64,000 nt of DNA, from positions 1 through 64,000 of the forward strand of contig CAWCKJ010000004.1 of NCBI GenBank assembly GCA_963796105.1, written 5' to 3'. The position numbers were made by a program, and so were the translations under genes. Below the pieces are notes generated by a model, which saw only the letters and a list, made by a program, of their open reading frames with translations, was not told where the DNA came from and did not search any database. Origin of the DNA: a candidate division FCPU426 bacterium. Lineage in GTDB: Bacteria > Oederibacteriota > Muellerivitia > Muellerivitales > Muellerivitaceae. This document shows positions 1-64,000 of the stretch, piece after piece; position 1 is the first letter of the stretch; every line of letters starts with the position of its first letter.

Positions 1-79
1 GAAACAGGTGGCCGCTTTGCTCCGGAATGGGTGGCCGGATTGGTCCGAAACGGGTGGCCGCTTTGCTCCGAAATACGCA
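1..79. mobile_element. Terminus of an IS21-family element inserted into an IS1380 copy (rest lies outside the window)
   Basis: Reads TGCGTATTTCGGAGCAAAGCGGCCACC... on the minus strand, with three tandem GGTGGCCG..TCCG.AA sub-terminal repeats and a TG/CA end, as in IS21/IS408-type ends. IS1380 sequence (aacaagcggcatg) resumes at 80. Confidence 0.75.
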
Positions 80-830
80 AACAAGCGGCATGACCCGCCT
101 TTCACGAAAAAGGGTTGGTACCGCCATGGAGAACACGAATACAACGAATGTGTCCATCAACCCATAGGCTGGCAACAACCAGTCCGGTTTGTGGCGATGA
201 GGACGCTGGATGAAAAAGCGCGGGAGAAACAATTGAGCCTTCCTGAAATGGAAGGATATGTCTACCGAATCTTCGCGACCAACTGTCTGGGAGCACCCCA
301 TCGGGTGGTTGAGGAATACGACCTGCGCGCGGATGTGGAAAACCTGATTGGTGAGGCGCAACGGGAGGGGTTATTAGCAATTCCCTCTAAGAGTTTCCAA
401 AGCCACCATGCTTTTTTCCAGATCGTGATGCTGGCTTACAACCTCTGGAGGTGGATGAAACTAATGGTGGGCCATTGTGGAAAAGAAAAGCGACCGGGAA
501 AGAAGCCACAGGAGAAGGAACAGATCACCATGCCGGACCATACCCTTCGGATCGCACGTTTGAAGATGCTCTTTGTAGCCGCCCGAATCCAGTATCACGG
601 CCATCGGGATGTGGTGAGGTATTCAATCCATGATGATAGGACAGCGGGCCTATTGGGTTTCCTCAAATACCTTGATCGAAAACGATTGGAAAGACCCAGG
701 GCGGCCTAGAAGTGGCTTGGTGCAAAAAATTCTTTGCACATAAGTTCACTTCTGATGAAAATGGCCACTGTCGGGTCCCGATTCAGGCCGATCTGGCCAC
801 GGAATCGGTAAACTCGGTGCAAAATTCAGG
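80..830 (+). mobile_element. IS1380-family element, 3' part (copy 1, interrupted)
   Basis: Matches the 3' half of the complete copies; ends with IR GGTGCAAAATTCAGG at 830; transposase stop at 709. Confidence 0.92.
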
Positions 831-983
831 TTATAGAAAGTTCTACGTATTTTATTAAAAAATCTGACAATTTCTCAATTTTTAACATTTTATAAACTTA
901 AGAAAAAGGGGATGGGGTGCAGGGGAGGGATCACCCTTCCCTGCCGGACACAAAAAGACCCCTTAAAAATGGGGCCAATTTGT

Positions 984-1460
984 TTAGGCTAAAAGCCCTG
1001 CTTGGCGGAAGGAAAAATGCCCTTCATGGGTCACGATTAAATGGTCATGGACCGTGATTCCCAAGGCCCTGGCGGCGGTGCAAACTTGGCGGGTCAATTG
1101 CTGGTCGCCTTCAGAAGGTTCAAGGCTTCCTGCGGGGTGGTTATGGCTGAAAATTATTCCCGTTGCGTTCAATTCTAGGGCTTTTTTGAGGACTTCCCTT
1201 GGATAGACGGCGGTGTGGTCCACGGTTCCTTCTTGGTTCAAAACCACATCTAACACATGGTTCCGGTGGTCAACGTACATGGTCAAGAATGCCTCGTTAC
1301 TCTTCCCCCCAATGTATTGCTTGAAATAAGCCACAACATCCTCCGGGCCAGCAACAACCGGCCCCCTTTTATAATCCTCCCAACTAACCGGGGGAACCGT
1401 GGGGGGAATTTTGAACATCACATCCAGCGTCATTTCCATCTGCTTCGGGGCTTTCTTCAT
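984..1460 (-). CDS. radC: RadC-like JAB/MPN domain protein
   Basis: Motifs VYPREVLKKAL, HNHPAG, SEGD, HDHLIV. ATG at 1460 follows an AAGGAG RBS. Confidence 0.9.
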   Translation of the reverse strand: MKKAPKQMEMTLDVMFKIPPTVPPVSWEDYKRGPVVAGPEDVVAYFKQYIGGKSNEAFLTMYVDHRNHVLDVVLNQEGTVDHTAVYPREVLKKALELNATGIIFSHNHPAGSLEPSEGDQQLTRQVCTAARALGITVHDHLIVTHEGHFSFRQAGLLA

Positions 1461-1488
1461 TTCGACTTCTCCTTCGTTTTGTTGATTC

Positions 1489-1909
1489 TCGGGAACAGCC
1501 CTCCGGGGGCCGCCCTTCACAAATAGGCCGAGGAACGAGGCCGGTGAGGGCGGACACCGAGGGCAAAGGGGTTTATGGACAAACGGAGGGCGCAAGCCCG
1601 GAGTGCCGGCCAGCAGTTCTTTTTCGTGAAGGAAAAGTTTGCGCGAGAGGGCTAGGCGTAGCCGACGCCCGTCAGCGAAACCCTGGGGGGAGGTGGGGAG
1701 TGTCTTGCTCGACGGCCAGGAGAGCTTCCCCACCGGAAGGAAGGGCGGCTTTAGCCGCTTTGACTCACGGGAAAGTTCCCTGGAATGGTCATCGTTGGGG
1801 TTGCCAGGGGGTTCTCCCCTTGGCTAGGGATGGGAAATGGGAAGGGGCTTTTCATCCCTTCCCCTGGGGGGTCCGGGGGACGGCTCGAACGAGCCCGCCG
1901 CCCGAGCTA
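1489..1909. repeat. ~420-bp structured non-coding leader, copy 1 (copy 2 at 44811-45229)
   Basis: Near-identical to 44811-45229 except a central ~70-bp segment; many hairpins; directly upstream of radC. Confidence 0.9.
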
Positions 1910-1978
1910 CGGTCGGGAGTCTTTTCAAACCCCCGAGAATAGAAATGGCGGAAAACCGCGGAAAAAAACCTGATATAA

Positions 1979-2010
1979 GAAAAGCCTCCGTCGCAAGACG
2001 GGGGCTTTTT
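1979..2010. terminator. Intrinsic terminator-like hairpin
   Basis: AAAAGCCTCCGTC-GCAA-GACGGGGGCTTTTT. Confidence 0.6.
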
Positions 2011-2560
2011 ACTTAAAAGCGGGGAGAAAATTCCTAAATTTGTTCATAGAAAAAGCCCACACGCCCAAAGGGCTGTGTTGTTTACTTTGGGAAGAAGGAA
2101 AAAGCTAAAGGGCTAGGTGTGAAACACCAGCCCCCCTCAAGCGAGTCCCAAAGGGACGAGAAATCAATGCGAGGCCAAAGGCCAAGCGAGGGTGCCAGGG
2201 CACCCCGAAAATGAAAATAAATGTTGTTATGATCCAAGAGGGAGGTATTTACACCCCTGAAAAAAATAAAAAGGCCGAATTTTTGCCTAATGTAGCAAAG
2301 TGTTTATGCTGGAAAGGGTGTTTGTTATGGAGAATCATTTTAACTTCTACTTTATGGGGAACCTTCCCTATTGGTTTTTGCTCGTAACTATAATCATTCT
2401 GAAAATGAAGTAAGCGAGGGTCGGCGAAAGCCGGGCCGAGAAAAAGGGCCGGTGTCATGCCAGCGGGGTTAGCTGGCGTGACATTTGCTCCCAAAAGCAA
2501 AAGGCCCCCCGCCTTTCGGCCGGGGGGCCTGAAACCTCCGGTACACCGGGAGGACCGCTA

Positions 2561-2875
2561 TTACTTCTTATAGGCGTGGGGCCTTAATTCCTCATCCGAT
2601 ACCCACTGCCCCGTTTTTTTGGCGTGTTCAACGGCCCGGTCAATTTTTGCGGCTGTCTTAGCGTCGGGTTTGGTGAGCCTCAAACCCATGTGTTCCACTA
2701 CCACCTTTGTGATTTTATCGGCTAAGACCTGGGCTTTTCCGCCCTTCTCCCGGGCAATCTTCTCCCTTAAAGCCTCCTCAATAAACCGATTCAAATTAGT
2801 GTGCCTTTTCTTGGCCAAGCCCACAAGCTCGTCAACTTTGAACATTTTGGGCCTGTAAGTGTATGTGGTTGACAT
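2561..2875 (-). CDS. Putative ribbon-helix-helix antitoxin
   Basis: N-terminal beta strand plus helices (LAKKRHTNLNRFIEEALREKI); 2 bp downstream of a RelE-like gene. Confidence 0.55.
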   Translation of the reverse strand: MSTTYTYRPKMFKVDELVGLAKKRHTNLNRFIEEALREKIAREKGGKAQVLADKITKVVVEHMGLRLTKPDAKTAAKIDRAVEHAKKTGQWVSDEELRPHAYKK

Positions 2876-2877
2876 GG

Positions 2878-3159
2878 TTACTTCCCCCTCTTCGTTCGCA
2901 ATTCAAAACGGTAAATCCAAACCGCTTTTTCCGTTTCCTCATACTTCCCCGTCAAAACAACAAACTGGTCGTTCTCGGTCTGGAACCGAATAACCCCATC
3001 CTTCTCCCTCAAGTCAAACCACTTCTTCGGGGGCCAATCGGCCAAGGCTTCAAGCCTTTGTTCAATCAACGCCCGGAGGTCCGAGTTCTCATCTTTAATC
3101 AACTTGTAGTTCTTGGCGGCTTCAACCGTCCATCTGATCTTAATCATTTGATGCCTCAA
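2878..3159 (-). CDS. Putative RelE/ParE-fold toxin
   Basis: 93 aa; IKIRWTVEAAKNYKLI...IEQRLEALADWP...VWIYRF follows the RelE/ParE pattern. Confidence 0.55.
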   Translation of the reverse strand: MRHQMIKIRWTVEAAKNYKLIKDENSDLRALIEQRLEALADWPPKKWFDLREKDGVIRFQTENDQFVVLTGKYEETEKAVWIYRFELRTKRGK

Positions 3160-3385
3160 GTGTAATCTTTTTGTGTTCTTTTTTCAAGATTCACGCTTAA
3201 AAAGCCCTTCGATATAAAGGGCCTTTTTTTGAACGATTTTTATCGTCCCTTGTGATTGTCCCCCCTGCCCCAAAACCACCCCTTCGGGAATTTCTCTTTC
3301 ACCCGCCAAAACAACTTCCTCCACCTTCCAACCCTTCATCCTGACGGCTTTCCCCCTGGCTTCAACCCGGTCGCTTGCCAAAGTG

Positions 3386-3422
3386 GTTGCACACCATCCT
3401 TTTTGGGAGGGCCATGTGCAGG
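3386..3422. repeat. 37-bp direct repeat, copy 1
   Basis: GTTGCACACCATCCTTTTTGGGAGGGCCATGTGCAGG, identical at 7348-7384. Confidence 0.95.
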
Positions 3423-3486
3423 AAACCGATACACCGCCAAAAACCCAAAACTGACACTTGGGGGAAGCAATGAACGTCTAGAATGC

Positions 3487-5646
3487 ATGCCCCCCAGCCC
3501 CGTCCCGAACCCTGCTACTCCGCAAAACGCCGAACCCTCAGGCCCTTCCCGCACCCTGGAATGGGCCCTCCTTGGCGCCCTTCTTTTGCTGGGGGCCCTC
3601 CTGCGCCTCTTTCGGATCGACCAAAACGGCACGGGCAACCCTTATTACGCCGCCGCCGTCCGTAGCATGCTGGAGAATTGGCATAATTTCTTCTTCGTTT
3701 CCTTTGATCCCGCGGGTTTCGTCACCGTGGATAAGCCGCCCCTTTCCCTTTGGATACAAACAGCCTTCGCGAAGCTCTTGGGCTACCGGGGTTTCAGCCT
3801 GATTCTTCCTCAAGTCCTGGAAGGCCTGGGCGCGGTCGTTTTGGTGTATCACCTGGTCCGTCTCCGATTCGGCCCCTGGGCCGCCCTGGCCTCGGCCCTG
3901 GTCCTGGCCCTCTCCCCTATCAGTGTGGCGGTGGACCGTTACAACAATACCGATGCCTGCCTGGTCGCTGTCTTGCTCCTGGCGGCCTGGGCCCTGCTCT
4001 TCGCGGCGAGGACTGGAAGCCGCCTCTACCTCTACCTTGCCCTCATCCTGGTGGGCGTGGGCTTCAACACCAAGATGATGGCGGCCTTCGTGGCCCTGCC
4101 GGCCTTTTGCCTGACCTACCTGGCCGGGGCTCCCTTTCACTGGTTCAAGCGCCTCTGGACCCTTTTGATCGGCACCCTAATTCTCTTGTTGGTGGCCCTT
4201 TCCTGGCCAATGACGGTGGACCTGACGCCCCCGGAACAGCGGCCCTATGTGGGAAGCACCCAGGATAATTCCATGGTCAGCCTTTCCTTGGGTTGGAACG
4301 GCTTCCAACGCCTGATGGCCCGGGGCCGCAGGGGCTTTCCCAACCGCCCCGGCTTTCCCCGCAACCCGGCGGCCAACGCCGCCCCCGACTCAACTTCGCG
4401 ACCCGGTCCTGCCCAAGAAGCTCAGGGGCCGGCGTCTGCGGGCCCAATGGCGGGTCCGGCCTCCTCCGGGGCTGGCCCCGCCACACAGGGTCAAGGGCGC
4501 CGCAGGGGCGGCGGTTTCATGGATAACGGCACCCCGGGCCCCTTTAGGCTGGCGGATAAAAACCTGGCGGGCCAGGTGGGATGGTTTCTCCCCATGGCCT
4601 TGCTGGGTTGCTGGGCCGCCGCCAGGCGCAGCCCCCGGGCCTGGCCCCTTTCGCCCGAACATCAAACCCTGCTCTTTTGGCTGGTCTGGTTCTTTACCTA
4701 CGCCGCCGTGTTCAGCTTTATGAAAGGGGCCATGCACCCCTATTACCTGGTTCTTTTGGTGCCCGCGATAGCCTCGCTCACGGGCATCGGGTTTCGGGCC
4801 CTGTGGCTGGACTTCGAGGAGGGCAAGCGGCTTTTTCTACCCCTGGGCCTTCTGCTGACCGCCGCCTGGCAAACCTTCATCGTCAACCAATACCCGGACT
4901 GGCGCGCCCAGTTGTTGCCCATCCTTCTTTTGGGCGTGGCCTTATCCGGTACGGGGCTTTTCATCCTGGGTCTCCGGGCCCCGGCGAGCCCCTGGCTAAA
5001 AAGCCTCGGGGGGCTGGGGTTTTGCGCCTTGCTGCTCTGTCCCGCCTTTTGGTGCCTGACGCCCATCCTGGGTTCGGGCCAATCGGTGGAAGCAAACCCG
5101 GATTTGGTTGGAAGGACCGGCGGAGGAATGTTCCAGGGCCTTGGGCAAAACCTGAACCTCACCAAACCCCTGGCCTTCCTTAGGGCCCACCGGCAGGGCG
5201 AGTCCTACCTGGTCGTAGCGCAGAACAGCCAGTTGGTGGCGCCCCTCATCATCCAAAGCGGCGAGCCCGCGGTGGCCATCGGCGGCTTTATGGGAGCGGA
5301 CCCCATCCTCACCGCCAACGAATTCGCCCAGCTGGTCCAGGAGGGACGGTTCCGCTATATGCTCCTGAATGCCCCCAACCCAAACCCCGCGCGGGCCGGT
5401 GCCGGAAACGGGCGCGGTTTGGGCGGCGGTTTCGGGCGCGGGGGCTACCAGGCCGACATCGCTAAATGGGTGAGGGAACACGGGAAACCAGTGGACTCGG
5501 CCCTTTGGAAACCCGACCTGCCCCCGGCCCTGGCCGCGCCCCAAACCCAGGCGGGGGCCTTCGGGGGCCGCCGGGGGGGCCTGGCCAACCTGCAGCTTTA
5601 CGACCTGCGCCCGGACTTGGAAATAAAAACGGCCTCTGCCCATTAG
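3487..5646 (+). CDS. Membrane glycosyltransferase, ArnT/PMT (GT-C) family, YkcB/YycA-like
   Basis: NPYYAAAVRSMLENWHNFFF, VTVDKPPL, many TM helices, Gly-rich loops, C-terminal LYDL. Start codon uncertain. Confidence 0.85.
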   Translation: MPPSPVPNPATPQNAEPSGPSRTLEWALLGALLLLGALLRLFRIDQNGTGNPYYAAAVRSMLENWHNFFFVSFDPAGFVTVDKPPLSLWIQTAFAKLLGYRGFSLILPQVLEGLGAVVLVYHLVRLRFGPWAALASALVLALSPISVAVDRYNNTDACLVAVLLLAAWALLFAARTGSRLYLYLALILVGVGFNTKMMAAFVALPAFCLTYLAGAPFHWFKRLWTLLIGTLILLLVALSWPMTVDLTPPEQRPYVGSTQDNSMVSLSLGWNGFQRLMARGRRGFPNRPGFPRNPAANAAPDSTSRPGPAQEAQGPASAGPMAGPASSGAGPATQGQGRRRGGGFMDNGTPGPFRLADKNLAGQVGWFLPMALLGCWAAARRSPRAWPLSPEHQTLLFWLVWFFTYAAVFSFMKGAMHPYYLVLLVPAIASLTGIGFRALWLDFEEGKRLFLPLGLLLTAAWQTFIVNQYPDWRAQLLPILLLGVALSGTGLFILGLRAPASPWLKSLGGLGFCALLLCPAFWCLTPILGSGQSVEANPDLVGRTGGGMFQGLGQNLNLTKPLAFLRAHRQGESYLVVAQNSQLVAPLIIQSGEPAVAIGGFMGADPILTANEFAQLVQEGRFRYMLLNAPNPNPARAGAGNGRGLGGGFGRGGYQADIAKWVREHGKPVDSALWKPDLPPALAAPQTQAGAFGGRRGGLANLQLYDLRPDLEIKTASAH

Positions 5647-5651
5647 GACCG

Positions 5652-7019
5652 ATGATGACCCCCGAAGATTCATTATCAAAGGTCACGATTGTTTTCGAGG
5701 CCGGGGAAAACCTGGACTTCCTGGCTTCGAAAATCGCCCAGGCTTTCTACGACAACAAGCCCGCGCCTTCGAAAATACTGGTGGCTTGCCCACCCTTGCT
5801 AAAGGCCCAAACGCTGTCCAAGCTCTCCATCATCCTCAACCGGGTGCGGGTTTTAGAGGTCAATAGCCTCGCCCAAGACCTTCCGGCGAACATTCACACG
5901 CCTTTCCTTGCCTATTTGCCGGCCAACGCCCCTTATTGCCCTCCGCCTATGGAGGGCTTGGAAAAACCGGGTCTTCCTGCCTGCTTCATCCAGCCCTGGG
6001 TGCCGCCCGTTTCCCTGCCGGACACTGAATGGGCCCGGCTGGTCTACATGGCCTTTGGCTGGATTTCTACGCCTGCCCTTCTACGACAGCCTTTCGCCGG
6101 TCCAAGAAGCCTCACCTTGCGCGATCTGGAAAACATCATCCCCCAAACCGAGCCCGCCCTTTCTTACCTGGCGGCGCCGGCGGGCTCTTCCTCTTCCCCC
6201 CTGACAACCGCCGAAAACCCGGCGAGGCTGGCGGCCCAATCCAGGGTCCTGGCCCTAGTGCCCCACTTCGACTGCCTGGATTGGCTGGGCCAATGCCTGG
6301 ATTCCCTCACGCGGCAAACCCGCCCGCCGGATGCCATCGCCGTCTTGGACGACGCCTCGCCCGTCTCCCCCCTGGGGATCGTGAGGCAATTCCCCCAGGT
6401 CACCTTGCTCAAATCCCCTGAAAATGTCGGCCCCTACCGGATGATCCAATCGGTGATTGACCGGGCCGGTTTTGACGCCTACTTGTTCCAGGACGCGGAC
6501 GACTGGTCCAGCCTGGATCGCCTGGAGAAGCTTTTGGGGGAAGCCGAAAGGACCGGGGCCGAATGGATCGGCACCCAGGAGCTGACCTATTTCCAGGATT
6601 CCATCCAAGCCCTGCGCTATCCCCTGGACCTCAACGCCGCACCCCGGGAAGGATTGCGCTTCCCTTTTTGCTATGCCAGCAGCCTTATCTCAGGGGACTT
6701 CCTGAAACGCCTGGGTGGTTTCGCGACCGGCCTTCGCTTTAGCGGGGACTTTGAGCTTTTAGGCCGGGCGCTCTTAAACGGGAAAGTCGCCAACCTCGAC
6801 CAATACGCCTATTTCAGGAGGATCCGCCCGAACTCCCTCACTTCCTCCGCGGCGACCGGCATGGGCAGCCCGGCGCGCAAGGAAGTGGATTCCCAAATTG
6901 AGGCGAGGAACGAGGAGAATCTTTCCAGGCTTTCCAAGGGCTTGCCACCGCGGCTTTCGCCCCTTCAAACCACAGAACCCATGACTTTCGATCATCTGGC
7001 GGGACCGCCATTAGGATAA
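5652..7019 (+). CDS. Glycosyltransferase family 2 protein
   Basis: CLDSLTRQT, LDDAS, QDADD (DxD) motifs in the C-terminal half. Confidence 0.8.
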   Translation: MMTPEDSLSKVTIVFEAGENLDFLASKIAQAFYDNKPAPSKILVACPPLLKAQTLSKLSIILNRVRVLEVNSLAQDLPANIHTPFLAYLPANAPYCPPPMEGLEKPGLPACFIQPWVPPVSLPDTEWARLVYMAFGWISTPALLRQPFAGPRSLTLRDLENIIPQTEPALSYLAAPAGSSSSPLTTAENPARLAAQSRVLALVPHFDCLDWLGQCLDSLTRQTRPPDAIAVLDDASPVSPLGIVRQFPQVTLLKSPENVGPYRMIQSVIDRAGFDAYLFQDADDWSSLDRLEKLLGEAERTGAEWIGTQELTYFQDSIQALRYPLDLNAAPREGLRFPFCYASSLISGDFLKRLGGFATGLRFSGDFELLGRALLNGKVANLDQYAYFRRIRPNSLTSSAATGMGSPARKEVDSQIEARNEENLSRLSKGLPPRLSPLQTTEPMTFDHLAGPPLG

Positions 7020-7066
7020 ACCTTAGTGCCCATGGTGAAGTCTTGGGCATACCACTCACCCGATAT

Positions 7067-7109
7067 AAAAACGAAGCCAATGTAATCAGGTCACATTGGC
7101 TTCGTTTGA
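7067..7109. terminator. Terminator hairpin between GT2 and the tRNA-Leu 3' end
   Basis: AAACGAAGCCAATGT-loop-ACATTGGCTTCGTTT. Confidence 0.7.
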
Positions 7110-7115
7110 CGTGAG

Positions 7116-7176
7116 TGGTGCCCGAGGTCGGACTTGAACCGACATGACCGTGAGGTCGATAGATTTTGAGCCTACC
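7116..7176 (-). pseudogene. 3' fragment of tRNA-Leu(CAA), probable att-site remnant
   Basis: Minus strand GTAGG-CTCAAAA-TCTAT, long variable arm, GGTTCAAGTCC T-loop, CTCGGGC-ACCA end. No 5' acceptor strand GCCCGAG upstream. Confidence 0.85.
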
Positions 7177-7347
7177 CGGTCTATCAACTTTTCCATTCCA
7201 AAAACGGAATGGTCTCTAAAAAAAATCTGGAAAAAATCCTTATTTTTCTGCTTTTTTCTCAACCCTTTTAAAAACTTCCAACTTACCAACCCCCGGCCTA
7301 GAGATCCAAAATTTCACCAGGAGTCTTATAGGAGTCTCAAGAATTCC

Positions 7348-7384
7348 GTTGCACACCATCCTTTTTGGGAGGGCCATGTGCAGG
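7348..7384. repeat. 37-bp direct repeat, copy 2
   Basis: Identical to 3386-3422. Confidence 0.95.
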
Positions 7385-8954
7385 TTTATCATTGTTCACG
7401 TGCGGACGGCCACACGCTGATTTCCATTTCAACCCGTTAGCGATTCCGAAAGGCACGGACAAGGAAACGTGGATAAACTTTGTGGCGGAAGCCATGAGCA
7501 GTGTATATTTTCTGCGCGAAGGCGCGATTTCGTTTATCCGTATGGGCTTGATGGAAGTGTATGCGAAACACAAATATCCACAACTTATCCACCTCAAAGA
7601 TTGGGTTGAACAGCAAGCGTCAAAAGGAAGGGCAGGGGATTGGCAAGCATCAACCAAAAGGACCCTAGACGCGCTTTGTTTCGGAAGAATAAACGACGTT
7701 CTCAATTCAGATGATTCAATTGATTTGGAAACGCTCTTGGATAAGCGCGTTATCTTGGAAATGGATAATTTCAACGATGACGATAGGACGTTCATAATCC
7801 AATGCTTGTTCCGGTGGCTATATCAGTACGCACTTGAAAATTTCGAACGTGATGCAACGGCAAAGTACATCCTTCTCGTGGATGAAGCTCACCATTTATT
7901 CCTGAAAAAAGCGTCTGACATGACGGGCAAGGAAACGTTCAGCGACAGCCTAATCCGTAAAGTCAGGGAAATGGGTATAGGCCTCATTCTTGGGGATCAG
8001 CACCCCTCACTTCTCAGCCTGCCGGCACTGGGCAATACGTTCACGACTATCGCACTAAATCTTAAGACCCAGGCTGATGTCAACGCGATTGGTGGGGCAA
8101 TGCTCCTTGATACTGAGCAAAAGAAGTTTTTAGGCATGCTTCCACGTGGTAATGCCATTGTGAAAATCCAAGACAGGTTCGTAAGTCCGTTCCTCATCCA
8201 AATCCCTAAAGTCACGCTCCCGCAAGAACCTATGACGGATGAGATGGTCGCGGCGCACATGAAACCCTTCTTTATGTCGCGTTCCAATGCTTCCCAGCCC
8301 CGGCGTGGCAAAAACAACGCGTTCCAGGGTTTTGATACTAAAGATGCCGGAACGCCTTCAGGAAGTCCGGAACCCGGCTGGAACGACAAAACAGACCATG
8401 ATTTTCTAGTAAGTGTTTTAGAGCATCCATTTATGAGCACGAAAACCAGATACAGGTACATTGGTGTAAGTGGTCGGGAAGGAAGCGACACAAAAGAAAG
8501 ATTGGTAAAAAAAGGGTTTATTGAACCCGTCACGGTAAACATTCACCAAAATTCCATCATGCTTTTTGAGCTTACCGACAAGGGGATTGCCTACCTTTCA
8601 AAAAAAGGGTTACTGGTAAAACTTCCTGCGCATGAAGGTGGCATCGAGCACCGCTTCGGCGCGTGGTGCGTAAAGAAGTATTACGAGAAACAGGGCTATT
8701 CCGTTTTGACTGAAGTGAAAACTCCGCAGGGCAAATCCATTGACGTTGTTGCAAAAAAAGGAAATCAAGAAACAGCTGTCCTGGTCGAGACGGGAAAATC
8801 AGACATTGAATCCAATATCAAAGCCGCGCAAGACGCCGGGTATTCTGACATTCGTATCATCGCAACAAACAAAGACGTTCTGAAAAAGAAATTTGCAGTT
8901 CCTGTTACATTCCTTCCTGATCTCCAAAGAGGCGTAGACGGAGAAACAAAATGA
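7385..8954 (+). pseudogene. N-terminally truncated HerA/FtsK/VirB4-like ATPase with C-terminal wHTH and PD-(D/E)xK-like domains
   Basis: FNPL, Walker B ILLVDEAHH and REMGIGLILGDQHP are present; no Walker A. C-terminus IDVVA...VLVET. The frame begins at the 37-bp repeat. Confidence 0.65.
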
Positions 8955-9319
8955 ACGTTGACGAGCGCGAAATAACCCTCAAAGTTTCACAAATAGAAGA
9001 AATTCGACGTAGTGATACGCAAGGACTCGATGCAATCATCAATACGTTGAAAGAACAGGCTGGCTACAGCGGTTTTACTAATTTCGAGACATACAAGACG
9101 TACCTTTTCTTGAAAAATAATTTGAAAGTAACGAACAAGAAAATGCTCGATACTTCCCCTTACGGCGAAAACATCGGGTTCCTCGCGGATTATCTTTCCG
9201 ACAGTTTCAAGAGAAATTTCTCCAACTTTAGGAACCGCGATTTTTACTCCCAAACGTTGCTTGAAAACGACATCGCAAAAGTGAACTGGAAGGAGATTGC
9301 CGCATGGCTGGTTGAGTAA
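8951..9319 (+). CDS. Hypothetical protein, paralogue 1 (GFTNFET...VNWKEIA)
   Basis: Coupled to the upstream ORF (ATGA overlap); shares motifs with the next two ORFs. Confidence 0.75.
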   Translation: MNVDEREITLKVSQIEEIRRSDTQGLDAIINTLKEQAGYSGFTNFETYKTYLFLKNNLKVTNKKMLDTSPYGENIGFLADYLSDSFKRNFSNFRNRDFYSQTLLENDIAKVNWKEIAAWLVE

Positions 9320-9338
9320 GAGATATGGACGGAGTGAC

Positions 9339-9752
9339 ATGGACAGCGGATTAAAACAAGTAACCATGACGGTAAGCGAACTGGAAGAGCTCTGCTCGTT
9401 AAAGGGACAATGCCGGCAGGAGATATTGGAATACTACAAGCGGAACGCCGGTCATAAAGAATTCACCAACTACGAAACCTGGCACACACATTGGTGCATT
9501 GCAAAAGACGAAAACCTGCACCGGGACTTTAGAAGGTACGCAACGCATCTCCTTGAAAAATACAACAGGACGCACCTGAAACCGTATCGAAAAGCCAGTA
9601 TCAGCCTCACGAACCAGCTCAAGACGTATTTCATTCAGCAGACGGAACAGTATGGAGACATGGATTTGAACGCGAAGGCTCTTTTGAGCAGCGCGTATTC
9701 TGCCGTGAATTGGGAGGAGATAGCTGACGTGTTGCTAAAAAATCATGCGTAA
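9339..9752 (+). CDS. Hypothetical protein, paralogue 2 (EFTNYETW...VNWEEIA)
   Basis: GGAG RBS; shared motifs. Confidence 0.75.
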   Translation: MDSGLKQVTMTVSELEELCSLKGQCRQEILEYYKRNAGHKEFTNYETWHTHWCIAKDENLHRDFRRYATHLLEKYNRTHLKPYRKASISLTNQLKTYFIQQTEQYGDMDLNAKALLSSAYSAVNWEEIADVLLKNHA

Positions 9753-9777
9753 GGGGTTAGACGGAGAACGATGATGC

Positions 9778-10326
9778 ATGGAGCTTGAAAACAGGGAAGT
9801 GACGTTGAACGTAAGGGATTTGGAGGAATTTTGCAGGAAGATTGGCACGGAACAGCAAATGTTGTTTGGATTTTACAAGGAAAAAGCCGGTTACGAAGGT
9901 TGGACAAACTATGAATCGTACGTGACGTACCGGCACTTTTGCGATGAAGAGTCAATCCTTACGAAGTGGAGCACGAAAGCAAAAAACCTCCTGAATGAAA
10001 GCGTGTACCGGACTTATGGCGGAAACATGACGCCGTATGAAGCGGCTCGGATGAGTTTGGCAGAGGAAATGAAGGACCATTACATCAACAAAGTTGAAGA
10101 AAAATGGACTCTGGAACCTCTAGCGAAAACCCTGCTGACAAGCGCTTATGAAACGGTGAATTGGTATGAACTGGTTGATGTGTTAATGGAAGACATTCGT
10201 CCCTCACTTGCCGCAGAACCACAACTTCCTCAGTCCAATGTTGTGCCGTTATTACCCAGCTCTACAAATCCCAAAAGAAAACGACGTTCCCTCACACAAA
10301 AAGTCAATGAGGCGCACTATGAATAA
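9778..10326 (+). CDS. Hypothetical protein, paralogue 3 (GWTNYES...VNWYELV)
   Basis: Shared motifs. Confidence 0.75.
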   Translation: MELENREVTLNVRDLEEFCRKIGTEQQMLFGFYKEKAGYEGWTNYESYVTYRHFCDEESILTKWSTKAKNLLNESVYRTYGGNMTPYEAARMSLAEEMKDHYINKVEEKWTLEPLAKTLLTSAYETVNWYELVDVLMEDIRPSLAAEPQLPQSNVVPLLPSSTNPKRKRRSLTQKVNEAHYE

Positions 10327-10663
10327 AACGTATGAAATCAGTAAAATATATTCGAATTCAATTGGCACTGAGAATTGGTACAAGCATTGGAGCAAAAGAG
10401 GCCATTACACTGACGGAGTTAAAATCGTTGCCGATACAGCAGGAGCGCATTGGCTTATCGACGCTATATTCAGTTATGGGCGTGATGAACCATTTCAGTT
10501 GTGGTTGCTTTCTGTTAAGGATACACAGGCAAGGCTAACGATGCAGGAAGATTCAGGCCTGGAAGCGCTGGTGACACAGGACATTCCCTTTACGGATTTT
10601 CCTGAAGGAATTTGGAAATTTTATTTGGAGAATGGGGTGTTGATGCTACCGGGGGAAAGATGA
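10319..10663 (+). CDS. DUF6876-like mobile-element protein
   Basis: GTENWYKH, YTDGVK, AGAHWLID, QDIPFTDFP, VLMLP; GAGG RBS. Confidence 0.7.
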   Translation: MNKTYEISKIYSNSIGTENWYKHWSKRGHYTDGVKIVADTAGAHWLIDAIFSYGRDEPFQLWLLSVKDTQARLTMQEDSGLEALVTQDIPFTDFPEGIWKFYLENGVLMLPGER

Positions 10664-10902
10664 TGGAAGATTTGGAATAGGATGATTTATAAACCACTAT
10701 TTAGTAGTAACAAAAGAAAAGTTTATATAGTTGTTGTTATTATTGATTTCTATGGTTCCCGTTGCTGATGATCAAGTTAAGAATATCAGACGGAAAAACA
10801 TCAGAAACAAAGATCCTTCATGGCTTTAAATATTAGTCCAACTTTTTCATCTCGACCTGATAATTCAGTTAAATTATTAAGCAGGTTATTCTTCTGTTTT
10901 GT

Positions 10903-11244
10903 ATGGAAATCGGATTTTACATTGAAGGTTTGAATAATTTTGCTTCATACATGTTTTGCGAATTAAAAGACATTGGGAATAAAGTCAATACAAGTGATTG
11001 TATTTGCAAATATCCCCTGGAAAGCTTAGAAAAATTAGTTTTTGTTCACCCAGAAGATTCTGACCAAAACGAATGTTGGACAAGATTAAAGAAAAATATA
11101 ATGAAGTTTACCGATTCTCATTTCTATATATTTGCTATTCAGGCTCCAGAGCGAGAAGAAGGAATTGGCCAATACCCAAATGTCACATATATAACAACTA
11201 AAAATTCCAGAAAAATCTTCGAAAATTTAATGAAGGGAAAGTAA
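10903..11244 (+). CDS. Hypothetical protein (AT-rich region)
   Basis: 113-aa ORF only. Confidence 0.4.
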   Translation: MEIGFYIEGLNNFASYMFCELKDIGNKVNTSDCICKYPLESLEKLVFVHPEDSDQNECWTRLKKNIMKFTDSHFYIFAIQAPEREEGIGQYPNVTYITTKNSRKIFENLMKGK

Positions 11245-11266
11245 AGAAACAAACAGACCAACTTAA

Positions 11267-14200
11267 TTATACTATTGTCATAGTTTCCATTAGGATTTTA
11301 TATCTTTTAGAGAAATCATTATAATTTAATATATGCAAACACTTAGTGCTTAGGTTGATTAAAACATTAAATTCTTTTTGATTCTTTTCGTTATTTTGTT
11401 TTTTCAATTTTTCATGAGCATCGATTGCGGATTGTTTAATAATAAAATTATAGAAATTTTCCTCAATACCTAAATTATGTTCATCAAAGTCCAATAATTT
11501 TCTGTCGATTATTGCAAATTTATTTGTAATTCTAGTTATTATTTGTTCTTTTTCATTATCGTTATTCAGCATTGAATATATTAATACCTGAATTTTGCAC
11601 CGAGTTTACCGATTCCGTGGCCAGATCGGCCTGAATCGGGACCCGACAGTGGCCATTTTCATCAGAAGTGAACTTATGTGCAAAGAATTTTTTGCACCAA
11701 GCCACTTCTAGGCCGCCCTGGGTCTTTCCAATCGTTTTCGATCAAGGTATTTGAGGAAACCCAATAGGCCCGCTGTCCTATCATCATGGATTGAATACCT
11801 CACCACATCCCGATGGCCGTGATACTGGATTCGGGCGGCTACAAAGAGCATCTTCAAACGTGCGATCCGAAGGGTATGGTCCGGCATGGTGATCTGTTCC
11901 TTCTCCTGTGGCTTCTTTCCCGGTCGCTTTTCTTTTCCACAATGGCCCACCATTAGTTTCATCCACCTCCAGAGGTTGTAAGCCAGCATCACGATCTGGA
12001 AAAAAGCATGGTGGCTTTGGAAACTCTTAGAGGGAATTGCTAATAACCCCTCCCGTTGCGCCTCACCAATCAGGTTTTCCACATCCGCGCGCAGGTCGTA
12101 TTCCTCAACCACCCGATGGGGTGCTCCCAGACAGTTGGTCGCGAAGATTCGGTAGACATATCCTTCCATTTCAGGAAGGCTCAATTGTTTCTCCCGCGCT
12201 TTTTCATCCAGCGTCCTCATCGCCACAAACCGGACTGGTTGTTGCCAGCCTATGGGTTGATGGACACATTCGTTGTATTCGTGTTCTCCATGGCGGTACC
12301 AACCCTTTTTCGTGAAAGGCGGGTCATGCCGCTTGTTCCCGAAGATGAAAGAAAACCCTTCTTTTTCACAGGCTTTCACGCTTTCCCAGCCGATCATTTC
12401 ACCGTCACCGCGCACCAGAATCGTCCGGACACAGGACGGCAAGAGTCGCCGGAATTGTCTAATTTGGCGGGCCACTTCCTCAGAACTAAGGGTGGTTCCG
12501 CGTCTTTGGGTTCCGCACAAATATTCCCGGGTTTCCTGGAGAAAACACAGAATGGGCCTCAGTCCCTTCTTGCCCCGGTGCTTGGGGTTGTATCCTTTTC
12601 GGCTTCCCTCGATATTTCCGTAGACCGTTGCGGTGGTGGTATCGATGTTGATCTCCACCTTCTTGGGGGCATATTTCACCTGTCCCCAAACCTTGGCCCG
12701 TAACGCCCCACTCAGATTCAGCAACGATGCCGACTGCCCGATCCCCAGCGACCTCAGGTATCTCCAAAAAGTTGTCACTACCGGCAACAAGGGAACCCGC
12801 AGTAAACCGCACAGCATGACCTCACCCCGCAGGTAGGCAAAATGGCCAAGTCTTTGGAACCCGATGAAAAGAAGCATTAGGATGCCGCTTACCATCCGGT
12901 AGTGGCCCAAATTCGGAAGGCGTTTAGGTGCGGCATAGTGTTTTTTGAATTCCCGCTCAAAATCAAGAAGGTCGAACATCTTCGCCAATGCCAACAATCC
13001 GCCAAAAGCTGTTAGGCGGTCTTCGCAAATACCTACGGGAGTATTGGCCGTAATCTTGGGCGCGATTCTCCCGTTTCGATTGGCTTTTTTCTGGACTTGC
13101 GGGTTTGATTTCTGAGGCGTATCTTGACGTTTCACCATCTGGGGGACCCTCTTTTAGGATGAGTTGGCTTCGCAACCCTTATCCTATAATGGTTTCCTAG
13201 ATGGTTTTTTTATTAGGCGCAAAATTCAGGTAATAATAAATTCAAGATATCCACATAGCTATTCCAAATAATATGAGAATAAATATTTCCTTCCTCAAGT
13301 AATTTAACGATCTTAAAATTTTCTAGCCCTTTAGTAATTACCTTTTCTGCCGTTTTGATATTTTCAAGAATTCTATTTAACAAATATCCGCCAACACTAA
13401 ACATTGCTATTAATAATACCTGTGATAAGAAAGATACCGTATTGCCATCCATTATATTTTTGAATGATTTTTCAATATCTCCATAATATTTGACAGCCCA
13501 AAAAGGTGGAATGTTTTCCCCGTTTTTTATTTCTTTAACAATCAGGGAATCTATACCTGCAATTTGTTGTCCGGCTTCATGACTAAGATAACGCAATTGA
13601 ATATAATTTTTTTGTTTCTCTTCATAAACACAGATCGAAGATATTTGTGATGAAACGTGAGTAAAAAAGGAATTTAGAGCTGCATTTAACGTTCTTACCC
13701 AAACGAATTCATTATCATAATGACCAACTAACACAATTATTGTGCTCAGTGGATTTTTTTGAAATGATAGGACCAACATATTAAATTTCCCAAGTATTGA
13801 AACATTAAATCCTTTTAATATCTCTCGAACAATTTTTAAATCTTTATTATTTAAAATATTATTTTCTTTTGGAATTTTTTCAAAAACCGCTCTCAATGAA
13901 GAAAGATATATTTTTTCAATTCCCTCTCCTGCGGATGCAACAACAGAAATATCTTCAGCCTTTTGAATACTTTCAACTCCAAGAACAATTAAATACCTTA
14001 AAGAAAAGTCATTTAATATATTTACAAGGCAAGTACTAACAACCCCCCATAATATTTTTAATGTTAAATCAGTGTCTTTTATAGGCAACAGGGAATTATG
14101 TAATTCGTTTGTTTGTGTTGTTATGTTTTGCTGTAAAGTTACAGAACGTTGTTTATCCAAACTTTCTTTTAAAAAAGAAACAAATTCTTGAACTTCACCA

Positions 14201-15003
14201 TAAGCATTTAAAATGAATTTTTGATAATCACTTGAAGAATATATGAGATCCGGATTATTCTTAATCCATTTTTTATGGTCCTCTATGATTTCATCCTCTG
14301 AGGATAACGGTTTTTTTCTTATTAATTTTTTTAATTTTGTTAAAGCAGTTTGCTTAGAATTTAAATAATATTTAGGAAAGCGTTTAGATAATGATCCCAT
14401 TCTTTCAATGATAAGATCCTCATTTTCTTCAAGTAATATTTGTCCAATAAATAAAACTGCTATTACGGAAAAATTAATAACAATTGGAAATATTAATTCC
14501 CGGTAACCAAGTAAAGGACAGTCATACTCAAAATATGGGAAAGCACGGTCAGTAATATTACTCACAATTTGATTCATGCATCTATAACGGCCATCTTTAA
14601 ATTCATAAAATTTATTAAACTCGGGGCTTTTTCTCCATTGAATAATAATGTCGTCTTTTTTCAAGTCATATAGTTTTTTTCTAAAAAATATATTTGCATG
14701 AAAACTGTCACATTCATCACATAGTTTTTTATCAGTTTTCATACGGAATATCTCACAGGCGGAACGAATATTGTAATGTAAAATTGGAGAATCGATTTTA
14801 ACTGTTGACCCGTCTGGTAAGAATTCAATGATTGCCGTTGGATGCTCAAGATTTATACTTATCAAAGATTGAAATGCTTGTAATTGACGGAATGGTATGA
14901 TTCCAAAGCCTTTTAGTTTTTCGGTTTCTGTAGATTCATATCCGTCATTTATTATATGTGATGGCATTAAAGGCCATTTAGTTCCCGGTTGACCAAATTT
15001 CAA
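11267..15003 (-). pseudogene. PocR-type sensor domain protein with HisKA-like box, interrupted by IS1380 copy 2
   Basis: YDCPLLGYRELIFPI...LFIGQ (PocR-like) and LSHEAGQQI (H-box-like). Removing the IS and one TSD gives in-frame ILNLLLIYSMLNN joining 13231-15003 to 11267-11586. Confidence 0.7.
11587..13230 (-). mobile_element. IS1380-family element (copy 2), 1644 bp; transposase 11708-13138
   Basis: IRs CCTGAATTTTGC(A/G)CC; TSD TAATA at 11582-11586 and 13231-13235; 476-aa DDE transposase (NIDTT, VRGDG, VENLIGE). Confidence 0.95.
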
Positions 15004-15323
15004 TTTAATTTCCTTTGATAAGTTTTTATAATTATAAAATCTTTTTTATTAAAGATACAATTTTATATAAATACCTTTTAAAAAATGATCCATTAACCTG
15101 ACCTCTTCTTAAACAATAAACAGATTTGACCGAGCCTAATTACTAAAAAGCAGAAAAAATTACTTAATTTTTTTTACGCTGGTCGGTTTGGATCATTCAT
15201 GCCCCATTTAAATACCTGTGCCGTTGCCGATTTGGGTTATTACTTTTAGATTTATTTTTAATATTTTGTGAGATTTTCAAGTTGTACATAATAGAGATCG
15301 CCTTTGTCTAATGTTTTCATGAA

Positions 15324-15542
15324 TCACATACCCTGTTTGATTATTTCATCCGCCCGTTCTTTCTGGCGTGGATACAGGTCGCCAGGTAATTTTTCAGGAC
15401 CTACTGTTTTTCTGACTTGATAACGCGCGCAGCTCGTGAAGTCATCCACGCAGTAATGGGCTTGGTCTAATGAAAAGAACTCAGGCGTGTCCGGCATGCG
15501 ACAGCTGTAGAAGGGGCATTTTAAAAGATATGTGCAGTCCAT
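15324..15542 (-). CDS. Small Cys-rich hypothetical protein
   Basis: MDC...KCPFY...YC...CARY...LYP; GAGG RBS. Confidence 0.65.
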   Translation of the reverse strand: MDCTYLLKCPFYSCRMPDTPEFFSLDQAHYCVDDFTSCARYQVRKTVGPEKLPGDLYPRQKERADEIIKQGM

Positions 15543-15646
15543 CGTATACCTCGTTAGATTCTTCCCAAGCAATTGTTACGAAATGTTATTAAAATCTGGG
15601 CAACAACCGTGAAGGCCTGACTCGTCTTACATTGTTACCATAAAAT

Positions 15647-16387
15647 TTAATGCGTAGAAGACGTAGGTGAAAAGATAGAAGTGGACAAAAGGAAAAAAAG
15701 TTGGTTTGTGGACGTATCATACCCCGGAACAACCATAAAATGGTTATCGGCAAATCCAAGACTTAAGCCCACTTCAACAGGCACTGAATTAGTAGTACTC
15801 GAAAGCGTGCCTTTCAAAATTACTGCGGGACCGAACGAGAAATTAATGTAACTCGATTTCACCCCCGAACCGGCTTTTTTATTGCCATTACTATCTGTCG
15901 TGATTGGCCATATAACTTTCGTTGAAACATCCTGGAAAGTTAACCCTCCACCCGCACCCGTGAAAATTGTTGCCACAACGCCCTTTGATGTTGAATCAGT
16001 CGCACCCCTCAAATCAAAACAGGGCAAAAATATCATTGGCTGGATATCGCCAAAGGTTTCAGATTTTTCGTAAATTCCCATTGGAATTCCGGTCGAACCG
16101 CAATAATTGAATATTGAAATTGATTTATTCCCGACCGTAATAGTTTTTACAAGTTCATCGCACGAAGAGATAGTATTTAGTACGTCATCAGGAATATCGA
16201 TTGATTTAGGAACGGTGGCTGGAGCCGAAGCAGCTATTTCTGGAGCCGTTGCAGTTGATACCGAGGATGATAGGCCGGTAACCGGAGATTCCCCAACGTT
16301 TTGGCCAAGAACCATTGTGTCTAATGTTAAAGCGTTTGAAGAAGTTAAAAATTGGTAAAATATCAAAATTAAAAATACCTTTTTCAT
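15647..16387 (-). CDS. Secreted/outer-membrane hypothetical protein
   Basis: Signal peptide MKKVFLILIF; beta-rich; AGGGG RBS. Confidence 0.7.
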   Translation of the reverse strand: MKKVFLILIFYQFLTSSNALTLDTMVLGQNVGESPVTGLSSSVSTATAPEIAASAPATVPKSIDIPDDVLNTISSCDELVKTITVGNKSISIFNYCGSTGIPMGIYEKSETFGDIQPMIFLPCFDLRGATDSTSKGVVATIFTGAGGGLTFQDVSTKVIWPITTDSNGNKKAGSGVKSSYINFSFGPAVILKGTLSSTTNSVPVEVGLSLGFADNHFMVVPGYDTSTNQLFFLLSTSIFSPTSSTH

Positions 16388-16729
16388 GTTTTACCCCTTT
16401 GAAAGTATAAACCTATCCAAAACTACCAAAGGTAAGCCAATTACCTTTAAGGTAACTGTTTAACCACGAATAGGTTAGCCAGCCAAATGGTAATTGAAAA
16501 GATAAAAGTTATACGAAACAAAATAAACTACACTCCGTAAACCTCACATTTATTTTTACAAAAACTGCACAATAACGGGCCAATGTTATCTCGATTTCAG
16601 GGTTTTTATCGTTCCACTAACCGCACAAATCCGTGATTGCATTTTGTTACGGTTACAGGGAATTTACAGCAGAAGGAAGAGTTCCTAACCGGAATTGAAA
16701 GAACGATGAAAAGAAAATTCAGGAAAGCT

Positions 16730-17026
16730 CTACTTGAAAATCGGTGCGGGTTGTTTTTTGAAGCGCGAAAATGATTCCGGCGAAGGCTTGTAATTTGAAA
16801 CGATGTATTTCCATTCCGTTTCTGAGCACTGATACCCGATCCAGTAAGTCTGCTGGATAAGTATCGTGCGTTCCTTTTCAATAATATAAACGGTATGGCT
16901 TTCCGCATCCCCTTGCCAGGAACGAAGCAGACTTGCGATCTTTTTATCGTTCCACGAAGACCAATCCACTTGTGTATTTAAATTATTCAATGATATGCAT
17001 TCGAATGTAAGCAAAATCTTCTCCAC
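16730..17026 (-). CDS. Hypothetical protein
   Basis: 98-aa ORF only. Confidence 0.4.
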   Translation of the reverse strand: MEKILLTFECISLNNLNTQVDWSSWNDKKIASLLRSWQGDAESHTVYIIEKERTILIQQTYWIGYQCSETEWKYIVSNYKPSPESFSRFKKQPAPIFK

Positions 17027-17286
17027 TTAAAAGTCTGTGCTAAAATCGTTTTTCCTTAGTGAGTTCGTTTCAATCATAATAAGAAACGTCTTACTCATTT
17101 TATGATTCTTCTCATGTTTTACTATTGTGACGAATATTTAAGCAAATTTTTGGAGCTATCAGGTTCAGCTACGAACCAATGGAAATAAAACCTCATTTCC
17201 AAACGCCTAATACATTGAATTTTGATTGCTCTCTTTTATAATTATTCTCCTTCACGAAACAAACATGGAAACAGGTACTTCACCCA

Positions 17287-17841
17287 TTGAAATCCTTAAA
17301 AACCCTTGCAGCCACGATAGACGCTAAGGATCCATTCACTAAAAACCATTCCATGAAGGTCGGGAAACTTTGCAAGGGCATCGCCAGGGAATTGGGTTGG
17401 AGTGAGAAGGATATTCAGTTGTTGGTTAATGCGGCCATGATGCATGACATCGGCAAAATCAACATTCCTGAAGCCATCATTTCTAAACCGGGAAAATTGA
17501 ACGCCGTTGAGAAACGAGCTATTGAGGAACATCCATCTATTGGAAAAAATATACTGAAAGATATCGCATTGCCAGGAATGGACATCATCCGTAGGGCAGT
17601 GCACGAACATCATGAGCGGTGGAACGGTTCAGGATACCCACGCCGGTTAAAAAAGAAAAAAATCTCAATCGAAGCACGTATTATCGCCGTAGCCGATTCT
17701 TTTGACGCCATGACATCAACGCGTCATTATAAGAATAAGATGGATAGAAAAGCCGCAGTAAACGAGATACTCAGAATGTCAGGCAAATTATACGATCCCG
17801 AAGTGGTGGAAGCCTTTGAAAGGTATATCAAAGACATTTGA
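17287..17841 (+). CDS. HD-GYP domain c-di-GMP phosphodiesterase
   Basis: TKNHS, MHDIGK, HHERWNGSGYP, IAVADSFDAM. Confidence 0.92.
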   Translation: MKSLKTLAATIDAKDPFTKNHSMKVGKLCKGIARELGWSEKDIQLLVNAAMMHDIGKINIPEAIISKPGKLNAVEKRAIEEHPSIGKNILKDIALPGMDIIRRAVHEHHERWNGSGYPRRLKKKKISIEARIIAVADSFDAMTSTRHYKNKMDRKAAVNEILRMSGKLYDPEVVEAFERYIKDI

Positions 17842-17877
17842 CTCTGATTGATATTCTGGTGGGTATGGGGTGGTTTT

Positions 17878-18096
17878 TTAAGAATGACTCCCGGGGATGT
17901 AACGAAGCTCGTCCCTTTGGTTTATAAAATCCGCGCTCTCCACAAATGACGTGCGTCCAAGGTAAAGAATCTCGTTTTCCTTCCAACCATTCACCCGCAA
18001 ACAAAGTATCAAGGCTTCATCGGAATTTTCGGCCACAATCTTAAATCTTTTGCCCGTATTTGCGTTCTCAAATATAAACTCATCCATTTTTAACAT
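17878..18096 (-). CDS. Hypothetical protein
   Basis: 72-aa ORF only. Confidence 0.35.
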   Translation of the reverse strand: MLKMDEFIFENANTGKRFKIVAENSDEALILCLRVNGWKENEILYLGRTSFVESADFINQRDELRYIPGSHS

Positions 18097-18409
18097 GATG
18101 ACTTTTTAATAACATAAAAATTGAATAAAGAAAAACAATAAATCAGTTGAAAAAGATTAACGGTACACACAATACGTGTTAAGAATATTATTTAGGCGGA
18201 ATTCTTAAAAATGAATTAATTGGTTTCAAAATCCGTTTAACGATGTTATCAAAGCAAAGATCAAATAAATTTTTCTATTTTTTGTGCACGGGACGGAATT
18301 ATTGCGGTTTTAGTTAAACGGTTTATCGGATCAAGTCAATTTTGGTTTTTCGTTATAAACCTTTTTCCGCTAAGTTCCGCTTGCATTAAGCCTTGTTTAA
18401 AGGAATACC

Positions 18410-18586
18410 TTACAGCCCGTACTTTTTCTTTACTTCTTTTTCGGCCTGCAACCAGTCTGAAAGCGCGTCTCCCGGCTTTTTTGAAGCGACCCTCTTTTTA
18501 AAAATTTCCTCCGCGATGATTCGAATTTCTTCCTGGACTGTTTCCAGAGTTGGCTTTTGCGGAGGCTTCCTTATTTCTTTTACCAT
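18410..18586 (-). CDS. DUF2934-like small protein
   Basis: EEIRIIAEEIF..R...DWLQAEKEV; AGGAG RBS. Confidence 0.7.
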   Translation of the reverse strand: MVKEIRKPPQKPTLETVQEEIRIIAEEIFKKRVASKKPGDALSDWLQAEKEVKKKYGL

Positions 18587-18687
18587 GATGCGATCTCCTT
18601 TATTCAACAGTTTTAAAGTTTGAACAACCGTTCGTATATTACATTTTGATCAACAAAAGGACTAATAAGACATGCTTGCCTCAGGTT

Positions 18688-18990
18688 TCATACGTTATCC
18701 TTGTTGTAATCAATGCCAATTCTTTTCAAAAAATTGACAATCCTCCGGCTGATAAGATTTAGCTCTACAAGTTTCAATTCCCGGCCTAAAAGACCCTCCG
18801 TTTCGAGATTTGCGCTAAGGAAAATCGCGTTAAAGGCGAATTCATGCCACGCTTTTTTTCCGTCATCGTCCAGGTCGTAGTAATCGCAATGGAGTATTTC
18901 GGGAAAAGGAATCTTTTCAAGCGCTTTAATACTCAAGTAATCGTTCATGAAAAGAGCGATCCGCTCGTAATCGGTTTTATTGAGATGCAT
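18688..18990 (-). CDS. Hypothetical protein
   Basis: 100-aa ORF only. Confidence 0.45.
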   Translation of the reverse strand: MHLNKTDYERIALFMNDYLSIKALEKIPFPEILHCDYYDLDDDGKKAWHEFAFNAIFLSANLETEGLLGRELKLVELNLISRRIVNFLKRIGIDYNKDNV

Positions 18991-19154
18991 GGGATATCGG
19001 TTTAAAAATCATTATTATCAGTCCCCTAACTATAGTGGTGCACAAGGAACTCTAAACATGGCTTTTTACAACTAAGATCATGGCAAGTCCGTAAAGGTTG
19101 TTGAGCGAAAGAAAAATGAAATTCTTATAAATTGCGAAAAAAGATTTTGAAACC

Positions 19155-19514
19155 CTAGCTTAATGATTCCAGATATCCCCTCAATAAATCTTTTTCTTCC
19201 TTGCGCAAAGATATAAAACGAAGTCCTCCGCCTTTTCCGTTGGTCCATACCACTTCGGCGATTGGCGCGATGATGTTCGAATCGTCATGAAGTGAAATAT
19301 AGAGGCGCAGTACATGTCCCACCTTTAATCCGTGGTTCGCCAGGATGTACATGCCTCCCAGGCTTATGTCTTTGGTCCGGGCAGGCTCTTTTTTCCGCCG
19401 TACAAAAACAAGCTCTATTTCCTTTTGCTCCGTTATCACCCGGTATCCGACACGTAACTTCATCAGGAACCTCGGATACACCCTGTTTTCAACGAAAAGC
19501 TTTGCTTCAAGCAT
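19155..19514 (-). CDS. PilZ domain protein
   Basis: RxxxR (RVYPR) and DISLGG motifs; AEVVW...GLRF. Confidence 0.88.
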   Translation of the reverse strand: MLEAKLFVENRVYPRFLMKLRVGYRVITEQKEIELVFVRRKKEPARTKDISLGGMYILANHGLKVGHVLRLYISLHDDSNIIAPIAEVVWTNGKGGGLRFISLRKEEKDLLRGYLESLS

Positions 19515-19527
19515 TGGATCCCCCTTA

Positions 19528-19923
19528 TTAACACACCGGACTCAGAGTTCTCGGGAGGGAAATGTTGTTTCCATTGAATTTATTTATTGCGTCCTGCTTG
19601 GTACTCAGGATTTTAAACAAGCCTTGAATGTCCAAAAGCTCGAAGATCCTGTAAATCTCATGAGAAACATCAGTGAGAATGATACTCCCGTGGTTTTTCC
19701 GAGTTTTACTTATGTAATACATCAAAACACTGATGCCTGAGCTCGAAATATAGGTAAGTTTCCTCATACTTATAACAATCTTGCTCTTCCCACTTAACAC
19801 GAGTTCCTGAAGCTTATCCTCAAAAGCAGTAACCGTATTGATGTCCAGCGTTCCTTCAACATCCAGAACTACCACGTCACTTTCAGAGGCCATTACCCGC
19901 GTTGCAAGTGTTAAACTTTCCAT
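19528..19923 (-). CDS. STAS-domain anti-sigma factor antagonist
   Basis: VEGTLDIN, LTYISSSGI, IFELL. Confidence 0.88.
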   Translation of the reverse strand: MESLTLATRVMASESDVVVLDVEGTLDINTVTAFEDKLQELVLSGKSKIVISMRKLTYISSSGISVLMYYISKTRKNHGSIILTDVSHEIYRIFELLDIQGLFKILSTKQDAINKFNGNNISLPRTLSPVC

Positions 19924-20565
19924 AAAACAACTCCCTTCAGTGTCGTATTACTTCCTTATTTTCCCCGTTTAAAGACAGAAATACCCGAATTCGGGATAAG
20001 TAATTTATGAAAAAGAGATACTTGAGAACTTAGTGGAAAATTGCATCACCCTCAATAGATTCCGGGAGAAACAATTCATATGGTTTTTCCCCGGCGATGA
20101 CATTCACCGGGACGATTAGAAACACTTTGCCATAAGTATTTTACCGCCGATCCTGGTCATCCGCTGATATATATTTATTTTTATAAATATGTTAGGCACA
20201 AATTAGGCAATTTATATTTTTAACAAAAATTCAAAAATACTGTGGTGCCATCGGGGTAAACCAACTTTTGATTTTCAACCCCAAGCCATTGATGGAATTA
20301 ATTTTCAGGCCACAACAGCATGATTCAAAACGCCGAATTCCGTTCATATCGAGCTTTCACTGAGAAAAACGTAAAGCAAGCCACGGATTGTGCACTTTCG
20401 ATGCCGATATAATTGATTACATTGTTTTGAAAAATATATTTTCACAAGATACTAAAGGTATAAAACCCAGTTGTTTTAAGAGATATAATTATATTAGGGT
20501 TTTTTATTTCAGTTTATTGTGGTGCTTTTCTCCGTCGGTAATGGGAAAAAGCGAAGAAGCTTCCA

Positions 20566-21156
20566 ATGAAATCCATTATCACCAGTATATTCATTCTTGA
20601 GGATGATTCCTGTTTGCGCTCGATCCTTGATAATGTGTGTTCCAAACTCGCCAAAACCACGGCCGTGGATAACGTCAAATCCGCTGTCCGGGAATTGACC
20701 TGCCGTGCTTTCGGCCTCTTGTTATTGGATTGGCATCTCATATTCCAGCCAAACGAAGCCATTTTTCTTCTCCCTAAGATTGACCGTTTCCAACCCGATG
20801 CTGTAAGGATTGCTTTATTTTCGGCCATGGAATTGCAGAATACGGTAGAAGCGTTCAAATCCGGATTCAAGGACGTCCTTTGGTTAGGCCACGATAAATC
20901 GGTGATTGAACGAAAGATCAGGGAATTTCTGGATAAAACGGTTCATAAAAAAAACTTCCGGCCAAATCTTGGCCACATCTCGGATTTAATGATTGAAAAC
21001 GCCTTTTGCCAAAAAACACCATTTTTCCAGACCAGGAAGTTGTTTTCTAAAATTTTTCTCCAACAATTGATGGATAATGGAAAATTACAAAACGGACAAA
21101 TCGTGAAACTGATGGGCGTTAGCTATAAAACATTGGATCGTCTTTTATATCCCTAG
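20566..21156 (+). CDS. Atypical response regulator with C-terminal Fis-type HTH
   Basis: IFILEDD, LLLLDW, MGVSYKTL. Confidence 0.7.
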   Translation: MKSIITSIFILEDDSCLRSILDNVCSKLAKTTAVDNVKSAVRELTCRAFGLLLLDWHLIFQPNEAIFLLPKIDRFQPDAVRIALFSAMELQNTVEAFKSGFKDVLWLGHDKSVIERKIREFLDKTVHKKNFRPNLGHISDLMIENAFCQKTPFFQTRKLFSKIFLQQLMDNGKLQNGQIVKLMGVSYKTLDRLLYP

Positions 21157-21326
21157 TTTTATTCAGTTTAGAAGGTTCAACCTATTTGGGATTATCCTTC
21201 ATCTTGAGTTCCCTGTATTTCTGTGAAGCGAAAGATTTTTTTTCATTCCAATTTCGTTCTAATTTCATAAGAGATAGAATGGTGGGTCAACGTCAATATA
21301 TGATTTATGAAATAAGGCGGTTTTAA

Positions 21327-24300
21327 ATGCCTTCATTTTCGGCTCATCCTTTCAACTTCTTCCTGATCCTGGCGGCACTCAATGCCCTTCTTGCCTATTC
21401 AAACTTGAATTGGCCCATTAAATTAATTGCGGCTGTCTTAGGTTTCGGAACATTGGGATGGGTCTACTTAAAAAACCGGGCTCCAGAATTTCACGAGGAA
21501 CCACCTCTTTTTTCGCGGGACATTTACACTCCCGCTCCCTGGTTATTGATTTTAACCTTCATGTTGGCCCTGGTTGCCAGACTATACAAACTGTCAACTT
21601 TTCTGGCTTTTCCCATCGTGGACGAAATCATAAGCGCTTACAACGCCATTCACATGAACAGCCATTGGACCTGGCCGTTTTTTTATTACGCCAGCCAAAC
21701 GCCGGCGCTGAATCTTTGGGTTTTATCCGCCGCAATAAAGTTCTTGGGTTTTTCCTTCCCAGTCCTCTGGCTGGTTCCAGCCATTTTTTCCTTCCTCAGT
21801 ATTATTTTTTACTACCTAGCCTTTCGTGTTTTTTTCTCAAGGTTTTTTTCATATGTATGTCTTCTTTTATTAGGTCTAACTTTTTGGCCGGTATTTATCG
21901 GACGTTTTTCACACAATGGACCACTAATGGTATTTTTCCAGGCCCTGACTTTTTGGATTCTAGCCAAGTTCGTCAGAGCTGATCCAAATCGTAAACACAT
22001 CGGACTTTCAATACTCTTGGGGTTTTTTCTCGGATTGGGTTTTTACACTTATTTCGCTTGGCTTCTTGTCGCTCTTTGCGTTGTTCTCACCCTGGGTGGT
22101 TATTTCCGCAATTCCTGGTCCAGCAGGAAAAAGGATCTAGTTATTTGCATGATGGTTGCTTTTTTCACGGTCCTGCCCCTGATAATTGCAGCACTGAAAG
22201 AAAATTTTGGGACGTATATCGGAATGCTATTCGTGTTTAACAAAAAGGGTAACGAAACCTTCAGCTGGCATTACTGGCAAAATGCCTTTCTATTCACGAA
22301 TTTTTTCTGGACGGGTTGGCCCAAATTCTTCTCGTACAATTCCGGTTGGGGCGGGCTCTTGAACCCCATCCTCGGGAGCTTTTTTTTCTTGGGGGTTTTA
22401 GAATGGTGGCGTCTTCGGCAATATCCCATGGCAAAATGGATGGCTGTCAGTGCCGCCGTCCTTTTCCTTCCCTGCCTTCTGGCCAACGATACCAATGGGT
22501 ACCACATGGCATCTCTACTTCCCATTTTCATCGCAATGATGGCCTTGGGCCTGAGTGTCGTTCTTGAGAGTCTTCCTAAAGCACCGGTAAAGCTTGTCAT
22601 TATATTCCCCGTTTTAATCCTTTCCATCTGTCTGGACTATGTAACTTTGGATAAATCAATGGCACACGCCAACAGGAACTTCAACGTCAACAATCCGATG
22701 GTCGCTCTATGCGAAAGTCTAAATAAAATCAATCAAACTTCCGGTCCTGGCCTGATTTATACTACCTGAATTTTGCGCCTAATAAAAAAACCATCTAGGA
22801 AACCATTATAGGATAAGGGTTGCGAAGCCAACTCATCCTAAAAGAGGGTCCCCCAGATGGTGAAACGTCAAGATACGCCTCAGAAATCAAACCCGCAAGT
22901 CCAGAAAAAAGCCAATCGAAACGGGAGAATCGCGCCCAAGATTACGGCCAATACTCCCGTAGGTATTTGCGAAGACCGCCTAACAGCTTTTGGCGGATTG
23001 TTGGCATTGGCGAAGATGTTCGACCTTCTTGATTTTGAGCGGGAATTCAAAAAACACTATGCCGCACCTAAACGCCTTCCGAATTTGGGCCACTACCGGA
23101 TGGTAAGCGGCATCCTAATGCTTCTTTTCATCGGGTTCCAAAGACTTGGCCATTTTGCCTACCTGCGGGGTGAGGTCATGCTGTGCGGTTTACTGCGGGT
23201 TCCCTTGTTGCCGGTAGTGACAACTTTTTGGAGATACCTGAGGTCGCTGGGGATCGGGCAGTCGGCATCGTTGCTGAATCTGAGTGGGGCGTTACGGGCC
23301 AAGGTTTGGGGACAGGTGAAATATGCCCCCAAGAAGGTGGAGATCAACATCGATACCACCACCGCAACGGTCTACGGAAATATCGAGGGAAGCCGAAAAG
23401 GATACAACCCCAAGCACCGGGGCAAGAAGGGACTGAGGCCCATTCTGTGTTTTCTCCAGGAAACCCGGGAATATTTGTGCGGAACCCAAAGACGCGGAAC
23501 CACCCTTAGTTCTGAGGAAGTGGCCCGCCAAATTAGACAATTCCGGCGACTCTTGCCGTCCTGTGTCCGGACGATTCTGGTGCGCGGTGACGGTGAAATG
23601 ATCGGCTGGGAAAGCGTGAAAGCCTGTGAAAAAGAAGGGTTTTCTTTCATCTTCGGGAACAAGCGGCATGACCCGCCTTTCACGAAAAAGGGTTGGTACC
23701 GCCATGGAGAACACGAATACAACGAATGTGTCCATCAACCCATAGGCTGGCAACAACCAGTCCGGTTTGTGGCGATGAGGACGCTGGATGAAAAAGCGCG
23801 GGAGAAACAATTGAGCCTTCCTGAAATGGAAGGATATGTCTACCGAATCTTCGCGACCAACTGTCTGGGAGCACCCCATCGGGTGGTTGAGGAATACGAC
23901 CTGCGCGCGGATGTGGAAAACCTGATTGGTGAGGCGCAACGGGAGGGGTTATTAGCAATTCCCTCTAAGAGTTTCCAAAGCCACCATGCTTTTTTCCAGA
24001 TCGTGATGCTGGCTTACAACCTCTGGAGGTGGATGAAACTAATGGTGGGCCATTGTGGAAAAGAAAAGCGACCGGGAAAGAAGCCACAGGAGAAGGAACA
24101 GATCACCATGCCGGACCATACCCTTCGGATCGCACGTTTGAAGATGCTCTTTGTAGCCGCCCGAATCCAGTATCACGGCCATCGGGATGTGGTGAGGTAT
24201 TCAATCCATGATGATAGGACAGCGGGCCTATTGGGTTTCCTCAAATACCTTGATCGAAAACGATTGGAAAGACCCAGGGCGGCCTAGAAGTGGCTTGGTG

Positions 24301-25087
24301 CAAAAAATTCTTTGCACATAAGTTCACTTCTGATGAAAATGGCCACTGTCGGGTCCCGATTCAGGCCGATCTGGCCACGGAATCGGTAAACTCGGTGCAA
24401 AATTCAGGTACTAATTTTTGCACTGATGTATGGATGCCTGTTTTCTTAACTTTAGGGACTTATTCTTTCAACCCCCTGGCCAACCCATCCATTGATTCGG
24501 AAAAAGCTTCCTGGGCATGCGTCATAACGGACGATGGATTCCGGATCCTGTTATCCCGTCTGTTTCCCGACGCTGTTTTTACAGAGTGGAAAGCAACTAC
24601 TCCCTCTGATTCAAGCCTTCAGGCTATCATCCCCCTTACCCCCTCCAACCGAAAAATCCTAGAAAACTGGAACGGCGCCGACAAAGTCATGCGGGAGTCC
24701 GATTTCATGCTTTTCAACCATCCTCTCTCCCAGCCTCTAGACAGCAACATCCAGTACCTTTTGGAACGGAGTTCCCCTTTTCAAGGTAATCCCTTCCTTG
24801 AGTTTTATTATTGGGGAAAACTGGCAAACATTTACTATCAGGACAAGCAATACACCCTTGCTATTCCCGCGTTCCAAAAAGCAACCCAGTTCGGGAGTAA
24901 CGGACTCGTGAATTACAATTTAGGGTATATTTTCATGACTGCAAGGCGTTACTCGGAGGCGAAAAAAACAATTCTGGAGGCGACTAAGTGGGATTCGAAG
25001 TACCAACCAGCACCTCAGTTCCTCCAAAAGTTGGATGAGCTGGCGGCCCAATCCCAATCCATGACCGGTCAGGAACCGGCCCATTAA
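21327..25087 (+). pseudogene. GT-C/PMT-family membrane glycosyltransferase with C-terminal TPR, interrupted by IS1380 copy 3
   Basis: IVDE motif and many TMs. Removing the IS restores LIYTNFCTDVWM in frame. TPR-like C-terminus. Confidence 0.8.
22765..24408 (+). mobile_element. IS1380-family element (copy 3); transposase 22857-24287
   Basis: IRs as above; TSD TACTA at 22760-22764 and 24409-24413. Confidence 0.95.
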
Positions 25088-25293
25088 AACAACTTGTGTT
25101 AACTGATTGGGCTTGTAAATGCGGACGCTAAACACATCTTTCATTATTTTCTGAAAAGACACCAACCTGATGTTAAAAGTATTTGAATGAACCCAGCGCA
25201 TTTTATTCAAGAAATAGCAATGGGGAAAAAGTCTATAAATCCGACTTCTTCCCCATGCCTTATTTCGGATATATATTCCGAAAAGATTGAGTA

Positions 25294-26559
25294 TTATTCG
25301 ACGGTCGTCTCAAGAATCGCCTCAATTGTTGCACCTGCGAGGGACGGAGCGCCAACTAAATTAAATGCAAATTGCCAAGTTCCCGAAGAGTAATACGGGA
25401 TCTTCGGCTTTTCCCTGTTTAGGCGATAATCAAATGTATAAATCGCTTTTCCGCCGGTTGAGACGACCGGTATATTGGCATATACCCGGTCAATCGTATC
25501 GTTAGCGTTCCCAGTGGTCGGGTTGGCGGTATATTTGGTTATCGTTGGCGCTTCGGTTGTTCCCCTAAATGGGTCCGCAGGGTTTCCCGTTTGGGTTGTT
25601 GAAGTTCCAGCGCTGTCTAAAGTAGATCGCCGGATTAAATCAATACCTTGTGCGAAAACAGCGGTTGTAGCACCAACATACAGTATCGCCCTTTCAAGCA
25701 CCAAATCTCCCGCCGTTGTGCTTCCTTCATAAGGTGTTATAGTCAGGAAATCGGTTGTAGCCGCCGCTGGGGTAAAAGATGGGACTTGCGCTCTCCATCC
25801 AGGTTGTGTTTTTTGTGATGCAGCGTAAAAAGTTGATGCAAAATGACAGCCTTGAACATACCCAGACAAGGCTATAGATGAGGCAATGTTTATCTTTTGA
25901 ATGCCGCTGCCATCCAAAACTAAAACACCTTCACCATTTCCTTGATGCGCAATTTTGTATAGTTGGTTTTGATTTATATTTCCCTGAGAATCTGTAACTT
26001 GATTTCCATACACATCATAAATAGGCGGAAATACATTATTACCATTATATGCCACACAACCAATGAAGATATTATTTGCACCTGATGCAGGACTCGAAAA
26101 AAATATTAAAATCGTTGGACACGCATTAAGAAAAGTAGCTATGGTTGCCGGGCCTCCACCTGGGTACGAATAAGAATAGGTTTCATCCGTTGATGCTACG
26201 ATTGAAGCCGGGGCACTTGGACTTGATCCCGGCATGACTGGAATTTCAATTCCATTCCCGACATCTACGGTCAAGGTATCATTCAACACGGTCGAGAAAA
26301 AGGTGATGGTTGCGGGAATCCCGAAATTGTCGTCAAACCGGTAAAGTTGTCCGATAACAACCGCAATGGTTGATGGGTTTCCGTTTATCGATGCGGTGAT
26401 AACCCCGGATGCGGCGGTAACCTTGAAAAAATTCCCGCTCGTAGGAAGGTTAATAGCTGCGTTTATGGCTTGATTACCCCCAATTTTTATGGTTTCGATA
26501 AAAGGCCATGTATTTGCCTCACGCCCCGCTTCCTGTCCGTCTTTAAAAATTTGGTTCAT
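25294..26559 (-). CDS. Beta-rich Thr/Gly/Ala-rich hypothetical protein (possibly virion/surface structural)
   Basis: 421 aa from the ATG at 26559, 7 bp from the IS21 end; composition only. Confidence 0.55.
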   Translation of the reverse strand: MNQIFKDGQEAGREANTWPFIETIKIGGNQAINAAINLPTSGNFFKVTAASGVITASINGNPSTIAVVIGQLYRFDDNFGIPATITFFSTVLNDTLTVDVGNGIEIPVMPGSSPSAPASIVASTDETYSYSYPGGGPATIATFLNACPTILIFFSSPASGANNIFIGCVAYNGNNVFPPIYDVYGNQVTDSQGNINQNQLYKIAHQGNGEGVLVLDGSGIQKINIASSIALSGYVQGCHFASTFYAASQKTQPGWRAQVPSFTPAAATTDFLTITPYEGSTTAGDLVLERAILYVGATTAVFAQGIDLIRRSTLDSAGTSTTQTGNPADPFRGTTEAPTITKYTANPTTGNANDTIDRVYANIPVVSTGGKAIYTFDYRLNREKPKIPYYSSGTWQFAFNLVGAPSLAGATIEAILETTVE

Positions 26560-26670
26560 TGTCTTTTGTCCCCGCCGGTTGAAAAGTGTGACGGTGGGCG
26601 GTCCAAAAGTGTGACACCCCCCGCCTTCCACGAGCCTTACGGTTCATGGTCGTTGGTTTGTCTTTAGTCT

Positions 26671-27447
26671 TTACCCTTCCTTCTTGTCTTTGTGCCTTAG
26701 CCGTTTTTTCGATTCTGTTAATCTATAACTTTGGCCGTTGGCCTCCAGAATATGCACCCGATGGGTCAAACGGTCAATAAGAGCCCCCGTCATCCTCTCA
26801 GAACCCATGATTTCCACCCAGTTTTCGAAGGGCAGGTTGGTCGTTACCAGCAGGCTGGTCCGCTCGTAGGCCTTGCTGACAACCTCGAAGAGCAACTCGG
26901 CCCCCGCCTTGGTGAAAGGCACGTAACCCAGTTCATCCAGGACGATCAGATGGAGCCTGGCTAGCTGACGGTGGAACTTGGCCAATTGTTTCTCCTCCCG
27001 GCGCTCCAGAAGCTCCGTCACTAGGCCGGTGACGGAGAAGAACTTTACCGCTCGGCCCTGGCAACAGGCCTGGAAGGCTAGGGCCGAGGCCAGATGGGTT
27101 TTACCCGTTCCGGAGTTGCCGATCAGCAGGATGTTTTCTTTTTTGTCCATGTACTCGCCCCGCATGAGTTCCCGGATTAATTCCTGGTTGATCGAGGGCT
27201 GGGCCTTGAAATCAAATGTGTCCAAAGTCTTGAGCACGGGAAAACCGGCATCCCGGATGCGCCTCTCCTTGGCCCGGCGCTCCCGATCCAGAAGCTCTAA
27301 CTCGGCCAGCTTGAGAAGGTACTGGGGATAGTCGCTGCGCTCAGTGCGGCAGAGCTGGGCCATCTTGTCGTACTCGCGCTGCATCGTGGGCAGTTTGAGT
27401 TTTTTGAGATGATGTTCCAGTAAGAGGGTCTTTTTTGATTCGCTCAT
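26671..27447 (-). CDS. istB: IstB ATPase
   Basis: GNSGTGKT, LDELGY, TTNLPF, DRLTH. Confidence 0.95.
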   Translation of the reverse strand: MSESKKTLLLEHHLKKLKLPTMQREYDKMAQLCRTERSDYPQYLLKLAELELLDRERRAKERRIRDAGFPVLKTLDTFDFKAQPSINQELIRELMRGEYMDKKENILLIGNSGTGKTHLASALAFQACCQGRAVKFFSVTGLVTELLERREEKQLAKFHRQLARLHLIVLDELGYVPFTKAGAELLFEVVSKAYERTSLLVTTNLPFENWVEIMGSERMTGALIDRLTHRVHILEANGQSYRLTESKKRLRHKDKKEG

Positions 27448-28943
27448 GCTTCACCTCCCACGGGCATCAGTTCGCGGTAGGCCGAAAGATCCGTCCGGGC
27501 CACCTGAACATGACGCAAGTGCTCACGACCGGCAAGGCTGAAGGTGGTTAGCCTGAAATCTTCCCTGGAGTAGAGAAGTTGAGCGACAGCGTCTCGGGTA
27601 TAGATCTCCATCCCCACGGCCTTCTTCACTGCCCGGTGGAGCCTGCCCATGGAATGTTTTTCCAAAAGCCTCATCGTCTTGATGAATTCCCGTGTTCCCT
27701 CGCCGTGGAGCTTTTCCTTGGATTTCATACGGCGGTGCAGAAGGGTGAAACTTTCCGGAAGATTCCAGTCTTCCAGGGGTCTGGCATGATCAAATGCTCC
27801 CGGTTTTCCCTCCAAGATCGCCAAATAATGCACTGGATTGAAGGATATGCCTTCCTTGCACCAAAGGCGATCATGCTTCGCAATACGTTTGTCCCTGTAG
27901 AAAACATCCACCCGGTCGATGTATCCCTTCACCACTACAGGATGGTGTGCCCACTCCGAAGGCACAGAATAGTCGTTGGTGTCGAAACGCACCAGGGACG
28001 AGGACGTTGCCGTTGTGGACTGCTTCAGACAGGCGTCAAAAGATGTGGCCGGCAAAGGCCGGAATTTGGCCTTATCCTCGTCAAGAAGCTGTTTTTTGGG
28101 GAGGAACTTGCCGCGCAATTTTCGTTCGAGATCCTCGCGGCATTTCACTTTCAATTGTTCGTTTAGTTCTTCTAGGGTTCCCACTTGCGGCACTGGCACC
28201 ATGAAATTTAGCCGGACATATTTCACCCCGCCTTCCACGACACCTTTTTCATTTCCACGGCGTATCGTGCAAAAGTGGTGATCAAAGAGATAGTGGCTTT
28301 CCAACTGCTGAAAACTCCGTGCCAACACCCGTTTATGCACCCCGATAATTTTCGTCACGAGGGTTTTGGCGTTGTCGTAACTGATCCGCCAGGGCACTCC
28401 ACCAAAGTATTCAAAAGCCCGGATGTGGCCTTCCCACACAAACTCCGTACTCTCTCGCTCAAACATCTGTACGAAAAAGGCATCCGAATAGGGCAAGGCC
28501 ATTACAAAAAACGGACGTTTGACCAACACACCGTTGAGCTTCACCAAGGCGTGCCCAAAATCCACCTGCGCCTCGCCGGGTCGGTGGATCAAAGGTACGA
28601 ACACCTCGCTATTTCTCTTTTTAATCCCCCGGACCGCTCTTTTTACCTGGGTATAACAGCCGGTGTATCCATCTTCGGCTTTCAGGCGTTCAAAAATGCG
28701 CTTAGCGCTGTGGCGCTGTTTTTTGTGGACGTGCTTGTCGTCCTCCAGGATTTGCTTGATCCGACCCAGGAAAGGCCCTACCTTCGGTTGGGGCCTCTCT
28801 TGACTCATTTGGTAACCTGGAGGCTCACTATTGGCGAGTATTTTCTTGAGGGTTTCCCAGTGAATGCCTTCTTCTGCCATCACCTGGCGCTTGGGAACGC
28901 CCTCCACCAGGATTTTCTTGCGGATTTTCGTCCATTTGTCCAT
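27444..28943 (-). CDS. istA: IstA transposase
   Basis: QVDFG, FGGVP..YDN, EKGVVE, YSVP. Confidence 0.93.
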   Translation of the reverse strand: MDKWTKIRKKILVEGVPKRQVMAEEGIHWETLKKILANSEPPGYQMSQERPQPKVGPFLGRIKQILEDDKHVHKKQRHSAKRIFERLKAEDGYTGCYTQVKRAVRGIKKRNSEVFVPLIHRPGEAQVDFGHALVKLNGVLVKRPFFVMALPYSDAFFVQMFERESTEFVWEGHIRAFEYFGGVPWRISYDNAKTLVTKIIGVHKRVLARSFQQLESHYLFDHHFCTIRRGNEKGVVEGGVKYVRLNFMVPVPQVGTLEELNEQLKVKCREDLERKLRGKFLPKKQLLDEDKAKFRPLPATSFDACLKQSTTATSSSLVRFDTNDYSVPSEWAHHPVVVKGYIDRVDVFYRDKRIAKHDRLWCKEGISFNPVHYLAILEGKPGAFDHARPLEDWNLPESFTLLHRRMKSKEKLHGEGTREFIKTMRLLEKHSMGRLHRAVKKAVGMEIYTRDAVAQLLYSREDFRLTTFSLAGREHLRHVQVARTDLSAYRELMPVGGEA

Positions 28944-29079
28944 GTCTTTGTACACTCCTTTTCCTTCCGGTTTCTGTAGTTCCATTTTCTGGAACCACAT
29001 CATCCCGGAAAATCGGGGAGCGTCACACTTTTCGACCGCCTTTTTTGCCCTCTAGACCGTCACACTTTTGGAACGGCGT

Positions 29080-29511
29080 TTACACGTCGAGTTTTGCCTG
29101 GTCGTCTAATTTCCTAGCACAAAATCGAAAAGGTATATCATCTGAAACTGATAGCCGCTCTAAGAAACCATATATTTTCAAATGCAGGCCCCCCCACCTA
29201 TTGGCACCCCCTAGGCTATGCGAATAAAGTCGAACCCGGGTGACACCCGATTGGGTTTCGCAATACATCAAATCTAAATCCTTACCTCCCAAAATATTGA
29301 TGGGTTTATCCAAAATGAAGATCGGTTCTTTCCAAGTTTGTTTTACCCGCCTTTCCTCGCCTTGTTCCAACACGTAAGAAACCGTCCCTGATAGCGTAAT
29401 ATTTGTCTTTGTTGCATAGGTTTTATTTTTTGCGAGCGCGGATTGGGCAAGGACATTCACGGTTAATACCCAAGCGGAAATAATCAATAATTTTTTCATT
29501 AGCAGATTCAT
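29080..29511 (-). CDS. Secreted hypothetical protein, probably 3'-truncated by IS21
   Basis: Signal peptide; the stop codon comes from the IS21 terminus. Confidence 0.6.
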   Translation of the reverse strand: MNLLMKKLLIISAWVLTVNVLAQSALAKNKTYATKTNITLSGTVSYVLEQGEERRVKQTWKEPIFILDKPINILGGKDLDLMYCETQSGVTRVRLYSHSLGGANRWGGLHLKIYGFLERLSVSDDIPFRFCARKLDDQAKLDV

Positions 29512-29548
29512 ATGATCCTTCCGCCCATCAGAAGGCGAGTTAATTGTT

Positions 29549-29576
29549 TGTCTACGATGGGTCCCCGGCGTGAACG
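29549..29576. repeat. 28-bp palindromic site A
   Basis: TGTCTACGATG-GGTCCC-CGGCGTGAACG. Confidence 0.7.
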
Positions 29577-29616
29577 ATCTAATCGATCAGCTATTACTGT
29601 CCCAGGAATATACCCC

Positions 29617-30273
29617 TCAAAATTGAGGGCGGAGGGCTGCCTTGGCCGCCTTCAATAATTCATCCGGATCAACCCGAACTTTGATGTCCGGGTTGTAATA
29701 TACGAAATGAATGATACCCTTTTGATCTGCCACATAAGCCGCCGGAACCGGCAGTTGATGGAGAGTATTGCCGGTGGCCGAATCCAGATCCACGCCGAAT
29801 TGTTTCATCTTGGAAAGAATTTCGGGACTCACCCGGTAAGCCAGTCCAAATTTCCCTGTCATTTCCATCGAGCTGTCCGAGAGCAGGGTATAGTTGAGGT
29901 GGTGTTTATCGAGGCTTTCTTTGAGCTTTTCGGGCTTATCAGGGCTGATGGCCAGAACCTGATAACCTAATTCCACGAGTTTTGGTTCGATTTTGACCAG
30001 CTGCCCCATCTGCAGGTTGCAATAGGGGCACCAGCCCCCCCGGTAAAAAATAAGAACTGTTGGTTTTTGGGTGATAAGCTTTTTAAATTCCACCTTCTTG
30101 CCAATGAGCGTTGTAAGCATGCCGTCCGGCACGGAATCCCCCATTTTAAGGGGGTGTACATCTTCAGCTTTGTCCGCCACGGAATGGTTCGTTGATCCTG
30201 CCATGAGATTCCCCCTTGAGAAAAACATAAAAAGGCAAAGCGCGCTAATAAATAAAACCGATTCTCCTTTCAT
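29617..30273 (-). CDS. Peroxiredoxin-like (AhpC/TSA) protein
   Basis: FYRGGWCPYCN, LAISPD, LPVPAAYV. Confidence 0.88.
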   Translation of the reverse strand: MKGESVLFISALCLFMFFSRGNLMAGSTNHSVADKAEDVHPLKMGDSVPDGMLTTLIGKKVEFKKLITQKPTVLIFYRGGWCPYCNLQMGQLVKIEPKLVELGYQVLAISPDKPEKLKESLDKHHLNYTLLSDSSMEMTGKFGLAYRVSPEILSKMKQFGVDLDSATGNTLHQLPVPAAYVADQKGIIHFVYYNPDIKVRVDPDELLKAAKAALRPQF

Positions 30274-30328
30274 TCCGATACCTTTCCCTATTCCTTTAGT
30301 TATTTTTTTTAAACCTGGAAGCGCGGCC

Positions 30329-32059
30329 TCATCCAAAGGTGAAGGCATAAACGGCGGTGCCCTTGTCGTCGAATTTGACGCGAAGACGGTGGGAACCAGG
30401 CTTTCCTTTCAAATCCACCAGGTAATACAGCCTTTGGGTATCCAGGAGCACCTTCCCGTCCCGCACATCCCCCCCGGCCCCGTCGTCAATTGCCTTTCCA
30501 TCCAGGGTCAGGGAAACCTGGCCGCCCTTTTGACCGGGCCCAATCACGAGATAAACCTTATCCGCCGTAAATTGGATTTCCAAAGCCGAGCCCTTTTTCG
30601 GTTTCGCGGCCTCGCCCGTGAGCGTCCAAATGCCCTCATAGGCGATATGGTGCAAGGGCAGGGACGCGGGAAGCGAATATTTTCTCTTGCCTAAAATCGG
30701 GCGTTCCTTGGAGGCGAACCGCTCCAGCCGGTCCAAGCCCAGGTAGGATTCGGGTGTTTGGTCGTAATCGGATTCCTGGGCCTCCATGGCGGATGCCGCG
30801 GACGCGGCGGGATGCCCGGCCTCGGCGAGAAGCTCACCTATGGCGGCGTCCATCTCGTCGTAATGACCTTCCCCGAAATGTTCCAGGCGGATATGCCCCT
30901 TGGCGTCGATAAGGTACTCGGCGGGCCAGCTGTCGTTGTGGAAAGCGTTCCAAGTTTGATAGCCGTTGTCCTGGGCCACGGGATAAAGGATGCTGAACTG
31001 CGCCAGGGCTTTTTGGACGTTGCTGGTTTCCTTTTCAAACGCGAACTCAGGCGTATGGACGCCCACCAGGACGAAATGGTCGGGACCGTATTTTTGGTAC
31101 CAGGCTTTCGCATAGGGCAGGGTCCTCAGGCAGTTGATACAGCTGTAGGTCCAAAAATCCACGAGGACGACCTTGCCCCGGAGTTTTTCCAGGGTGAGGG
31201 GCCCGCCGTTCAGCCAGGCGGAGATGCCAGTGAATTCCGGGGCCGGGCCCAGGTCCGCGAGCTTTCCTTGCGAGGCATCCACGGCTTTGGTGGGCGCCCT
31301 GCCCCTGAGGGCGTCCAACTGGCCGCTAACGAGCTTGTTGTTTTCCACGCCGTTGATGAGGTTGCCGTAGCTGGGGAAAGCCTCCAGTACCTTGAGTTGG
31401 ATCGTCTTGTCGTAATTGGTGTAAATCAAAACCGCCACGCAAATCATGACCAGGCCGAAAACCTGCTGGATGCGGCCCGTGAACTTCGTCACCCGGCGCA
31501 TCCTGCCGAACAGCCAGGAGCCGCCGAGGGAGACCAGGAACAGGGGGATCCCCAGGCCCAGAACGTAGGCCAGGGTCACGAGAAGCACTTGGAGGTTGAC
31601 CGCCTGGGTGGCGGCCAGGGTGGCGATTGTGGCCAGGATCGGGCCCGCGCAAGGCGCCCAGACCAAGCCGATTGAGAAACCCGCCACGTAACCCGCGCCG
31701 AAACCCGTTCCTTCCCCTTTTCCCTGGAAGCGGCTTTGAAGCGGCTGGAGGACGCGGCTGATCCAGGCCTCGAATTTCGCGCCAAGGGAGGGAAACAAAA
31801 GGAAGATGCCCAAGAGCGAGATGATCCCGACTGCCACAAGGCGGAACACATTGGGGCTGATATGAAGGAAGCTCTCCAGGTAGGAGATGAACAAGGTAAA
31901 GAGAGTGAAGCTGGTCATCACCCCCAGCGTCAGGCCGAAGGGTTTGCGCTTGCCCCCCGTGGAGGAGACGGATAGAACCAGCGGCAAGAGGGGCCAGATG
32001 CAAGGGGCCAGGATGGTGGCGAAACCCGCCAGGAAACTGAAGAAAAGAAGAAAAATCAT
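30329..32059 (-). CDS. dipZ: DipZ (CcdA/DsbD TM domain + thioredoxin-like + C-terminal domain)
   Basis: APCIWP, WAPCAGP, FWTYSCINC, HTPEF, AFTFG. Confidence 0.9.
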   Translation of the reverse strand: MIFLLFFSFLAGFATILAPCIWPLLPLVLSVSSTGGKRKPFGLTLGVMTSFTLFTLFISYLESFLHISPNVFRLVAVGIISLLGIFLLFPSLGAKFEAWISRVLQPLQSRFQGKGEGTGFGAGYVAGFSIGLVWAPCAGPILATIATLAATQAVNLQVLLVTLAYVLGLGIPLFLVSLGGSWLFGRMRRVTKFTGRIQQVFGLVMICVAVLIYTNYDKTIQLKVLEAFPSYGNLINGVENNKLVSGQLDALRGRAPTKAVDASQGKLADLGPAPEFTGISAWLNGGPLTLEKLRGKVVLVDFWTYSCINCLRTLPYAKAWYQKYGPDHFVLVGVHTPEFAFEKETSNVQKALAQFSILYPVAQDNGYQTWNAFHNDSWPAEYLIDAKGHIRLEHFGEGHYDEMDAAIGELLAEAGHPAASAASAMEAQESDYDQTPESYLGLDRLERFASKERPILGKRKYSLPASLPLHHIAYEGIWTLTGEAAKPKKGSALEIQFTADKVYLVIGPGQKGGQVSLTLDGKAIDDGAGGDVRDGKVLLDTQRLYYLVDLKGKPGSHRLRVKFDDKGTAVYAFTFG

Positions 32060-32237
32060 CTCGCCCCCCCCTTCATGGCGCGTATTGGAACTAATTAATT
32101 CATCTACCTATGACGTTATTTGCGGAATAAATTTAAAGTAAGAGGGCAAAAAAAATCGGGTGAATTTTGAAAAATTCACCCGATCATAAGAAATTTCCGG
32201 CGCAAAAACTGAAACTACTACTGACTAGGTGTCGAAA

Positions 32238-32480
32238 TTACTTTGCGGCAGGAGCTGCAGCATCCGGGGTGGCAGCAGCGGCATCCTTCTTCATCATCTT
32301 CTTAGTCATTTTCTTCTTCGTCATCTTCTTCTTACTCATTTTCTTCTTCATCATCATCTTATCAGACTTCATAGCAGCACCCGGGGTAGCAGCAGCGGGA
32401 GCAGCAGCATCATCAGCCAATGCCACACCGACTGCACCCAAGAACAACATGGTCATCAAAACAGCGAATAAACGCTTCAT
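32238..32480 (-). CDS. Small secreted Met/Lys-rich repeat protein
   Basis: Signal peptide; repeated KKKMT units; GGAGG RBS. Confidence 0.8.
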   Translation of the reverse strand: MKRLFAVLMTMLFLGAVGVALADDAAAPAAATPGAAMKSDKMMMKKKMSKKKMTKKKMTKKMMKKDAAAATPDAAAPAAK

Positions 32481-32639
32481 CTACAACCTCCTTAAAATTA
32501 AGGAACAGTGAACTATCCCCTGTTCCCGTTAAAAAATAAAATTTCCCGTCAATCCCGATAACGAGGAAGTCAATATAATAAGGTTTGAATTTTCTTTATA
32601 CAACTTATTTCCCGATTGTTGAAAATGTCCAGCATGTAA

Positions 32640-32670
32640 AGAAAAAAGCCCCACAAACGCAGGGCTTTTT
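32640..32670 (-). terminator. Intrinsic terminator
   Basis: AAAAAGCCC-loop-GGGCTTTTT. Confidence 0.6.
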
Positions 32671-32919
32671 AAAAGAGCCTGGAGCCGTTATCGATACACC
32701 CCGGGGAGGGTGTTTCCCAGGATGATAGCCCTCTGGCTACTTTCATGTTAAAGGTTATTCTTATCATTAAATGGAGTCAAGTTAAGAAAGTGTGACAAGC
32801 CGGGTTCAGTACCAGAATGGTGGCGAAACCCGCCAAGAAACTGAAGAAAAGAAGAAAAATCATACCACCCCCCTTTAAGAATATACCCGGATAACTTACG
32901 ATTCTAAACGGGGTAATCA

Positions 32920-33751
32920 TTGAGCCTGAACTCAAATAGTTGGGGGAATAAGCCGGAAAAAATCCTTCATTGCACCTTCTTATGCCTCGCTTTGTCCGTG
33001 GTTTCTTGCCGGGTCCAAATCACCTACCCGCACGCCCCTGGAACCCTTTTTATCCGCCAGCAAATCTGCGACCTCAATGATTTCAAGTCGGGCTTCTTCA
33101 AGCGGGAAAACGACCTTAGGGGACATGGCTTCATGGCCTACAGTTTCCACCGGGACCCAATTGACCCCAAGACCTATATCCTGTCCTTTAAATGCGGGGA
33201 CTTGGAAAAGGCAGTAGAATTCATCCGTTCCTCCAATTTCTATTTCTCCTGCGTGGGTGCCGGTTTGGGCCAGCCGCTGTTCTGGGCCGGAACGGACGTG
33301 GTGGGCCTTCCTTACCCGAAACTCACCCCCTTGGCGGGCGGTATCGCCTTGGCCCGCTACGAGGTACGGGATTACGATACCTGGAAACGAGGGTGGGATG
33401 TCGAATACGGCGGTAATAGGGGCCGCCCCAAAACAGAGGGTGGACCCCAAACCCTCAGCCTGCACCGGCTTGAGGGCAGGCCCGAGGCCGTGATCGTGGT
33501 TTACGAAGTGACAGATATCCCCCAAGCGCGGGCCTTTTTGGACTCCGAAGCCGAAAAAAACGCCAATAGATACCCACGGGCAAGCCCGTGGTACTAAAAT
33601 CAAAATTCAAGCTTCGCTTGCCGTGCTTTCAGCACGGTGGCCTTTCACCCACGGGCAAGCCCGTGGAACTCAAAGCGCCGGATTAGAAACCACTGGGGTC
33701 ACCCGCCAGGCCCTCTGGTTTGGAACAAATTTGGAAGAAGGAATTTTTTAA
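32920..33751 (+). pseudogene. Putative lipoprotein with two internally similar domains, interrupted by a small palindromic insertion
   Basis: Lipobox-like VVSC. Removing about 33565-33682 restores EKNA-LETTGVTRQALWFGTNLEEGIF*, which mirrors the first domain's LFWAGTD. Confidence 0.6.
33565..33682. mobile_element. ~118-bp IS200/IS605-type non-autonomous element
   Basis: Two copies of the CCCACGGGCAAGCCCGTGG hairpin near the ends plus an internal hairpin; no ORF. Confidence 0.65.
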
Positions 33752-33831
33752 ACTTTCTAAATTTTATTAAAAGTTACATCTCTTGGTTATTAATCATTTA
33801 ACGAGTAGGTTGCATAGGGTCCTACATCATC

Positions 33832-33859
33832 TGTCCACGTCGGGTCCCCGTAAGGAACA
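33832..33859. repeat. 28-bp palindromic site B
   Basis: TGTCCACGTCG-GGTCCC-CGTAAGGAACA. Confidence 0.8.
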
Positions 33860-33891
33860 ACCCCCATTCTCTTAATTCCGGTTAACCCCGG

Positions 33892-34695
33892 TTAAGGGCG
33901 CGTGATACGCTTTAATTCAAAGACGGCTTTGGCGGGCCGGGTGTAGTAGTTCCCGTCCCCATTCGTGTCCCAAGTCGTTTCGATGCTGTCCTCTTCCATT
34001 TCCAGGGAATTGCCATCGCCCGTCAGGGTGTAGGAGAAGGTATGAGCAAAGGTTTGGTTCCCCATCCTCTGGATGACTTCGGGGGGCAAAAGATTAGAAA
34101 CCGAAGTCATGGGGTAGTAATCGGTATGGGCGATTTTATTGCCATCGCCCGTAAAGGTAAAAGTGGTGGGGGGCATTTGGGCCCATTGCACTCGATAGCC
34201 GCCTTCCGCACGGGTAACCGTCATTTTCTGGTTCAGCAGGCCCATAGCATCAGGCGGCGGGGATTGAATACAGAGCCACTCGCCCGCAACGCTTTTGGCG
34301 GCCTCCGCAGCCACGCTTTTTTGGAGCATGTTCATTTCCCAATTGAAGGACTGGATGCTATGGATAATAGAATCTCTTTGGGCTTGAAGGTTTTGTTTTT
34401 GAACTTCGGTTTGTTGGTCTTCGGTTTCGGTGTTAAATGAGATGATTTGAGAATTGAATTGTTTAATTTTTTCCAACAGCGCAGACCTTTCCTGATTGAA
34501 CCTGGCGCTTTCATCCGCCGGTATCCCCTTCGGGGGCGGCTGGAGATCCGGAAGGCCCCCCCCGGGGCTATTCCCCCCCGCTTTATCCGTGGCCGCCTGC
34601 GCCATGCCGCTATTTTGGGCAAAGCCAAAGGAAGCGAATCCCCCCCAAACCACCAACAAAAAAACAAAACTCAAAAGATAAAATGAACGCGCCAT
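33892..34695 (-). CDS. Secreted hypothetical protein (cassette C-B)
   Basis: Signal peptide, coiled coil, beta-barrel-like C-terminus; GGAG RBS. Confidence 0.7.
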   Translation of the reverse strand: MARSFYLLSFVFLLVVWGGFASFGFAQNSGMAQAATDKAGGNSPGGGLPDLQPPPKGIPADESARFNQERSALLEKIKQFNSQIISFNTETEDQQTEVQKQNLQAQRDSIIHSIQSFNWEMNMLQKSVAAEAAKSVAGEWLCIQSPPPDAMGLLNQKMTVTRAEGGYRVQWAQMPPTTFTFTGDGNKIAHTDYYPMTSVSNLLPPEVIQRMGNQTFAHTFSYTLTGDGNSLEMEEDSIETTWDTNGDGNYYTRPAKAVFELKRITRP

Positions 34696-34935
34696 AAACG
34701 CTCCAACAAAAGAATCTTTGAATTTAAAACAGATTACCCGTTTTTCCCATGAACCCCATGGATTCAGGGCCAAACCCCATTCCAACCCGTTCAACCGGTA
34801 GAACTAAAGTCGGCACGATCAGATTCACCGTTAAGATAAATATCAGTTAATTGTCCTCAAAATTTTTAAATTAGTCTCTGACATGAATCATAAATTGAAT
34901 TCTGTGGTTAAATGCCGTTTATAGCCTAAAATAAT

Positions 34936-35675
34936 CGTCCACGAGTAGAGTAAAGCACTGGCGCGCCTCCGGTTGCCCGGAACGTTTCCAGCGCCTTCTC
35001 GTCAAACCGTACGTGCGGTTTTCCCGCATACGGCTTTCCCTGAACGTTCGCCGAAAGCTCTTCGCCTGTTCCTTTCGGTTCAGGCTTACTCTTTCCCGCT
35101 AGTCTTGAAGCTGGTTCCAGGGCTTGGTCCTTCAGGAGTTCCTAGGCTTTCGCCAATCTCCCGCCCGTCCCCTTTATAAGACGCTGTTCAGGCCAAGCCC
35201 CTTCGCTCCCCCAAGGTTTTGCTGTCCTTGGAATCCACGCTAGTATGGGCTTGTCCGACCCCCATAGGATCTCCCTGTCATTTCGCCGCTTAGACTTATA
35301 GGCAGGTACCTGGTACTTCCCTATGGGTCTCCCAAGTTCCGTTGTTCTCCGTCTGGACGTGTCGCCCCTGTTACCCCGGAGGAGTCTCATGCGTATTTCT
35401 GGCTCCCGCATGGGATACTGGTTTCCCCAAGACCCGAAAGGGTCACCCTCCTCAATCTCGACGTTACGAGGTTACACCTAGGTTCACACGTGTTACGACC
35501 CGTCCTTTCGCATCGGGCGCTTTACCGCCCTTTGTCGAGCCGCTTGAACCTGGCAGGTTACCCCGCCCGATTCGGCTCCCTGCTACCAGACTGCCAAATT
35601 TTGTCTGGGTCGGCACTTTTCAGCCGACTGGATGAACAACAGCTTTCTTGGCGCGCCGGGTCCCCGTCGAGGACA
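34936..35675. repeat. 28-bp site C, split by intron copy 1 (34936-34944 and 35657-35675)
   Basis: Rejoined: CGTCCACGA|CG-GGTCCC-CGTCGAGGACA. Confidence 0.85.
34945..35656 (-). ncRNA. ORF-less group II intron, copy 1 (712 nt)
   Basis: 5' GCGCG (variant of GUGYG), domain V AAGCCGTATGCGGGAAAACCGCACGTACGGTT, domain VI, 3' end CTCTAC; no RT ORF. Confidence 0.92.
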
Positions 35676-35739
35676 ACTTTATTCGACCTGCTCAAACCAA
35701 ATCAACTTTGAGTGATATGGTTCCAAGCTCTGAAGGGGC

Positions 35740-36171
35740 TTAGCCGGGAGGGATCGGATCTTTCCCGGCCAGGTAAATGACGCAAGTTTCGTAGTCTTGG
35801 ATGGGCTGGATTTGCACGGTCATGTTGTAAACTTCCCCGCCCACCTTGAGTTTCATCTTTCCGCTCTGCGGCTCCGTTGTTTTCGTGAGATCCATGAAGG
35901 CCATTTTCTTGAACCTGGAGATCAGGTGGCGGTAGCGGAACCAGGGCAACTCGGTGGTCCCGGGAACGAATTCCCCTTGGACCCGCCAGCGCAGCCGCAT
36001 CTTGGATTCGGCCCAGGGTTCCACCACGGGCCGGATTTGGATTTCGCTCGCCCCGGCCAGGATGGCTTCATGAAGAAGGGCAAAACTAAGCTCCCCCATC
36101 GAAGGAAAGGGCTTCTCATTCTCTTCGGGGCTTTCTCCTTCCTGGCTGGCATCCCCATGAGGGTCGTTCAT
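35740..36171 (-). CDS. Stand-alone GspE/PilB N-terminal (N2D)-like domain protein
   Basis: GASEIQIRP, RWRVQG, ISRFKKMAFMDL..PQSG; no Walker motifs. Confidence 0.7.
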   Translation of the reverse strand: MNDPHGDASQEGESPEENEKPFPSMGELSFALLHEAILAGASEIQIRPVVEPWAESKMRLRWRVQGEFVPGTTELPWFRYRHLISRFKKMAFMDLTKTTEPQSGKMKLKVGGEVYNMTVQIQPIQDYETCVIYLAGKDPIPPG

Positions 36172-36214
36172 GGCCGCTTATTTCTCCTCATTTTCCGGGT
36201 AATTCAAGGCTGCC

Positions 36215-36445
36215 CTATCCCGCGAACTGGCTCCGGTAAACAGCCTTGATGTGCGCCAATCTCTCTTCAAGCTGTTGGGTTTTCTCGGCCAGCCCCAACT
36301 CACGCGCCAGGCCGATGGCATCTCTCAAATAATCCTTGCAATCGCTGTATTCGGTCATCGGGTGGCTGGAATCGTACATTTGGTCATAGGCTTCCTCGGC
36401 CTTTTTCTCCAAAAACTCCAATTGCTCTTGCGGGGTCGGTGGCAT
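36215..36445 (-). CDS. Small helical hypothetical protein
   Basis: 76 aa; AEEAYDQMYD...HIKAVYRSQF. Confidence 0.65.
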   Translation of the reverse strand: MPPTPQEQLEFLEKKAEEAYDQMYDSSHPMTEYSDCKDYLRDAIGLARELGLAEKTQQLEERLAHIKAVYRSQFAG

Positions 36446-36538
36446 GCCTAAAATCCTGGTTTTTATTCTTCCGTGAATGAAAGCGGGGTTCATCCATTCC
36501 GGTTGGGCTTATCATAGTGTAATAAACCTCGTTTTCAC

Positions 36539-36566
36539 TGTCCAATGCGGGTCCCCGTCGTGGACA
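36539..36566. repeat. 28-bp palindromic site D
   Basis: TGTCCAATGCG-GGTCCC-CGTCGTGGACA. Confidence 0.9.
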
Positions 36567-36576
36567 AGGACATCTC

Positions 36577-36960
36577 TTAAAAGAACTGTGGAGACCCTAA
36601 TAATCCTAATACGACATGTAGGATCAGGTAAGTCATTATGAACAGCACGGCGAACTTATACTTTTTCTGTCGTATGAACCGGAATAGAAAATGGAGTAAA
36701 AAACTGTAATACAAAAAAAATAAAACCCAAATAATTTCGGCTAAAATAAATGCCACATAAGAGTTAAAGCCTCCCTCGCTATATACAAAGTTGCTTATCC
36801 AGCGAGACAGCAACATGAAAGGTCCGAGTATAAAAATACCGATCCAGTGAAGAAATCCCTGTATTCTCAGCTGATCAATGAAATAGGCAATAGCACCTAA
36901 TGAAAAAGCGACGAGAAAATTAAAATACTTAAATTCTTTAAGCGTTTTTAAGATCTTCAA
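36577..36960 (-). CDS. Four-TM membrane protein (AT-rich)
   Basis: GGAGG RBS before TTG; hydrophobic. Confidence 0.7.
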   Translation of the reverse strand: MKILKTLKEFKYFNFLVAFSLGAIAYFIDQLRIQGFLHWIGIFILGPFMLLSRWISNFVYSEGGFNSYVAFILAEIIWVLFFLYYSFLLHFLFRFIRQKKYKFAVLFIMTYLILHVVLGLLGSPQFF

Positions 36961-36997
36961 ATTGCCTCCCTATCGCGGACAACTTCTGGCAGAACGG

Positions 36998-38494
36998 TCA
37001 ATTGCCTGGTTTCTGTAAATCTTCCTGCAATTCCTTCGCTTTCCGGGCGGCATATTCATTTCCTTGGTTGGCCGCCAGTTGAAACCAGTAGAGAGCTTGC
37101 TTGGTAACATCATTGACTTCGGACTCATAGTAGAGACTACCGGCCATTGCCACGCTTTCAATCTCATATAGATCCCCTAATTTAACCTTGGCTTCGACGC
37201 TTCCCAAATTCGCGGCTTGGGTATACCACTCGATGGCTTTTTTCTCATCATTGCCCTTTTGAGGATCGTTGTAGTAATCCCCATTTTGAATGTCCTGTTC
37301 CACGGCGGTGGAAGGCGATGTGTTGGTTCCATTGGAGGTATCCCCGCTGGAATTTTCCCCCGAGGACGCCGTTACATTGGCCAAATCCGACAATTTGTTC
37401 GTTGCCATTTGGTCACCGTTCGCCGAGGCCAATTGGTACCAATATTTCGCCTTTCCGAGGTCCTTACCGACCCCTTTCCCATCTGCATAACATAGGCCCA
37501 TCATCAATTGGGCAAAACTGTTCTTCGGGTCCTGATCGGCCGCTTTTTGGAACCAAGGAATAGCCTCGGAAAACCTATTTTTTCCGTAAAAATGGTAACC
37601 CAACTGTGCTTCGTGATAAGCATCCCCCGCTTTACGCACCAAACTGACAGCCTTCGCCTCATCCGGGTTCACACCCCATCCATTCAGATAAAACATTCCC
37701 AAATTCCCGGTCGCCATCACATGCCCCTGGTCGGCGGCTTTTTGAAGCCACTTCACGGCCTCCACGTTGTCCTCCTTGGCCCCCTTGCCATCGGAATAAG
37801 CCAAGCCAAGTGAGTTCTCTCCGTCCGCATTGCCTAGGTCCGCCGATCGGTTGAAATATTGAAAAGCCTCATCATCCTTGCCCGCCTTTTGGGCTTCCGT
37901 GCCCTTTTGGAAAAAGGCTGCGCCATCCTCCACTGTCGTTGGACTACTGCTAGTTGGGGGAGCATTCGAAGTGGGCTCGGACGCGGGCTGGTTTGAACCG
38001 TTCGCGGAACTTTCGGGAGGAAAGGGGGTTGTGCCTGAATTGATCTTTGCCAAAGCCTCATCGGCCTTTTTATATCCTTGGGCCGATGCTTTTTGAAGCC
38101 AATCCTGGCCTTCTTTCTTACCCGAAGCGATCTCGGCGTCCCATTTTTCAATTTGCTTTTGATCTTTTTGCGTCCATTCCCAAGCCGTCATGGCCATTGC
38201 CGCGTCATAAAGGTAAAGCCCATAGCGATACTGGCCCTCGGCGTTCCCCTTTTCCGCGGCAACGCTATACCATTTACCCTCGTCTTCATATTTTTTGATC
38301 TTGTTCGCGGCCTTTGCCCTCTTGAGGGCCACCTTCGCCGAAACGGAGTGATCGATCTTAACTCGGGAGGGCGTCACGGTCGCCGTGGGAAGTTCGCTGT
38401 CCGCAGGCACATACACATTCTGGGCCAACACGGAGCCTCCAAAGGCCGCAATACCAAGGATGGCCCCTAAAAATATTCCAGTTCTTATTTTCAT
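36998..38494 (-). CDS. Secreted Sel1-repeat protein
   Basis: Multiple SLR repeats (AVKWLQKAADQG, AKYWYQLASANG); signal peptide. Confidence 0.9.
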   Translation of the reverse strand: MKIRTGIFLGAILGIAAFGGSVLAQNVYVPADSELPTATVTPSRVKIDHSVSAKVALKRAKAANKIKKYEDEGKWYSVAAEKGNAEGQYRYGLYLYDAAMAMTAWEWTQKDQKQIEKWDAEIASGKKEGQDWLQKASAQGYKKADEALAKINSGTTPFPPESSANGSNQPASEPTSNAPPTSSSPTTVEDGAAFFQKGTEAQKAGKDDEAFQYFNRSADLGNADGENSLGLAYSDGKGAKEDNVEAVKWLQKAADQGHVMATGNLGMFYLNGWGVNPDEAKAVSLVRKAGDAYHEAQLGYHFYGKNRFSEAIPWFQKAADQDPKNSFAQLMMGLCYADGKGVGKDLGKAKYWYQLASANGDQMATNKLSDLANVTASSGENSSGDTSNGTNTSPSTAVEQDIQNGDYYNDPQKGNDEKKAIEWYTQAANLGSVEAKVKLGDLYEIESVAMAGSLYYESEVNDVTKQALYWFQLAANQGNEYAARKAKELQEDLQKPGN

Positions 38495-38565
38495 ATTTCC
38501 CTCCCTGGTTTTATTTTAATCTCGAGATCACTAGTTCAACCGAATATTTAGAGGCCGAAGTTTTT

Positions 38566-38593
38566 TGTCCACCAGGGGTCCCCGTCGTGGACA
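38566..38593. repeat. 28-bp palindromic site E
   Basis: TGTCCACCAGG-GGTCCC-CGTCGTGGACA. Confidence 0.9.
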
Positions 38594-38601
38594 AGGTTGA
38601 G

Positions 38602-38829
38602 CTATTGTCTCTTCCGATACCCAACACCGCTTTTGGGTTTCCCTGTGAGAGCATAACGGAACAAATAAATTCCTACACCAATTGAAACAGCGGCTGCAAA
38701 ATAACCATAAATAAGTAAAGAATGTTCTATTTCGCAATAAATGCTATATACAGCAAATGCAAAACACACCAAACTCATTCCAAAAGCTTCCCACTTGTTA
38801 AATTTATAAGAAAATTCTAATTTTTTCAT
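38602..38829 (-). CDS. Small two-TM membrane protein (cassette F-E)
   Basis: GGAGAGG RBS; 75 aa; fills nearly the whole space between sites F and E. Confidence 0.7.
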   Translation of the reverse strand: MKKLEFSYKFNKWEAFGMSLVCFAFAVYSIYCEIEHSLLIYGYFAAAVSIGVGIYLFRYALTGKPKSGVGYRKRQ

Positions 38830-38843
38830 ACCTCTCCAAAGGC

Positions 38844-39583
38844 TGTCCACGAGTAGAGTAAAGCACTGGCGCGCCTCCGGTTGCCCGGAACGTTTCCAGC
38901 GCCTTCTCGTCAAACCGTACGTGCGGTTTTCCCGCATACGGCTTTCCCTGAACGTTCGCCGAAAGCTCTTCGCCTGTTCCTTTCGGTTCAGGCTTACTCT
39001 TTCCCGCTAGTCTTGAAGCTGGTTCCAGGGCTTGGTCCTTCAGGAGTTCCTAGGCTTTCGCCAATCTCCCGCCCGTCCCCTTTATAAGACGCTGTTCAGG
39101 CCAAGCCCCTTCGCTCCCCCAAGGTTTTGCTGTCCTTGGAATCCACGCTAGTATGGGCTTGTCCGACCCCCATAGGATCTCCCTGTCATTTCGCCGCTTA
39201 GACTTATAGGCAGGTACCTGGTACTTCCCTATGGGTCTCCCAAGTTCCGTTGTTCTCCGTCTGGACGTGTCGCCCCTGTTACCCCGGAGGAGTCTCATGC
39301 GTATTTCTGGCTCCCGCATGGGATACTGGTTTCCCCAAGACCCGAAAGGGTCACCCTCCTCAATCTCGACGTTACGAGGTTACACCTAGGTTCACACGTG
39401 TTACGACCCGTCCTTTCGCATCGGGCGCTTTACCGCCCTTTGTCGAGCCGCTTGAACCTGGCAGGTTACCCCGCCCGATTCGGCTCCCTGCTACCAGACT
39501 GCCAAATTTTGTCTGGGTCGGCACTTTTCAGCCGACTGGATGAACAACAGCTTTCTTGGCGCGCCGGGTCCCCATCGTGGACA
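38844..39583. repeat. 28-bp site F, split by intron copy 2 (38844-38852 and 39565-39583)
   Basis: Rejoined: TGTCCACGA|CG-GGTCCC-CATCGTGGACA. Confidence 0.88.
38853..39564 (-). ncRNA. ORF-less group II intron, copy 2 (712 nt)
   Basis: Same length as copy 1 and apparently identical. Confidence 0.92.
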
Positions 39584-39813
39584 AGCCATTTCCCTTTTAT
39601 TCACTCAATTTTACGCCTGCATGAATAGGAGCGGGAGGCAATATTTTCTAAAACGAGCGCCAATTTATATGGGCAAAGCCCAAATTGGCGCGAGAAAAAG
39701 GGGGCACCTGGTCAAACGCCCACAAGGCGGTTGGCCACGGTTTGGTGTGCAAATAGCAAAAAGCTATTTGCAACGGGGGCGAAGCCCCCGCGCGGGGGGG
39801 CTGCCCCCAGGCT

Positions 39814-40245
39814 TTAAACTTCACCCCCTTCCTCGATGTAAACGTCCTCGCAAACTTCGGATTCACAAGCCAGGCTGTCCATGTTGTGAATTTCTCCCGC
39901 TTCCTCCTCCGTCCGAGCTTTGTAGACTTTCCTTCCCTTGAGGGTCCAATAGACCGTGAAATTTCTTAACCCCTGGGCCTTCTTAACCGGGCGGTGTTTT
40001 ATTTCCCTCAAGGCAGAAATAACCCGGTGAAGTTCTTCCTGCGCCGTTTCCAGGGCCTTAATTACGTTGGCCGTAATATCCCTGGGGTTTTTCCCGTCTG
40101 CCGTTTCCCGGATTTCCTCGACTATGAAAGCGGCCAAGCCGTCCCCGGTGTCTTTCTCCCCCTTTCTAATACGGTCTATAAGCCCGTCCGGATAGGCGGC
40201 GTTAGCCGCCTTTAAAAGTTTGTTGGTGTGTCTGTTGTTAAGCAT
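39814..40245 (-). CDS. Hypothetical protein downstream of ardC
   Basis: GGAGG RBS; start overlaps the ardC stop. Confidence 0.7.
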   Translation of the reverse strand: MLNNRHTNKLLKAANAAYPDGLIDRIRKGEKDTGDGLAAFIVEEIRETADGKNPRDITANVIKALETAQEELHRVISALREIKHRPVKKAQGLRNFTVYWTLKGRKVYKARTEEEAGEIHNMDSLACESEVCEDVYIEEGGEV

Positions 40246-40639
40246 TAAGCAACCTCCTTGTTTTGTTCTGCATCTACGGGTTTCAGAAGAAAATCGACGG
40301 CCTTTTGGGCCTGGGAAACGGCGGTCATTAGGGCCTTTGAATCGTCTTTGATTGCTTCGATCCAATTGGCGATATAAGAGGCGTGGTTGGTCTTGTAGGG
40401 GATGCCGACATGGGCGCAAAGGATTGCGGCCCCAAACTCGGCCACAAGCTCCTCGGCGGCATATTCCGGGGAACCGAAAAGGGAGCCTTTAACCCGGTCG
40501 AGCCTGGCCTTTCCTCCGGTCCAGTGGGTGTTATGCCGATATCGGCATAAGACGCAAAATGCCGAATCCCGGATTATGCCGAATGGACCGACGTTTCCCT
40601 TGAATTGATAACCCCGGCCCATTCGATGATTCGGCATAA

Positions 40640-41638
40640 TCAAAGCGCCTCCAAGAACGCGAGTAACTTGTCGTCAGGACGATACCGCCCCGGTTTACAG
40701 GCGATGGCGGCTACACTAGACAAGGCTTTTTCTTTGAGTCGGAGATCCGCATGCATGTAGACCTGAGTGGTTTCAACGGATTCATGCCCAAGCCAGAGAG
40801 CGATTACCGATTGGTCAACCCCGTGTTGCAACAGTTCCATGGCTGTGCTGTGCCGCAGGACGTGAGGACTGACCCGCTTGCCGACAAGCGAGCTACAGTA
40901 CGCTGACGCTGATAGCGTGTGTTTTTGGACGATGTACTCAAATGCGTCACGACTCATCCGCTCTCCACGTATAGTCGGGAAAAGAGGACTGTTTTCAGCG
41001 CCTTGATGTTCTTTCAACCATGCTTCGAGTAGCTTTGCGGTTTCCTTTCGAAGTGGGGTGCACCGTTGTTTACGCCCTTTGCCTTCACACCGAATGTGAG
41101 CACCCTCGCCAAGCACGACATCTTGGGGACGAAGATTGATCAATTCGGATGAGCGAAGCCCCGTTTGTAATACAACCAGCAGGATCAACAGGTCACGACG
41201 GCCAACCCAGGTTTTCCGATCAGGTGCTTTGAGAAGCGCTTCAATCTCCGGCCGATCCAGAAAATCCACGGTTCGCCGGACATATCTTTTGCTCGGCATG
41301 GCCAGGATTTTTTGACAATGGAGCATATAGGCCGGCTCGCTCATTGCCACATAACGGAAGAAGGAGCGAATAGCTGTCAAACGAACATTCCTGCTACGCG
41401 CCGTATTCTTCCGGGCCGTTTCGACGTGATGGAGAAAATCACCCACCAGCCCCACATCCAAGTCTTCAATCCGAAGTTTCGTTGGGTCCTTGCCACGCTT
41501 TTCACTGGCGAAGCGCAGGAACAAGCGGAAGGTGTCGCGGTATCCGGCAATCGTATTTGGGCTCGCCTCCATCTGGTTGCGCAGACGGTCGGTAAAAAAG
41601 TGTTGGAGCATTGCCGGGAAGGTTGATGGGTTCATCAT
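40640..41638 (-). CDS. Tyrosine recombinase RitC-like
   Basis: GLRSSE, KGRK, HVLRHS, LGH, Y. Confidence 0.92.
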   Translation of the reverse strand: MMNPSTFPAMLQHFFTDRLRNQMEASPNTIAGYRDTFRLFLRFASEKRGKDPTKLRIEDLDVGLVGDFLHHVETARKNTARSRNVRLTAIRSFFRYVAMSEPAYMLHCQKILAMPSKRYVRRTVDFLDRPEIEALLKAPDRKTWVGRRDLLILLVVLQTGLRSSELINLRPQDVVLGEGAHIRCEGKGRKQRCTPLRKETAKLLEAWLKEHQGAENSPLFPTIRGERMSRDAFEYIVQKHTLSASAYCSSLVGKRVSPHVLRHSTAMELLQHGVDQSVIALWLGHESVETTQVYMHADLRLKEKALSSVAAIACKPGRYRPDDKLLAFLEAL

Positions 41639-42579
41639 CGCACCTCCACAGCCGAGTTACCGGTTACCCGCCGGGAGGCAAGTTCCAGCAATTCGGGAAC
41701 GGCCTCGATATACCAGTAGGTGTGCTCCGGACCGGAGTGACCCAGATATGTCGTCAGTTTGATCATTTCCCGGGTGACATCCTTGCCCGTGCGATACCAA
41801 CCCACCATCGTGCGTGCGGCGAAGGTGTGCCGGAGATCGTGGAGGCGCGGGCCTCGTCCATGTTTGCAGAACCGTTGGGGAGTCCGTAACCCAATTCGCT
41901 GGCAAACAACCGCGAAGTTGTAGCGCGCGCTGCAATCGTCCGGACGGTTTCCTTCCTCCGTGGCAAAGAAGGATTGCGGAACGAAGCCCACAAGCTGGTC
42001 GCGTTGGATAACGTAGGCCTTCAGGTGTTTGGAAACGTCCTTGGTGATGGGTACCGAGCGCGTTTTCCCACCCTTAGCACGCTGGATGGTCAAGACACCG
42101 CTGTCCAAATCAACATCATCGTTGTCCAGTCCAAGCGCTTCACTAACCCTGAGACCAGTTATTGCGATCAACCCAAAGAGGGTTGAAAAGGTCAACGCCC
42201 GTATGCCGCTCATGGAGGGCAGGCTGGACGCGGTTTCGACAATCCTTTTGATCTCTTCGTCGCTGTAGATGTGGGGCTTTGGACGGCGAAATCGATATGG
42301 AATAAGCCCCTTTGGTGGTACTTCATGCGCTGGATCAAGGCCATGAAGCCATTGCGCAAAAAGCCGGATCATTGTTAGGCGGGCGGCCCAAGTCGGACGG
42401 TGGGCCTTGCCAAAATCCTTTTGCCACTTCAGGAACAACTCGGTGGATATATGGTTAGCGCCTTGTTGTTCGGCGAAGGCAATAAACCTGCGAAGCACCC
42501 TGGCTGTCGTAGTGAGGTCAAAGCCCAGGCCGCGACGGATCATCAAATAACGGTCGAGTTCTTGGGATAGGTTGCTCAT
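41635..42579 (-). CDS. Tyrosine recombinase RitB-like
   Basis: GLRVSE, HDLRHT, LGH, YWY. Confidence 0.92.
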   Translation of the reverse strand: MSNLSQELDRYLMIRRGLGFDLTTTARVLRRFIAFAEQQGANHISTELFLKWQKDFGKAHRPTWAARLTMIRLFAQWLHGLDPAHEVPPKGLIPYRFRRPKPHIYSDEEIKRIVETASSLPSMSGIRALTFSTLFGLIAITGLRVSEALGLDNDDVDLDSGVLTIQRAKGGKTRSVPITKDVSKHLKAYVIQRDQLVGFVPQSFFATEEGNRPDDCSARYNFAVVCQRIGLRTPQRFCKHGRGPRLHDLRHTFAARTMVGWYRTGKDVTREMIKLTTYLGHSGPEHTYWYIEAVPELLELASRRVTGNSAVEVR

Positions 42580-43826
42580 TTCGCACCTACCTCAACCGGC
42601 CATGGCTGGGCGACCGAGCGCAAACCTTCAATATCGACCTTGGCGTAGATCATCGTTGTTTGCCTGGATCGGTGGCGGAGCACATCGCCCACTTCGGGAA
42701 GTGATGATCCATGCTTCATCAGTTTCATGGCCAGGCTATGCCTCAAAATGTTGGCGCCTACATATCGGACAGGAGGCCTCAAGCCGGTCTTGATAAAGGC
42801 TTCTTTCAAGACCGAGTTGAGGATTTCCGCACCTTGGAAAGGTAGTCGCGGGGCGCGCTCAGTGACGAACAATACCCTGGATGTCGTCTTGCGGTCGCGT
42901 CGGATATAGTCGGCAAGGACTTCACCAACGTCCTGAGGAAGAGGCATCCGGTCATGCAACTGTCCCTTGCCCCGAATGAGAATTTCGCCCTTGCGCCAGT
43001 CGATATCGTCGATTTGAACCGTGATGACCTCGGTGGGCCGCAGTCCAAGCCTGGCCATAAGAAGTATCATGGCGTAATTGCGTCGTCCGACAGGCGTATC
43101 TTTCCTGACGGCAGCAATGAGAGTTTCCACCTGTTCAGACGTTAGATGTCGTGGAAGGGATTGTTGGTGGGGTTGGGCGATCCGGGGGACACTGGGCGCC
43201 AGATTGGTTGCCGTTTTACCGCTTTTGAAAAGAAACAGCAGAAAATTCCTCAGATGTGTTGCCTGTGTCTTGTCCCGGAAAAGCTTTCGACGCGATAGCT
43301 GGAATTGAATGTACTTGATGATACCTTCTGGCGTAATTCCAGAAAGGTTATCCTTCCCGTCGGAGAAAAGGAATTTGAGAAATTGATTGGCGACATACCA
43401 GCAACGAAGGATTGATTTCTCGGTGAGCCCTCGCTGACGGCGGAGATACTCCTCGTAATCCATCCTCAAACGAAGGCGTGGAGCATCAGGGATCTTCGGG
43501 GCCAAGACAGGTTTTACCAAACCTAACCCCGCCAGGAATTTCATGAAATTCCTGGCCATGAAGTCGGCCTTTTTTTTCCAGGGTTCTGATGAATCAGAAC
43601 CCTGGAGAAGCTTTATGGCCTCATCCTCGTCAAGATTTTTTAGTTTGACTCCGGCTTCCTTCACGGCCCGATCAAGAACGGCGATACAAACTACGTATTG
43701 ATAAATTCTCGCCTGGCTGTATCCCTGGTTTTCCAGAAAGTTCTGGAACCGTCCCAGGTGCTTGCTAAACGGGCCATTGACCGTTTTGACCTTGGTACAA
43801 ACCCGCCCTGCTATAGATGATTTCAT
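42576..43826 (-). CDS. Tyrosine recombinase RitA-like
   Basis: GLRPTE, ILRHS, LRH, IYAK. Confidence 0.9.
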   Translation of the reverse strand: MKSSIAGRVCTKVKTVNGPFSKHLGRFQNFLENQGYSQARIYQYVVCIAVLDRAVKEAGVKLKNLDEDEAIKLLQGSDSSEPWKKKADFMARNFMKFLAGLGLVKPVLAPKIPDAPRLRLRMDYEEYLRRQRGLTEKSILRCWYVANQFLKFLFSDGKDNLSGITPEGIIKYIQFQLSRRKLFRDKTQATHLRNFLLFLFKSGKTATNLAPSVPRIAQPHQQSLPRHLTSEQVETLIAAVRKDTPVGRRNYAMILLMARLGLRPTEVITVQIDDIDWRKGEILIRGKGQLHDRMPLPQDVGEVLADYIRRDRKTTSRVLFVTERAPRLPFQGAEILNSVLKEAFIKTGLRPPVRYVGANILRHSLAMKLMKHGSSLPEVGDVLRHRSRQTTMIYAKVDIEGLRSVAQPWPVEVGAK

Positions 43827-44657
43827 CTCGTTGCTCCTTTTGACTGAATTTCCGACTAAGGAGCAAAAATAGCACAGACAAATCCGCCATCTGGTGTAAG
43901 TCAACCTAACTTCGATGGCCATTTCTACACCTCAAGCAGAGACCAATTCGCGGGTTTTATGCCGAATGAAATTTTCATTTTCTGATGAAAAACGGGCTGA
44001 CTGGAATCGGTTCGGCATAATCCGGGATTCGGCATTTTGCGTCAACTCGTGGAAAAGAGTTCCGTAATAGCCTTCCGTTGTTTTGAAAGCTTCCTTGAAG
44101 GGGAGGGTGATTCGGTCGGTCGCCGGGCTGTAAAAAGCTTTGTCCTTAACCTGGTCGAAAAGTATGGCGGCTCCCGAGTTCTTTATGATTTGGTCGGCTT
44201 CATCGACGTTCTTAACCTGGTTCCCGGTGAATTTCTCCTTCAAGTGGTCAAGTCCCTCGATCTGGTCAAGGTTGAAAACGTAGTGAAGGCGGATAAAGGG
44301 AAATGTTTTGGATAATTTTTTTCCCTGCTCGTCCCTTTCCTCCGTTGTCTTGCTCTTGATCTCAAAATAAATAATCTCGGTTCCCTTTTCCCCTTTCTTT
44401 ACGGTCCCGCCTAATGTCTTGGCTTGAAGAAAAGTCATCCATGCGGGGGAAGAGTAGTTTTCCTGTTGGCGCTTGTATCCCAAAAGAATCAAGTTCATCC
44501 CCTGGTAAATGTGGGAGGAAGAACCATTGACGGAAGGAACGAAAAACCAAGGCTTGTCCCATGGCATGACGCCCTTTTCCATGTCGGCGGTAATTTTTTC
44601 GGCTACTTCTTCGACTAAGTTTGAAAGCTTTTCTTTTGTTTCCATTGGTTTCCCCTT

Positions 44658-44783
44658 TCAGTTAATAATTTCGTTCTGGATCATTTCCAAGGCCCGGTCA
44701 ATTTCAGATTCGGGAACGGGGTGTTGCTTTACTTCCTCAAGGATTTCTTTTGTCTCTTTGAACTTCTTCATAAATTCGTTCAT
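44658..44783 (-). CDS. 41-aa hypothetical protein upstream of ardC
   Basis: AAGGAG RBS; MNEFMKKFKETKEILEEVKQHPVPESEIDRALEMIQNEIIN. Confidence 0.55.
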   Translation of the reverse strand: MNEFMKKFKETKEILEEVKQHPVPESEIDRALEMIQNEIIN

Positions 44784-44810
44784 CTAAGGCTCCTTTTTTT
44801 GATCTGCTCT

Positions 44811-45229
44811 TCGGGAACAGCCCTCCGGGGGCCGCCCTTCACAAATAGGCCGAGGAACGAGGCCGGTGAGGGCGGACACCGAGGGCAAAGGGGTTTATGG
44901 ACAAACGGAGGGCGCAAGCCCGGAGTGCCGGCCAGCAGGTCTTTCTCGTGAAGGAAAAGTTTGCGCGGTAGGGCTAGGCGAAGCCGACGCCCGTCAGCGA
45001 AACCGGAAGACGAGAAGGGCAATCTTGGCCCGACGGCCAGGAGGGCCGCCCTGGGAGGATGGAGGCGGCGTTAGCCGCTTTGACTCACGGGAAAGTTCCC
45101 TGGATCGGTCATCGTTGGGGTTGCCAGGGGGTTCTCCCCTTGGCTAGGGATGGGAAATGGGAAGGGGCTTTTCATCCCTTCCCCTGGGGGGTCCGGGGGA
45201 CGGCTCGAACGAGCCCGCCGCCCGGGCTA
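44811..45229. repeat. ~420-bp structured non-coding leader, copy 2
   Basis: Near-identical to 1489-1909. Confidence 0.9.
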
Positions 45230-45401
45230 GGTGGGGCCAGGGGAGGGTTGTTCCTCCCTGCTTTAAAAGAAATACGAGTCCCGACATTCTGGAAGCCCAC
45301 ACGTCCCCGATAGGGGCGGCGGGGCTTCCTCCCCCGCGGCCAAAGGTCGCGGTCGGGACGAGATAAAGGGGACCGGGGGCAAAGCCCCCGGTTGCGAGGC
45401 T

Positions 45402-45626
45402 CTATCCCGCCTTATTTACGAATTGAATATCCTCTTCAAAAATTTCTTCACAGTAGGGGCAAAATCCGGTGTCCGGGTCGAGTGAAAAAGTTTTTTTACC
45501 ACATGAAAGGCATTCCCCATTACAGGCGGGGCAATCCCTCCCCTCCTTTTCGGGGTCCCAACCGTGGCCACACTTCCACGGGGAAAAAGGGTAATGAAGA
45601 TGTGGTTTCACTTTGATCTGGTTCAT
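45402..45626 (-). CDS. Small zinc-ribbon protein
   Basis: CGH, CPAC, CLSC, CPYC; ATGA overlap with radC. Confidence 0.65.
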   Translation of the reverse strand: MNQIKVKPHLHYPFSPWKCGHGWDPEKEGRDCPACNGECLSCGKKTFSLDPDTGFCPYCEEIFEEDIQFVNKAG

Positions 45627-46114
45627 GCAAGTAACCCGGCGTGGCGGAATGAAAAATGGCTCTCGTGAGTAACAATGATGTGGTCGTGAACGGTGATTCC
45701 CATGGCCCGGCAAGCGGTGACAATCTGGCGGGTTAATTGGCGGTCGCCTTCGGAGGCTTCAAGGCTTCCCCCTGGGTGGTTGTGACTTAGCAAAATTCCG
45801 GAGGCGTCAAGCTCCAAAGCCTTCTTGATTATTTCCCTCGGGTAAACGGCGGTATGGTCAACCGTTCCTTCGCCTCCGCAAACAACATCAAGAAGATGAT
45901 TCCGATGGTCAACGTACATCGTTAGAAAACATTCCCTCTTTTTCCCTCCAATGTATTTGCGGAAATATTCGGCGGCGTCCCCTGGGCCACTTAGGGCGGG
46001 TCCCCTTTTGTAGTCGGCTCGTGCTTCTGCCCAAGAAACCACCGGAATGGTCGGCGGGGGTAACACCATCAAATCAAATTTCAACTGCTCCTGCTTTCTT
46101 GTGTTTGTTCTCAT
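45623..46114 (-). CDS. radC: RadC-like JAB domain protein (paralogue of 984-1460)
   Basis: VYPREIIKKAL, HNHPGG, SEGD, HDHII. Confidence 0.9.
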   Translation of the reverse strand: MRTNTRKQEQLKFDLMVLPPPTIPVVSWAEARADYKRGPALSGPGDAAEYFRKYIGGKKRECFLTMYVDHRNHLLDVVCGGEGTVDHTAVYPREIIKKALELDASGILLSHNHPGGSLEASEGDRQLTRQIVTACRAMGITVHDHIIVTHESHFSFRHAGLLA

Positions 46115-46496
46115 ATGCCCTGCTCCTTGATTTATTAGAGGAGAGAGCACCCTCCGGGTGCGCCCCCTCACAAAATCCTTGGGGGCGCAAACGGAGCGAA
46201 AAGAGGTGTTGGCTATGGAAAACCGATGCCGGGGGAAAGTGCGTCGTTTGTTTAAGCATTATTGGGGGAAAAGACAAAACATCCGTGAGGCCGGAATCGC
46301 GAGGAACGAAGCCCGGCCGTTTTGGCTTTTAGGCGCCGACCGACCCCAACGGCGTAGCCGCCCCCGGATCGGTTTTCTTCCATATTGACTTAAGTTGTGG
46401 GAGTTACGGGGGGATCTTCCAACCGGGCTAGGGATGGGATATGGGAAGGGTCAAGTCGATCATTTAAAAAAACTACGAAAATAATTGTCTAAAAAA

Positions 46497-46781
46497 TCAC
46501 CAATAAATCTCTCGATTAAGATTTGCCGCAACAAATTGTAAATTAATGTTTTGGAAAAACGGATGGAAATTGGGTGGCGCTAAAAAACCCATTCTTCCTC
46601 CCCCATTATCCCACACGGGAACAACTGTACCTTTCAGGCCAGCCCCATTGGCTTTTAATTGAAATAAATTCTTTTGGGCATTTTGAGATTGTTGACCTTG
46701 AGCGCCAAAGGAACTTTCAAGTGGAATAATAATAAGATCAACACCTTGTTCATTTATATGAGCTACTTTATATCTGGGCAT
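46497..46781 (-). CDS. Hypothetical protein
   Basis: AAGGAG RBS; 94 aa. Confidence 0.65.
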   Translation of the reverse strand: MPRYKVAHINEQGVDLIIIPLESSFGAQGQQSQNAQKNLFQLKANGAGLKGTVVPVWDNGGGRMGFLAPPNFHPFFQNINLQFVAANLNREIYW

Positions 46782-46813
46782 TATTTTCTCTCCTTATCTC
46801 TAAATATAATCTT

Positions 46814-47413
46814 TCAACTTATTACACCCCTAATCTCACCTTCAACTTTGAAATCGTCGGATGCTAAAAAAGGTTGATAGCTTTGGTTTAATGAAGCAAG
46901 TATTGGTTTCTTATCTTTTATTAGAACTTTTTTTATCATCGTCTCTCCATTATTAACACAAACCATAATGCATCCATTTTTCGGGGTATTAGTTTTTTTA
47001 ACAATCAATAGGTCACCATCACTGATTTTTGGAACCATTGAATCGCCTTTTGCTTTTACCATAAATGCATCTTTGGATGGAAAGGTTAGGAGTCTTGTTG
47101 TAATTGGAATTCTTTCTATAGGATTTCCATCAAGTATGGAACCGTTCGGACCGCATCGAGCCAAACCATACAAATTGAGAAGGGTTACTTGCTTTTCAGG
47201 AGCATCTTTTTTTAAAACCTGATAATCCCGAGGGTTGGAGGGATTTCTTTTCAAGTAACCTTTGATTTCCAATTGTTTAATGTGGTGGGCAACTACACTC
47301 TTCGACGACAAATCCAGCCTGTTTTTCATCTCTTGTATTGACAAGGGATCGTCAATTGTTTCGGCGAGCAAACCTAGAAGCTTTTCTTGGACATGATGAA
47401 GTTTCTTTTGCAT
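46814..47413 (-). CDS. LexA-like repressor (HTH + S24 peptidase)
   Basis: SKSVVAHHIKQLEIKGYL, Cys-Gly cleavage-like site ARCG, GDSM, MIKK. Confidence 0.88.
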   Translation of the reverse strand: MQKKLHHVQEKLLGLLAETIDDPLSIQEMKNRLDLSSKSVVAHHIKQLEIKGYLKRNPSNPRDYQVLKKDAPEKQVTLLNLYGLARCGPNGSILDGNPIERIPITTRLLTFPSKDAFMVKAKGDSMVPKISDGDLLIVKKTNTPKNGCIMVCVNNGETMIKKVLIKDKKPILASLNQSYQPFLASDDFKVEGEIRGVIS

Positions 47414-47453
47414 TTGTGGGTAATTTTACCAAAAAACCGACAAAAAGAACACC

Positions 47454-47482
47454 TTGACTCGTTCTAGTTTTCGTTCTAATAT
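47454..47482 (+). promoter_or_regulatory. Sigma70-type promoter with overlapping CGTTCTA repeats
   Basis: TTGACT-N17-TAATAT. Confidence 0.6.
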
Positions 47483-47520
47483 TGATTTGCTGTTAATTGT
47501 CGGATTGCGAGGTGATGAAA

Positions 47521-47691
47521 ATGTCGAAAGTATTACCGTATCATACAAATACAGAAGAATACCCGCCTTCACACAGAAATGTGTACCACGACCACGATGA
47601 TTGTAAATATGGGAAAGACATAAAACCATGGCATAAACTGCAAGGGACTGGTAATAAACCACGTTGCAAGGAATGCGAAAGACTTGGTTAA
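47521..47691 (+). CDS. Small His/Cys-rich protein
   Basis: GAGGTG RBS; YH...YHDHDDC...CKEC. Confidence 0.65.
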   Translation: MSKVLPYHTNTEEYPPSHRNVYHDHDDCKYGKDIKPWHKLQGTGNKPRCKECERLG

Positions 47692-47717
47692 ATTAGAAAT
47701 CCCATTTGATGGTTTTT

Positions 47718-47753
47718 AAAATGCCGGGGTTATAATTTCCCCGGCATTTTTTT
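47718..47753 (+). terminator. Intrinsic terminator
   Basis: AAAATGCCGGGG-loop-CCCCGGCATTTTTTT. Confidence 0.75.
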
Positions 47754-47758
47754 AGCCA

Positions 47759-49402
47759 CCTGAATTTTGCGCCTAATAAAAAAACCATCTAGGAAACCAT
47801 TATAGGATAAGGGTTGCGAAGCCAACTCATCCTAAAAGAGGGTCCCCCAGATGGTGAAACGTCAAGATACGCCTCAGAAATCAAACCCGCAAGTCCAGAA
47901 AAAAGCCAATCGAAACGGGAGAATCGCGCCCAAGATTACGGCCAATACTCCCGTAGGTATTTGCGAAGACCGCCTAACAGCTTTTGGCGGATTGTTGGCA
48001 TTGGCGAAGATGTTCGACCTTCTTGATTTTGAGCGGGAATTCAAAAAACACTATGCCGCACCTAAACGCCTTCCGAATTTGGGCCACTACCGGATGGTAA
48101 GCGGCATCCTAATGCTTCTTTTCATCGGGTTCCAAAGACTTGGCCATTTTGCCTACCTGCGGGGTGAGGTCATGCTGTGCGGTTTACTGCGGGTTCCCTT
48201 GTTGCCGGTAGTGACAACTTTTTGGAGATACCTGAGGTCGCTGGGGATCGGGCAGTCGGCATCGTTGCTGAATCTGAGTGGGGCGTTACGGGCCAAGGTT
48301 TGGGGACAGGTGAAATATGCCCCCAAGAAGGTGGAGATCAACATCGATACCACCACCGCAACGGTCTACGGAAATATCGAGGGAAGCCGAAAAGGATACA
48401 ACCCCAAGCACCGGGGCAAGAAGGGACTGAGGCCCATTCTGTGTTTTCTCCAGGAAACCCGGGAATATTTGTGCGGAACCCAAAGACGCGGAACCACCCT
48501 TAGTTCTGAGGAAGTGGCCCGCCAAATTAGACAATTCCGGCGACTCTTGCCGTCCTGTGTCCGGACGATTCTGGTGCGCGGTGACGGTGAAATGATCGGC
48601 TGGGAAAGCGTGAAAGCCTGTGAAAAAGAAGGGTTTTCTTTCATCTTCGGGAACAAGCGGCATGACCCGCCTTTCACGAAAAAGGGTTGGTACCGCCATG
48701 GAGAACACGAATACAACGAATGTGTCCATCAACCCATAGGCTGGCAACAACCAGTCCGGTTTGTGGCGATGAGGACGCTGGATGAAAAAGCGCGGGAGAA
48801 ACAATTGAGCCTTCCTGAAATGGAAGGATATGTCTACCGAATCTTCGCGACCAACTGTCTGGGAGCACCCCATCGGGTGGTTGAGGAATACGACCTGCGC
48901 GCGGATGTGGAAAACCTGATTGGTGAGGCGCAACGGGAGGGGTTATTAGCAATTCCCTCTAAGAGTTTCCAAAGCCACCATGCTTTTTTCCAGATCGTGA
49001 TGCTGGCTTACAACCTCTGGAGGTGGATGAAACTAATGGTGGGCCATTGTGGAAAAGAAAAGCGACCGGGAAAGAAGCCACAGGAGAAGGAACAGATCAC
49101 CATGCCGGACCATACCCTTCGGATCGCACGTTTGAAGATGCTCTTTGTAGCCGCCCGAATCCAGTATCACGGCCATCGGGATGTGGTGAGGTATTCAATC
49201 CATGATGATAGGACAGCGGGCCTATTGGGTTTCCTCAAATACCTTGATCGAAAACGATTGGAAAGACCCAGGGCGGCCTAGAAGTGGCTTGGTGCAAAAA
49301 ATTCTTTGCACATAAGTTCACTTCTGATGAAAATGGCCACTGTCGGGTCCCGATTCAGGCCGATCTGGCCACGGAATCGGTAAACTCGGTGCAAAATTCA
49401 GG
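47759..49402 (+). mobile_element. IS1380-family element (copy 4); transposase 47851-49281
   Basis: IRs; TSD AGCCA at 47754-47758 and 49403-49407. Confidence 0.95.
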
Positions 49403-49521
49403 AGCCAAATAGAAAATCATGGAGTAAAGGAAAAGGTACGCCGAGGATCACCGCAGGTAGCCAAAGCCAGGGGGAAGACAAGTTCTCACGGAGTATGTTT
49501 CCCCTGATGTAAAAAACTCCG

Positions 49522-49827
49522 TTACTCCAATAATACTATTCGATCTTCTTTCATCTGTTCTACAAACCTTGGTTTGTCCGTGATCTGATCTTTGAATAAA
49601 CAAACAACTTCAATTTTGGCTTTTTTGGCAATTTCGGAAATTAAATTCTCGGCGACTTGGACAGACATCTCTTTTTTAGTCACGCCAAAAGATGACGCCA
49701 AGGGAGCATTTAAATGGGAAGAAAGAGAATCAGGGGCTTCGGAAATGTCTATAATTTTCCCAACAAAGAAATGAGGATCTTTTTCGATCTCTTTAAGAAG
49801 GTTTTCATCAAGTTTCAGATTTGCCAT
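49522..49827 (-). CDS. Hypothetical protein
   Basis: 5 bp downstream of argB. Confidence 0.55.
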   Translation of the reverse strand: MANLKLDENLLKEIEKDPHFFVGKIIDISEAPDSLSSHLNAPLASSFGVTKKEMSVQVAENLISEIAKKAKIEVVCLFKDQITDKPRFVEQMKEDRIVLLE

Positions 49828-49832
49828 TTGAA

Positions 49833-50750
49833 TTAACCGGCAGTTTGTCTGGCTAGCTCATCCTTGATGAATTCTGTTCCAACGCCTTTATCCGTTAAAA
49901 TTTCATCGATGAAGGAATTCTCGTCGCCTTTAATAATATGACATTTGTGAACACCAGCATTTAAGACTTCGAGGCAAATATTAACCTTAGGTATCATTCC
50001 ACCCTTGATAACTTTTTTTGTTATTAAATCTTTAACCTGGCTTGTCGTTAAACTTGAGATAAGGTTTCCGTTTTCATCAAAAACACCATCTGTATCGGTC
50101 ATTAGGATTAATTTTTCGGCTTTAATTTTAGAAGCGATAATACCTGCAACGTCGTCGGCATTAACATTGAATCCGATATCATCGGGCTTTGTCCCAGCTG
50201 TTACGGATGAGACGATTGGGACAACATCTTCCGCAAGAGAGTTAAAAAGCGATACATCCACATCTTGTGGTTCTCCCACATAACCCAGGCCGAAAGATTC
50301 ATCTTTCTTCTTTGATCTCACAAAACCAGATTCACGACCCAGGATTAAGCCCTTGTATCCGTGCTTTGCAATTTCAACCTGAATTTCATGGCTTATTTCA
50401 GAAAAAACTTTAGCAGCTAATTGAAGTACCTCGCGAGAGGTTACTCTTAAACCATTATTTTTTTCAGGTTTAAGATTATTCTTTTTCATTTCCTCATCAA
50501 GCTGTCTTGAACCGCCATGAACCAAGACCACTTTGATTCCAACTTTTTTCAAAAACACCACATCTTCCACGAGAAAAGGTAATAAATTTGCCTCTTTGTT
50601 GTCCAATATAGACCCGCCAAGTTTTAAGACAAATTGCTTTTTTGCAAACTCATTTAAATAAGGAATGGCTTCTCGTAACCTTGGGCCGGAAAAATGAAAT
50701 GTTTTATGAAGTTCTCTTGCGGCCTTAATTAACGTTAGTTTTGGTGACAT
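49833..50750 (-). CDS. argB: Acetylglutamate kinase
   Basis: LKLGGS, VHGG, GLRVT, NVNAD, GGMIPKV. Confidence 0.88.
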   Translation of the reverse strand: MSPKLTLIKAARELHKTFHFSGPRLREAIPYLNEFAKKQFVLKLGGSILDNKEANLLPFLVEDVVFLKKVGIKVVLVHGGSRQLDEEMKKNNLKPEKNNGLRVTSREVLQLAAKVFSEISHEIQVEIAKHGYKGLILGRESGFVRSKKKDESFGLGYVGEPQDVDVSLFNSLAEDVVPIVSSVTAGTKPDDIGFNVNADDVAGIIASKIKAEKLILMTDTDGVFDENGNLISSLTTSQVKDLITKKVIKGGMIPKVNICLEVLNAGVHKCHIIKGDENSFIDEILTDKGVGTEFIKDELARQTAG

Positions 50751-51460
50751 GAATCCCTCAAGCAAATGGTATTAAAAACCGAGCCTTAAAAAACCGGAAA
50801 AACCATCAAGGATGGAATCAATTTTCAAACTGAGTTCAAACCCTTTCCAGGAATGTCTTCAGAAAAAATTAACCACAAAAAGCTTAGCACTGAAAAACGG
50901 GGGCATCCATTGAATGTCAGTGCTTTCCTTCAACGGACGACGCATTCTATATGCGAAAATTGAAATCCGCAATATATAGCCTTCTTACCCCCCCCCGATA
51001 ATTACGGAATTATTGGGGTTCTTTACCTCCCCCTCCCCCCCCGGGGGTACTACTATACCACCTAGAGAGGGGGGACTCCCACCCCCCCTACCCTACCCCT
51101 AACGGCATTGTTTTCCTGAAATTAAGGCCCTTATAAATCAAAAATCAAGCACCCTTATGCAACGTTTGCCATATGAATTCCAATTTCAAAAAAGATTGCC
51201 AATTCCGAATGAATACAAATTCCAACCGATCTAAAAAGTCTGGTCTGTAAGTGATACACCGCTGGTCTACTACAATGACAAAAAACAGCTGCTCGGTTCG
51301 TGTCATATTGGTGTCATACTCAACCATTGCCAGCCAACTTATCCGACGCCAACTATCACCAACCAACAAAATGAAAAAGGGCCTCTGCCTGCCGGGTTCG
51401 CTAAAACCCTTATAGACAAAGGCCCAAATTTTCTGCTGAAGACGTGAATTTTTTTTCAAA

Positions 51461-51533
51461 AACTGGGGGCAAAGTTTAAACCGTAATCATGATAATTACG
51501 AAACAGCTGCTCTACCAGCTGAGCTACCCCAGC
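51461..51533 (-). pseudogene. tRNA-Thr(CGT) with intact 5' half and degenerate 3' half
   Basis: GCTGGGGTAGCTCAGCTGGTAGAGCAGCTGT-TTCGTAA, followed by a non-pairing anticodon 3' strand and T-arm; the acceptor 3' strand CCCCAGT is still at the right distance. Confidence 0.8.
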
Positions 51534-51687
51534 CCAAAGTCTCATAATTTCTAGGGCTTGTCGAAATTACCAAGTTTTCGTAATGAACTTGGCTCCAGCT
51601 TTTCTTAATCAAACTTCTTCAAAACTTAGTGAAGTTTACCGGCTCGTATAATCACCGTCAATGCTTTCTCTATCAAAGCTTAAAATA

Positions 51688-51728
51688 AAAAAATCCCCGG
51701 ATTCAGCATTGAATCCGGGGATAAAAAA
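51688..51728 (-). terminator. Intrinsic terminator
   Basis: ATCCCCGGATTCA-loop-TGAATCCGGGGAT with A/T tails. Confidence 0.8.
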
Positions 51729-51739
51729 CAAAAATTAAA

Positions 51740-52837
51740 TTACTTGGCGGTAACGTTTAGAACGGCGAAATTGAATTTTCCAGTGGTCTTTGGCTGGATA
51801 TTAAAAGTTTTCACCTGGCTGAAATCCTTAGGAGCGCCTTTAGTGGCGTCCGGCGGGGTGTAGTACGGGTCCAGTTGGAAAGAACTCAAGGGCACGGTTA
51901 TCCGTTCCCACTTCCCTTTCCCCTGGGTCTCTGGCGTTTCCGCGACATATTGGTTCGCCGCCTTATCCTTCAAGGCCAACCCGATAACGATCGCATCCTT
52001 GCTGTAAACAATCAGCTCGATCGAGTCGTTTTTGCTCAAATCAACACCGCCCCATGTCTTATCGCCGGCCCGGCACCACATTCCGCAATATCCTCCCTGC
52101 TTCAATTCATAATTAATCACCAAACATTTACGCTTTGTTCCGGGTATATCAACTGCAGCGTCGGCGAAAGTGGAACCCTGCGAGTCATGGAAACTGTCGC
52201 TCGATTTGGTGTCCTTCATGTTGATATCAGTCCAATCCTGAATGACGACAGTAGGTCCGGTTGAAGCGGGCTTCTTGGGCTCCTCGGCTTTCGGGGCTCC
52301 TTCCCCGCTAGTTTCAACCTCCGCCACCATCATGACGCCGGTTCCAACCGCCTTGGGAGCAAAATTCATGCCCTGGGTGTTGCTTACATCCAAGGGATGT
52401 CCCATGACGGCACCGGGCGGTTGATAGGTGCTATCCTTTGAAAAAGAGGAAAAGGGCAAGGTCACTTCCGTGAAGTCGGCCGAGGGAATAGTAAAGTTGG
52501 CGACGTACTGCACACCGAACGCGTCCTTCAGCGCCATTTGGGCGCCACCCGGAAGGGTCGACTTCACCTTGAATTTCAGACCGCTCGACTTGGAAAGGTC
52601 GGCCGTGAGATTATGCCAGATGCCCACGTAACCGCCCTGCACGAGAGTATAGGAAAGGCTGGCGGTCTTGACACCAGTACTGGCATCCACCGAAAAATCA
52701 ATCTTGGAACCCATGGTATCCAGGTAAGTTCCCGTGTTCGCCGCAGTGATCGCGGACCAATTCTCGACACTCCCCGCAAAAACAGCTGAAGTTTGGATTG
52801 CCAAAGCTAATACAATAAAGGCCAATATTCTTTTCAT
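51740..52837 (-). CDS. Secreted protein with two CBM11/CIA30-like carbohydrate-binding domains
   Basis: Signal peptide; duplicated YxLxQGGYxGxW...DLSK...PxSSF..D..Y.PP domains. Confidence 0.75.
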   Translation of the reverse strand: MKRILAFIVLALAIQTSAVFAGSVENWSAITAANTGTYLDTMGSKIDFSVDASTGVKTASLSYTLVQGGYVGIWHNLTADLSKSSGLKFKVKSTLPGGAQMALKDAFGVQYVANFTIPSADFTEVTLPFSSFSKDSTYQPPGAVMGHPLDVSNTQGMNFAPKAVGTGVMMVAEVETSGEGAPKAEEPKKPASTGPTVVIQDWTDINMKDTKSSDSFHDSQGSTFADAAVDIPGTKRKCLVINYELKQGGYCGMWCRAGDKTWGGVDLSKNDSIELIVYSKDAIVIGLALKDKAANQYVAETPETQGKGKWERITVPLSSFQLDPYYTPPDATKGAPKDFSQVKTFNIQPKTTGKFNFAVLNVTAK

Positions 52838-52871
52838 CCGACGACTCCCTTCATTATCATTAATTGAAAAC

Positions 52872-53054
52872 TCACAACTTGTCTTCGATCAACCCCAAGA
52901 AAACCAATTCCAGTACGACATACACCGACGCATAAACGATATAGTCCATAATCAAATGACGTCCGTTGCCCCAGACGTAACTCACCAGGGACAGGAAAGT
53001 ATAGTTCAGGAACCACAACGACAGCACCAACCGCGGCATACTGAAATTCTTCAT
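52872..53054 (-). CDS. Small membrane protein
   Basis: GGGGAG RBS; two TMs. Confidence 0.5.
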   Translation of the reverse strand: MKNFSMPRLVLSLWFLNYTFLSLVSYVWGNGRHLIMDYIVYASVYVVLELVFLGLIEDKL

Positions 53055-53080
53055 GGCAACTCCCCCTTGGCTCCGAAAGC

Positions 53081-53689
53081 TTAAGACACGGCTATGGATT
53101 TTAAACTAGATTTCAAAATTTCTTCAACAGTTGATTTATCCCCCAAGGACTGGACCGTGTTCAAGACAGCCCGCCTGGACTCCCCCGCGGAATAACCCAA
53201 GGTCATCATGGCCTGAATGGCGTCCGAGATTCCCTTCGAATCTGCGTCAAAAGCGCTTTCCCCCAGATCAAGTCCCGCCCCGGCTAATTTTGCCACCTTT
53301 TCTTTCAGTTCGAAAACGATATGCTGCGCGGTTTTTTGCCCAATGCCGGGGATGGATTTAAGAAGGACCAGATCATTCCGCAGAATGGCCTCGAAAAAAG
53401 CCTCGGGGGCGGAGGCGGAAAGAATATTCATCGCGGCCTTGGGCCCCACCCCGGAAACCGAGAGAGCCAAGAGAAAGGCCTGTTTCTCGGCATCCCTTAA
53501 GAATCCGAACAATTGTTGTATATCCTCCCGGACAAGGTGGTAAGTTTTCAGAAGGACGGTTTTTCCCGCAGGGGGAGCCGCCTGCAGGGTCTTTTGAGAC
53601 ACGAACACCTCGTACCCGACGCCGTTGACATCGATTTCAACCCGGTCGGGATGCTTGGCCGTCAGGACTCCCTGCAAAAAAGCGATCAC
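53081..53689 (-). CDS. ruvA: Holliday junction DNA helicase subunit RuvA
   Basis: GVGYEV, VRED..LFGF, VSGVGPK, IPGIGQKTA. Confidence 0.95.
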   Translation of the reverse strand: MIAFLQGVLTAKHPDRVEIDVNGVGYEVFVSQKTLQAAPPAGKTVLLKTYHLVREDIQQLFGFLRDAEKQAFLLALSVSGVGPKAAMNILSASAPEAFFEAILRNDLVLLKSIPGIGQKTAQHIVFELKEKVAKLAGAGLDLGESAFDADSKGISDAIQAMMTLGYSAGESRRAVLNTVQSLGDKSTVEEILKSSLKSIAVS

Positions 53690-53716
53690 ATTCCCTCCAA
53701 AGCTGCAATAAAGAGG

Positions 53717-54280
53717 TTAGTCTTCCAAAAACTTCAAGTGCACCAGGATATGGAGAAGCTCCTCCACCTGTGTGAGGGCCGGAGCCTCCTTGTTCTGGGC
53801 CGCCGCGTACCAAAATGAAATGACGCTTTGGTCGAGCCAAATTCCCTTGGTCTCGAAATCCTCGTCGATCACCAGGGCCTTGTAATAATGCTCGTCCAGT
53901 TCATTATCCGAAAAGGGGCTCTTCAAGCCGGAAGCCCTCAACTTGATATGCTCCTTGGCCTGGTTGAAATATTTCTGGTCGTCCTCCGCCAGGTTCTCAT
54001 AAACCACCTGGGCGGCTTCCCGGTCGATAGACTCGAGAATTTTCCCGTCCACCCAAACTCCCATGCTGTCCTCGTCCCAAAGATAGTCATGGCCCTGGTG
54101 TTCCAGGATGGTCATGGGCTGGCCGCTATCGGGACTGAGCAACTCGGATTTTCCCTTGTTCTCGGTGGCCTTGAGGAAATCCTCGGCCGTGACGTTATAT
54201 TTCTCGTCAACCGGGTACCCGCATTCGGGGCAATACCGGGCGTTTTCGTAGATCTTGTTTCGGCAGTTTTTGCATTTCAT
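53717..54280 (-). CDS. Zinc-ribbon protein with two degenerate zf-TFIIB-like repeats
   Basis: CKNC...CPECG; repeated LxSP...GxWxD. Confidence 0.65.
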   Translation of the reverse strand: MKCKNCRNKIYENARYCPECGYPVDEKYNVTAEDFLKATENKGKSELLSPDSGQPMTILEHQGHDYLWDEDSMGVWVDGKILESIDREAAQVVYENLAEDDQKYFNQAKEHIKLRASGLKSPFSDNELDEHYYKALVIDEDFETKGIWLDQSVISFWYAAAQNKEAPALTQVEELLHILVHLKFLED

Positions 54281-54293
54281 ATCGAAAAATCTC

Positions 54294-54830
54294 CTATTCT
54301 TTTTCTTTCCGGGAAATCCCCGGGTTCTTGGAAAGTCTCTTCACTAATTCCGATAAAAGCGTTCCGGAGCACTGGGCGTGCGCCAAGGCTACCGCCAGAG
54401 CGTCCGCCGTGTCATCCGGCTGGGGGACATTGTCGAGCCCCAGCAGAAGTTTCACCATTTTCTGAATCTGCCCCTTGTCAGCCCCCCCGAAACCAGCCAC
54501 GGCCTGCTTGATCTCCATGGGCCGGTACTCGTAAACCCTCACCCCTTCCAAACCGCAGGCCGTCAAGGCGGCGCCCCTCGCCTGTCCGACCGCGATGGCG
54601 GTCTTGGTGTTGCGGGAGAAAAACAATTCCTCCATGGCCACGGCCTCAGGCCGGACTTTCCTCAAGATCTTCCGCAGTTGGCTGAAAAGTGCCGCCAGCC
54701 TTTCCTCCAGCGGATCCTTGGCCGATGTGGTCAAGGTGCCGTATTCCATCGCCTGATAGCGGTTCCCCAACCTCGTCAAGGCCCCGTATCCCATCCGTGC
54801 GAGGCCGGGGTCGATGCCCAGAATTATCAT
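54294..54830 (-). CDS. ruvC: Crossover junction endodeoxyribonuclease RuvC
   Basis: ILGIDPG, EELFF, VGQARG, DDTADALA. Confidence 0.95.
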   Translation of the reverse strand: MIILGIDPGLARMGYGALTRLGNRYQAMEYGTLTTSAKDPLEERLAALFSQLRKILRKVRPEAVAMEELFFSRNTKTAIAVGQARGAALTACGLEGVRVYEYRPMEIKQAVAGFGGADKGQIQKMVKLLLGLDNVPQPDDTADALAVALAHAQCSGTLLSELVKRLSKNPGISRKEKE

Positions 54831-54852
54831 CCCCTTCGCGGGGGAAGCCTGC

Positions 54853-55602
54853 TTATCTTCCAAGTTTTCCCATGATTTCTTCGGAGATCTCGAAATTCGC
54901 GTAAACGTTTTGGACATCCTCGTGCTCATCCAGCGCATCAAAGAGCCTCAGGAGCGATTCGGCTTTCTTCTGGTCCAGCGGAATGGTTGTATTGGGGATC
55001 ATCGTCACCTCGGCGCTCTCCATCGTGATCTTCTTGTCCTCCAGGGCTTTTTTCACTTTATCGAAAGTGTCGGGAGCCGTCACAACCTCATAGCTGTCCC
55101 CCTTGTCGCTTTTAAGGTCCTCCGCGCCGGCGTCCAGGACCAGGCCCATCAGCTCATCCTCCCCGATCGCGGACTTGGCCAAGGAAATCAAGCCCTTCTT
55201 GAGGAACATGAAGGATACGGAACCGGACTCCCCCATGTTTCCCCCGTTTTTGGAGAAAATAGAGCGCACATCCGCCGAGGTCCGGTTGCGGTTATCCGTA
55301 ACAGCCTCCACCAGGAGGGCGACACCCGCCGGACCGTAGCCTTCATATAAGACCTCTTCCAGGGCGGCGGCGGCTTCAACTCCAGTTCCCTTGTTGATGG
55401 CCCGCTTGATGGTATCGGCAGGCATGCTGGCTTCCCGGGCTTTGACCAGAATGGTCCTCAAACGAAGGTTCGTGTCGGGATCGCCGCCGTTCTTGGCGGC
55501 AAGCTGGATTTCCTTGGCGATTTTGGAAAAAACTTGCCCGCGCTTTTGGTCCAGCGCTCCCTTATACCTTTTGACTTTCGCCCATTTGCTGTGTCCGCTC
55601 AT
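54853..55602 (-). CDS. yebC: YebC/PmpR family protein
   Basis: MSGHSKW, YEGYGP, TDNRNRT, DVQNVY. Confidence 0.96.
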   Translation of the reverse strand: MSGHSKWAKVKRYKGALDQKRGQVFSKIAKEIQLAAKNGGDPDTNLRLRTILVKAREASMPADTIKRAINKGTGVEAAAALEEVLYEGYGPAGVALLVEAVTDNRNRTSADVRSIFSKNGGNMGESGSVSFMFLKKGLISLAKSAIGEDELMGLVLDAGAEDLKSDKGDSYEVVTAPDTFDKVKKALEDKKITMESAEVTMIPNTTIPLDQKKAESLLRLFDALDEHEDVQNVYANFEISEEIMGKLGR

Positions 55603-55869
55603 CTTTAAACCCCAATGATTAAAAAAATATTTTTTTCAAACCTTCAAAAACGTATTTTTTTCATCTTCCAATGAAGAACCCGCTTCAGGGTCCGTAGGAA
55701 AATATGGCTTTCCATTAAAAAAAAAGGTCTTAAAACAACAAAAGTCCGTCTTTTTGGCGGGACGACCCAAAAAAACGAACCCTAGTGATAATGAACCGGA
55801 TTATATCCATGACCCTAGTGAAAGGCTACAAAAAACACCCGATAAATTCCCCGAAAGTTATTACGGATT

Positions 55870-57630
55870 CTATGGTTTATTGAATTTTGCGGATTCCTCC
55901 CTATTTGATCCGGGTAAAGTACCAGCTAGAAGGAAAACCAAGGGCGCGTTCCAGTTGATAGCCACCTCGTTGGAAGCATAGGATTCCCTTTCATCCGTGT
56001 AACTCCGGGCGGGCGGCCCTGGCCTCATCCTTTGCAACGCCGAATCCTGGCGATATTGGTTGGGCCCGCCAGCCAGCAAGCCAGGCCAAGCTTGGGGAAT
56101 CTTAATCGCCGCGCTGGGCCTATGATGGGGGTTCCGCACCGAATGACTTCCCAAGCGCGTGACAAAGCACAAGCCGAAAGTGTTTCTCCCGAAAAGATAA
56201 TGCAGGTTTTCCAAGGCAGCCTTTTGAAAATCCGATTCCGGGGACATGGCATTGGCCATGAGTAAAAGCATTCCATAATTTCCAGCAACGGCGTTGGAAC
56301 CCCAGATGTAATTCGCGGTCGCGAGACTGTTGTGATATCCATTCGACGAGGTCCTTTGCGAAACGACCTTGGCGGCTTCCAGGGTCTGGGTTTTTATTTC
56401 ATCCAGGGCATCCGGCTGGGCGTTTTTCCTGCCGGAAAAATAATAAGTCCATAGCCCTAAATCCTCCACATGGGCCCAATCAGGGGGCCTGTTATCGGAT
56501 ACAGGGTAAAGTTTGTAATTCTTCAGAAAGAATTTGTTGTACTCCTCCTCCCCCGTGGTCCGAAAGAGCTCGGCTGATGCCCAAAGCAGTTCATCCCCGC
56601 ACTCGGTATCCCCGTAGGCCCCGGTGGAGACGCCAGGAGGATTTTGAGCGAAGAAGGAGTTCGGATGGGCGGATGCCCATTGCCAGGCTTTTGCGGACGC
56701 CCTCAGGCAGGAATCGGCGTAGGCTGGCAGGAACGGCTTGTAAACCCTCGCCGCTATGGCCATTACCGCCGAGAAATCGGCGGTAGCCGCTGTCCCTTTG
56801 TAAGGTTCTTTTCCCGTGCCGATGATAAATCTGGACCCGCTGTCTTGTTCCGGAAGGATGAACCCGCAAAAGCGGTGGTCGGTCAATTTGTGCCAAACTC
56901 CGCCGTCAGAGTCCTGCATGGCGAGCATCCAGTCCAGGTTCCACTTGATCTCGTTGATCATGTCCGGCACGCCGTTTCCAGTTTCGGGTAGGTCCAACCT
57001 GACACCCTTGACCTTATCCTGGTACCACTCATAGGCCCAAAGCAGGGTGCCTGTGGCGATTCCGGAATTGACCGCGTATTTGCCGTAATCCCCCGCGTCG
57101 TGCCAACCCTTGACGGCCTGGACCTTTCCTTTTATTCCCGAGGAAGGGTCGAATTGGGCGTCCTCCAGGTGGCAGGCCTCATGATGGCATTCCGGAAAAC
57201 GGGGCCCCATGTCCACCTTGATCCCGCAACGTTGTCCGTAATAGGCCCTCATGCATAAGTAGAAAGCGTCGGAATAAACATCGGGGGAGATTTGGAAGGG
57301 ATAACTGTCCCCCACTCCCTCCACTCTCAGGAAATAGTCGCCCTTGCCTTTCAACCTGCTGAAATCCGCGGCCCGCAAAACGTCGCCGGAGTCGGTGTCC
57401 GTGACTGGTTTACCCAAGAGGCCTTTAAAGACGACGGATTGGTCCTTGGCCCTTAGGACTTTGAAACGACCCAAAGCTTTTTCGGAAGTGATGAAAGCGA
57501 TTTTATGGCTGGAGGGCAGGTAACCCACCTGGTCGATTTTGATTTCCAGGCTGGGGTCGGCGAAAGCGCGAAGCGCCAAAAGAAACGCCGTGAGACAAAA
57601 AAACAAACTGACTTTTCTGCTCAGTTTCAA
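55870..57630 (-). CDS. Glycoside hydrolase family 9 (CelD-like) with N-terminal Ig domain
   Basis: DQVGY, GWHDAGDYGKY, PHHR, NEVAINWNA. Confidence 0.93.
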   Translation of the reverse strand: MKLSRKVSLFFCLTAFLLALRAFADPSLEIKIDQVGYLPSSHKIAFITSEKALGRFKVLRAKDQSVVFKGLLGKPVTDTDSGDVLRAADFSRLKGKGDYFLRVEGVGDSYPFQISPDVYSDAFYLCMRAYYGQRCGIKVDMGPRFPECHHEACHLEDAQFDPSSGIKGKVQAVKGWHDAGDYGKYAVNSGIATGTLLWAYEWYQDKVKGVRLDLPETGNGVPDMINEIKWNLDWMLAMQDSDGGVWHKLTDHRFCGFILPEQDSGSRFIIGTGKEPYKGTAATADFSAVMAIAARVYKPFLPAYADSCLRASAKAWQWASAHPNSFFAQNPPGVSTGAYGDTECGDELLWASAELFRTTGEEEYNKFFLKNYKLYPVSDNRPPDWAHVEDLGLWTYYFSGRKNAQPDALDEIKTQTLEAAKVVSQRTSSNGYHNSLATANYIWGSNAVAGNYGMLLLMANAMSPESDFQKAALENLHYLFGRNTFGLCFVTRLGSHSVRNPHHRPSAAIKIPQAWPGLLAGGPNQYRQDSALQRMRPGPPARSYTDERESYASNEVAINWNAPLVFLLAGTLPGSNREESAKFNKP

Positions 57631-57678
57631 TCCACCTTTGGTAAAAACTAACTTAAAAGCATTGAGAAGATAATACCC

Positions 57679-58923
57679 TCAAGACCCTTTCGCAATGATT
57701 TTCAAAAATACTTTACCTGACCGAATCAAGCCTGTTTCCCCCTGAGCGATCTGTATGGTCTCGTTGAATGACGCTATCTTTTTTTTCTCGTTTCTGGCGT
57801 CCACCCATTCCACAGCGCCCTGGTTGATCAGCCTCTTGGCGTCGCTCTTGGTTCCGGAGATCCCCACCTTCACCAGGAAATCCGCCGCCTTGTAGGTTTC
57901 GGGCTCCACCGGCACCACCGGGTAATCCACGGATTGGTCCAGGTTGTGGCGGTTCTCGAAATAGTCCCAGGCCTCCTTGGCTTTTTCACTGCCGTAAAAA
58001 CGCTCCGTGATTTCCTTGGCCAGGTCCTGCTTGGCCTTCCGGGGGTGGTATTCCCCTTGGGCCACCTTTTTCTTGCGGTCCTCCCAATCCCGGGTGTTAG
58101 AAAGAAGCTTGTAATATTTCCACATCAACTCATCCGAAACGCTCATAAGCTTGGAGAACATCTCATTCGGCGGTTCCGTCACCCCCACATAATTGCCCAG
58201 GCTTTTTGACATCTTCTTGACTCCGTCAAGCCCCTCCAGGATGGGCATGGCAAGGATCACCTCCGGCTCCTGGCCAGCCTCCACTTGCAACGCTCTGCCC
58301 ACCAGGCAGTTGAACTTCTGGTCGGTCCCGCACATTTCCACGTCCGATTTCAGCACCACTGAGTCATAGCCCTGGATGAGGGGGTAAAGAAGTTCGTGCA
58401 GGCTGACTGGTTTTTGCTCCTTCATGCGGTTGGTGAAATCATCCCGCTCCAGGATCCGGGCCACGGTGTATTGCGAGGCCAGGCGGATGATATCCTCGAA
58501 GGACATGGGCCGGCACCATTCGCTGTTTCGCCGGATCTCGATCTTGGCGGAATCGTCATCCAGAACCTTGTAAACCTGCTCCAGGTAGGTCTTGGCGTTG
58601 GAATCCACTTCCTCCCGGTTGAGGGGCTTCCGGGCGGATGATTTCCCCGTGGGGTCCCCGATCATGGCCGTGAAATCCCCGATCAAGAACTGGACCTTGT
58701 GGCCCAGATTCTGGAACTGCCGGAGCTTCTGAAGAACGACCGTGTGGCCCAGGTGAATGTCGGGGGCGGAGGGGTCCATTCCCAACTTGATCTTGAGAGG
58801 CTCGCCCTTTTGATAGGCTTTCTTGAGTTTCTCCAGAAGTTCGGCCTTGGAGATGACCTCCGCGGCTCCCTGGAGAATCTCCTCGATCTGCTGTTCAGGC
58901 GTCTTTGTAAAAGTGGTTTTCAT
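57679..58923 (-). CDS. tyrS: Tyrosine-tRNA ligase
   Basis: HLGH, QGYD, GTDQ, KMSKS; S4 domain. Confidence 0.96.
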   Translation of the reverse strand: MKTTFTKTPEQQIEEILQGAAEVISKAELLEKLKKAYQKGEPLKIKLGMDPSAPDIHLGHTVVLQKLRQFQNLGHKVQFLIGDFTAMIGDPTGKSSARKPLNREEVDSNAKTYLEQVYKVLDDDSAKIEIRRNSEWCRPMSFEDIIRLASQYTVARILERDDFTNRMKEQKPVSLHELLYPLIQGYDSVVLKSDVEMCGTDQKFNCLVGRALQVEAGQEPEVILAMPILEGLDGVKKMSKSLGNYVGVTEPPNEMFSKLMSVSDELMWKYYKLLSNTRDWEDRKKKVAQGEYHPRKAKQDLAKEITERFYGSEKAKEAWDYFENRHNLDQSVDYPVVPVEPETYKAADFLVKVGISGTKSDAKRLINQGAVEWVDARNEKKKIASFNETIQIAQGETGLIRSGKVFLKIIAKGS

Positions 58924-58999
58924 GGGGGCCCATCATAACAAAAGGCCCGGCAACGGGCTTTTGAAAAAACAAGGCTGTGGCTATAATGATGCGCCTTGG

Positions 59000-61246
59000 A
59001 TGAATAAGAAAAACAAAGGAAATCTTTTGTCCCTCGAAAAACCGAAACCCCGCAATTCCACCGGCTTGAAGGTCCTATTCGGCATCCTTTTCGCCCTCGC
59101 GGGCATCGCATTGGGAGCCCTTTACGCCCAGCTCCAGGAACTTCCCGACATCAGCAACCTAAACGACTTCAAGCCGTCCGAGGCCACCCGCATCTACGAC
59201 ATTAACGGAACCCTGGCCAGCCAGCTGGCATTCGAACAGCGCACGGTTGTGCCCCTTGAAAAGATTCCCATGAATCTTCAGAACGCCGTCATTTCCATCG
59301 AGGATGAAAGATTCTACCAGCATTGGGGCATCGACCTGATCGGCGTTATGCGGGCCTTCATTATCAACGTGACCCACGGCGGTGTCCGGGAAGGCGGAAG
59401 CACCATCACCCAGCAGTTGGCCCGCAATCTTTTCCTGACCCGCGAGCGCACCCTCACCCGGAAAATTCGGGAGGCCCTTCTCTCCGTCCAGATCGAGAAG
59501 AACTACACCAAAAAGCAGATCCTGGAAATGTACCTAAACCAAATCTTCTTCGGCGAGGGTTCCTACGGCGCTGAGACAGCATCCCGGACATACTTCGGGA
59601 AACACGTTGAGGACCTTAACCTGCCGGAGTGCGCGCTCTTGGCAGGCCTTCCCCGCGCCCCGAATACCTATGACCCCTACAAATCCCCCATCGACGCCTT
59701 GACCCGGCGAAACACCGTGCTTGGCGCCATGGCCGGCCACGGCTGTATCACTTTGCAGGAAGCCACCGAGGCCAGGAACACCCCCATCGAGCTTAAGAAA
59801 ATCGAGGCCCAAAACGCCCCCTACTTCGTTGAATATGTCCGCCAGGAGCTGGAGGCCCGCTACGGCACCAACGCCGTATATAAAGGAGGCCTCTCGGTTT
59901 ACACGACCCTTGACCTGAATATGCAGGAAGCCGCCCAAAAGGCCCTCGCTTGGGGCGTGGAGACCGCCGAGATCGTCGCGAGGAAAACAAGGCAGACTAA
60001 CATCCCAGTGGACCAGGCCATCCAGGGCGCGCTTTTGGCCATCGATCCCCATACCGGGGCCATCCGGGCCATGATCGGCGGGATGGACTACCGCAAGAGC
60101 GTTTTCAACCGGGCCATCCAGGCGCACCGCCAGCCAGGGTCCGCCTTCAAGCCCATCATTTACGCCGCGGCCATCGAGAACGGCTACACCATGGCGGATC
60201 TTTTCCTGGATTCCCCCGTGGTATTCCCCGACCCGGCCACGGGAAAACCCTGGAGGCCCGTGAACTTCTCGGAAAAATTCCGGGGCCCCACCACGCTCCA
60301 TACGGCCCTCATGTATTCCATCAACGTGGTCACCATCAAACTGTTGGATAAACTGGGAATCCAGCCCGTGGTCAGCATGGCCCGGCGCCTGGGGATCACC
60401 ACCCCCATCAAGCCCAACCTTTCCTTGGGGTTAGGCACCTCCGAGGTCACCTTGGATGAGATGGTTCAGGCCTTCTCGGTTTTCGCCAATCAGGGGGTCC
60501 GCATGGAGCCCTTCGCCATCCTGACCGTCAAGGACAGTTCCGGCAAGGTTTTGGAAAACAACACACCCTCCGGCCAGGAGGTTTTGGACCCCAAAACCGC
60601 CTACATCATGGCCAACACCATGAAAGACGTCATTGACCACGGCACGGGCCGCATCATCCGGCGCATGGGTTTCACCCTTCCCGCCGCCGGGAAAACCGGC
60701 ACCACCAACGACAACGTGGACGCCTGGTTCATCGGTTTCACCCCGGACTTGGCCTGCGGGGTCTGGCTGGGCTACGACGCGAGGGAGAGTTTGGGCAAGA
60801 AGCAGACCGGCGGGGAGGCCGCGGCTCCCATCTGGGCGGAGTTCATGAAGGCCGCCACCGCGGGAAAACTGGCCAAGGATTTCGAGCCGCCCAAGGGCTC
60901 AGCTTCGGATTTCGTGAAGAAAAAAATCTGCCTGGACTCGGGCCTTCTGGCTTCGCCCTATTGCCCGAGGACCATGGATGAGCTGTTCAAGAAGGAATCG
61001 GCCCCGACCAAGATTTGCAACCTGCATACGGGCGTCGGATCAGTGGGTTCCCCCGGCCTTGAGGACAACAGCGGGACCGAGGCCCCGGCCGCTGGGGACA
61101 TCCTGGAAATGGAAGCAAAACCCGTGTCCCAAACGGCCGTGACGGAAACAACGACTCCTGAGGAAAACACAGACGAGGAAACAACTGGGGCGGAACAAAA
61201 GAAACCGGCCAGCGATAAGGAACAATATCCCGACGAGGGGTTCTGA
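59000..61246 (+). CDS. Class A penicillin-binding protein (PBP1A family)
   Basis: EDERFYQH, GGSTITQQ, RKIRE, SAFK, SIN, KTG. Confidence 0.95.
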   Translation: MNKKNKGNLLSLEKPKPRNSTGLKVLFGILFALAGIALGALYAQLQELPDISNLNDFKPSEATRIYDINGTLASQLAFEQRTVVPLEKIPMNLQNAVISIEDERFYQHWGIDLIGVMRAFIINVTHGGVREGGSTITQQLARNLFLTRERTLTRKIREALLSVQIEKNYTKKQILEMYLNQIFFGEGSYGAETASRTYFGKHVEDLNLPECALLAGLPRAPNTYDPYKSPIDALTRRNTVLGAMAGHGCITLQEATEARNTPIELKKIEAQNAPYFVEYVRQELEARYGTNAVYKGGLSVYTTLDLNMQEAAQKALAWGVETAEIVARKTRQTNIPVDQAIQGALLAIDPHTGAIRAMIGGMDYRKSVFNRAIQAHRQPGSAFKPIIYAAAIENGYTMADLFLDSPVVFPDPATGKPWRPVNFSEKFRGPTTLHTALMYSINVVTIKLLDKLGIQPVVSMARRLGITTPIKPNLSLGLGTSEVTLDEMVQAFSVFANQGVRMEPFAILTVKDSSGKVLENNTPSGQEVLDPKTAYIMANTMKDVIDHGTGRIIRRMGFTLPAAGKTGTTNDNVDAWFIGFTPDLACGVWLGYDARESLGKKQTGGEAAAPIWAEFMKAATAGKLAKDFEPPKGSASDFVKKKICLDSGLLASPYCPRTMDELFKKESAPTKICNLHTGVGSVGSPGLEDNSGTEAPAAGDILEMEAKPVSQTAVTETTTPEENTDEETTGAEQKKPASDKEQYPDEGF

Positions 61247-61269
61247 CCCTTCTTTTATCTCAATAAAAA

Positions 61270-63057
61270 CTATTTTCCAACTGAAACATCGGCTAAACCG
61301 GCCTTGATTTCCGAATTATCCGGGTCCAGAGCGAGAGCTTTCTTGTAGGCTTCCACGGATTTTCCCTGATCCCCCATCTTCATATAGAGAACTCCCAGAT
61401 CAAAATAACCATCAGAGTAATCGGGATCACGCCGGATCCCCTCCAGAATTTCACCGAGAGCTTCCTGATACTTCCCCATCTTTTCGTAAGCCGTTCCCAA
61501 GTGGCAGTGGAACTTGGCATTTTCCGGCTCCAAAGAAACGCCTTCCTTTAGGTTTTGGAGGGCTTCCTCCAAGCGACCCATTTCCAAAAGGGTCATTCCC
61601 TTACCATCGAAAGAAAAGGCCGATAACGGCCCGATCGCGATACCCTTGTCAAATTCCCGGAGGGCTTCATCCAACCGTCCCATCTTCAGGAAACCGTCAG
61701 CCAGGTTTGCGTGGGCGATCTGGGAATTCCTGGGATTCACCCTTAGCACATTCTCCCAAAGTGTGACTGTATCCTTCCAAGTTTCAGTTTGCCGGTAGGT
61801 CCCGTACCCGAGCCAGGCCGCCAACCCGACTGTCAGGGCCAGAAACACTGCCCGCCTTTGGTTGAAAAAAGCGGCTACGGCCGCCCCGAAAAGCAGGGTA
61901 GGTCCCAGGGAAGGAAGGTAGGTAAACCGGTCCGCCGCGGATTGGCTCCCGACTTGCAGAATCCCCAATACCGGAGCCAAGGTCACCAAATAATAAACCC
62001 AGGCCGCCAACCAATAGGGCCGTTTTTTCCTGTAAATGAAACATATGGAAGTAATCAGGATGGCCGCCATGGCTGAATAAACATAAGGGGGAGAAAAAGT
62101 TTTCTTCAAGTCAATAGGGTATAAAGCCGCCAAGCCCGTGGGGCAAACCATCTTCTGAAGGTAAAAAACCAGGGAGTGCGTGGAATTCATGAAGCGGTAT
62201 GACAGGGGTATCAAATTCAGGCCTGAGAAGCTTCCGGTGGAGGATTGTGAGAATATCGCCACCACTCCCGATGCTAAAGCCCCGATGAAAAACGGGATTT
62301 TTTCCAAGAAAACCTTGGAGCCTTGGGCGCACATTCTTCCCAGCGGCCAGATATCCAGGAGGATGAGAACCAAGGGCAGGGTAACTGCCATGGGTTTTGA
62401 GAAGATCGATATGATGAAAAGCCCTAAGCAAGCGTATAGCTTTCGGGTATTTAAAACGGGAGCGGAAGCGTAATCCAGATAGACGATCAGGCTTGCCAGG
62501 AAGAAAAACCCATACAGAAGATCCTTGCGTTCCGTGGCCCAGGCCACCGATTCCACATGAATAGGATGCATACCGAATAAAAGGGCCGTCAGGAATGCCG
62601 ACATCCCCAGCCATGTTTTCTTTCGCCCCTCCTCCATGCCGCTGTCTTTAACAGCCAGTTTTAAAATCCTGATGCTCAAAAAGAAAACCATTATCGTATT
62701 CAAGCAATGCAGGCATAGGTTGTCCAAGTGGTAGATCCGTGGATCCATCTTCCCAATGAGGTAATCCAAAGCCAGGGAAATCCAGGTTAAGGGAATCCAA
62801 AGCCCCGCCGAATAGAAATGGGTAAACATCCATTTGATGGAGGAGACATCGAAATGACGGATATGGGAATTTTCCTGGATGTACATGATGTCGTCCCAAT
62901 TGGTGAACTGGTTGGGCAAGGAGGGCAGGTAAACCAGGAAAGTCAGGAGTGCCGGTATTAATGCCAGAACCCAGTTCGACCAGATATAGGGCCGGACAGG
63001 ATCAATAGGAGGAGAAGGGTTTTGAGGGATTTGCTTTTTATTGTCGTTTGAAGACAT
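61270..63057 (-). CDS. TMTC-like membrane glycosyltransferase with C-terminal TPRs
   Basis: WDD, HPIHVESVAW, ADRFTY, TPR repeats. Confidence 0.88.
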   Translation of the reverse strand: MSSNDNKKQIPQNPSPPIDPVRPYIWSNWVLALIPALLTFLVYLPSLPNQFTNWDDIMYIQENSHIRHFDVSSIKWMFTHFYSAGLWIPLTWISLALDYLIGKMDPRIYHLDNLCLHCLNTIMVFFLSIRILKLAVKDSGMEEGRKKTWLGMSAFLTALLFGMHPIHVESVAWATERKDLLYGFFFLASLIVYLDYASAPVLNTRKLYACLGLFIISIFSKPMAVTLPLVLILLDIWPLGRMCAQGSKVFLEKIPFFIGALASGVVAIFSQSSTGSFSGLNLIPLSYRFMNSTHSLVFYLQKMVCPTGLAALYPIDLKKTFSPPYVYSAMAAILITSICFIYRKKRPYWLAAWVYYLVTLAPVLGILQVGSQSAADRFTYLPSLGPTLLFGAAVAAFFNQRRAVFLALTVGLAAWLGYGTYRQTETWKDTVTLWENVLRVNPRNSQIAHANLADGFLKMGRLDEALREFDKGIAIGPLSAFSFDGKGMTLLEMGRLEEALQNLKEGVSLEPENAKFHCHLGTAYEKMGKYQEALGEILEGIRRDPDYSDGYFDLGVLYMKMGDQGKSVEAYKKALALDPDNSEIKAGLADVSVGK

Positions 63058-63225
63058 TCAAGAGACCCCTTGGTTTCCGGAAGGGCTGGACGACCACCCT
63101 TTTAATCAGGAGATTTTAGCCTATAGTGCCTTTCGATAATAATTTGATTTATCCCATCAAGTTTCCTGGCTTATTTGCCGTTAGGAATACTAGGAAGTAA
63201 TGGGAACCTAATGGGTTCCCGAAGG

Positions 63226-63570
63226 ATGGGAAATATGGATTCTTTATCCGCCAATAACAGCATAGTCAATTCCTTGGAACAGGCCATCGACCAGATCGTG
63301 ACCCAGGAATTGGCAACAAATAAACCGGACCCCGCGAAAACCTTGGCCCGCCAAGAGGCACTTGATTTCAGCCTTGAGTTATCCAGGATTTCGGGAGAGG
63401 TAGAACAAGCCCAGAAAATGATGGCCGCCGCCAACGCCCAGGAATCACCCCAGGCCCAGCAGAAGTTTGTCTATTGGAGGAACCAGTTGGAATTGCTGGA
63501 AAGCCAGGCGCCCCTGCCCCCTGGGGTTTCGGTTACTTACCAGGCCCCCGGTTCCCCAAGCCAAACCTAA
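63226..63570 (+). CDS. Hypothetical protein
   Basis: Helical ORF; start uncertain. Confidence 0.5.
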   Translation: MGNMDSLSANNSIVNSLEQAIDQIVTQELATNKPDPAKTLARQEALDFSLELSRISGEVEQAQKMMAAANAQESPQAQQKFVYWRNQLELLESQAPLPPGVSVTYQAPGSPSQT

Positions 63571-63725
63571 ATCCGACAACCTACCTATGCTTGCAAAGCA
63601 ACTATCCAGTTAGTCCGGATTTCCGGCGGTCGGTACGGGTTTTCTTACCGGCATGGGGCACCCTGCACGCAGGTCCAATAAGCCCTGTCCGCAGATTTGG
63701 TTACGCCTTCCGTTGATCGATACCT

Positions 63726-64000
63726 GGATTTCCGTTGGTCGAGACCGAGATTACCGTTGGTCGGGGCTGGATTTCCGTTGGTCAAGGCCGAAATTATCGT
63801 TGGTCGAAATTGGGATTAAGCTACAACCCAGTTCCAGAAGCCCACAACCCAGTTCCAAGAGGCCACAACCCAGTTCCAGAAGCTCACAACCCAGTTCCAG
63901 GAGGCCAAAACCCAGTTCCAGAAGCTCACAACTCAGTTCCAGGAGGCCAAAACCCAGTTCCAGAAGCTCACAACCCAGTTCCAGGAGGCCAAAACCCAGT
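63726..64000. repeat. Two adjacent tandem repeat tracts of ~21-bp units
   Basis: Four units of ~GATTTCCGTTGGTC-N7 (63726-63812), then at least 8 units of A(C/A)AACCCAGTTCCA-N7 from 63823 to the window end. Confidence 0.9.

Follow-up and report, generated by a model that had tools for sequence, protein, structure and literature searches.

Judging from its sequence, the region between positions 29549 and 39583 of the window (the whole stretch of DNA analysed, 64,000 nucleotides) is very probably an array of mobile gene cassettes, with excision and insertion likely performed by a shortened large serine recombinase. On a wider reading, which we regard as reasonably probable, such arrays would form a second cassette system, evolved independently of integrons and comparable to them in scale. 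A large serine integrase that targets tRNA genes would have lost its zinc-ribbon/coiled-coil directionality module, a tRNA-Asn half-site would have become a symmetric, universal site of 28–30 bp, and the pair would have spread family-wide on conjugative elements, leaving up to ~100 joints per genome; cassettes may arise at GGAGG, and the site would be a target for group II introns of at least three lineages. If cassettes are cut out and re-inserted by the short serine recombinase, the array would represent a mode of bacterial gene collection that is new to science; no description of such a cassette system was found in the literature searched.

Sites, introns and genes of the array

An earlier note, made from the sequence alone, had described six co-oriented, intergenic sites, and these are real. 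Sites A (29549..29576, 31 bits, right arm decayed), B (33832..33859, 29 bits, variant right arm), D (36539..36566, 45 bits) and E (38566..38593, 42 bits), all on the plus strand, fit its pattern with 0–3 mismatches, whereas 100 shuffles gave 0.01 matches on average. Its coordinates for the split plus-strand sites C (34936..34944 and 35657..35675, 40 bits with the intron skipped) and F (38844..38852 and 39565..39583, 48 bits on the same basis) also hold, but it missed the two introns between the parts: both are complete sites, broken after the ninth base by identical 712-nt inserts. A decayed seventh site missing from the note (36954..36981, plus strand, 12 bits) keeps its right arm and has lost the left; its score gave 0 matches in 30 shuffled windows.

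Rfam identifies both inserts, at 34945..35656 in the left arm of C and at 38853..39564 in the same position in F, as ORF-less group II introns on the minus strand (RF02005, 70.6 bits; RF00029, 47.8 bits), with scores above the gathering score and domains I–IV and V–VI present. EBS1 pairs with the last six exon bases, CGGGUC here facing GACCCG. In both copies from a related genome, G002, UGGGUC faces GACCCA, and in the relative from G030 loop and target are both altered. A 1,930-nt relative in G002 encodes a 436-aa reverse transcriptase/maturase above the TIGR04416 cut-off, and no reverse transcriptase was found in G000, the genome carrying the window (96.8% complete).

The cassette genes lie on the minus strand, as the note had stated for modules F-E to C-B, the exception being a 225-aa ORF without family (32920-33597, plus strand) in module A-B. 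The rest of that module's cargo (29617..33597 as a whole) comprises an AhpC/TSA redoxin (29617-30204), a DsbD-TM/thioredoxin protein (30329-32059) and an 80-aa putative secreted protein (32238-32480), and the module is ~75% like a site-bounded one elsewhere in G000 (C7:121574-126136). Beyond site B follows a gene for a 267-aa putative secreted protein (33892..34695), with its stop 32 bp from the site and no Pfam or NCBIfam match. Module C-D (35740..36445, minus strand) holds a gene for a 143-aa protein resembling the N-terminal region of GspE/PilB (35740-36171) and a 76-aa ORF (36215-36445). The short distances from stop to site that had been noticed are present for a 127-aa putative membrane protein (36577..36960, 10 bp from D) and a 75-aa putative membrane protein (38602..38829, 8 bp from E), and so are the differing module GC contents, from 0.36 in the module of the latter gene to 0.53. 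The TTG start of the 127-aa gene falls within the decayed site, the centre of which reads on the gene strand as a Shine-Dalgarno-like GGAGG, and a 498-aa Sel1-repeat protein (36998..38494) has its stop 16 bp from that same site. Outside the array, a 143-aa ORF (29080..29511, minus strand) starts 37 bp left of site A and is abutted by an IS21 element; it is likely a further cassette whose outer site has gone.

The site is 28–30 bp long, with inverted arms of 13–14 bp around an asymmetric central TC (486 of 516 sites). Positions 12/17 are paired in 91% and positions 13/16 in 83% of these, leaving 14-15 alone unpaired, and the geometry is therefore 13+2+13, as in site A, rather than the 11+6+11 first proposed. 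A conserved GGAC stands 9-12 bp from the centre, while positions 12-13 vary in 7–15% of sites. The site is symmetric and ends ~14 bp from its centre, the longer arm of tRNA-type junctions being missing. The two arms of a site pair no better than arms reassigned at random between sites, which means that conservation does not reflect hairpin folding.

Comparison of sites that share a neighbour on one side brackets the exchange point to about positions 12-18, or 11 to 19 when taken more widely, in counts where related genomes are non-independent samples. Left-arm bases 1-10 track the left neighbour, with mismatches in 8/240 for left-shared pairs versus 60/260 for right-shared ones, as do bases 11-13 (1/72 versus 10/78, p = 0.01). 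For positions 12-13 the figures are 0/48 versus 5/52 (p = 0.057), and under the strictest threshold 0/44 versus 1/40; the right arm gives a weak signal (21/240 versus 15/260, p = 0.23; 20/220 versus 8/200, p = 0.049). Strand exchange would thus fall centrally, inside the site, giving each cassette half a site at either end, and co-segregation by itself cannot tell a 2-bp from a 6-bp overlap.

Recurrence of modules across genomes

When the genome and its relatives were scanned, as had been suggested, the motif was found well beyond the window and with uniform orientation within arrays. In G000, 52 sites score above 17 bits and fall into 21 clusters, 11 of them singletons; at the same score, another scan gave 54 sites in G000 versus 0 and 2 in two shuffled genomes. 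The site is present in 27 of 30 family genomes, with up to ~100 copies per genome, and adjacent pairs are direct repeats in 339 of 346 cases (84 arrays). Intron-free modules (n = 371) have a median length of 808 bp and mostly hold one gene (208) or two (93), and 508 of 566 module genes share the same direction relative to the site. Their cargo includes toxin-antitoxin pairs, and 39 of 80 sampled proteins have no Pfam match at 1e-6.

Modules of 388–3,050 bp recur at 92–100% identity between unrelated neighbours, also across genera. Sixteen pairs are at least 90% identical over their whole length, and in nine both flanks are unrelated. Examples are modules shared by G001 and G026 (388 bp, 100%), G002 and G022 (800 bp, 99.6%), G002 and G026 (1,619 bp, 96.4%), two arrays of G002 (1,217 bp, 100%) and, from different genera, G018 and G023 (3,050 bp, 96.3%). 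Because the identity of shared modules stops at the sites, without flanking homology, in otherwise unrelated contexts, the modules are mobile cassettes. The proposal of an integron-like system with its own site is supported by this recurrence and by the orientation of sites and genes.

The short serine recombinase and its relatives

The enzyme adjoining the sites is a serine recombinase and not, as had been supposed, a tyrosine recombinase. It is found in relatives as a protein of 275–283 aa with a catalytic and a recombinase domain (PF00239 and PF07508 in 5/5) and without the zinc ribbon (PF13408, absent from 19 short proteins). In all five intact copies among 99 phylum genomes the gene ends 8–36 bp before a site or intron-split site, as does the sole metagenome copy with downstream DNA. 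Family-wide, 14 matches to the 3' end of the gene are followed by a full site in 11 cases and by a left half-site in two; the remaining one, the weakest (29 nt), has no site after it. Insertion from the F end, which the earlier note had favoured, is not supported: the enzyme, where present, lies on the A-side of the site, scores show no difference between the first and the last site of an array (38.2 versus 40.1 bits, p = 0.44, 33 closed arrays), and 100%-identical shared cassettes occur both beside the enzyme and mid-array. In G025 two further co-oriented sites lie 6–7 kb upstream of the gene, so the gene need not head an array and could itself be read as cargo.

In a quick tree the 19 short proteins group as a single clade (SH-aLRT 99), nested among full-length enzymes that target tRNA genes. 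They are 71–100% identical to each other, with catalytic residues and the motifs YVRVSS and DRLYR invariant, and 55–60% identical to the clade inserting at tRNA 3' ends. Their stop falls 0–10 residues past the aligned region, ~240 residues earlier than in the relatives. Sequence matches in the PDB are 3guv, 3bvp and 9dxd, and the best Foldseek matches, from a poor predicted model (pLDDT 64, pTM 0.43), are the SPbeta, Bxb1 and phiC31 complexes. According to PMC3783163, a recombinase domain touches 13 bp of DNA, entering the major groove at positions 9-11, and positions 16-24 are read by the zinc ribbon; a 13-bp arm with GGAC at 9-12 bp fits the recombinase-domain contacts. LI integrase without its coiled coil is described in part of PMC5499577 as promiscuous and inefficient in recombination, so activity of a natural enzyme lacking this element is not assured.

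An intact short enzyme occurs in 5 of 31 family genomes, and the assemblies of the site-rich G006, G011, G022 and G023 contain no intact copy. In G000 a 47-bp tail of the gene is all that remains, which makes the window's array an orphan.

Full-length relatives suggest where the site may have come from. Their loci end in an antisense tRNA 3' end in 36 of 66 cases (12 Asn, 20 Gln, 4 other). The end of tRNA-Asn agrees in register with the core and right arm of the site. In 28 non-gene copies of this end in the family the likeness begins at TC, which is present in 26, while the native two bases left of TC are found in eight (counted by hand from rows without mismatches, in a search that did not constrain these two positions). 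At C2:259657 of G000 a cassette left arm is fused at TC to a tRNA-Asn fragment. No site was found in the loci of same-lineage full-length relatives (0/5), nor in 78 metagenome loci, a weak control of mostly other taxa.

From the biochemistry of serine integrases, a recombinase dimer would bind each site and two sites would synapse, after which all four strands would be cut at the central TC and exchanged via subunit rotation. Direct repeats would yield a circle with one site, which could enter any other site, and the non-palindromic TC, permitting one alignment, would explain the near-uniform orientation of sites and genes. Lacking both zinc ribbon and coiled coil, the enzyme would treat every site alike and could run the reaction in either direction. 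What would then keep arrays in place is that the enzyme is usually absent, being brought in by conjugative-type elements, and that losing a toxin-antitoxin cassette carries a penalty; two joints of the window's array are further blocked by the group II intron, which base-pairs with the site. Cassettes may be born by recombination of a site with the GGAGG ribosome-binding site preceding an ordinary gene.

Alternative readings and known systems

Full-length tRNA-targeting serine integrases might instead act in trans, with the short gene a passenger or a scar, next to a site because of the past insertion of an element there. They are present in G000, G001, G002, G021 and G031, the site resembles their tRNA-Asn end and many short-gene copies are 5'-truncated remnants; against this, the short form is a conserved clade of a single length rather than a set of random truncations, the symmetric site of ~14-bp arms has no longer tRNA-type arm, and the 512-aa copy on C6 of G000 is integrated at tRNA-Gln(CTG), with an end lacking the TCCCC core. 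We consider this improbable. A dif-like 11+6+11 site served by a tyrosine recombinase (the lineage's Xer or the integrase of an element), as in the pdif modules of Acinetobacter, is a little more improbable still. The length of 28 bp would suit it, the bracket of about 11 to 19 accommodates a 6-bp core, and the expected co-occurrence holds in so far as the lineage's single, divergent Xer-like gene is distributed nearly like the site (29/30 in the family, 1/1 in the sister family, 0/29 elsewhere); the XerD cut-off is passed by 20 of 61 genomes, none of them in these two site-bearing families. However, this Xer has an unrelated AT-rich 11+6+11 palindrome of its own just upstream of its gene in 8/8 genomes examined, at the gene-strand switch marking the terminus, and cassette sites are absent up to 1.5 kb from the gene in 30 loci. 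Furthermore, four of the six supposed core bases pair across the centre, with 12-13 variable, the sites of G004 lie ~0.5 Mb away from the terminus, and pdif sites are opposite in orientation (PMC12907356, in part) versus the direct repeats here. None of 36 Phage_integrase matches in G000 heads the window's array except a RIT trio, and IntI (TIGR02249, E<=1e-40) was found in 0/61 genomes, a weak test as 14 control genomes were silent too.

It is very improbable that the site is a repeat without a role in recombination (a REP-like element, an operator, a terminator or part of a promoter) and that homologous recombination or retro-element activity moved the modules. Scattered clusters and singletons, and the attraction of group II introns, would agree with it. 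Uniform orientation within arrays, module identity stopping at the site, left and right arms travelling with different neighbours and the arms' lack of covariation do not; in addition, no terminator was called and a role as sigma-70 -35 element was not supported (23/480 versus 29/479).

Integrons are the textbook platform for single-gene cassettes, and cassette finders seek IntI and attC, the latter a long imperfect palindrome with R and L boxes that is recognised as a folded single strand. Integrons and CALINs, as far as PMC8618304 treats them, are alike in their tandem, co-oriented, mostly single-gene cassettes, in toxin-antitoxin and many unknown cargo genes and in arrays without an enzyme, and group II introns occur at integron sites too (PMC7923331, in part). 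The attC site is long and defined by structure, whereas one conserved 28–30-bp sequence with arms lacking covariation is found here; the tyrosine integrase IntI was not found, and the enzyme here is a serine recombinase. Exchange falls in the middle of the site, unlike in integrons, with half a site at each cassette end. Integrons have an attI with a promoter (Pc) that reads into the array; here the cassette genes face the recombinase gene, so that a platform promoter at that end would probably not drive them. If the reading is true, a family-wide system with integron logic but a serine enzyme and a short double-stranded site would mean that cassette arrays arose at least two times in evolution and that current searches miss arrays of this kind. 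It would offer a traceable route from island integrase to gene-capture platform, with one domain lost and a tRNA half-site symmetrised, and capture at a ribosome-binding site would be a testable idea for cassette origin, an open question. For DNA assembly, the interest would lie in a natural serine recombinase as small as ~280 residues that has a 28-bp site and probably does without a directionality factor.

The large serine recombinases (LI/A118, SPbeta SprA, Bxb1, phiC31 and TP901-1) have the same catalytic and recombinase domains (portions of PMC3783163 and PMC5499577). They use a central-dinucleotide site, as proposed here, but are ~240 residues larger than the short enzyme, which lacks zinc ribbon and coiled coil; they recombine distinct attP and attB sites of 40–50 bp with a directionality factor, in contrast to one symmetric site type of ~30 bp, and move their own element, while the short enzyme would move passenger cassettes. 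SCC/Ccr composite islands grow by serial insertion at a site regenerated by a serine recombinase. They involve large elements, full-length enzymes and one locus, as opposed to ~0.8-kb cassettes, many loci and a short enzyme, and NCBIfam CcrA/B matches were far below cut-off. In Acinetobacter, 28-bp pdif sites bound enzyme-less modules in linear chromosomal islands of several modules with the enzyme in trans, as here, but according to PMC12907356 they alternate in orientation and resemble the host dif; the present sites are direct, GC-rich and unrelated to the lineage's dif-like site. IIC-attC and integron IIB introns exploit the cassette site, a target that is abundant and non-coding, and lie on the same strand as the cassette genes (PMC7923331), and likewise here; the window's intron sits inside the arm of a non-attC site, its exon-binding pairing covarying with the target.

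Cassette arrays and their distribution

The pattern described in the earlier note was matched at sites A (29549), B (33832), D (36539) and E (38566) of the window, against a chance expectation of 0.01 matches. The other two of its six sites, C and F, are complete sites, each interrupted after the ninth base by an identical 712-nt insert on the minus strand (34945–35656 in C, 38853–39564 in F), identified by Rfam as a group II intron. With the intron skipped they score 40 and 48 bits, respectively; all six sites are real. A seventh site, now decayed, is found at 36954, separated by 16 bp from the stop codon of a Sel1 gene, and its score was reached in 0 of 30 shuffled windows. The genes in the modules between adjacent sites are mutually unrelated and, a single ORF excepted, located on the minus strand, while the GC content of the modules ranges from 0.36 to 0.53. 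Searches of the window with tblastn and blastn returned no recombinase remnant.

In the weight-matrix scan that the earlier note had proposed, 52 sites of the source genome (G000, with the window at positions 1–64000 of contig C4) score above 17 bits, distributed over 21 clusters. Of the 41 sites that belong to clusters of more than one, 40 have the orientation of their cluster. Genes next to a site are mostly directed against the site as written (right side, 45 of 52; left side, 43 of 52); replication direction was rejected as the cause of this orientation, since some arrays of G000 follow the local gene-strand bias and others oppose it. Of 30 further family genomes, 27 carry the pattern, in up to about 100 copies, as does the sole sister-family genome; the organisms are all uncultured. 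It is found in 0 of 29 genomes from 13 other families of the phylum; a reversed-pattern control gave no matches in the same survey. Viral contigs contained 0 exact matches. A lone perfect site in a 4.8-Mb assembly labelled Alphaproteobacteria (L074, G099 C30:53099) could be a mis-binned contig or a transfer beyond the family.

Arrays were sampled by site density, mainly from seven family genomes (G001, G002, G018, G019, G022, G023 and G026), with further site loci added. In this sample, 339 of 346 adjacent site pairs in 84 arrays are direct repeats. After 25 of 396 modules with an intron motif had been set aside, the median length of the remaining 371 is 808 bp, and a simple ORF caller assigns one gene to 208 of them and two to 93. 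One orientation relative to the site is shared by 508 of the 566 module genes, with a median distance to the site of 21 bp for stops and 75 bp for starts. The 566 proteins fall into 422 families and, among 80 drawn from 132, 39 have no Pfam match at 1e-6. Matched cargo includes toxin-antitoxin parts (PIN, YafQ, VapB, FitA), GNATs, transporters and sensors.

Whole modules recur elsewhere. Full-length identity of 90% or more is seen in sixteen module pairs, of which nine have both flanks unrelated, one has a flank missing and six share one or both flanks as part of larger duplications. Pairs with both flanks unrelated occur between genera: G001/G026 (388 bp, 100%), G002/G022 (800 bp, 99.6%), G002/G026 (1,619 bp, 96.4%) and G018/G023 (3,050 bp, 96.3%). 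At base level, the identity of shared modules extends to the site and ends there. Cassettes of G001, which belongs to the same genus as G000, recur in other arrays of G000. A single low-coverage DNA run contributed short identical pieces and 0 joints at a site, too little to be informative. As judged from sequence comparison, the cassette nature of the modules is close to certain. Growth from the F end, which the earlier note had read from arm divergence, is not supported, and the arrays show no decay gradient along their length.

Site geometry and a candidate recombinase

Across 516 sites, complementarity between the arms is 91% at positions 12/17 and 83% at 13/16, falling below 1% at 14/15, where the centre reads TC in 486 sites. 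The bases flanking the centre are a pyrimidine on the left and a purine on the right in more than 90%, and conservation peaks at the centre and at a GGAC motif 9–12 bases out. The architecture is consequently 13–14 + 2 + 13–14, in place of the 11 + 6 + 11, dif-like geometry previously assigned, given that positions 12/17 and 13/16 pair and only TC is unpaired. Covariation of the arms, as expected of a folded attC, showed no excess over shuffled arms, indicating that the sequence is conserved, not a hairpin. Taken over all sites, an A/T tract lies 4–8 bases outside the left arm and a weaker one 14–18 bases out, with a spacing of about 10 bp, which may reflect bending or an accessory protein. 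The idea of the site as a −35 promoter element, which arose from three hits, was rejected (23 of 480, compared with 29 of 479 for the control side and a shuffle mean of 50).

A tyrosine recombinase acting on a dif-like site was the reading of the earlier note, and the lineage's own Xer has a distribution that fits it. A single divergent Xer is encoded in 29 of 30 family genomes and in the one sister-family genome, with no match above the XerD cut-off in either family. Its gene is placed at the terminus, as marked by the change in gene-strand bias and skew, and, in 8 of 8 genomes examined, just downstream of an AT-rich 11 + 6 + 11 palindrome unlike the cassette site; no cassette site was found near xer in 30 loci. 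Xer was rejected as the cassette enzyme because it possesses this terminus palindrome of its own and lacks a cassette site nearby. In the two families, XerC/XerD appear to have been replaced by this single Xer with its own dif-like site. The palindrome lies about 80–120 bp upstream of the gene, an arrangement present in G000 (C3:368879–369946, L124) and likewise in G001, G002, G004, G022, G025, G026 and G031. The integron integrase IntI was absent from the matches in 61 genomes, a search in which control genomes were equally silent, and split tyrosine-integrase matches near two sites of G000 (C4:440 kb and C13:64 kb) proved to be frameshifted copies from one element integrase family and not IntI.

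Owing to the two-base centre, a serine recombinase was suspected and PF00239 searched. A serine recombinase of 275–281 aa is encoded in G001, G002, G018, G025 and G026, its gene pointing into the array and its stop lying 8, 34, 36, 14 and 14 bp, respectively, from a co-oriented site, which in G018 is split by a different intron. A metagenome copy (L285) ends 9 bp ahead of a site, and another metagenome contig (L286) stops within the left arm of one. Among 99 genomes of the phylum these five are the only intact short copies. When the family was searched with DNA from the 3′ end of the gene, 9 of 31 genomes yielded 14 matches in total; a full site follows in 11 cases, a left half in two and no site in one. 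G000 has no intact short recombinase, its remnant being a 47-bp gene tail ahead of the site at C6:187413 (83%, E 4e-6).

Nineteen database proteins of 275–283 aa, closely grouped and set apart from lower-scoring matches by a gap, contain only the Resolvase and Recombinase domains and have invariant catalytic motifs. They constitute one clade, within a group that includes full-length enzymes of the same hosts, in a quick tree without bootstrap (SH-aLRT 99 and 98). Sequence and fold searches with the short recombinase return serine integrases, the structure model being weak, and a plasmid collection yielded only distant relatives, the best at about 30% identity. In G018, G025 and G026 the intact gene has ardC or conjugation-type genes beside it, and in G002 it is set among chromosomal genes. 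In G001 about 1.4 kb separates it from a segment shared at 99.9% identity with G000 (C14:3892–14821), where the gene is absent from that segment. Two more sites 6–7 kb upstream of the recombinase in G025 place it within a site-bounded unit itself.

In the structure of LI integrase, the recombinase domain spans 13 bp with major-groove contacts at positions 9–11, the zinc ribbon reads positions 16–24, and efficient exchange needs parallel alignment of the central dinucleotide (PMC3783163). Removal of the coiled coil abolished directionality and lowered efficiency (PMC5499577). Because the recombinase domain covers 13 bp and the coiled coil gives directionality, an enzyme with the first two domains alone would be expected to read about 13 bp per side and to treat all sites as equivalent. 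The evidence is strong but circumstantial, and the short serine recombinase is very probably the cassette enzyme.

What stands of the integron-like system put forward in the earlier note is a set of mobile modules with their own site, whereas its dif-type tyrosine enzyme gives way to a serine recombinase as candidate. The array works similarly to an integron, but its enzyme and site place it outside the integrons (PMC8618304, PMC7923331); its enzyme, site and orientation likewise place it outside the pdif modules (PMC12907356). With respect to large serine recombinases, the short enzyme is a derivative without the defining zinc ribbon and coiled coil. A literature search covering few subscription journals returned no description of a serine-recombinase cassette array, nor is such an array described in one passage checked in 10.1101/2025.10.07.681051.

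Exchange point and possible origin of sites and cassettes

The point of exchange was approached through the co-segregation of arm bases with neighbouring sequence, 21 sites abutting a second intron family having been removed beforehand. Left-arm positions 1–10 track the left neighbour (mismatches 8 of 240 vs 60 of 260), as do positions 11–13 (1 of 72 vs 10 of 78, p = 0.01), with positions 12–13 by themselves not significant; right-arm co-segregation has the same direction and is weak. As arm bases co-segregate with their own neighbour, exchange is placed centrally, at about positions 12–18.

At 36 of 66 loci of the full-length relatives, the sequence leads into the 3′ end of an antisense tRNA, two of the 66 being short-gene remnants. 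The end of tRNA-Asn aligns with the TC and right arm of the site at 11 of 15 bases, and scattered non-gene copies of this end exist in family genomes. In a search that left positions 8–16 free, 28 such copies were counted by hand from 51 zero-mismatch rows (the others being 22 intact tRNA ends and one mixed), of which 26 have TC at 14–15 and only 8 retain the two native left bases. At G000 C2:259657, a cassette left arm is fused at TC to a tRNA-Asn fragment. From the tRNA-type junctions and this hybrid, the crossover of the recombinase family probably lies at TC. The alignment suggests that the cassette site may be a symmetrised tRNA-Asn half-site. Several non-gene copies per genome comprise the last ~21 bases of tRNA-Asn starting at TC (in G000, C2:259657, C3:106674, C4:260483 and C4:675174; in relatives, L376, L375 and L405–L454), a few of them within or beside cassette arrays in matching orientation. 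They may have served the full-length enzyme as sites in an older system.

Cassettes may arise from ordinary genes. ORF starts were examined at 597 places where both the core and the right arm are good. CC at positions 12–13 creates GGAGG on the gene strand, and an ORF of at least 60 codons starts 4–12 bases on in 9 of 40 CC cores vs 29 of 495 other cores (p = 0.001), a contrast inflated by related sequences and drawn from a test devised after seeing the case. The decayed site of the window is among the GGAGG-type cases. The pattern fits the capture of ordinary genes at their ribosome-binding site.

Introns and other elements around the array

The 712-nt intron is a version of a 1,930-nt intron that has lost the ORF; the longer one encodes a 436-aa RT/maturase and, in G002, is found twice in this kind of site at the identical position. 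Between genomes, the EBS1 loop of the short intron covaries with the final six bases of the exon; the EBS1 region folded alone is no more stable than shuffles (z −0.19). Since the two window copies differ in their exon flanks, they represent separate insertions, probably of recent date and assisted by an RT acting in trans; no RT was found in G000. The introns break the left arm of sites C and F and would likely freeze the interrupted joints; lying as they do on the strand that is transcribed, they could splice out. A second intron family sits two bases past an intact site in 21 of 22 rows (Rfam RF02003), and a third family supplies the intron that splits the site next to the G018 recombinase. 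The second family lies on the cassette-gene strand, with and without RT, and its RT-bearing copies number up to about 19 in a genome (L140, L142, L144, L040, L044, L373, L383 and others). An ORF-less relative of the window intron, 80% identical, with a changed EBS1 loop and a different target (L077, G030 C132), is by its sequence a natural retargeting.

The array is flanked on its left by an IS21-family element (26597–29040) and on the other side by a region with ardC, radC and lexA-like genes that resembles a portion of a conjugative element. The ardC gene beside the array is split by a RIT-like element with three tyrosine recombinases and 33-bp perfect inverted repeats (40551–44043). A DDE_Tnp_1_4 element of IS1380 type is present in four copies or fragments (80–831, 11564–13235, 22760–24431 and about 47740–49400). 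A direct repeat (982–1909 vs 44811–45871), with a radC-like gene at 73% and adjacent non-coding stretches at 97–98% identity, suggests two related mobile-element pieces around the region. Module A–B looks rearranged, with a 62-bp duplicate of the start of a DsbD-like gene (32008–32069 vs 32812–32873); a short GC-rich hairpin occurs twice (33574–33591 and about 33646–33665) at the end of its plus-strand ORF. Tandem repeats of 21 bp occupy 63799–63987 at the right edge of the window.

Follow-up and report, generated by a model that had tools for sequence, protein, structure and literature searches.

Organisation of the locus

The window analysed in the current study is a stretch of 64,000 nucleotides from a candidate division FCPU426 bacterium. 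It carries an array of cassette genes and copies of a 28-bp site, two of which are interrupted by 712-nt segments with 0 differences between them, co-oriented with the cassette genes. The features are given below in window coordinates, with the corresponding positions in the second intron copy (copy F) in brackets. The site entries are read from the sequence.

29549 to 29576, minus strand: empty site A, hexamer GACCCA
33832 to 33859, minus strand: empty site B, GACCCG with A at +1
33892 to 34794, minus strand: 300-aa cassette gene after site C, no Pfam match
34936 to 34944, minus strand: site C, bases 20-28
34945 to 35656, minus strand: ORF-less group II intron in site C (lineage X), by Rfam and sequence comparison
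34948 to 35003, minus strand: domain VI, bulged A at 34951 (38859), from the predicted fold
35004 to 35038 (38912-38946), minus strand: domain V with AGC triad and 5-nt terminal loop, by Rfam and fold
35069 to 35156 (38977-39064), minus strand: decayed 5' remnant of a reverse transcriptase (RT) gene in domain IV, with its end placed approximately, by alignment to the RT-gene starts of the relatives G002 and G048
35256 (39164), minus strand: gamma nucleotide G of J2/3, pairing with the final intron base C, by covariation
35371 (39279), minus strand: EBS3, A pairing with T at +1, by covariation
35431 to 35436 (39339-39344), minus strand: EBS1, CGGGUC, by Rfam loop position and covariation with the 5' exon
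35459 to 35463 (39367-39371), minus strand: candidate EBS2, CGUCG, complementary to exon positions -13 to -9
35657 to 35675, minus strand: site C, bases 1-19 (left arm, central GA, IBS1)
35740 to 36493, minus strand: two cassette genes upstream of site C, of 92 aa (no match) and 143 aa (T2SSE-like fragment)
36539 to 36566, minus strand: empty site D, GACCCG with C at +1
36577 to 36960, minus strand: 127-aa cassette gene, no Pfam match
36954 to 36981, minus strand: degenerate, weaker seventh site
36998 to 38494, minus strand: 498-aa Sel1-repeat cassette gene
38566 to 38593, minus strand: empty site E, hexamer GACCCC
38602 to 38829, minus strand: 75-aa cassette gene after site F, no Pfam match
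38844 to 38852, minus strand: site F, bases 20-28
38853 to 39564, minus strand: second, identical ORF-less group II intron, in site F, by Rfam and sequence comparison
39565 to 39583, minus strand: site F, bases 1-19

Identity and class of the introns

Both segments start with GCGCG, end with AC and are flanked by GACCCG on the 5' side and TCGTGG on the 3' side. Their identity extends past the intron by only 9 and 8 nt, which is the site consensus, so that two separate sites are occupied; 3 of the 28 bases distinguish site C from site F, and their flanks are unrelated. Two 712-nt introns splitting both sites at the same nucleotide had been described in a first-pass annotation made from the sequence alone, and the boundaries are as given there. 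The Rfam models for domain V/VI and domain I match both copies above the cut-off (RF00029, 47.8 bits against 40, and RF02005, 70.6 bits against 49). The longest stop-to-stop frame inside the intron is 109 aa and has no RT motif, in agreement with the earlier remark on a missing RT/maturase. The RT-gene remnant has decayed in the same way as that of the ORF-less intron of the relative G030.

All the catalytic motifs are intact. Covariation and folding reveal the EBS1-IBS1, EBS3-IBS3 and gamma-gamma' pairings, the AY end and the bulged A that are hallmarks of group II introns. The 5' end is not GUGYG; it is GCGCG here and in the RT-coding copies of G002 and GAGCG in the relatives located off the site. 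As read from these sequences, the departure from GUGYG is a trait of the intron lineage and not decay.

The intron has the alpha' element at the terminus of the DId3 stem-loop, a 5-nt domain V loop and a compact size (450-700 nt without an ORF in the IIE/IIF description in the available text of PMC3753933; the 712 nt here include about 90 nt of ORF remnant). Its ribozyme features are IIE/IIF-like (class F in the wide sense, E and F taken together). They do not fit class IIC, since a covarying 6-nt EBS1 and an AGC triad are found, whereas IIC introns use an IBS1 of 3-4 nt and an upstream hairpin.

Recognition of the exons

Seven introns of lineage X have been examined, and in all six in which the relevant subdomain was found EBS1 pairs at 6/6 bases with its own 5' exon in the same register. 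The hexamer of G002 carries a compensatory change of one base and the off-site introns of G030 and G048 have wholly different hexamers. EBS3 is A facing T at +1 in G000 and G002, and T facing A in G030 and G048. The gamma pair is G with C in G000, G030 and G048, and A with T in G002. These compensatory changes in the sequences of the relatives fix EBS1, EBS3 and gamma, and bear out the proposal that CGGGTC is the EBS1 for the IBS1 GACCCG. In an unconstrained fold CGGGTC does not fall in a loop; its assignment as EBS1 is based on the Rfam alignment and covariation. An EBS2/IBS2 pairing had also been suggested. The 5-nt complement is present in the on-site copies, but covariation is lacking in the off-site relatives, where by eye no counterpart is seen in G030 and a weak one in G048.

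A predicted hairpin hides EBS1 in the free RNA, with an opening cost of 3.3 kcal/mol here and 8.5 kcal/mol in G002. The predicted cost is 0-1.2 kcal/mol in the off-site relatives.

Occupancy of the 28-bp sites

The site is organised as 13-GA-13, that is, two inverted arms around a central dinucleotide, in a profile of 121 sites for which the central GA was demanded by the site filter itself. By inspection it lacks the R boxes of attC. Both introns split it at the same base, 19|20. GACCCG followed by T at +1 occurs in 7 of the 46 sites found genome-wide, two of which contain the intron and five of which are empty, including one (C5:26003) that is letter-identical to site F minus the intron. Pairing through EBS1 and EBS3 is necessary for occupancy, because none of the 39 non-matching sites is occupied, and it is not sufficient. 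The earlier observation that occupancy follows the pairing thus holds for the letters at sites A, B, D and E of the window, but not for the genome, where most matching sites are unfilled. G002 has two occupied sites, with 10 exact and 21 wobble-compatible sites empty among the 67 fetched.

The cassette array and its putative recombinase

The sites are found family-wide, and segments common to different genomes, which are mobile cassettes, end at them. The gene next to terminal sites of the arrays encodes a short serine recombinase with resolvase and recombinase domains. A site lies 9-146 nt past the stop codon in 8 of 9 short serine recombinase genes and that of the ninth is split by an intron of lineage Y (described below), while none of five long-form genes has a site in this position; two loci of this survey are cut by contig ends. 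These associations suggest that the 28-bp site is likely the crossover site of the short serine recombinase. No short serine recombinase gene was found in the present genome. An 11-6-11 arrangement of the tyrosine recombinase (dif-like) type was considered and replaced by 13-GA-13, no consistent integrase being seen by eye beside the arrays. A literature search largely confined to papers outside subscription found no published serine-recombinase cassette array.

Intron-free alleles of the cassettes flanking the introns were not found in 30 relatives, nor were these cassettes found intact there. The 143-aa gene has two homologues of 69-70% identity, located without sites. Three of six promoter-like matches in the window start at the right arm of a site. 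The right arm as a -35 box was rejected, as only 10 of 154 sites have a suitably spaced -10 box, against 14.8 in shuffles.

Relatives of the intron and the source of reverse transcriptase

The full-length relative anticipated by the first-pass annotation has been identified in G002, in which two 1930-nt copies at the same base each encode a 436-aa RT/maturase (TIGR04416, 412 bits against a cut-off of 300). No RT/maturase is found in the present assembly, which is 96.8% complete, by RVT_1, a motif scan or GIIM, and the protein of the relative retrieves 0 candidates. The G002 intron is only 74% identical to the ORF-less intron over nt 401-480; its RT need not therefore be the driver of the ORF-less copies.

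All four copies with this type of EBS1, from two genomes, lie at base 19|20. An ORF-less copy of about 96% identity occupies the same position of a site with other flanks on a 957-nt contig of a peat RNA library (X3), and pieces of it are present in three more runs. The proposed specialisation of the lineage for this site is borne out by these copies. The flanks of the peat contig differ beyond the 28-bp site, so that a spliced joint is not readable there. [quoted passage not shown] These ends were dropped as evidence on account of the spanning contig and the want of a DNA control.

The protein P0001 has RVT_1 and GIIM domains only, and its best plasmid matches are of 41-45%. A protein search of genome contigs gave two identical proteins and a distant one. 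Among plasmids only short domain V matches were obtained, with 0 of 51 records covering more than 80% of the query, and viral contigs gave 0 matches. All 13 matches to the junction pattern in metagenome contigs were chance matches with no intron behind them. According to the available text of PMC8919778, 888 out of 13,041 group II introns from bacteria are without the protein, and PMC2882425 provides, in its available part, a precedent for mobilisation of such introns in trans. An ORF-less intron is by itself ordinary.

Three intron lineages on one site

Three separate intron lineages, X, Y and Z, use the site. Their proteins are 36-45% identical and form separate clades with 98-100% support, each with off-site relatives, in a tree of the fetched proteins only, without labelled class references. 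Each has an EBS1 hexamer for another part of the site, and insertion follows base 11 in Y (12 of 17 junctions), base 19 in X and base 28 in Z (21 of 22 junctions), the last leaving the site whole. Two of the three lineages can share one site. Assignment of Y and Z to IIC or IIC-attC was rejected, as both have an AGC-type domain V and a 6-nt EBS1.

Known homing targets of group II introns are single conserved sites, positions after terminators, and attC. Here each lineage has evolved a base-pairing guide for another hexamer within the same 28 bp, so that nature provides a clear example of convergent retargeting. Selfish introns likely share the site as a landing place, and it is likely not something that introns build. 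Their convergence lends independent support to the site as an old and widely exchanged target of an integron-like recombination system. No paper describing convergence of introns on a single recombination site was found in the literature search. The lineage Y protein carries FADD, a mark of group g2 in the available text of PMC3552965.

Origin and role of the introns

The evidence argues, with good probability, for the following reading. Both copies belong to an ORF-less group II intron with EBS1 and EBS3 complementary to the 28-bp cassette site; retrohoming likely brought them to two copies of this site, with a related RT acting in trans, and they are selfish passengers of what is likely a serine-recombinase site. 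The intron RNA would splice and then insert itself by reverse splicing at base 19|20 of the sense strand, using an RT from a full-length relative that may now be lost or unassembled. Insertion would remove most of the right arm and stop the site from recombining. The two neighbouring cassettes would then move together, carrying the intron between them, and would in this way bring it into RT-free genomes. Its cost is presumably low because, being co-oriented with the cassette genes, it would be spliced from read-through transcripts. Set against retrohoming are the lack of an RT in the assembly, the many empty matching sites, the predicted hiding of EBS1 and the absence of the short recombinase. 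The missing RT, the predicted hiding of EBS1, the low occupancy and the spacing of 3.9 kb within one array would suit inert relics: the intron would have entered once inside a cassette, recombination of DNA would have duplicated or homogenised it, and the hairpin would make for poor splicing. We consider such an origin improbable, since identity ends at the site consensus of two differing sites, the catalytic motifs are intact, the hairpin also occurs in the RT-coding copies of G002, which are in two separate arrays, and the peat copy has other flanks.

The first-pass annotation had supposed that the introns may lock cassettes in place or help to build new ones from RNA. As cassette makers, copies at a site and beside an ordinary gene would recombine, and splicing with reverse transcription would give a gene-plus-site cassette, along the lines of the IIC-attC model summarised in the available parts of PMC7923331 and PMC3001079. 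The orientation of the introns suits this model, and G025, with both on-site and off-site copies of Y and Z, offers its precondition. It is nevertheless very unlikely: of 30 other family genomes, 28 carry the sites and only 2 were found to have lineage X (off-site in one of them), the present genome has no off-site copy of X, no intermediate was found, and parasitism is simpler than one dedicated pathway for three unrelated lineages with three cut points. Nothing was found in support of building from RNA. Locking follows from the geometry, as the intron takes the place of bases 20-28 in the right arm, and the recombinase domain of large serine recombinases reads positions 1-12 of each half-site (available text of PMC3783163). 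That the host keeps the intron as a lock, fixing cassette order by breaking the site in DNA and restoring the message in RNA, is most improbable. The copies are 100% identical and hence recent rather than old fixtures, no occupied junction is conserved in the 30 relatives, the genome is without the short recombinase anyway, lineage Z leaves the site whole, and no benefit is apparent. Locking is likely a side effect of selfish retrohoming.

It is improbable that the system is a serine-recombinase analogue of integrons with its own guild of introns, in which three independent lineages divide up the 28-bp site and on-site and off-site copies supply the homology and the RT for joining new genes to sites. 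If so, the origin of gene cassettes would become directly testable. With the trio of lineages one could test if introns do no more than exploit the arrays or also take part in making cassettes, which is left open for integrons in the available text of PMC3001079.

Comparison with known systems

The published systems are compared here as described in the available parts of the papers cited. The IIE/IIF introns Cl.be.I2, Ge.ur.I1 and Pe.th.I2 (PMC3753933) share the alpha' in the DId3 terminal loop, the 5-nt domain V loop, the compact ribozyme, EBS1-led exon recognition and an RT without endonuclease domain. The present intron differs from them in being ORF-less, in its GCGCG start and in its multicopy target.

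IIC-attC introns such as S.ma.I2 (PMC3001079, PMC7923331, PMC4424553) likewise form a lineage inserting in recombination sites of cassette arrays. The analogy drawn earlier holds only loosely, as they belong to another class, insert in the bottom strand opposite to cassette transcription, rely on a short IBS1 and a hairpin where the present intron pairs six bases, and use the attC of a tyrosine integrase. UHB.I2 (PMC7923331), a IIB1 intron beside attC, is similar in being a non-IIC intron in sense orientation within a cassette array and in its non-consensus 5' end; it is known from one instance, immediately downstream of attC, with exons that are not conserved and no EBS1-site match shown.

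TeI3 of Thermosynechococcus elongatus (PMC2882425) is alike in a single ORF deletion, retargeting by EBS changes and a related RT in trans, and some ORF-less introns of this organism home to conserved sites in repeated elements. Those are close relatives in one genome with the driver RTs present, whereas the present genome yields no RT and the lineages that converge on the 28-bp site are three distant ones.

The att sites of large serine recombinases (PMC3783163) also have two arms around a central dinucleotide, and their enzymes share the resolvase and recombinase domains of the gene beside the present sites, which is without the zinc-ribbon domain. The putative site differs in having 13-bp arms and like partners, and in occurring by the dozen in arrays.

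Introns in the window

Two copies of a 712-nt intron, here referred to as lineage X, have been identified in copies C and F of the 28-bp near-palindrome (13-GA-13) that separates gene cassettes:

34945-35656, minus strand: 712-nt intron
38853-39564, minus strand: 712-nt intron

The first-pass annotation had described group II introns that split both sites at one nucleotide and lack a reverse transcriptase (RT)/maturase, and the current analysis bears this out. The copies are identical over 712 nt and each is inserted after base 19 of its site (19|20), the two sites differing at 3 of 28 bases and having unrelated flanks. Both copies pass the Rfam cut-offs for RF02005 (domain I) and RF00029 (domains V-VI). 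An RT frame is absent from the intron, whose domain IV retains only the decayed start of an RT gene. The own-genome search revealed no further copies in the 4.98-Mb assembly. The IIE and IIF introns are marked by an alpha' in the DId3 terminal loop and a 5-nt DV loop (PMC3753933); the 712-nt intron has both marks and is assigned to IIE/IIF taken jointly, E and F not being separated.

Lineage X in related genomes and the source of RT

A search of 60 relatives has identified lineage-X introns in G002 (two copies, 93% identity across nt 1-468), G030 (ORF-less, 81%) and G048 (73%). The G002 copies provide the full-length RT-encoding relative that was sought. They are 1930 nt long, begin with GCGCG like the window introns, are likewise inserted at 19|20 of the cassette site and encode a 436-aa RT/maturase without an endonuclease domain. 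The window intron shares 95-99% identity with them over nt 1-400 and 74% over nt 401-480, and its ORF decay is common to the off-site G030 intron. An old loss of the ORF, with the targeting domain exchanged by recombination, is inferred from these comparisons. Searches of the own genome, whose assembly is 96.8% complete, yielded no RT.

Guide pairing

In each of the six introns in which the d3 loop was found (seven examined), a hexamer whose place in that loop is constant pairs at 6/6 positions with the six terminal bases of the 5' exon. The pairs are CGGGTC/GACCCG in the window introns and TGGGTC/GACCCA in G002; the G030 and G048 introns, both outside any site, carry unrelated hexamers that still match their own exons. 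EBS3 is A where the first base of the 3' exon (+1) is T, and T where it is A; gamma is G in introns with a terminal C and A in those with a terminal T. The covariation of EBS1, EBS3 and gamma fixes both intron ends and upholds the earlier reading of CGGGTC as EBS1 for GACCCG. The EBS2/IBS2 pairing proposed with it is seen as complementarity in the on-site copies but, by eye, does not covary in the remaining relatives. EBS2 is not required for splicing of IIE/IIF introns (PMC3753933).

A point against this scheme is that, in predicted folds of the on-site RNAs, EBS1 is folded back onto the intron's own GACCC (pair probability ~0.97). Opening this hairpin is predicted to cost 3.3 kcal/mol in the window intron and 8.5 in G002, whereas off-site relatives would need 0-1.2. 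Such masking may lower intron activity, and the 6-bp exon duplex (predicted -9.5 kcal/mol) could cover the cost. The on-site EBS1 is the reverse complement of the neighbouring conserved GACCC (window 35431-35444); its creation in one step by a template-switch mutation is speculation.

Occupancy of matching sites

The own genome has 46 recognised sites, and the claim that occupancy follows pairing stands only in part. None of the 39 non-matching sites holds the 712-nt intron, but just 2 of the 7 with the hexamer and +1 T are filled. Among 67 sites in 12 stretches of G002, two are filled, and 10 exact and 21 wobble targets are empty. On a 957-nt contig from a peat RNA library (X3), a copy of the intron that differs at 27 positions and by one gap is accompanied by both halves of a site, with different flanks beyond; pieces occur in three more of 4 runs, two of which have the same downstream flank. 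This copy shows another insertion and says nothing on expression or splicing.

Other lineages on the same site

A second, unrelated intron pair of the own genome belongs to lineage Y:

G000:C7:117081-118494 (L003): tandem ORF-less pair, one copy of 862 nt and the other with an internal deletion

The pair, which starts with GCGCG, directly follows bases 1-11 of a site (C7:118494) at an array end; the right site half is not recognisable beyond it. In relatives, 12 of 17 distinct lineage-Y junctions lie after base 11, and 21 of 22 junctions of a third lineage, Z, follow base 28 and carry a 5' extension of 2 nt; this motif-based tally omitted some known rows, including 2 off-site Z copies, and its loci were partly picked for having sites, so that the figures are not genome-wide rates. 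Both lineages occur in RT-coding and ORF-less forms. In the same register as X, the Y EBS1 (CGTCGT) is complementary to site bases 6-11 and the Z EBS1 (TGTCCA or TGTCTA) to bases 23-28. Three sites in G025 (L110, L116, L120) hold Y after base 11 together with Z after base 28. The X target includes the central GA and X is seen in one orientation only; Z is found on reversed sites too. Between lineages, protein identity is 36-45%. In a midpoint-rooted tree of 24 rows without labelled class references, the proteins fall into three supported clades, all of which include off-site members.

The 2-nt extension precedes the GTGCC start of Z at L064, L067, L104, L120 and L126 (G025, G026). Since EBS1 pairing ends at base 28, the extension seems to be part of the intron. 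Z relatives also occur at L085, L098 and L106 (G025, G002), one directly upstream of a Y site. At L065 (G026:C3, about 168500-170000) a Y copy with an ATGCG start has its 5' junction three bases deeper into the site.

The site and its probable serine recombinase

Within the family, 28 of 30 further genomes contain an 18-nt site pattern, as does the one other genome of the order; 29 genomes from elsewhere in the phylum all lack it. The reversed pattern, used as control, is nearly absent. Where arrays have a segment in common, its ends coincide with sites (1276 bp, 100%, within G002; 858 bp, 99.2%, between two genera). A 275-278-aa serine recombinase has resolvase and recombinase domains and no zinc ribbon. 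Among 16 serine-recombinase loci compared, two cut by contig ends, 8 of 9 genes of this short form have a site 9-146 nt beyond the stop, and at the remaining one the site is split by an intron; none of 5 long forms has a site there. In a solved serine recombinase the recombinase domain reads half-site positions 1-12 and the zinc domain 16-24 (PMC3783163); the 13-bp arms would fit an enzyme with the former domain only. Of 30 relatives, 7 have the short form; a search of the own genome did not find it, which makes the arrays there orphans.

Proposed mechanism

The intron RNA, aided by a related RT in trans, most probably reverse-splices into the sense strand of the site at 19|20. The target, intergenic, recurring by the dozen and moving between genomes, would be renewable and of low cost, which would account for three independent retargetings. 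An inserted X or Y would disrupt the site at the DNA level and join the cassettes on either side. These could still travel as a unit by way of the next intact sites and ferry the intron into RT-free genomes. That the window introns are inert relics is improbable; a role as cassette builders is rather less probable still, and a lock retained by the host is the least credible of these alternatives.

The earlier analogy with IIC-attC introns holds for the exploitation of cassette sites but fails for their defining features, as class, strand and recognition all differ. Mobilisation of ORF-less introns in trans (PMC2882425, PMC4424553) and specialisation of introns for a particular context (PMC12584367) are already known. 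A literature search, with most subscription journals outside its coverage, found nothing on the 28-bp site or on the convergence of introns on it.

Neighbouring elements

Upstream of the array (window 40245-44645), an ArdC antirestriction gene is interrupted by an element with three integrases (40640-43922) and inverted ends of 33 nt; at L072 and L073, too, an ArdC gene lies next to the short serine recombinase. Peroxiredoxin-like and DsbD/redoxin genes are present in two arrays of the own genome, at window 29617-32059 and, with ~75% identity and in different order, at G000:C7:121731-124225. Just past site A, an element with two ORFs and 27-nt inverted ends (26597-29040) is presumably IS21-like, and a hairpin pair at 33572-33674 is presumably IS200-like. 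In another relative (L096, G022:C23:65526-66596), an RT gene is directly followed by a CRISPR-like repeat array.
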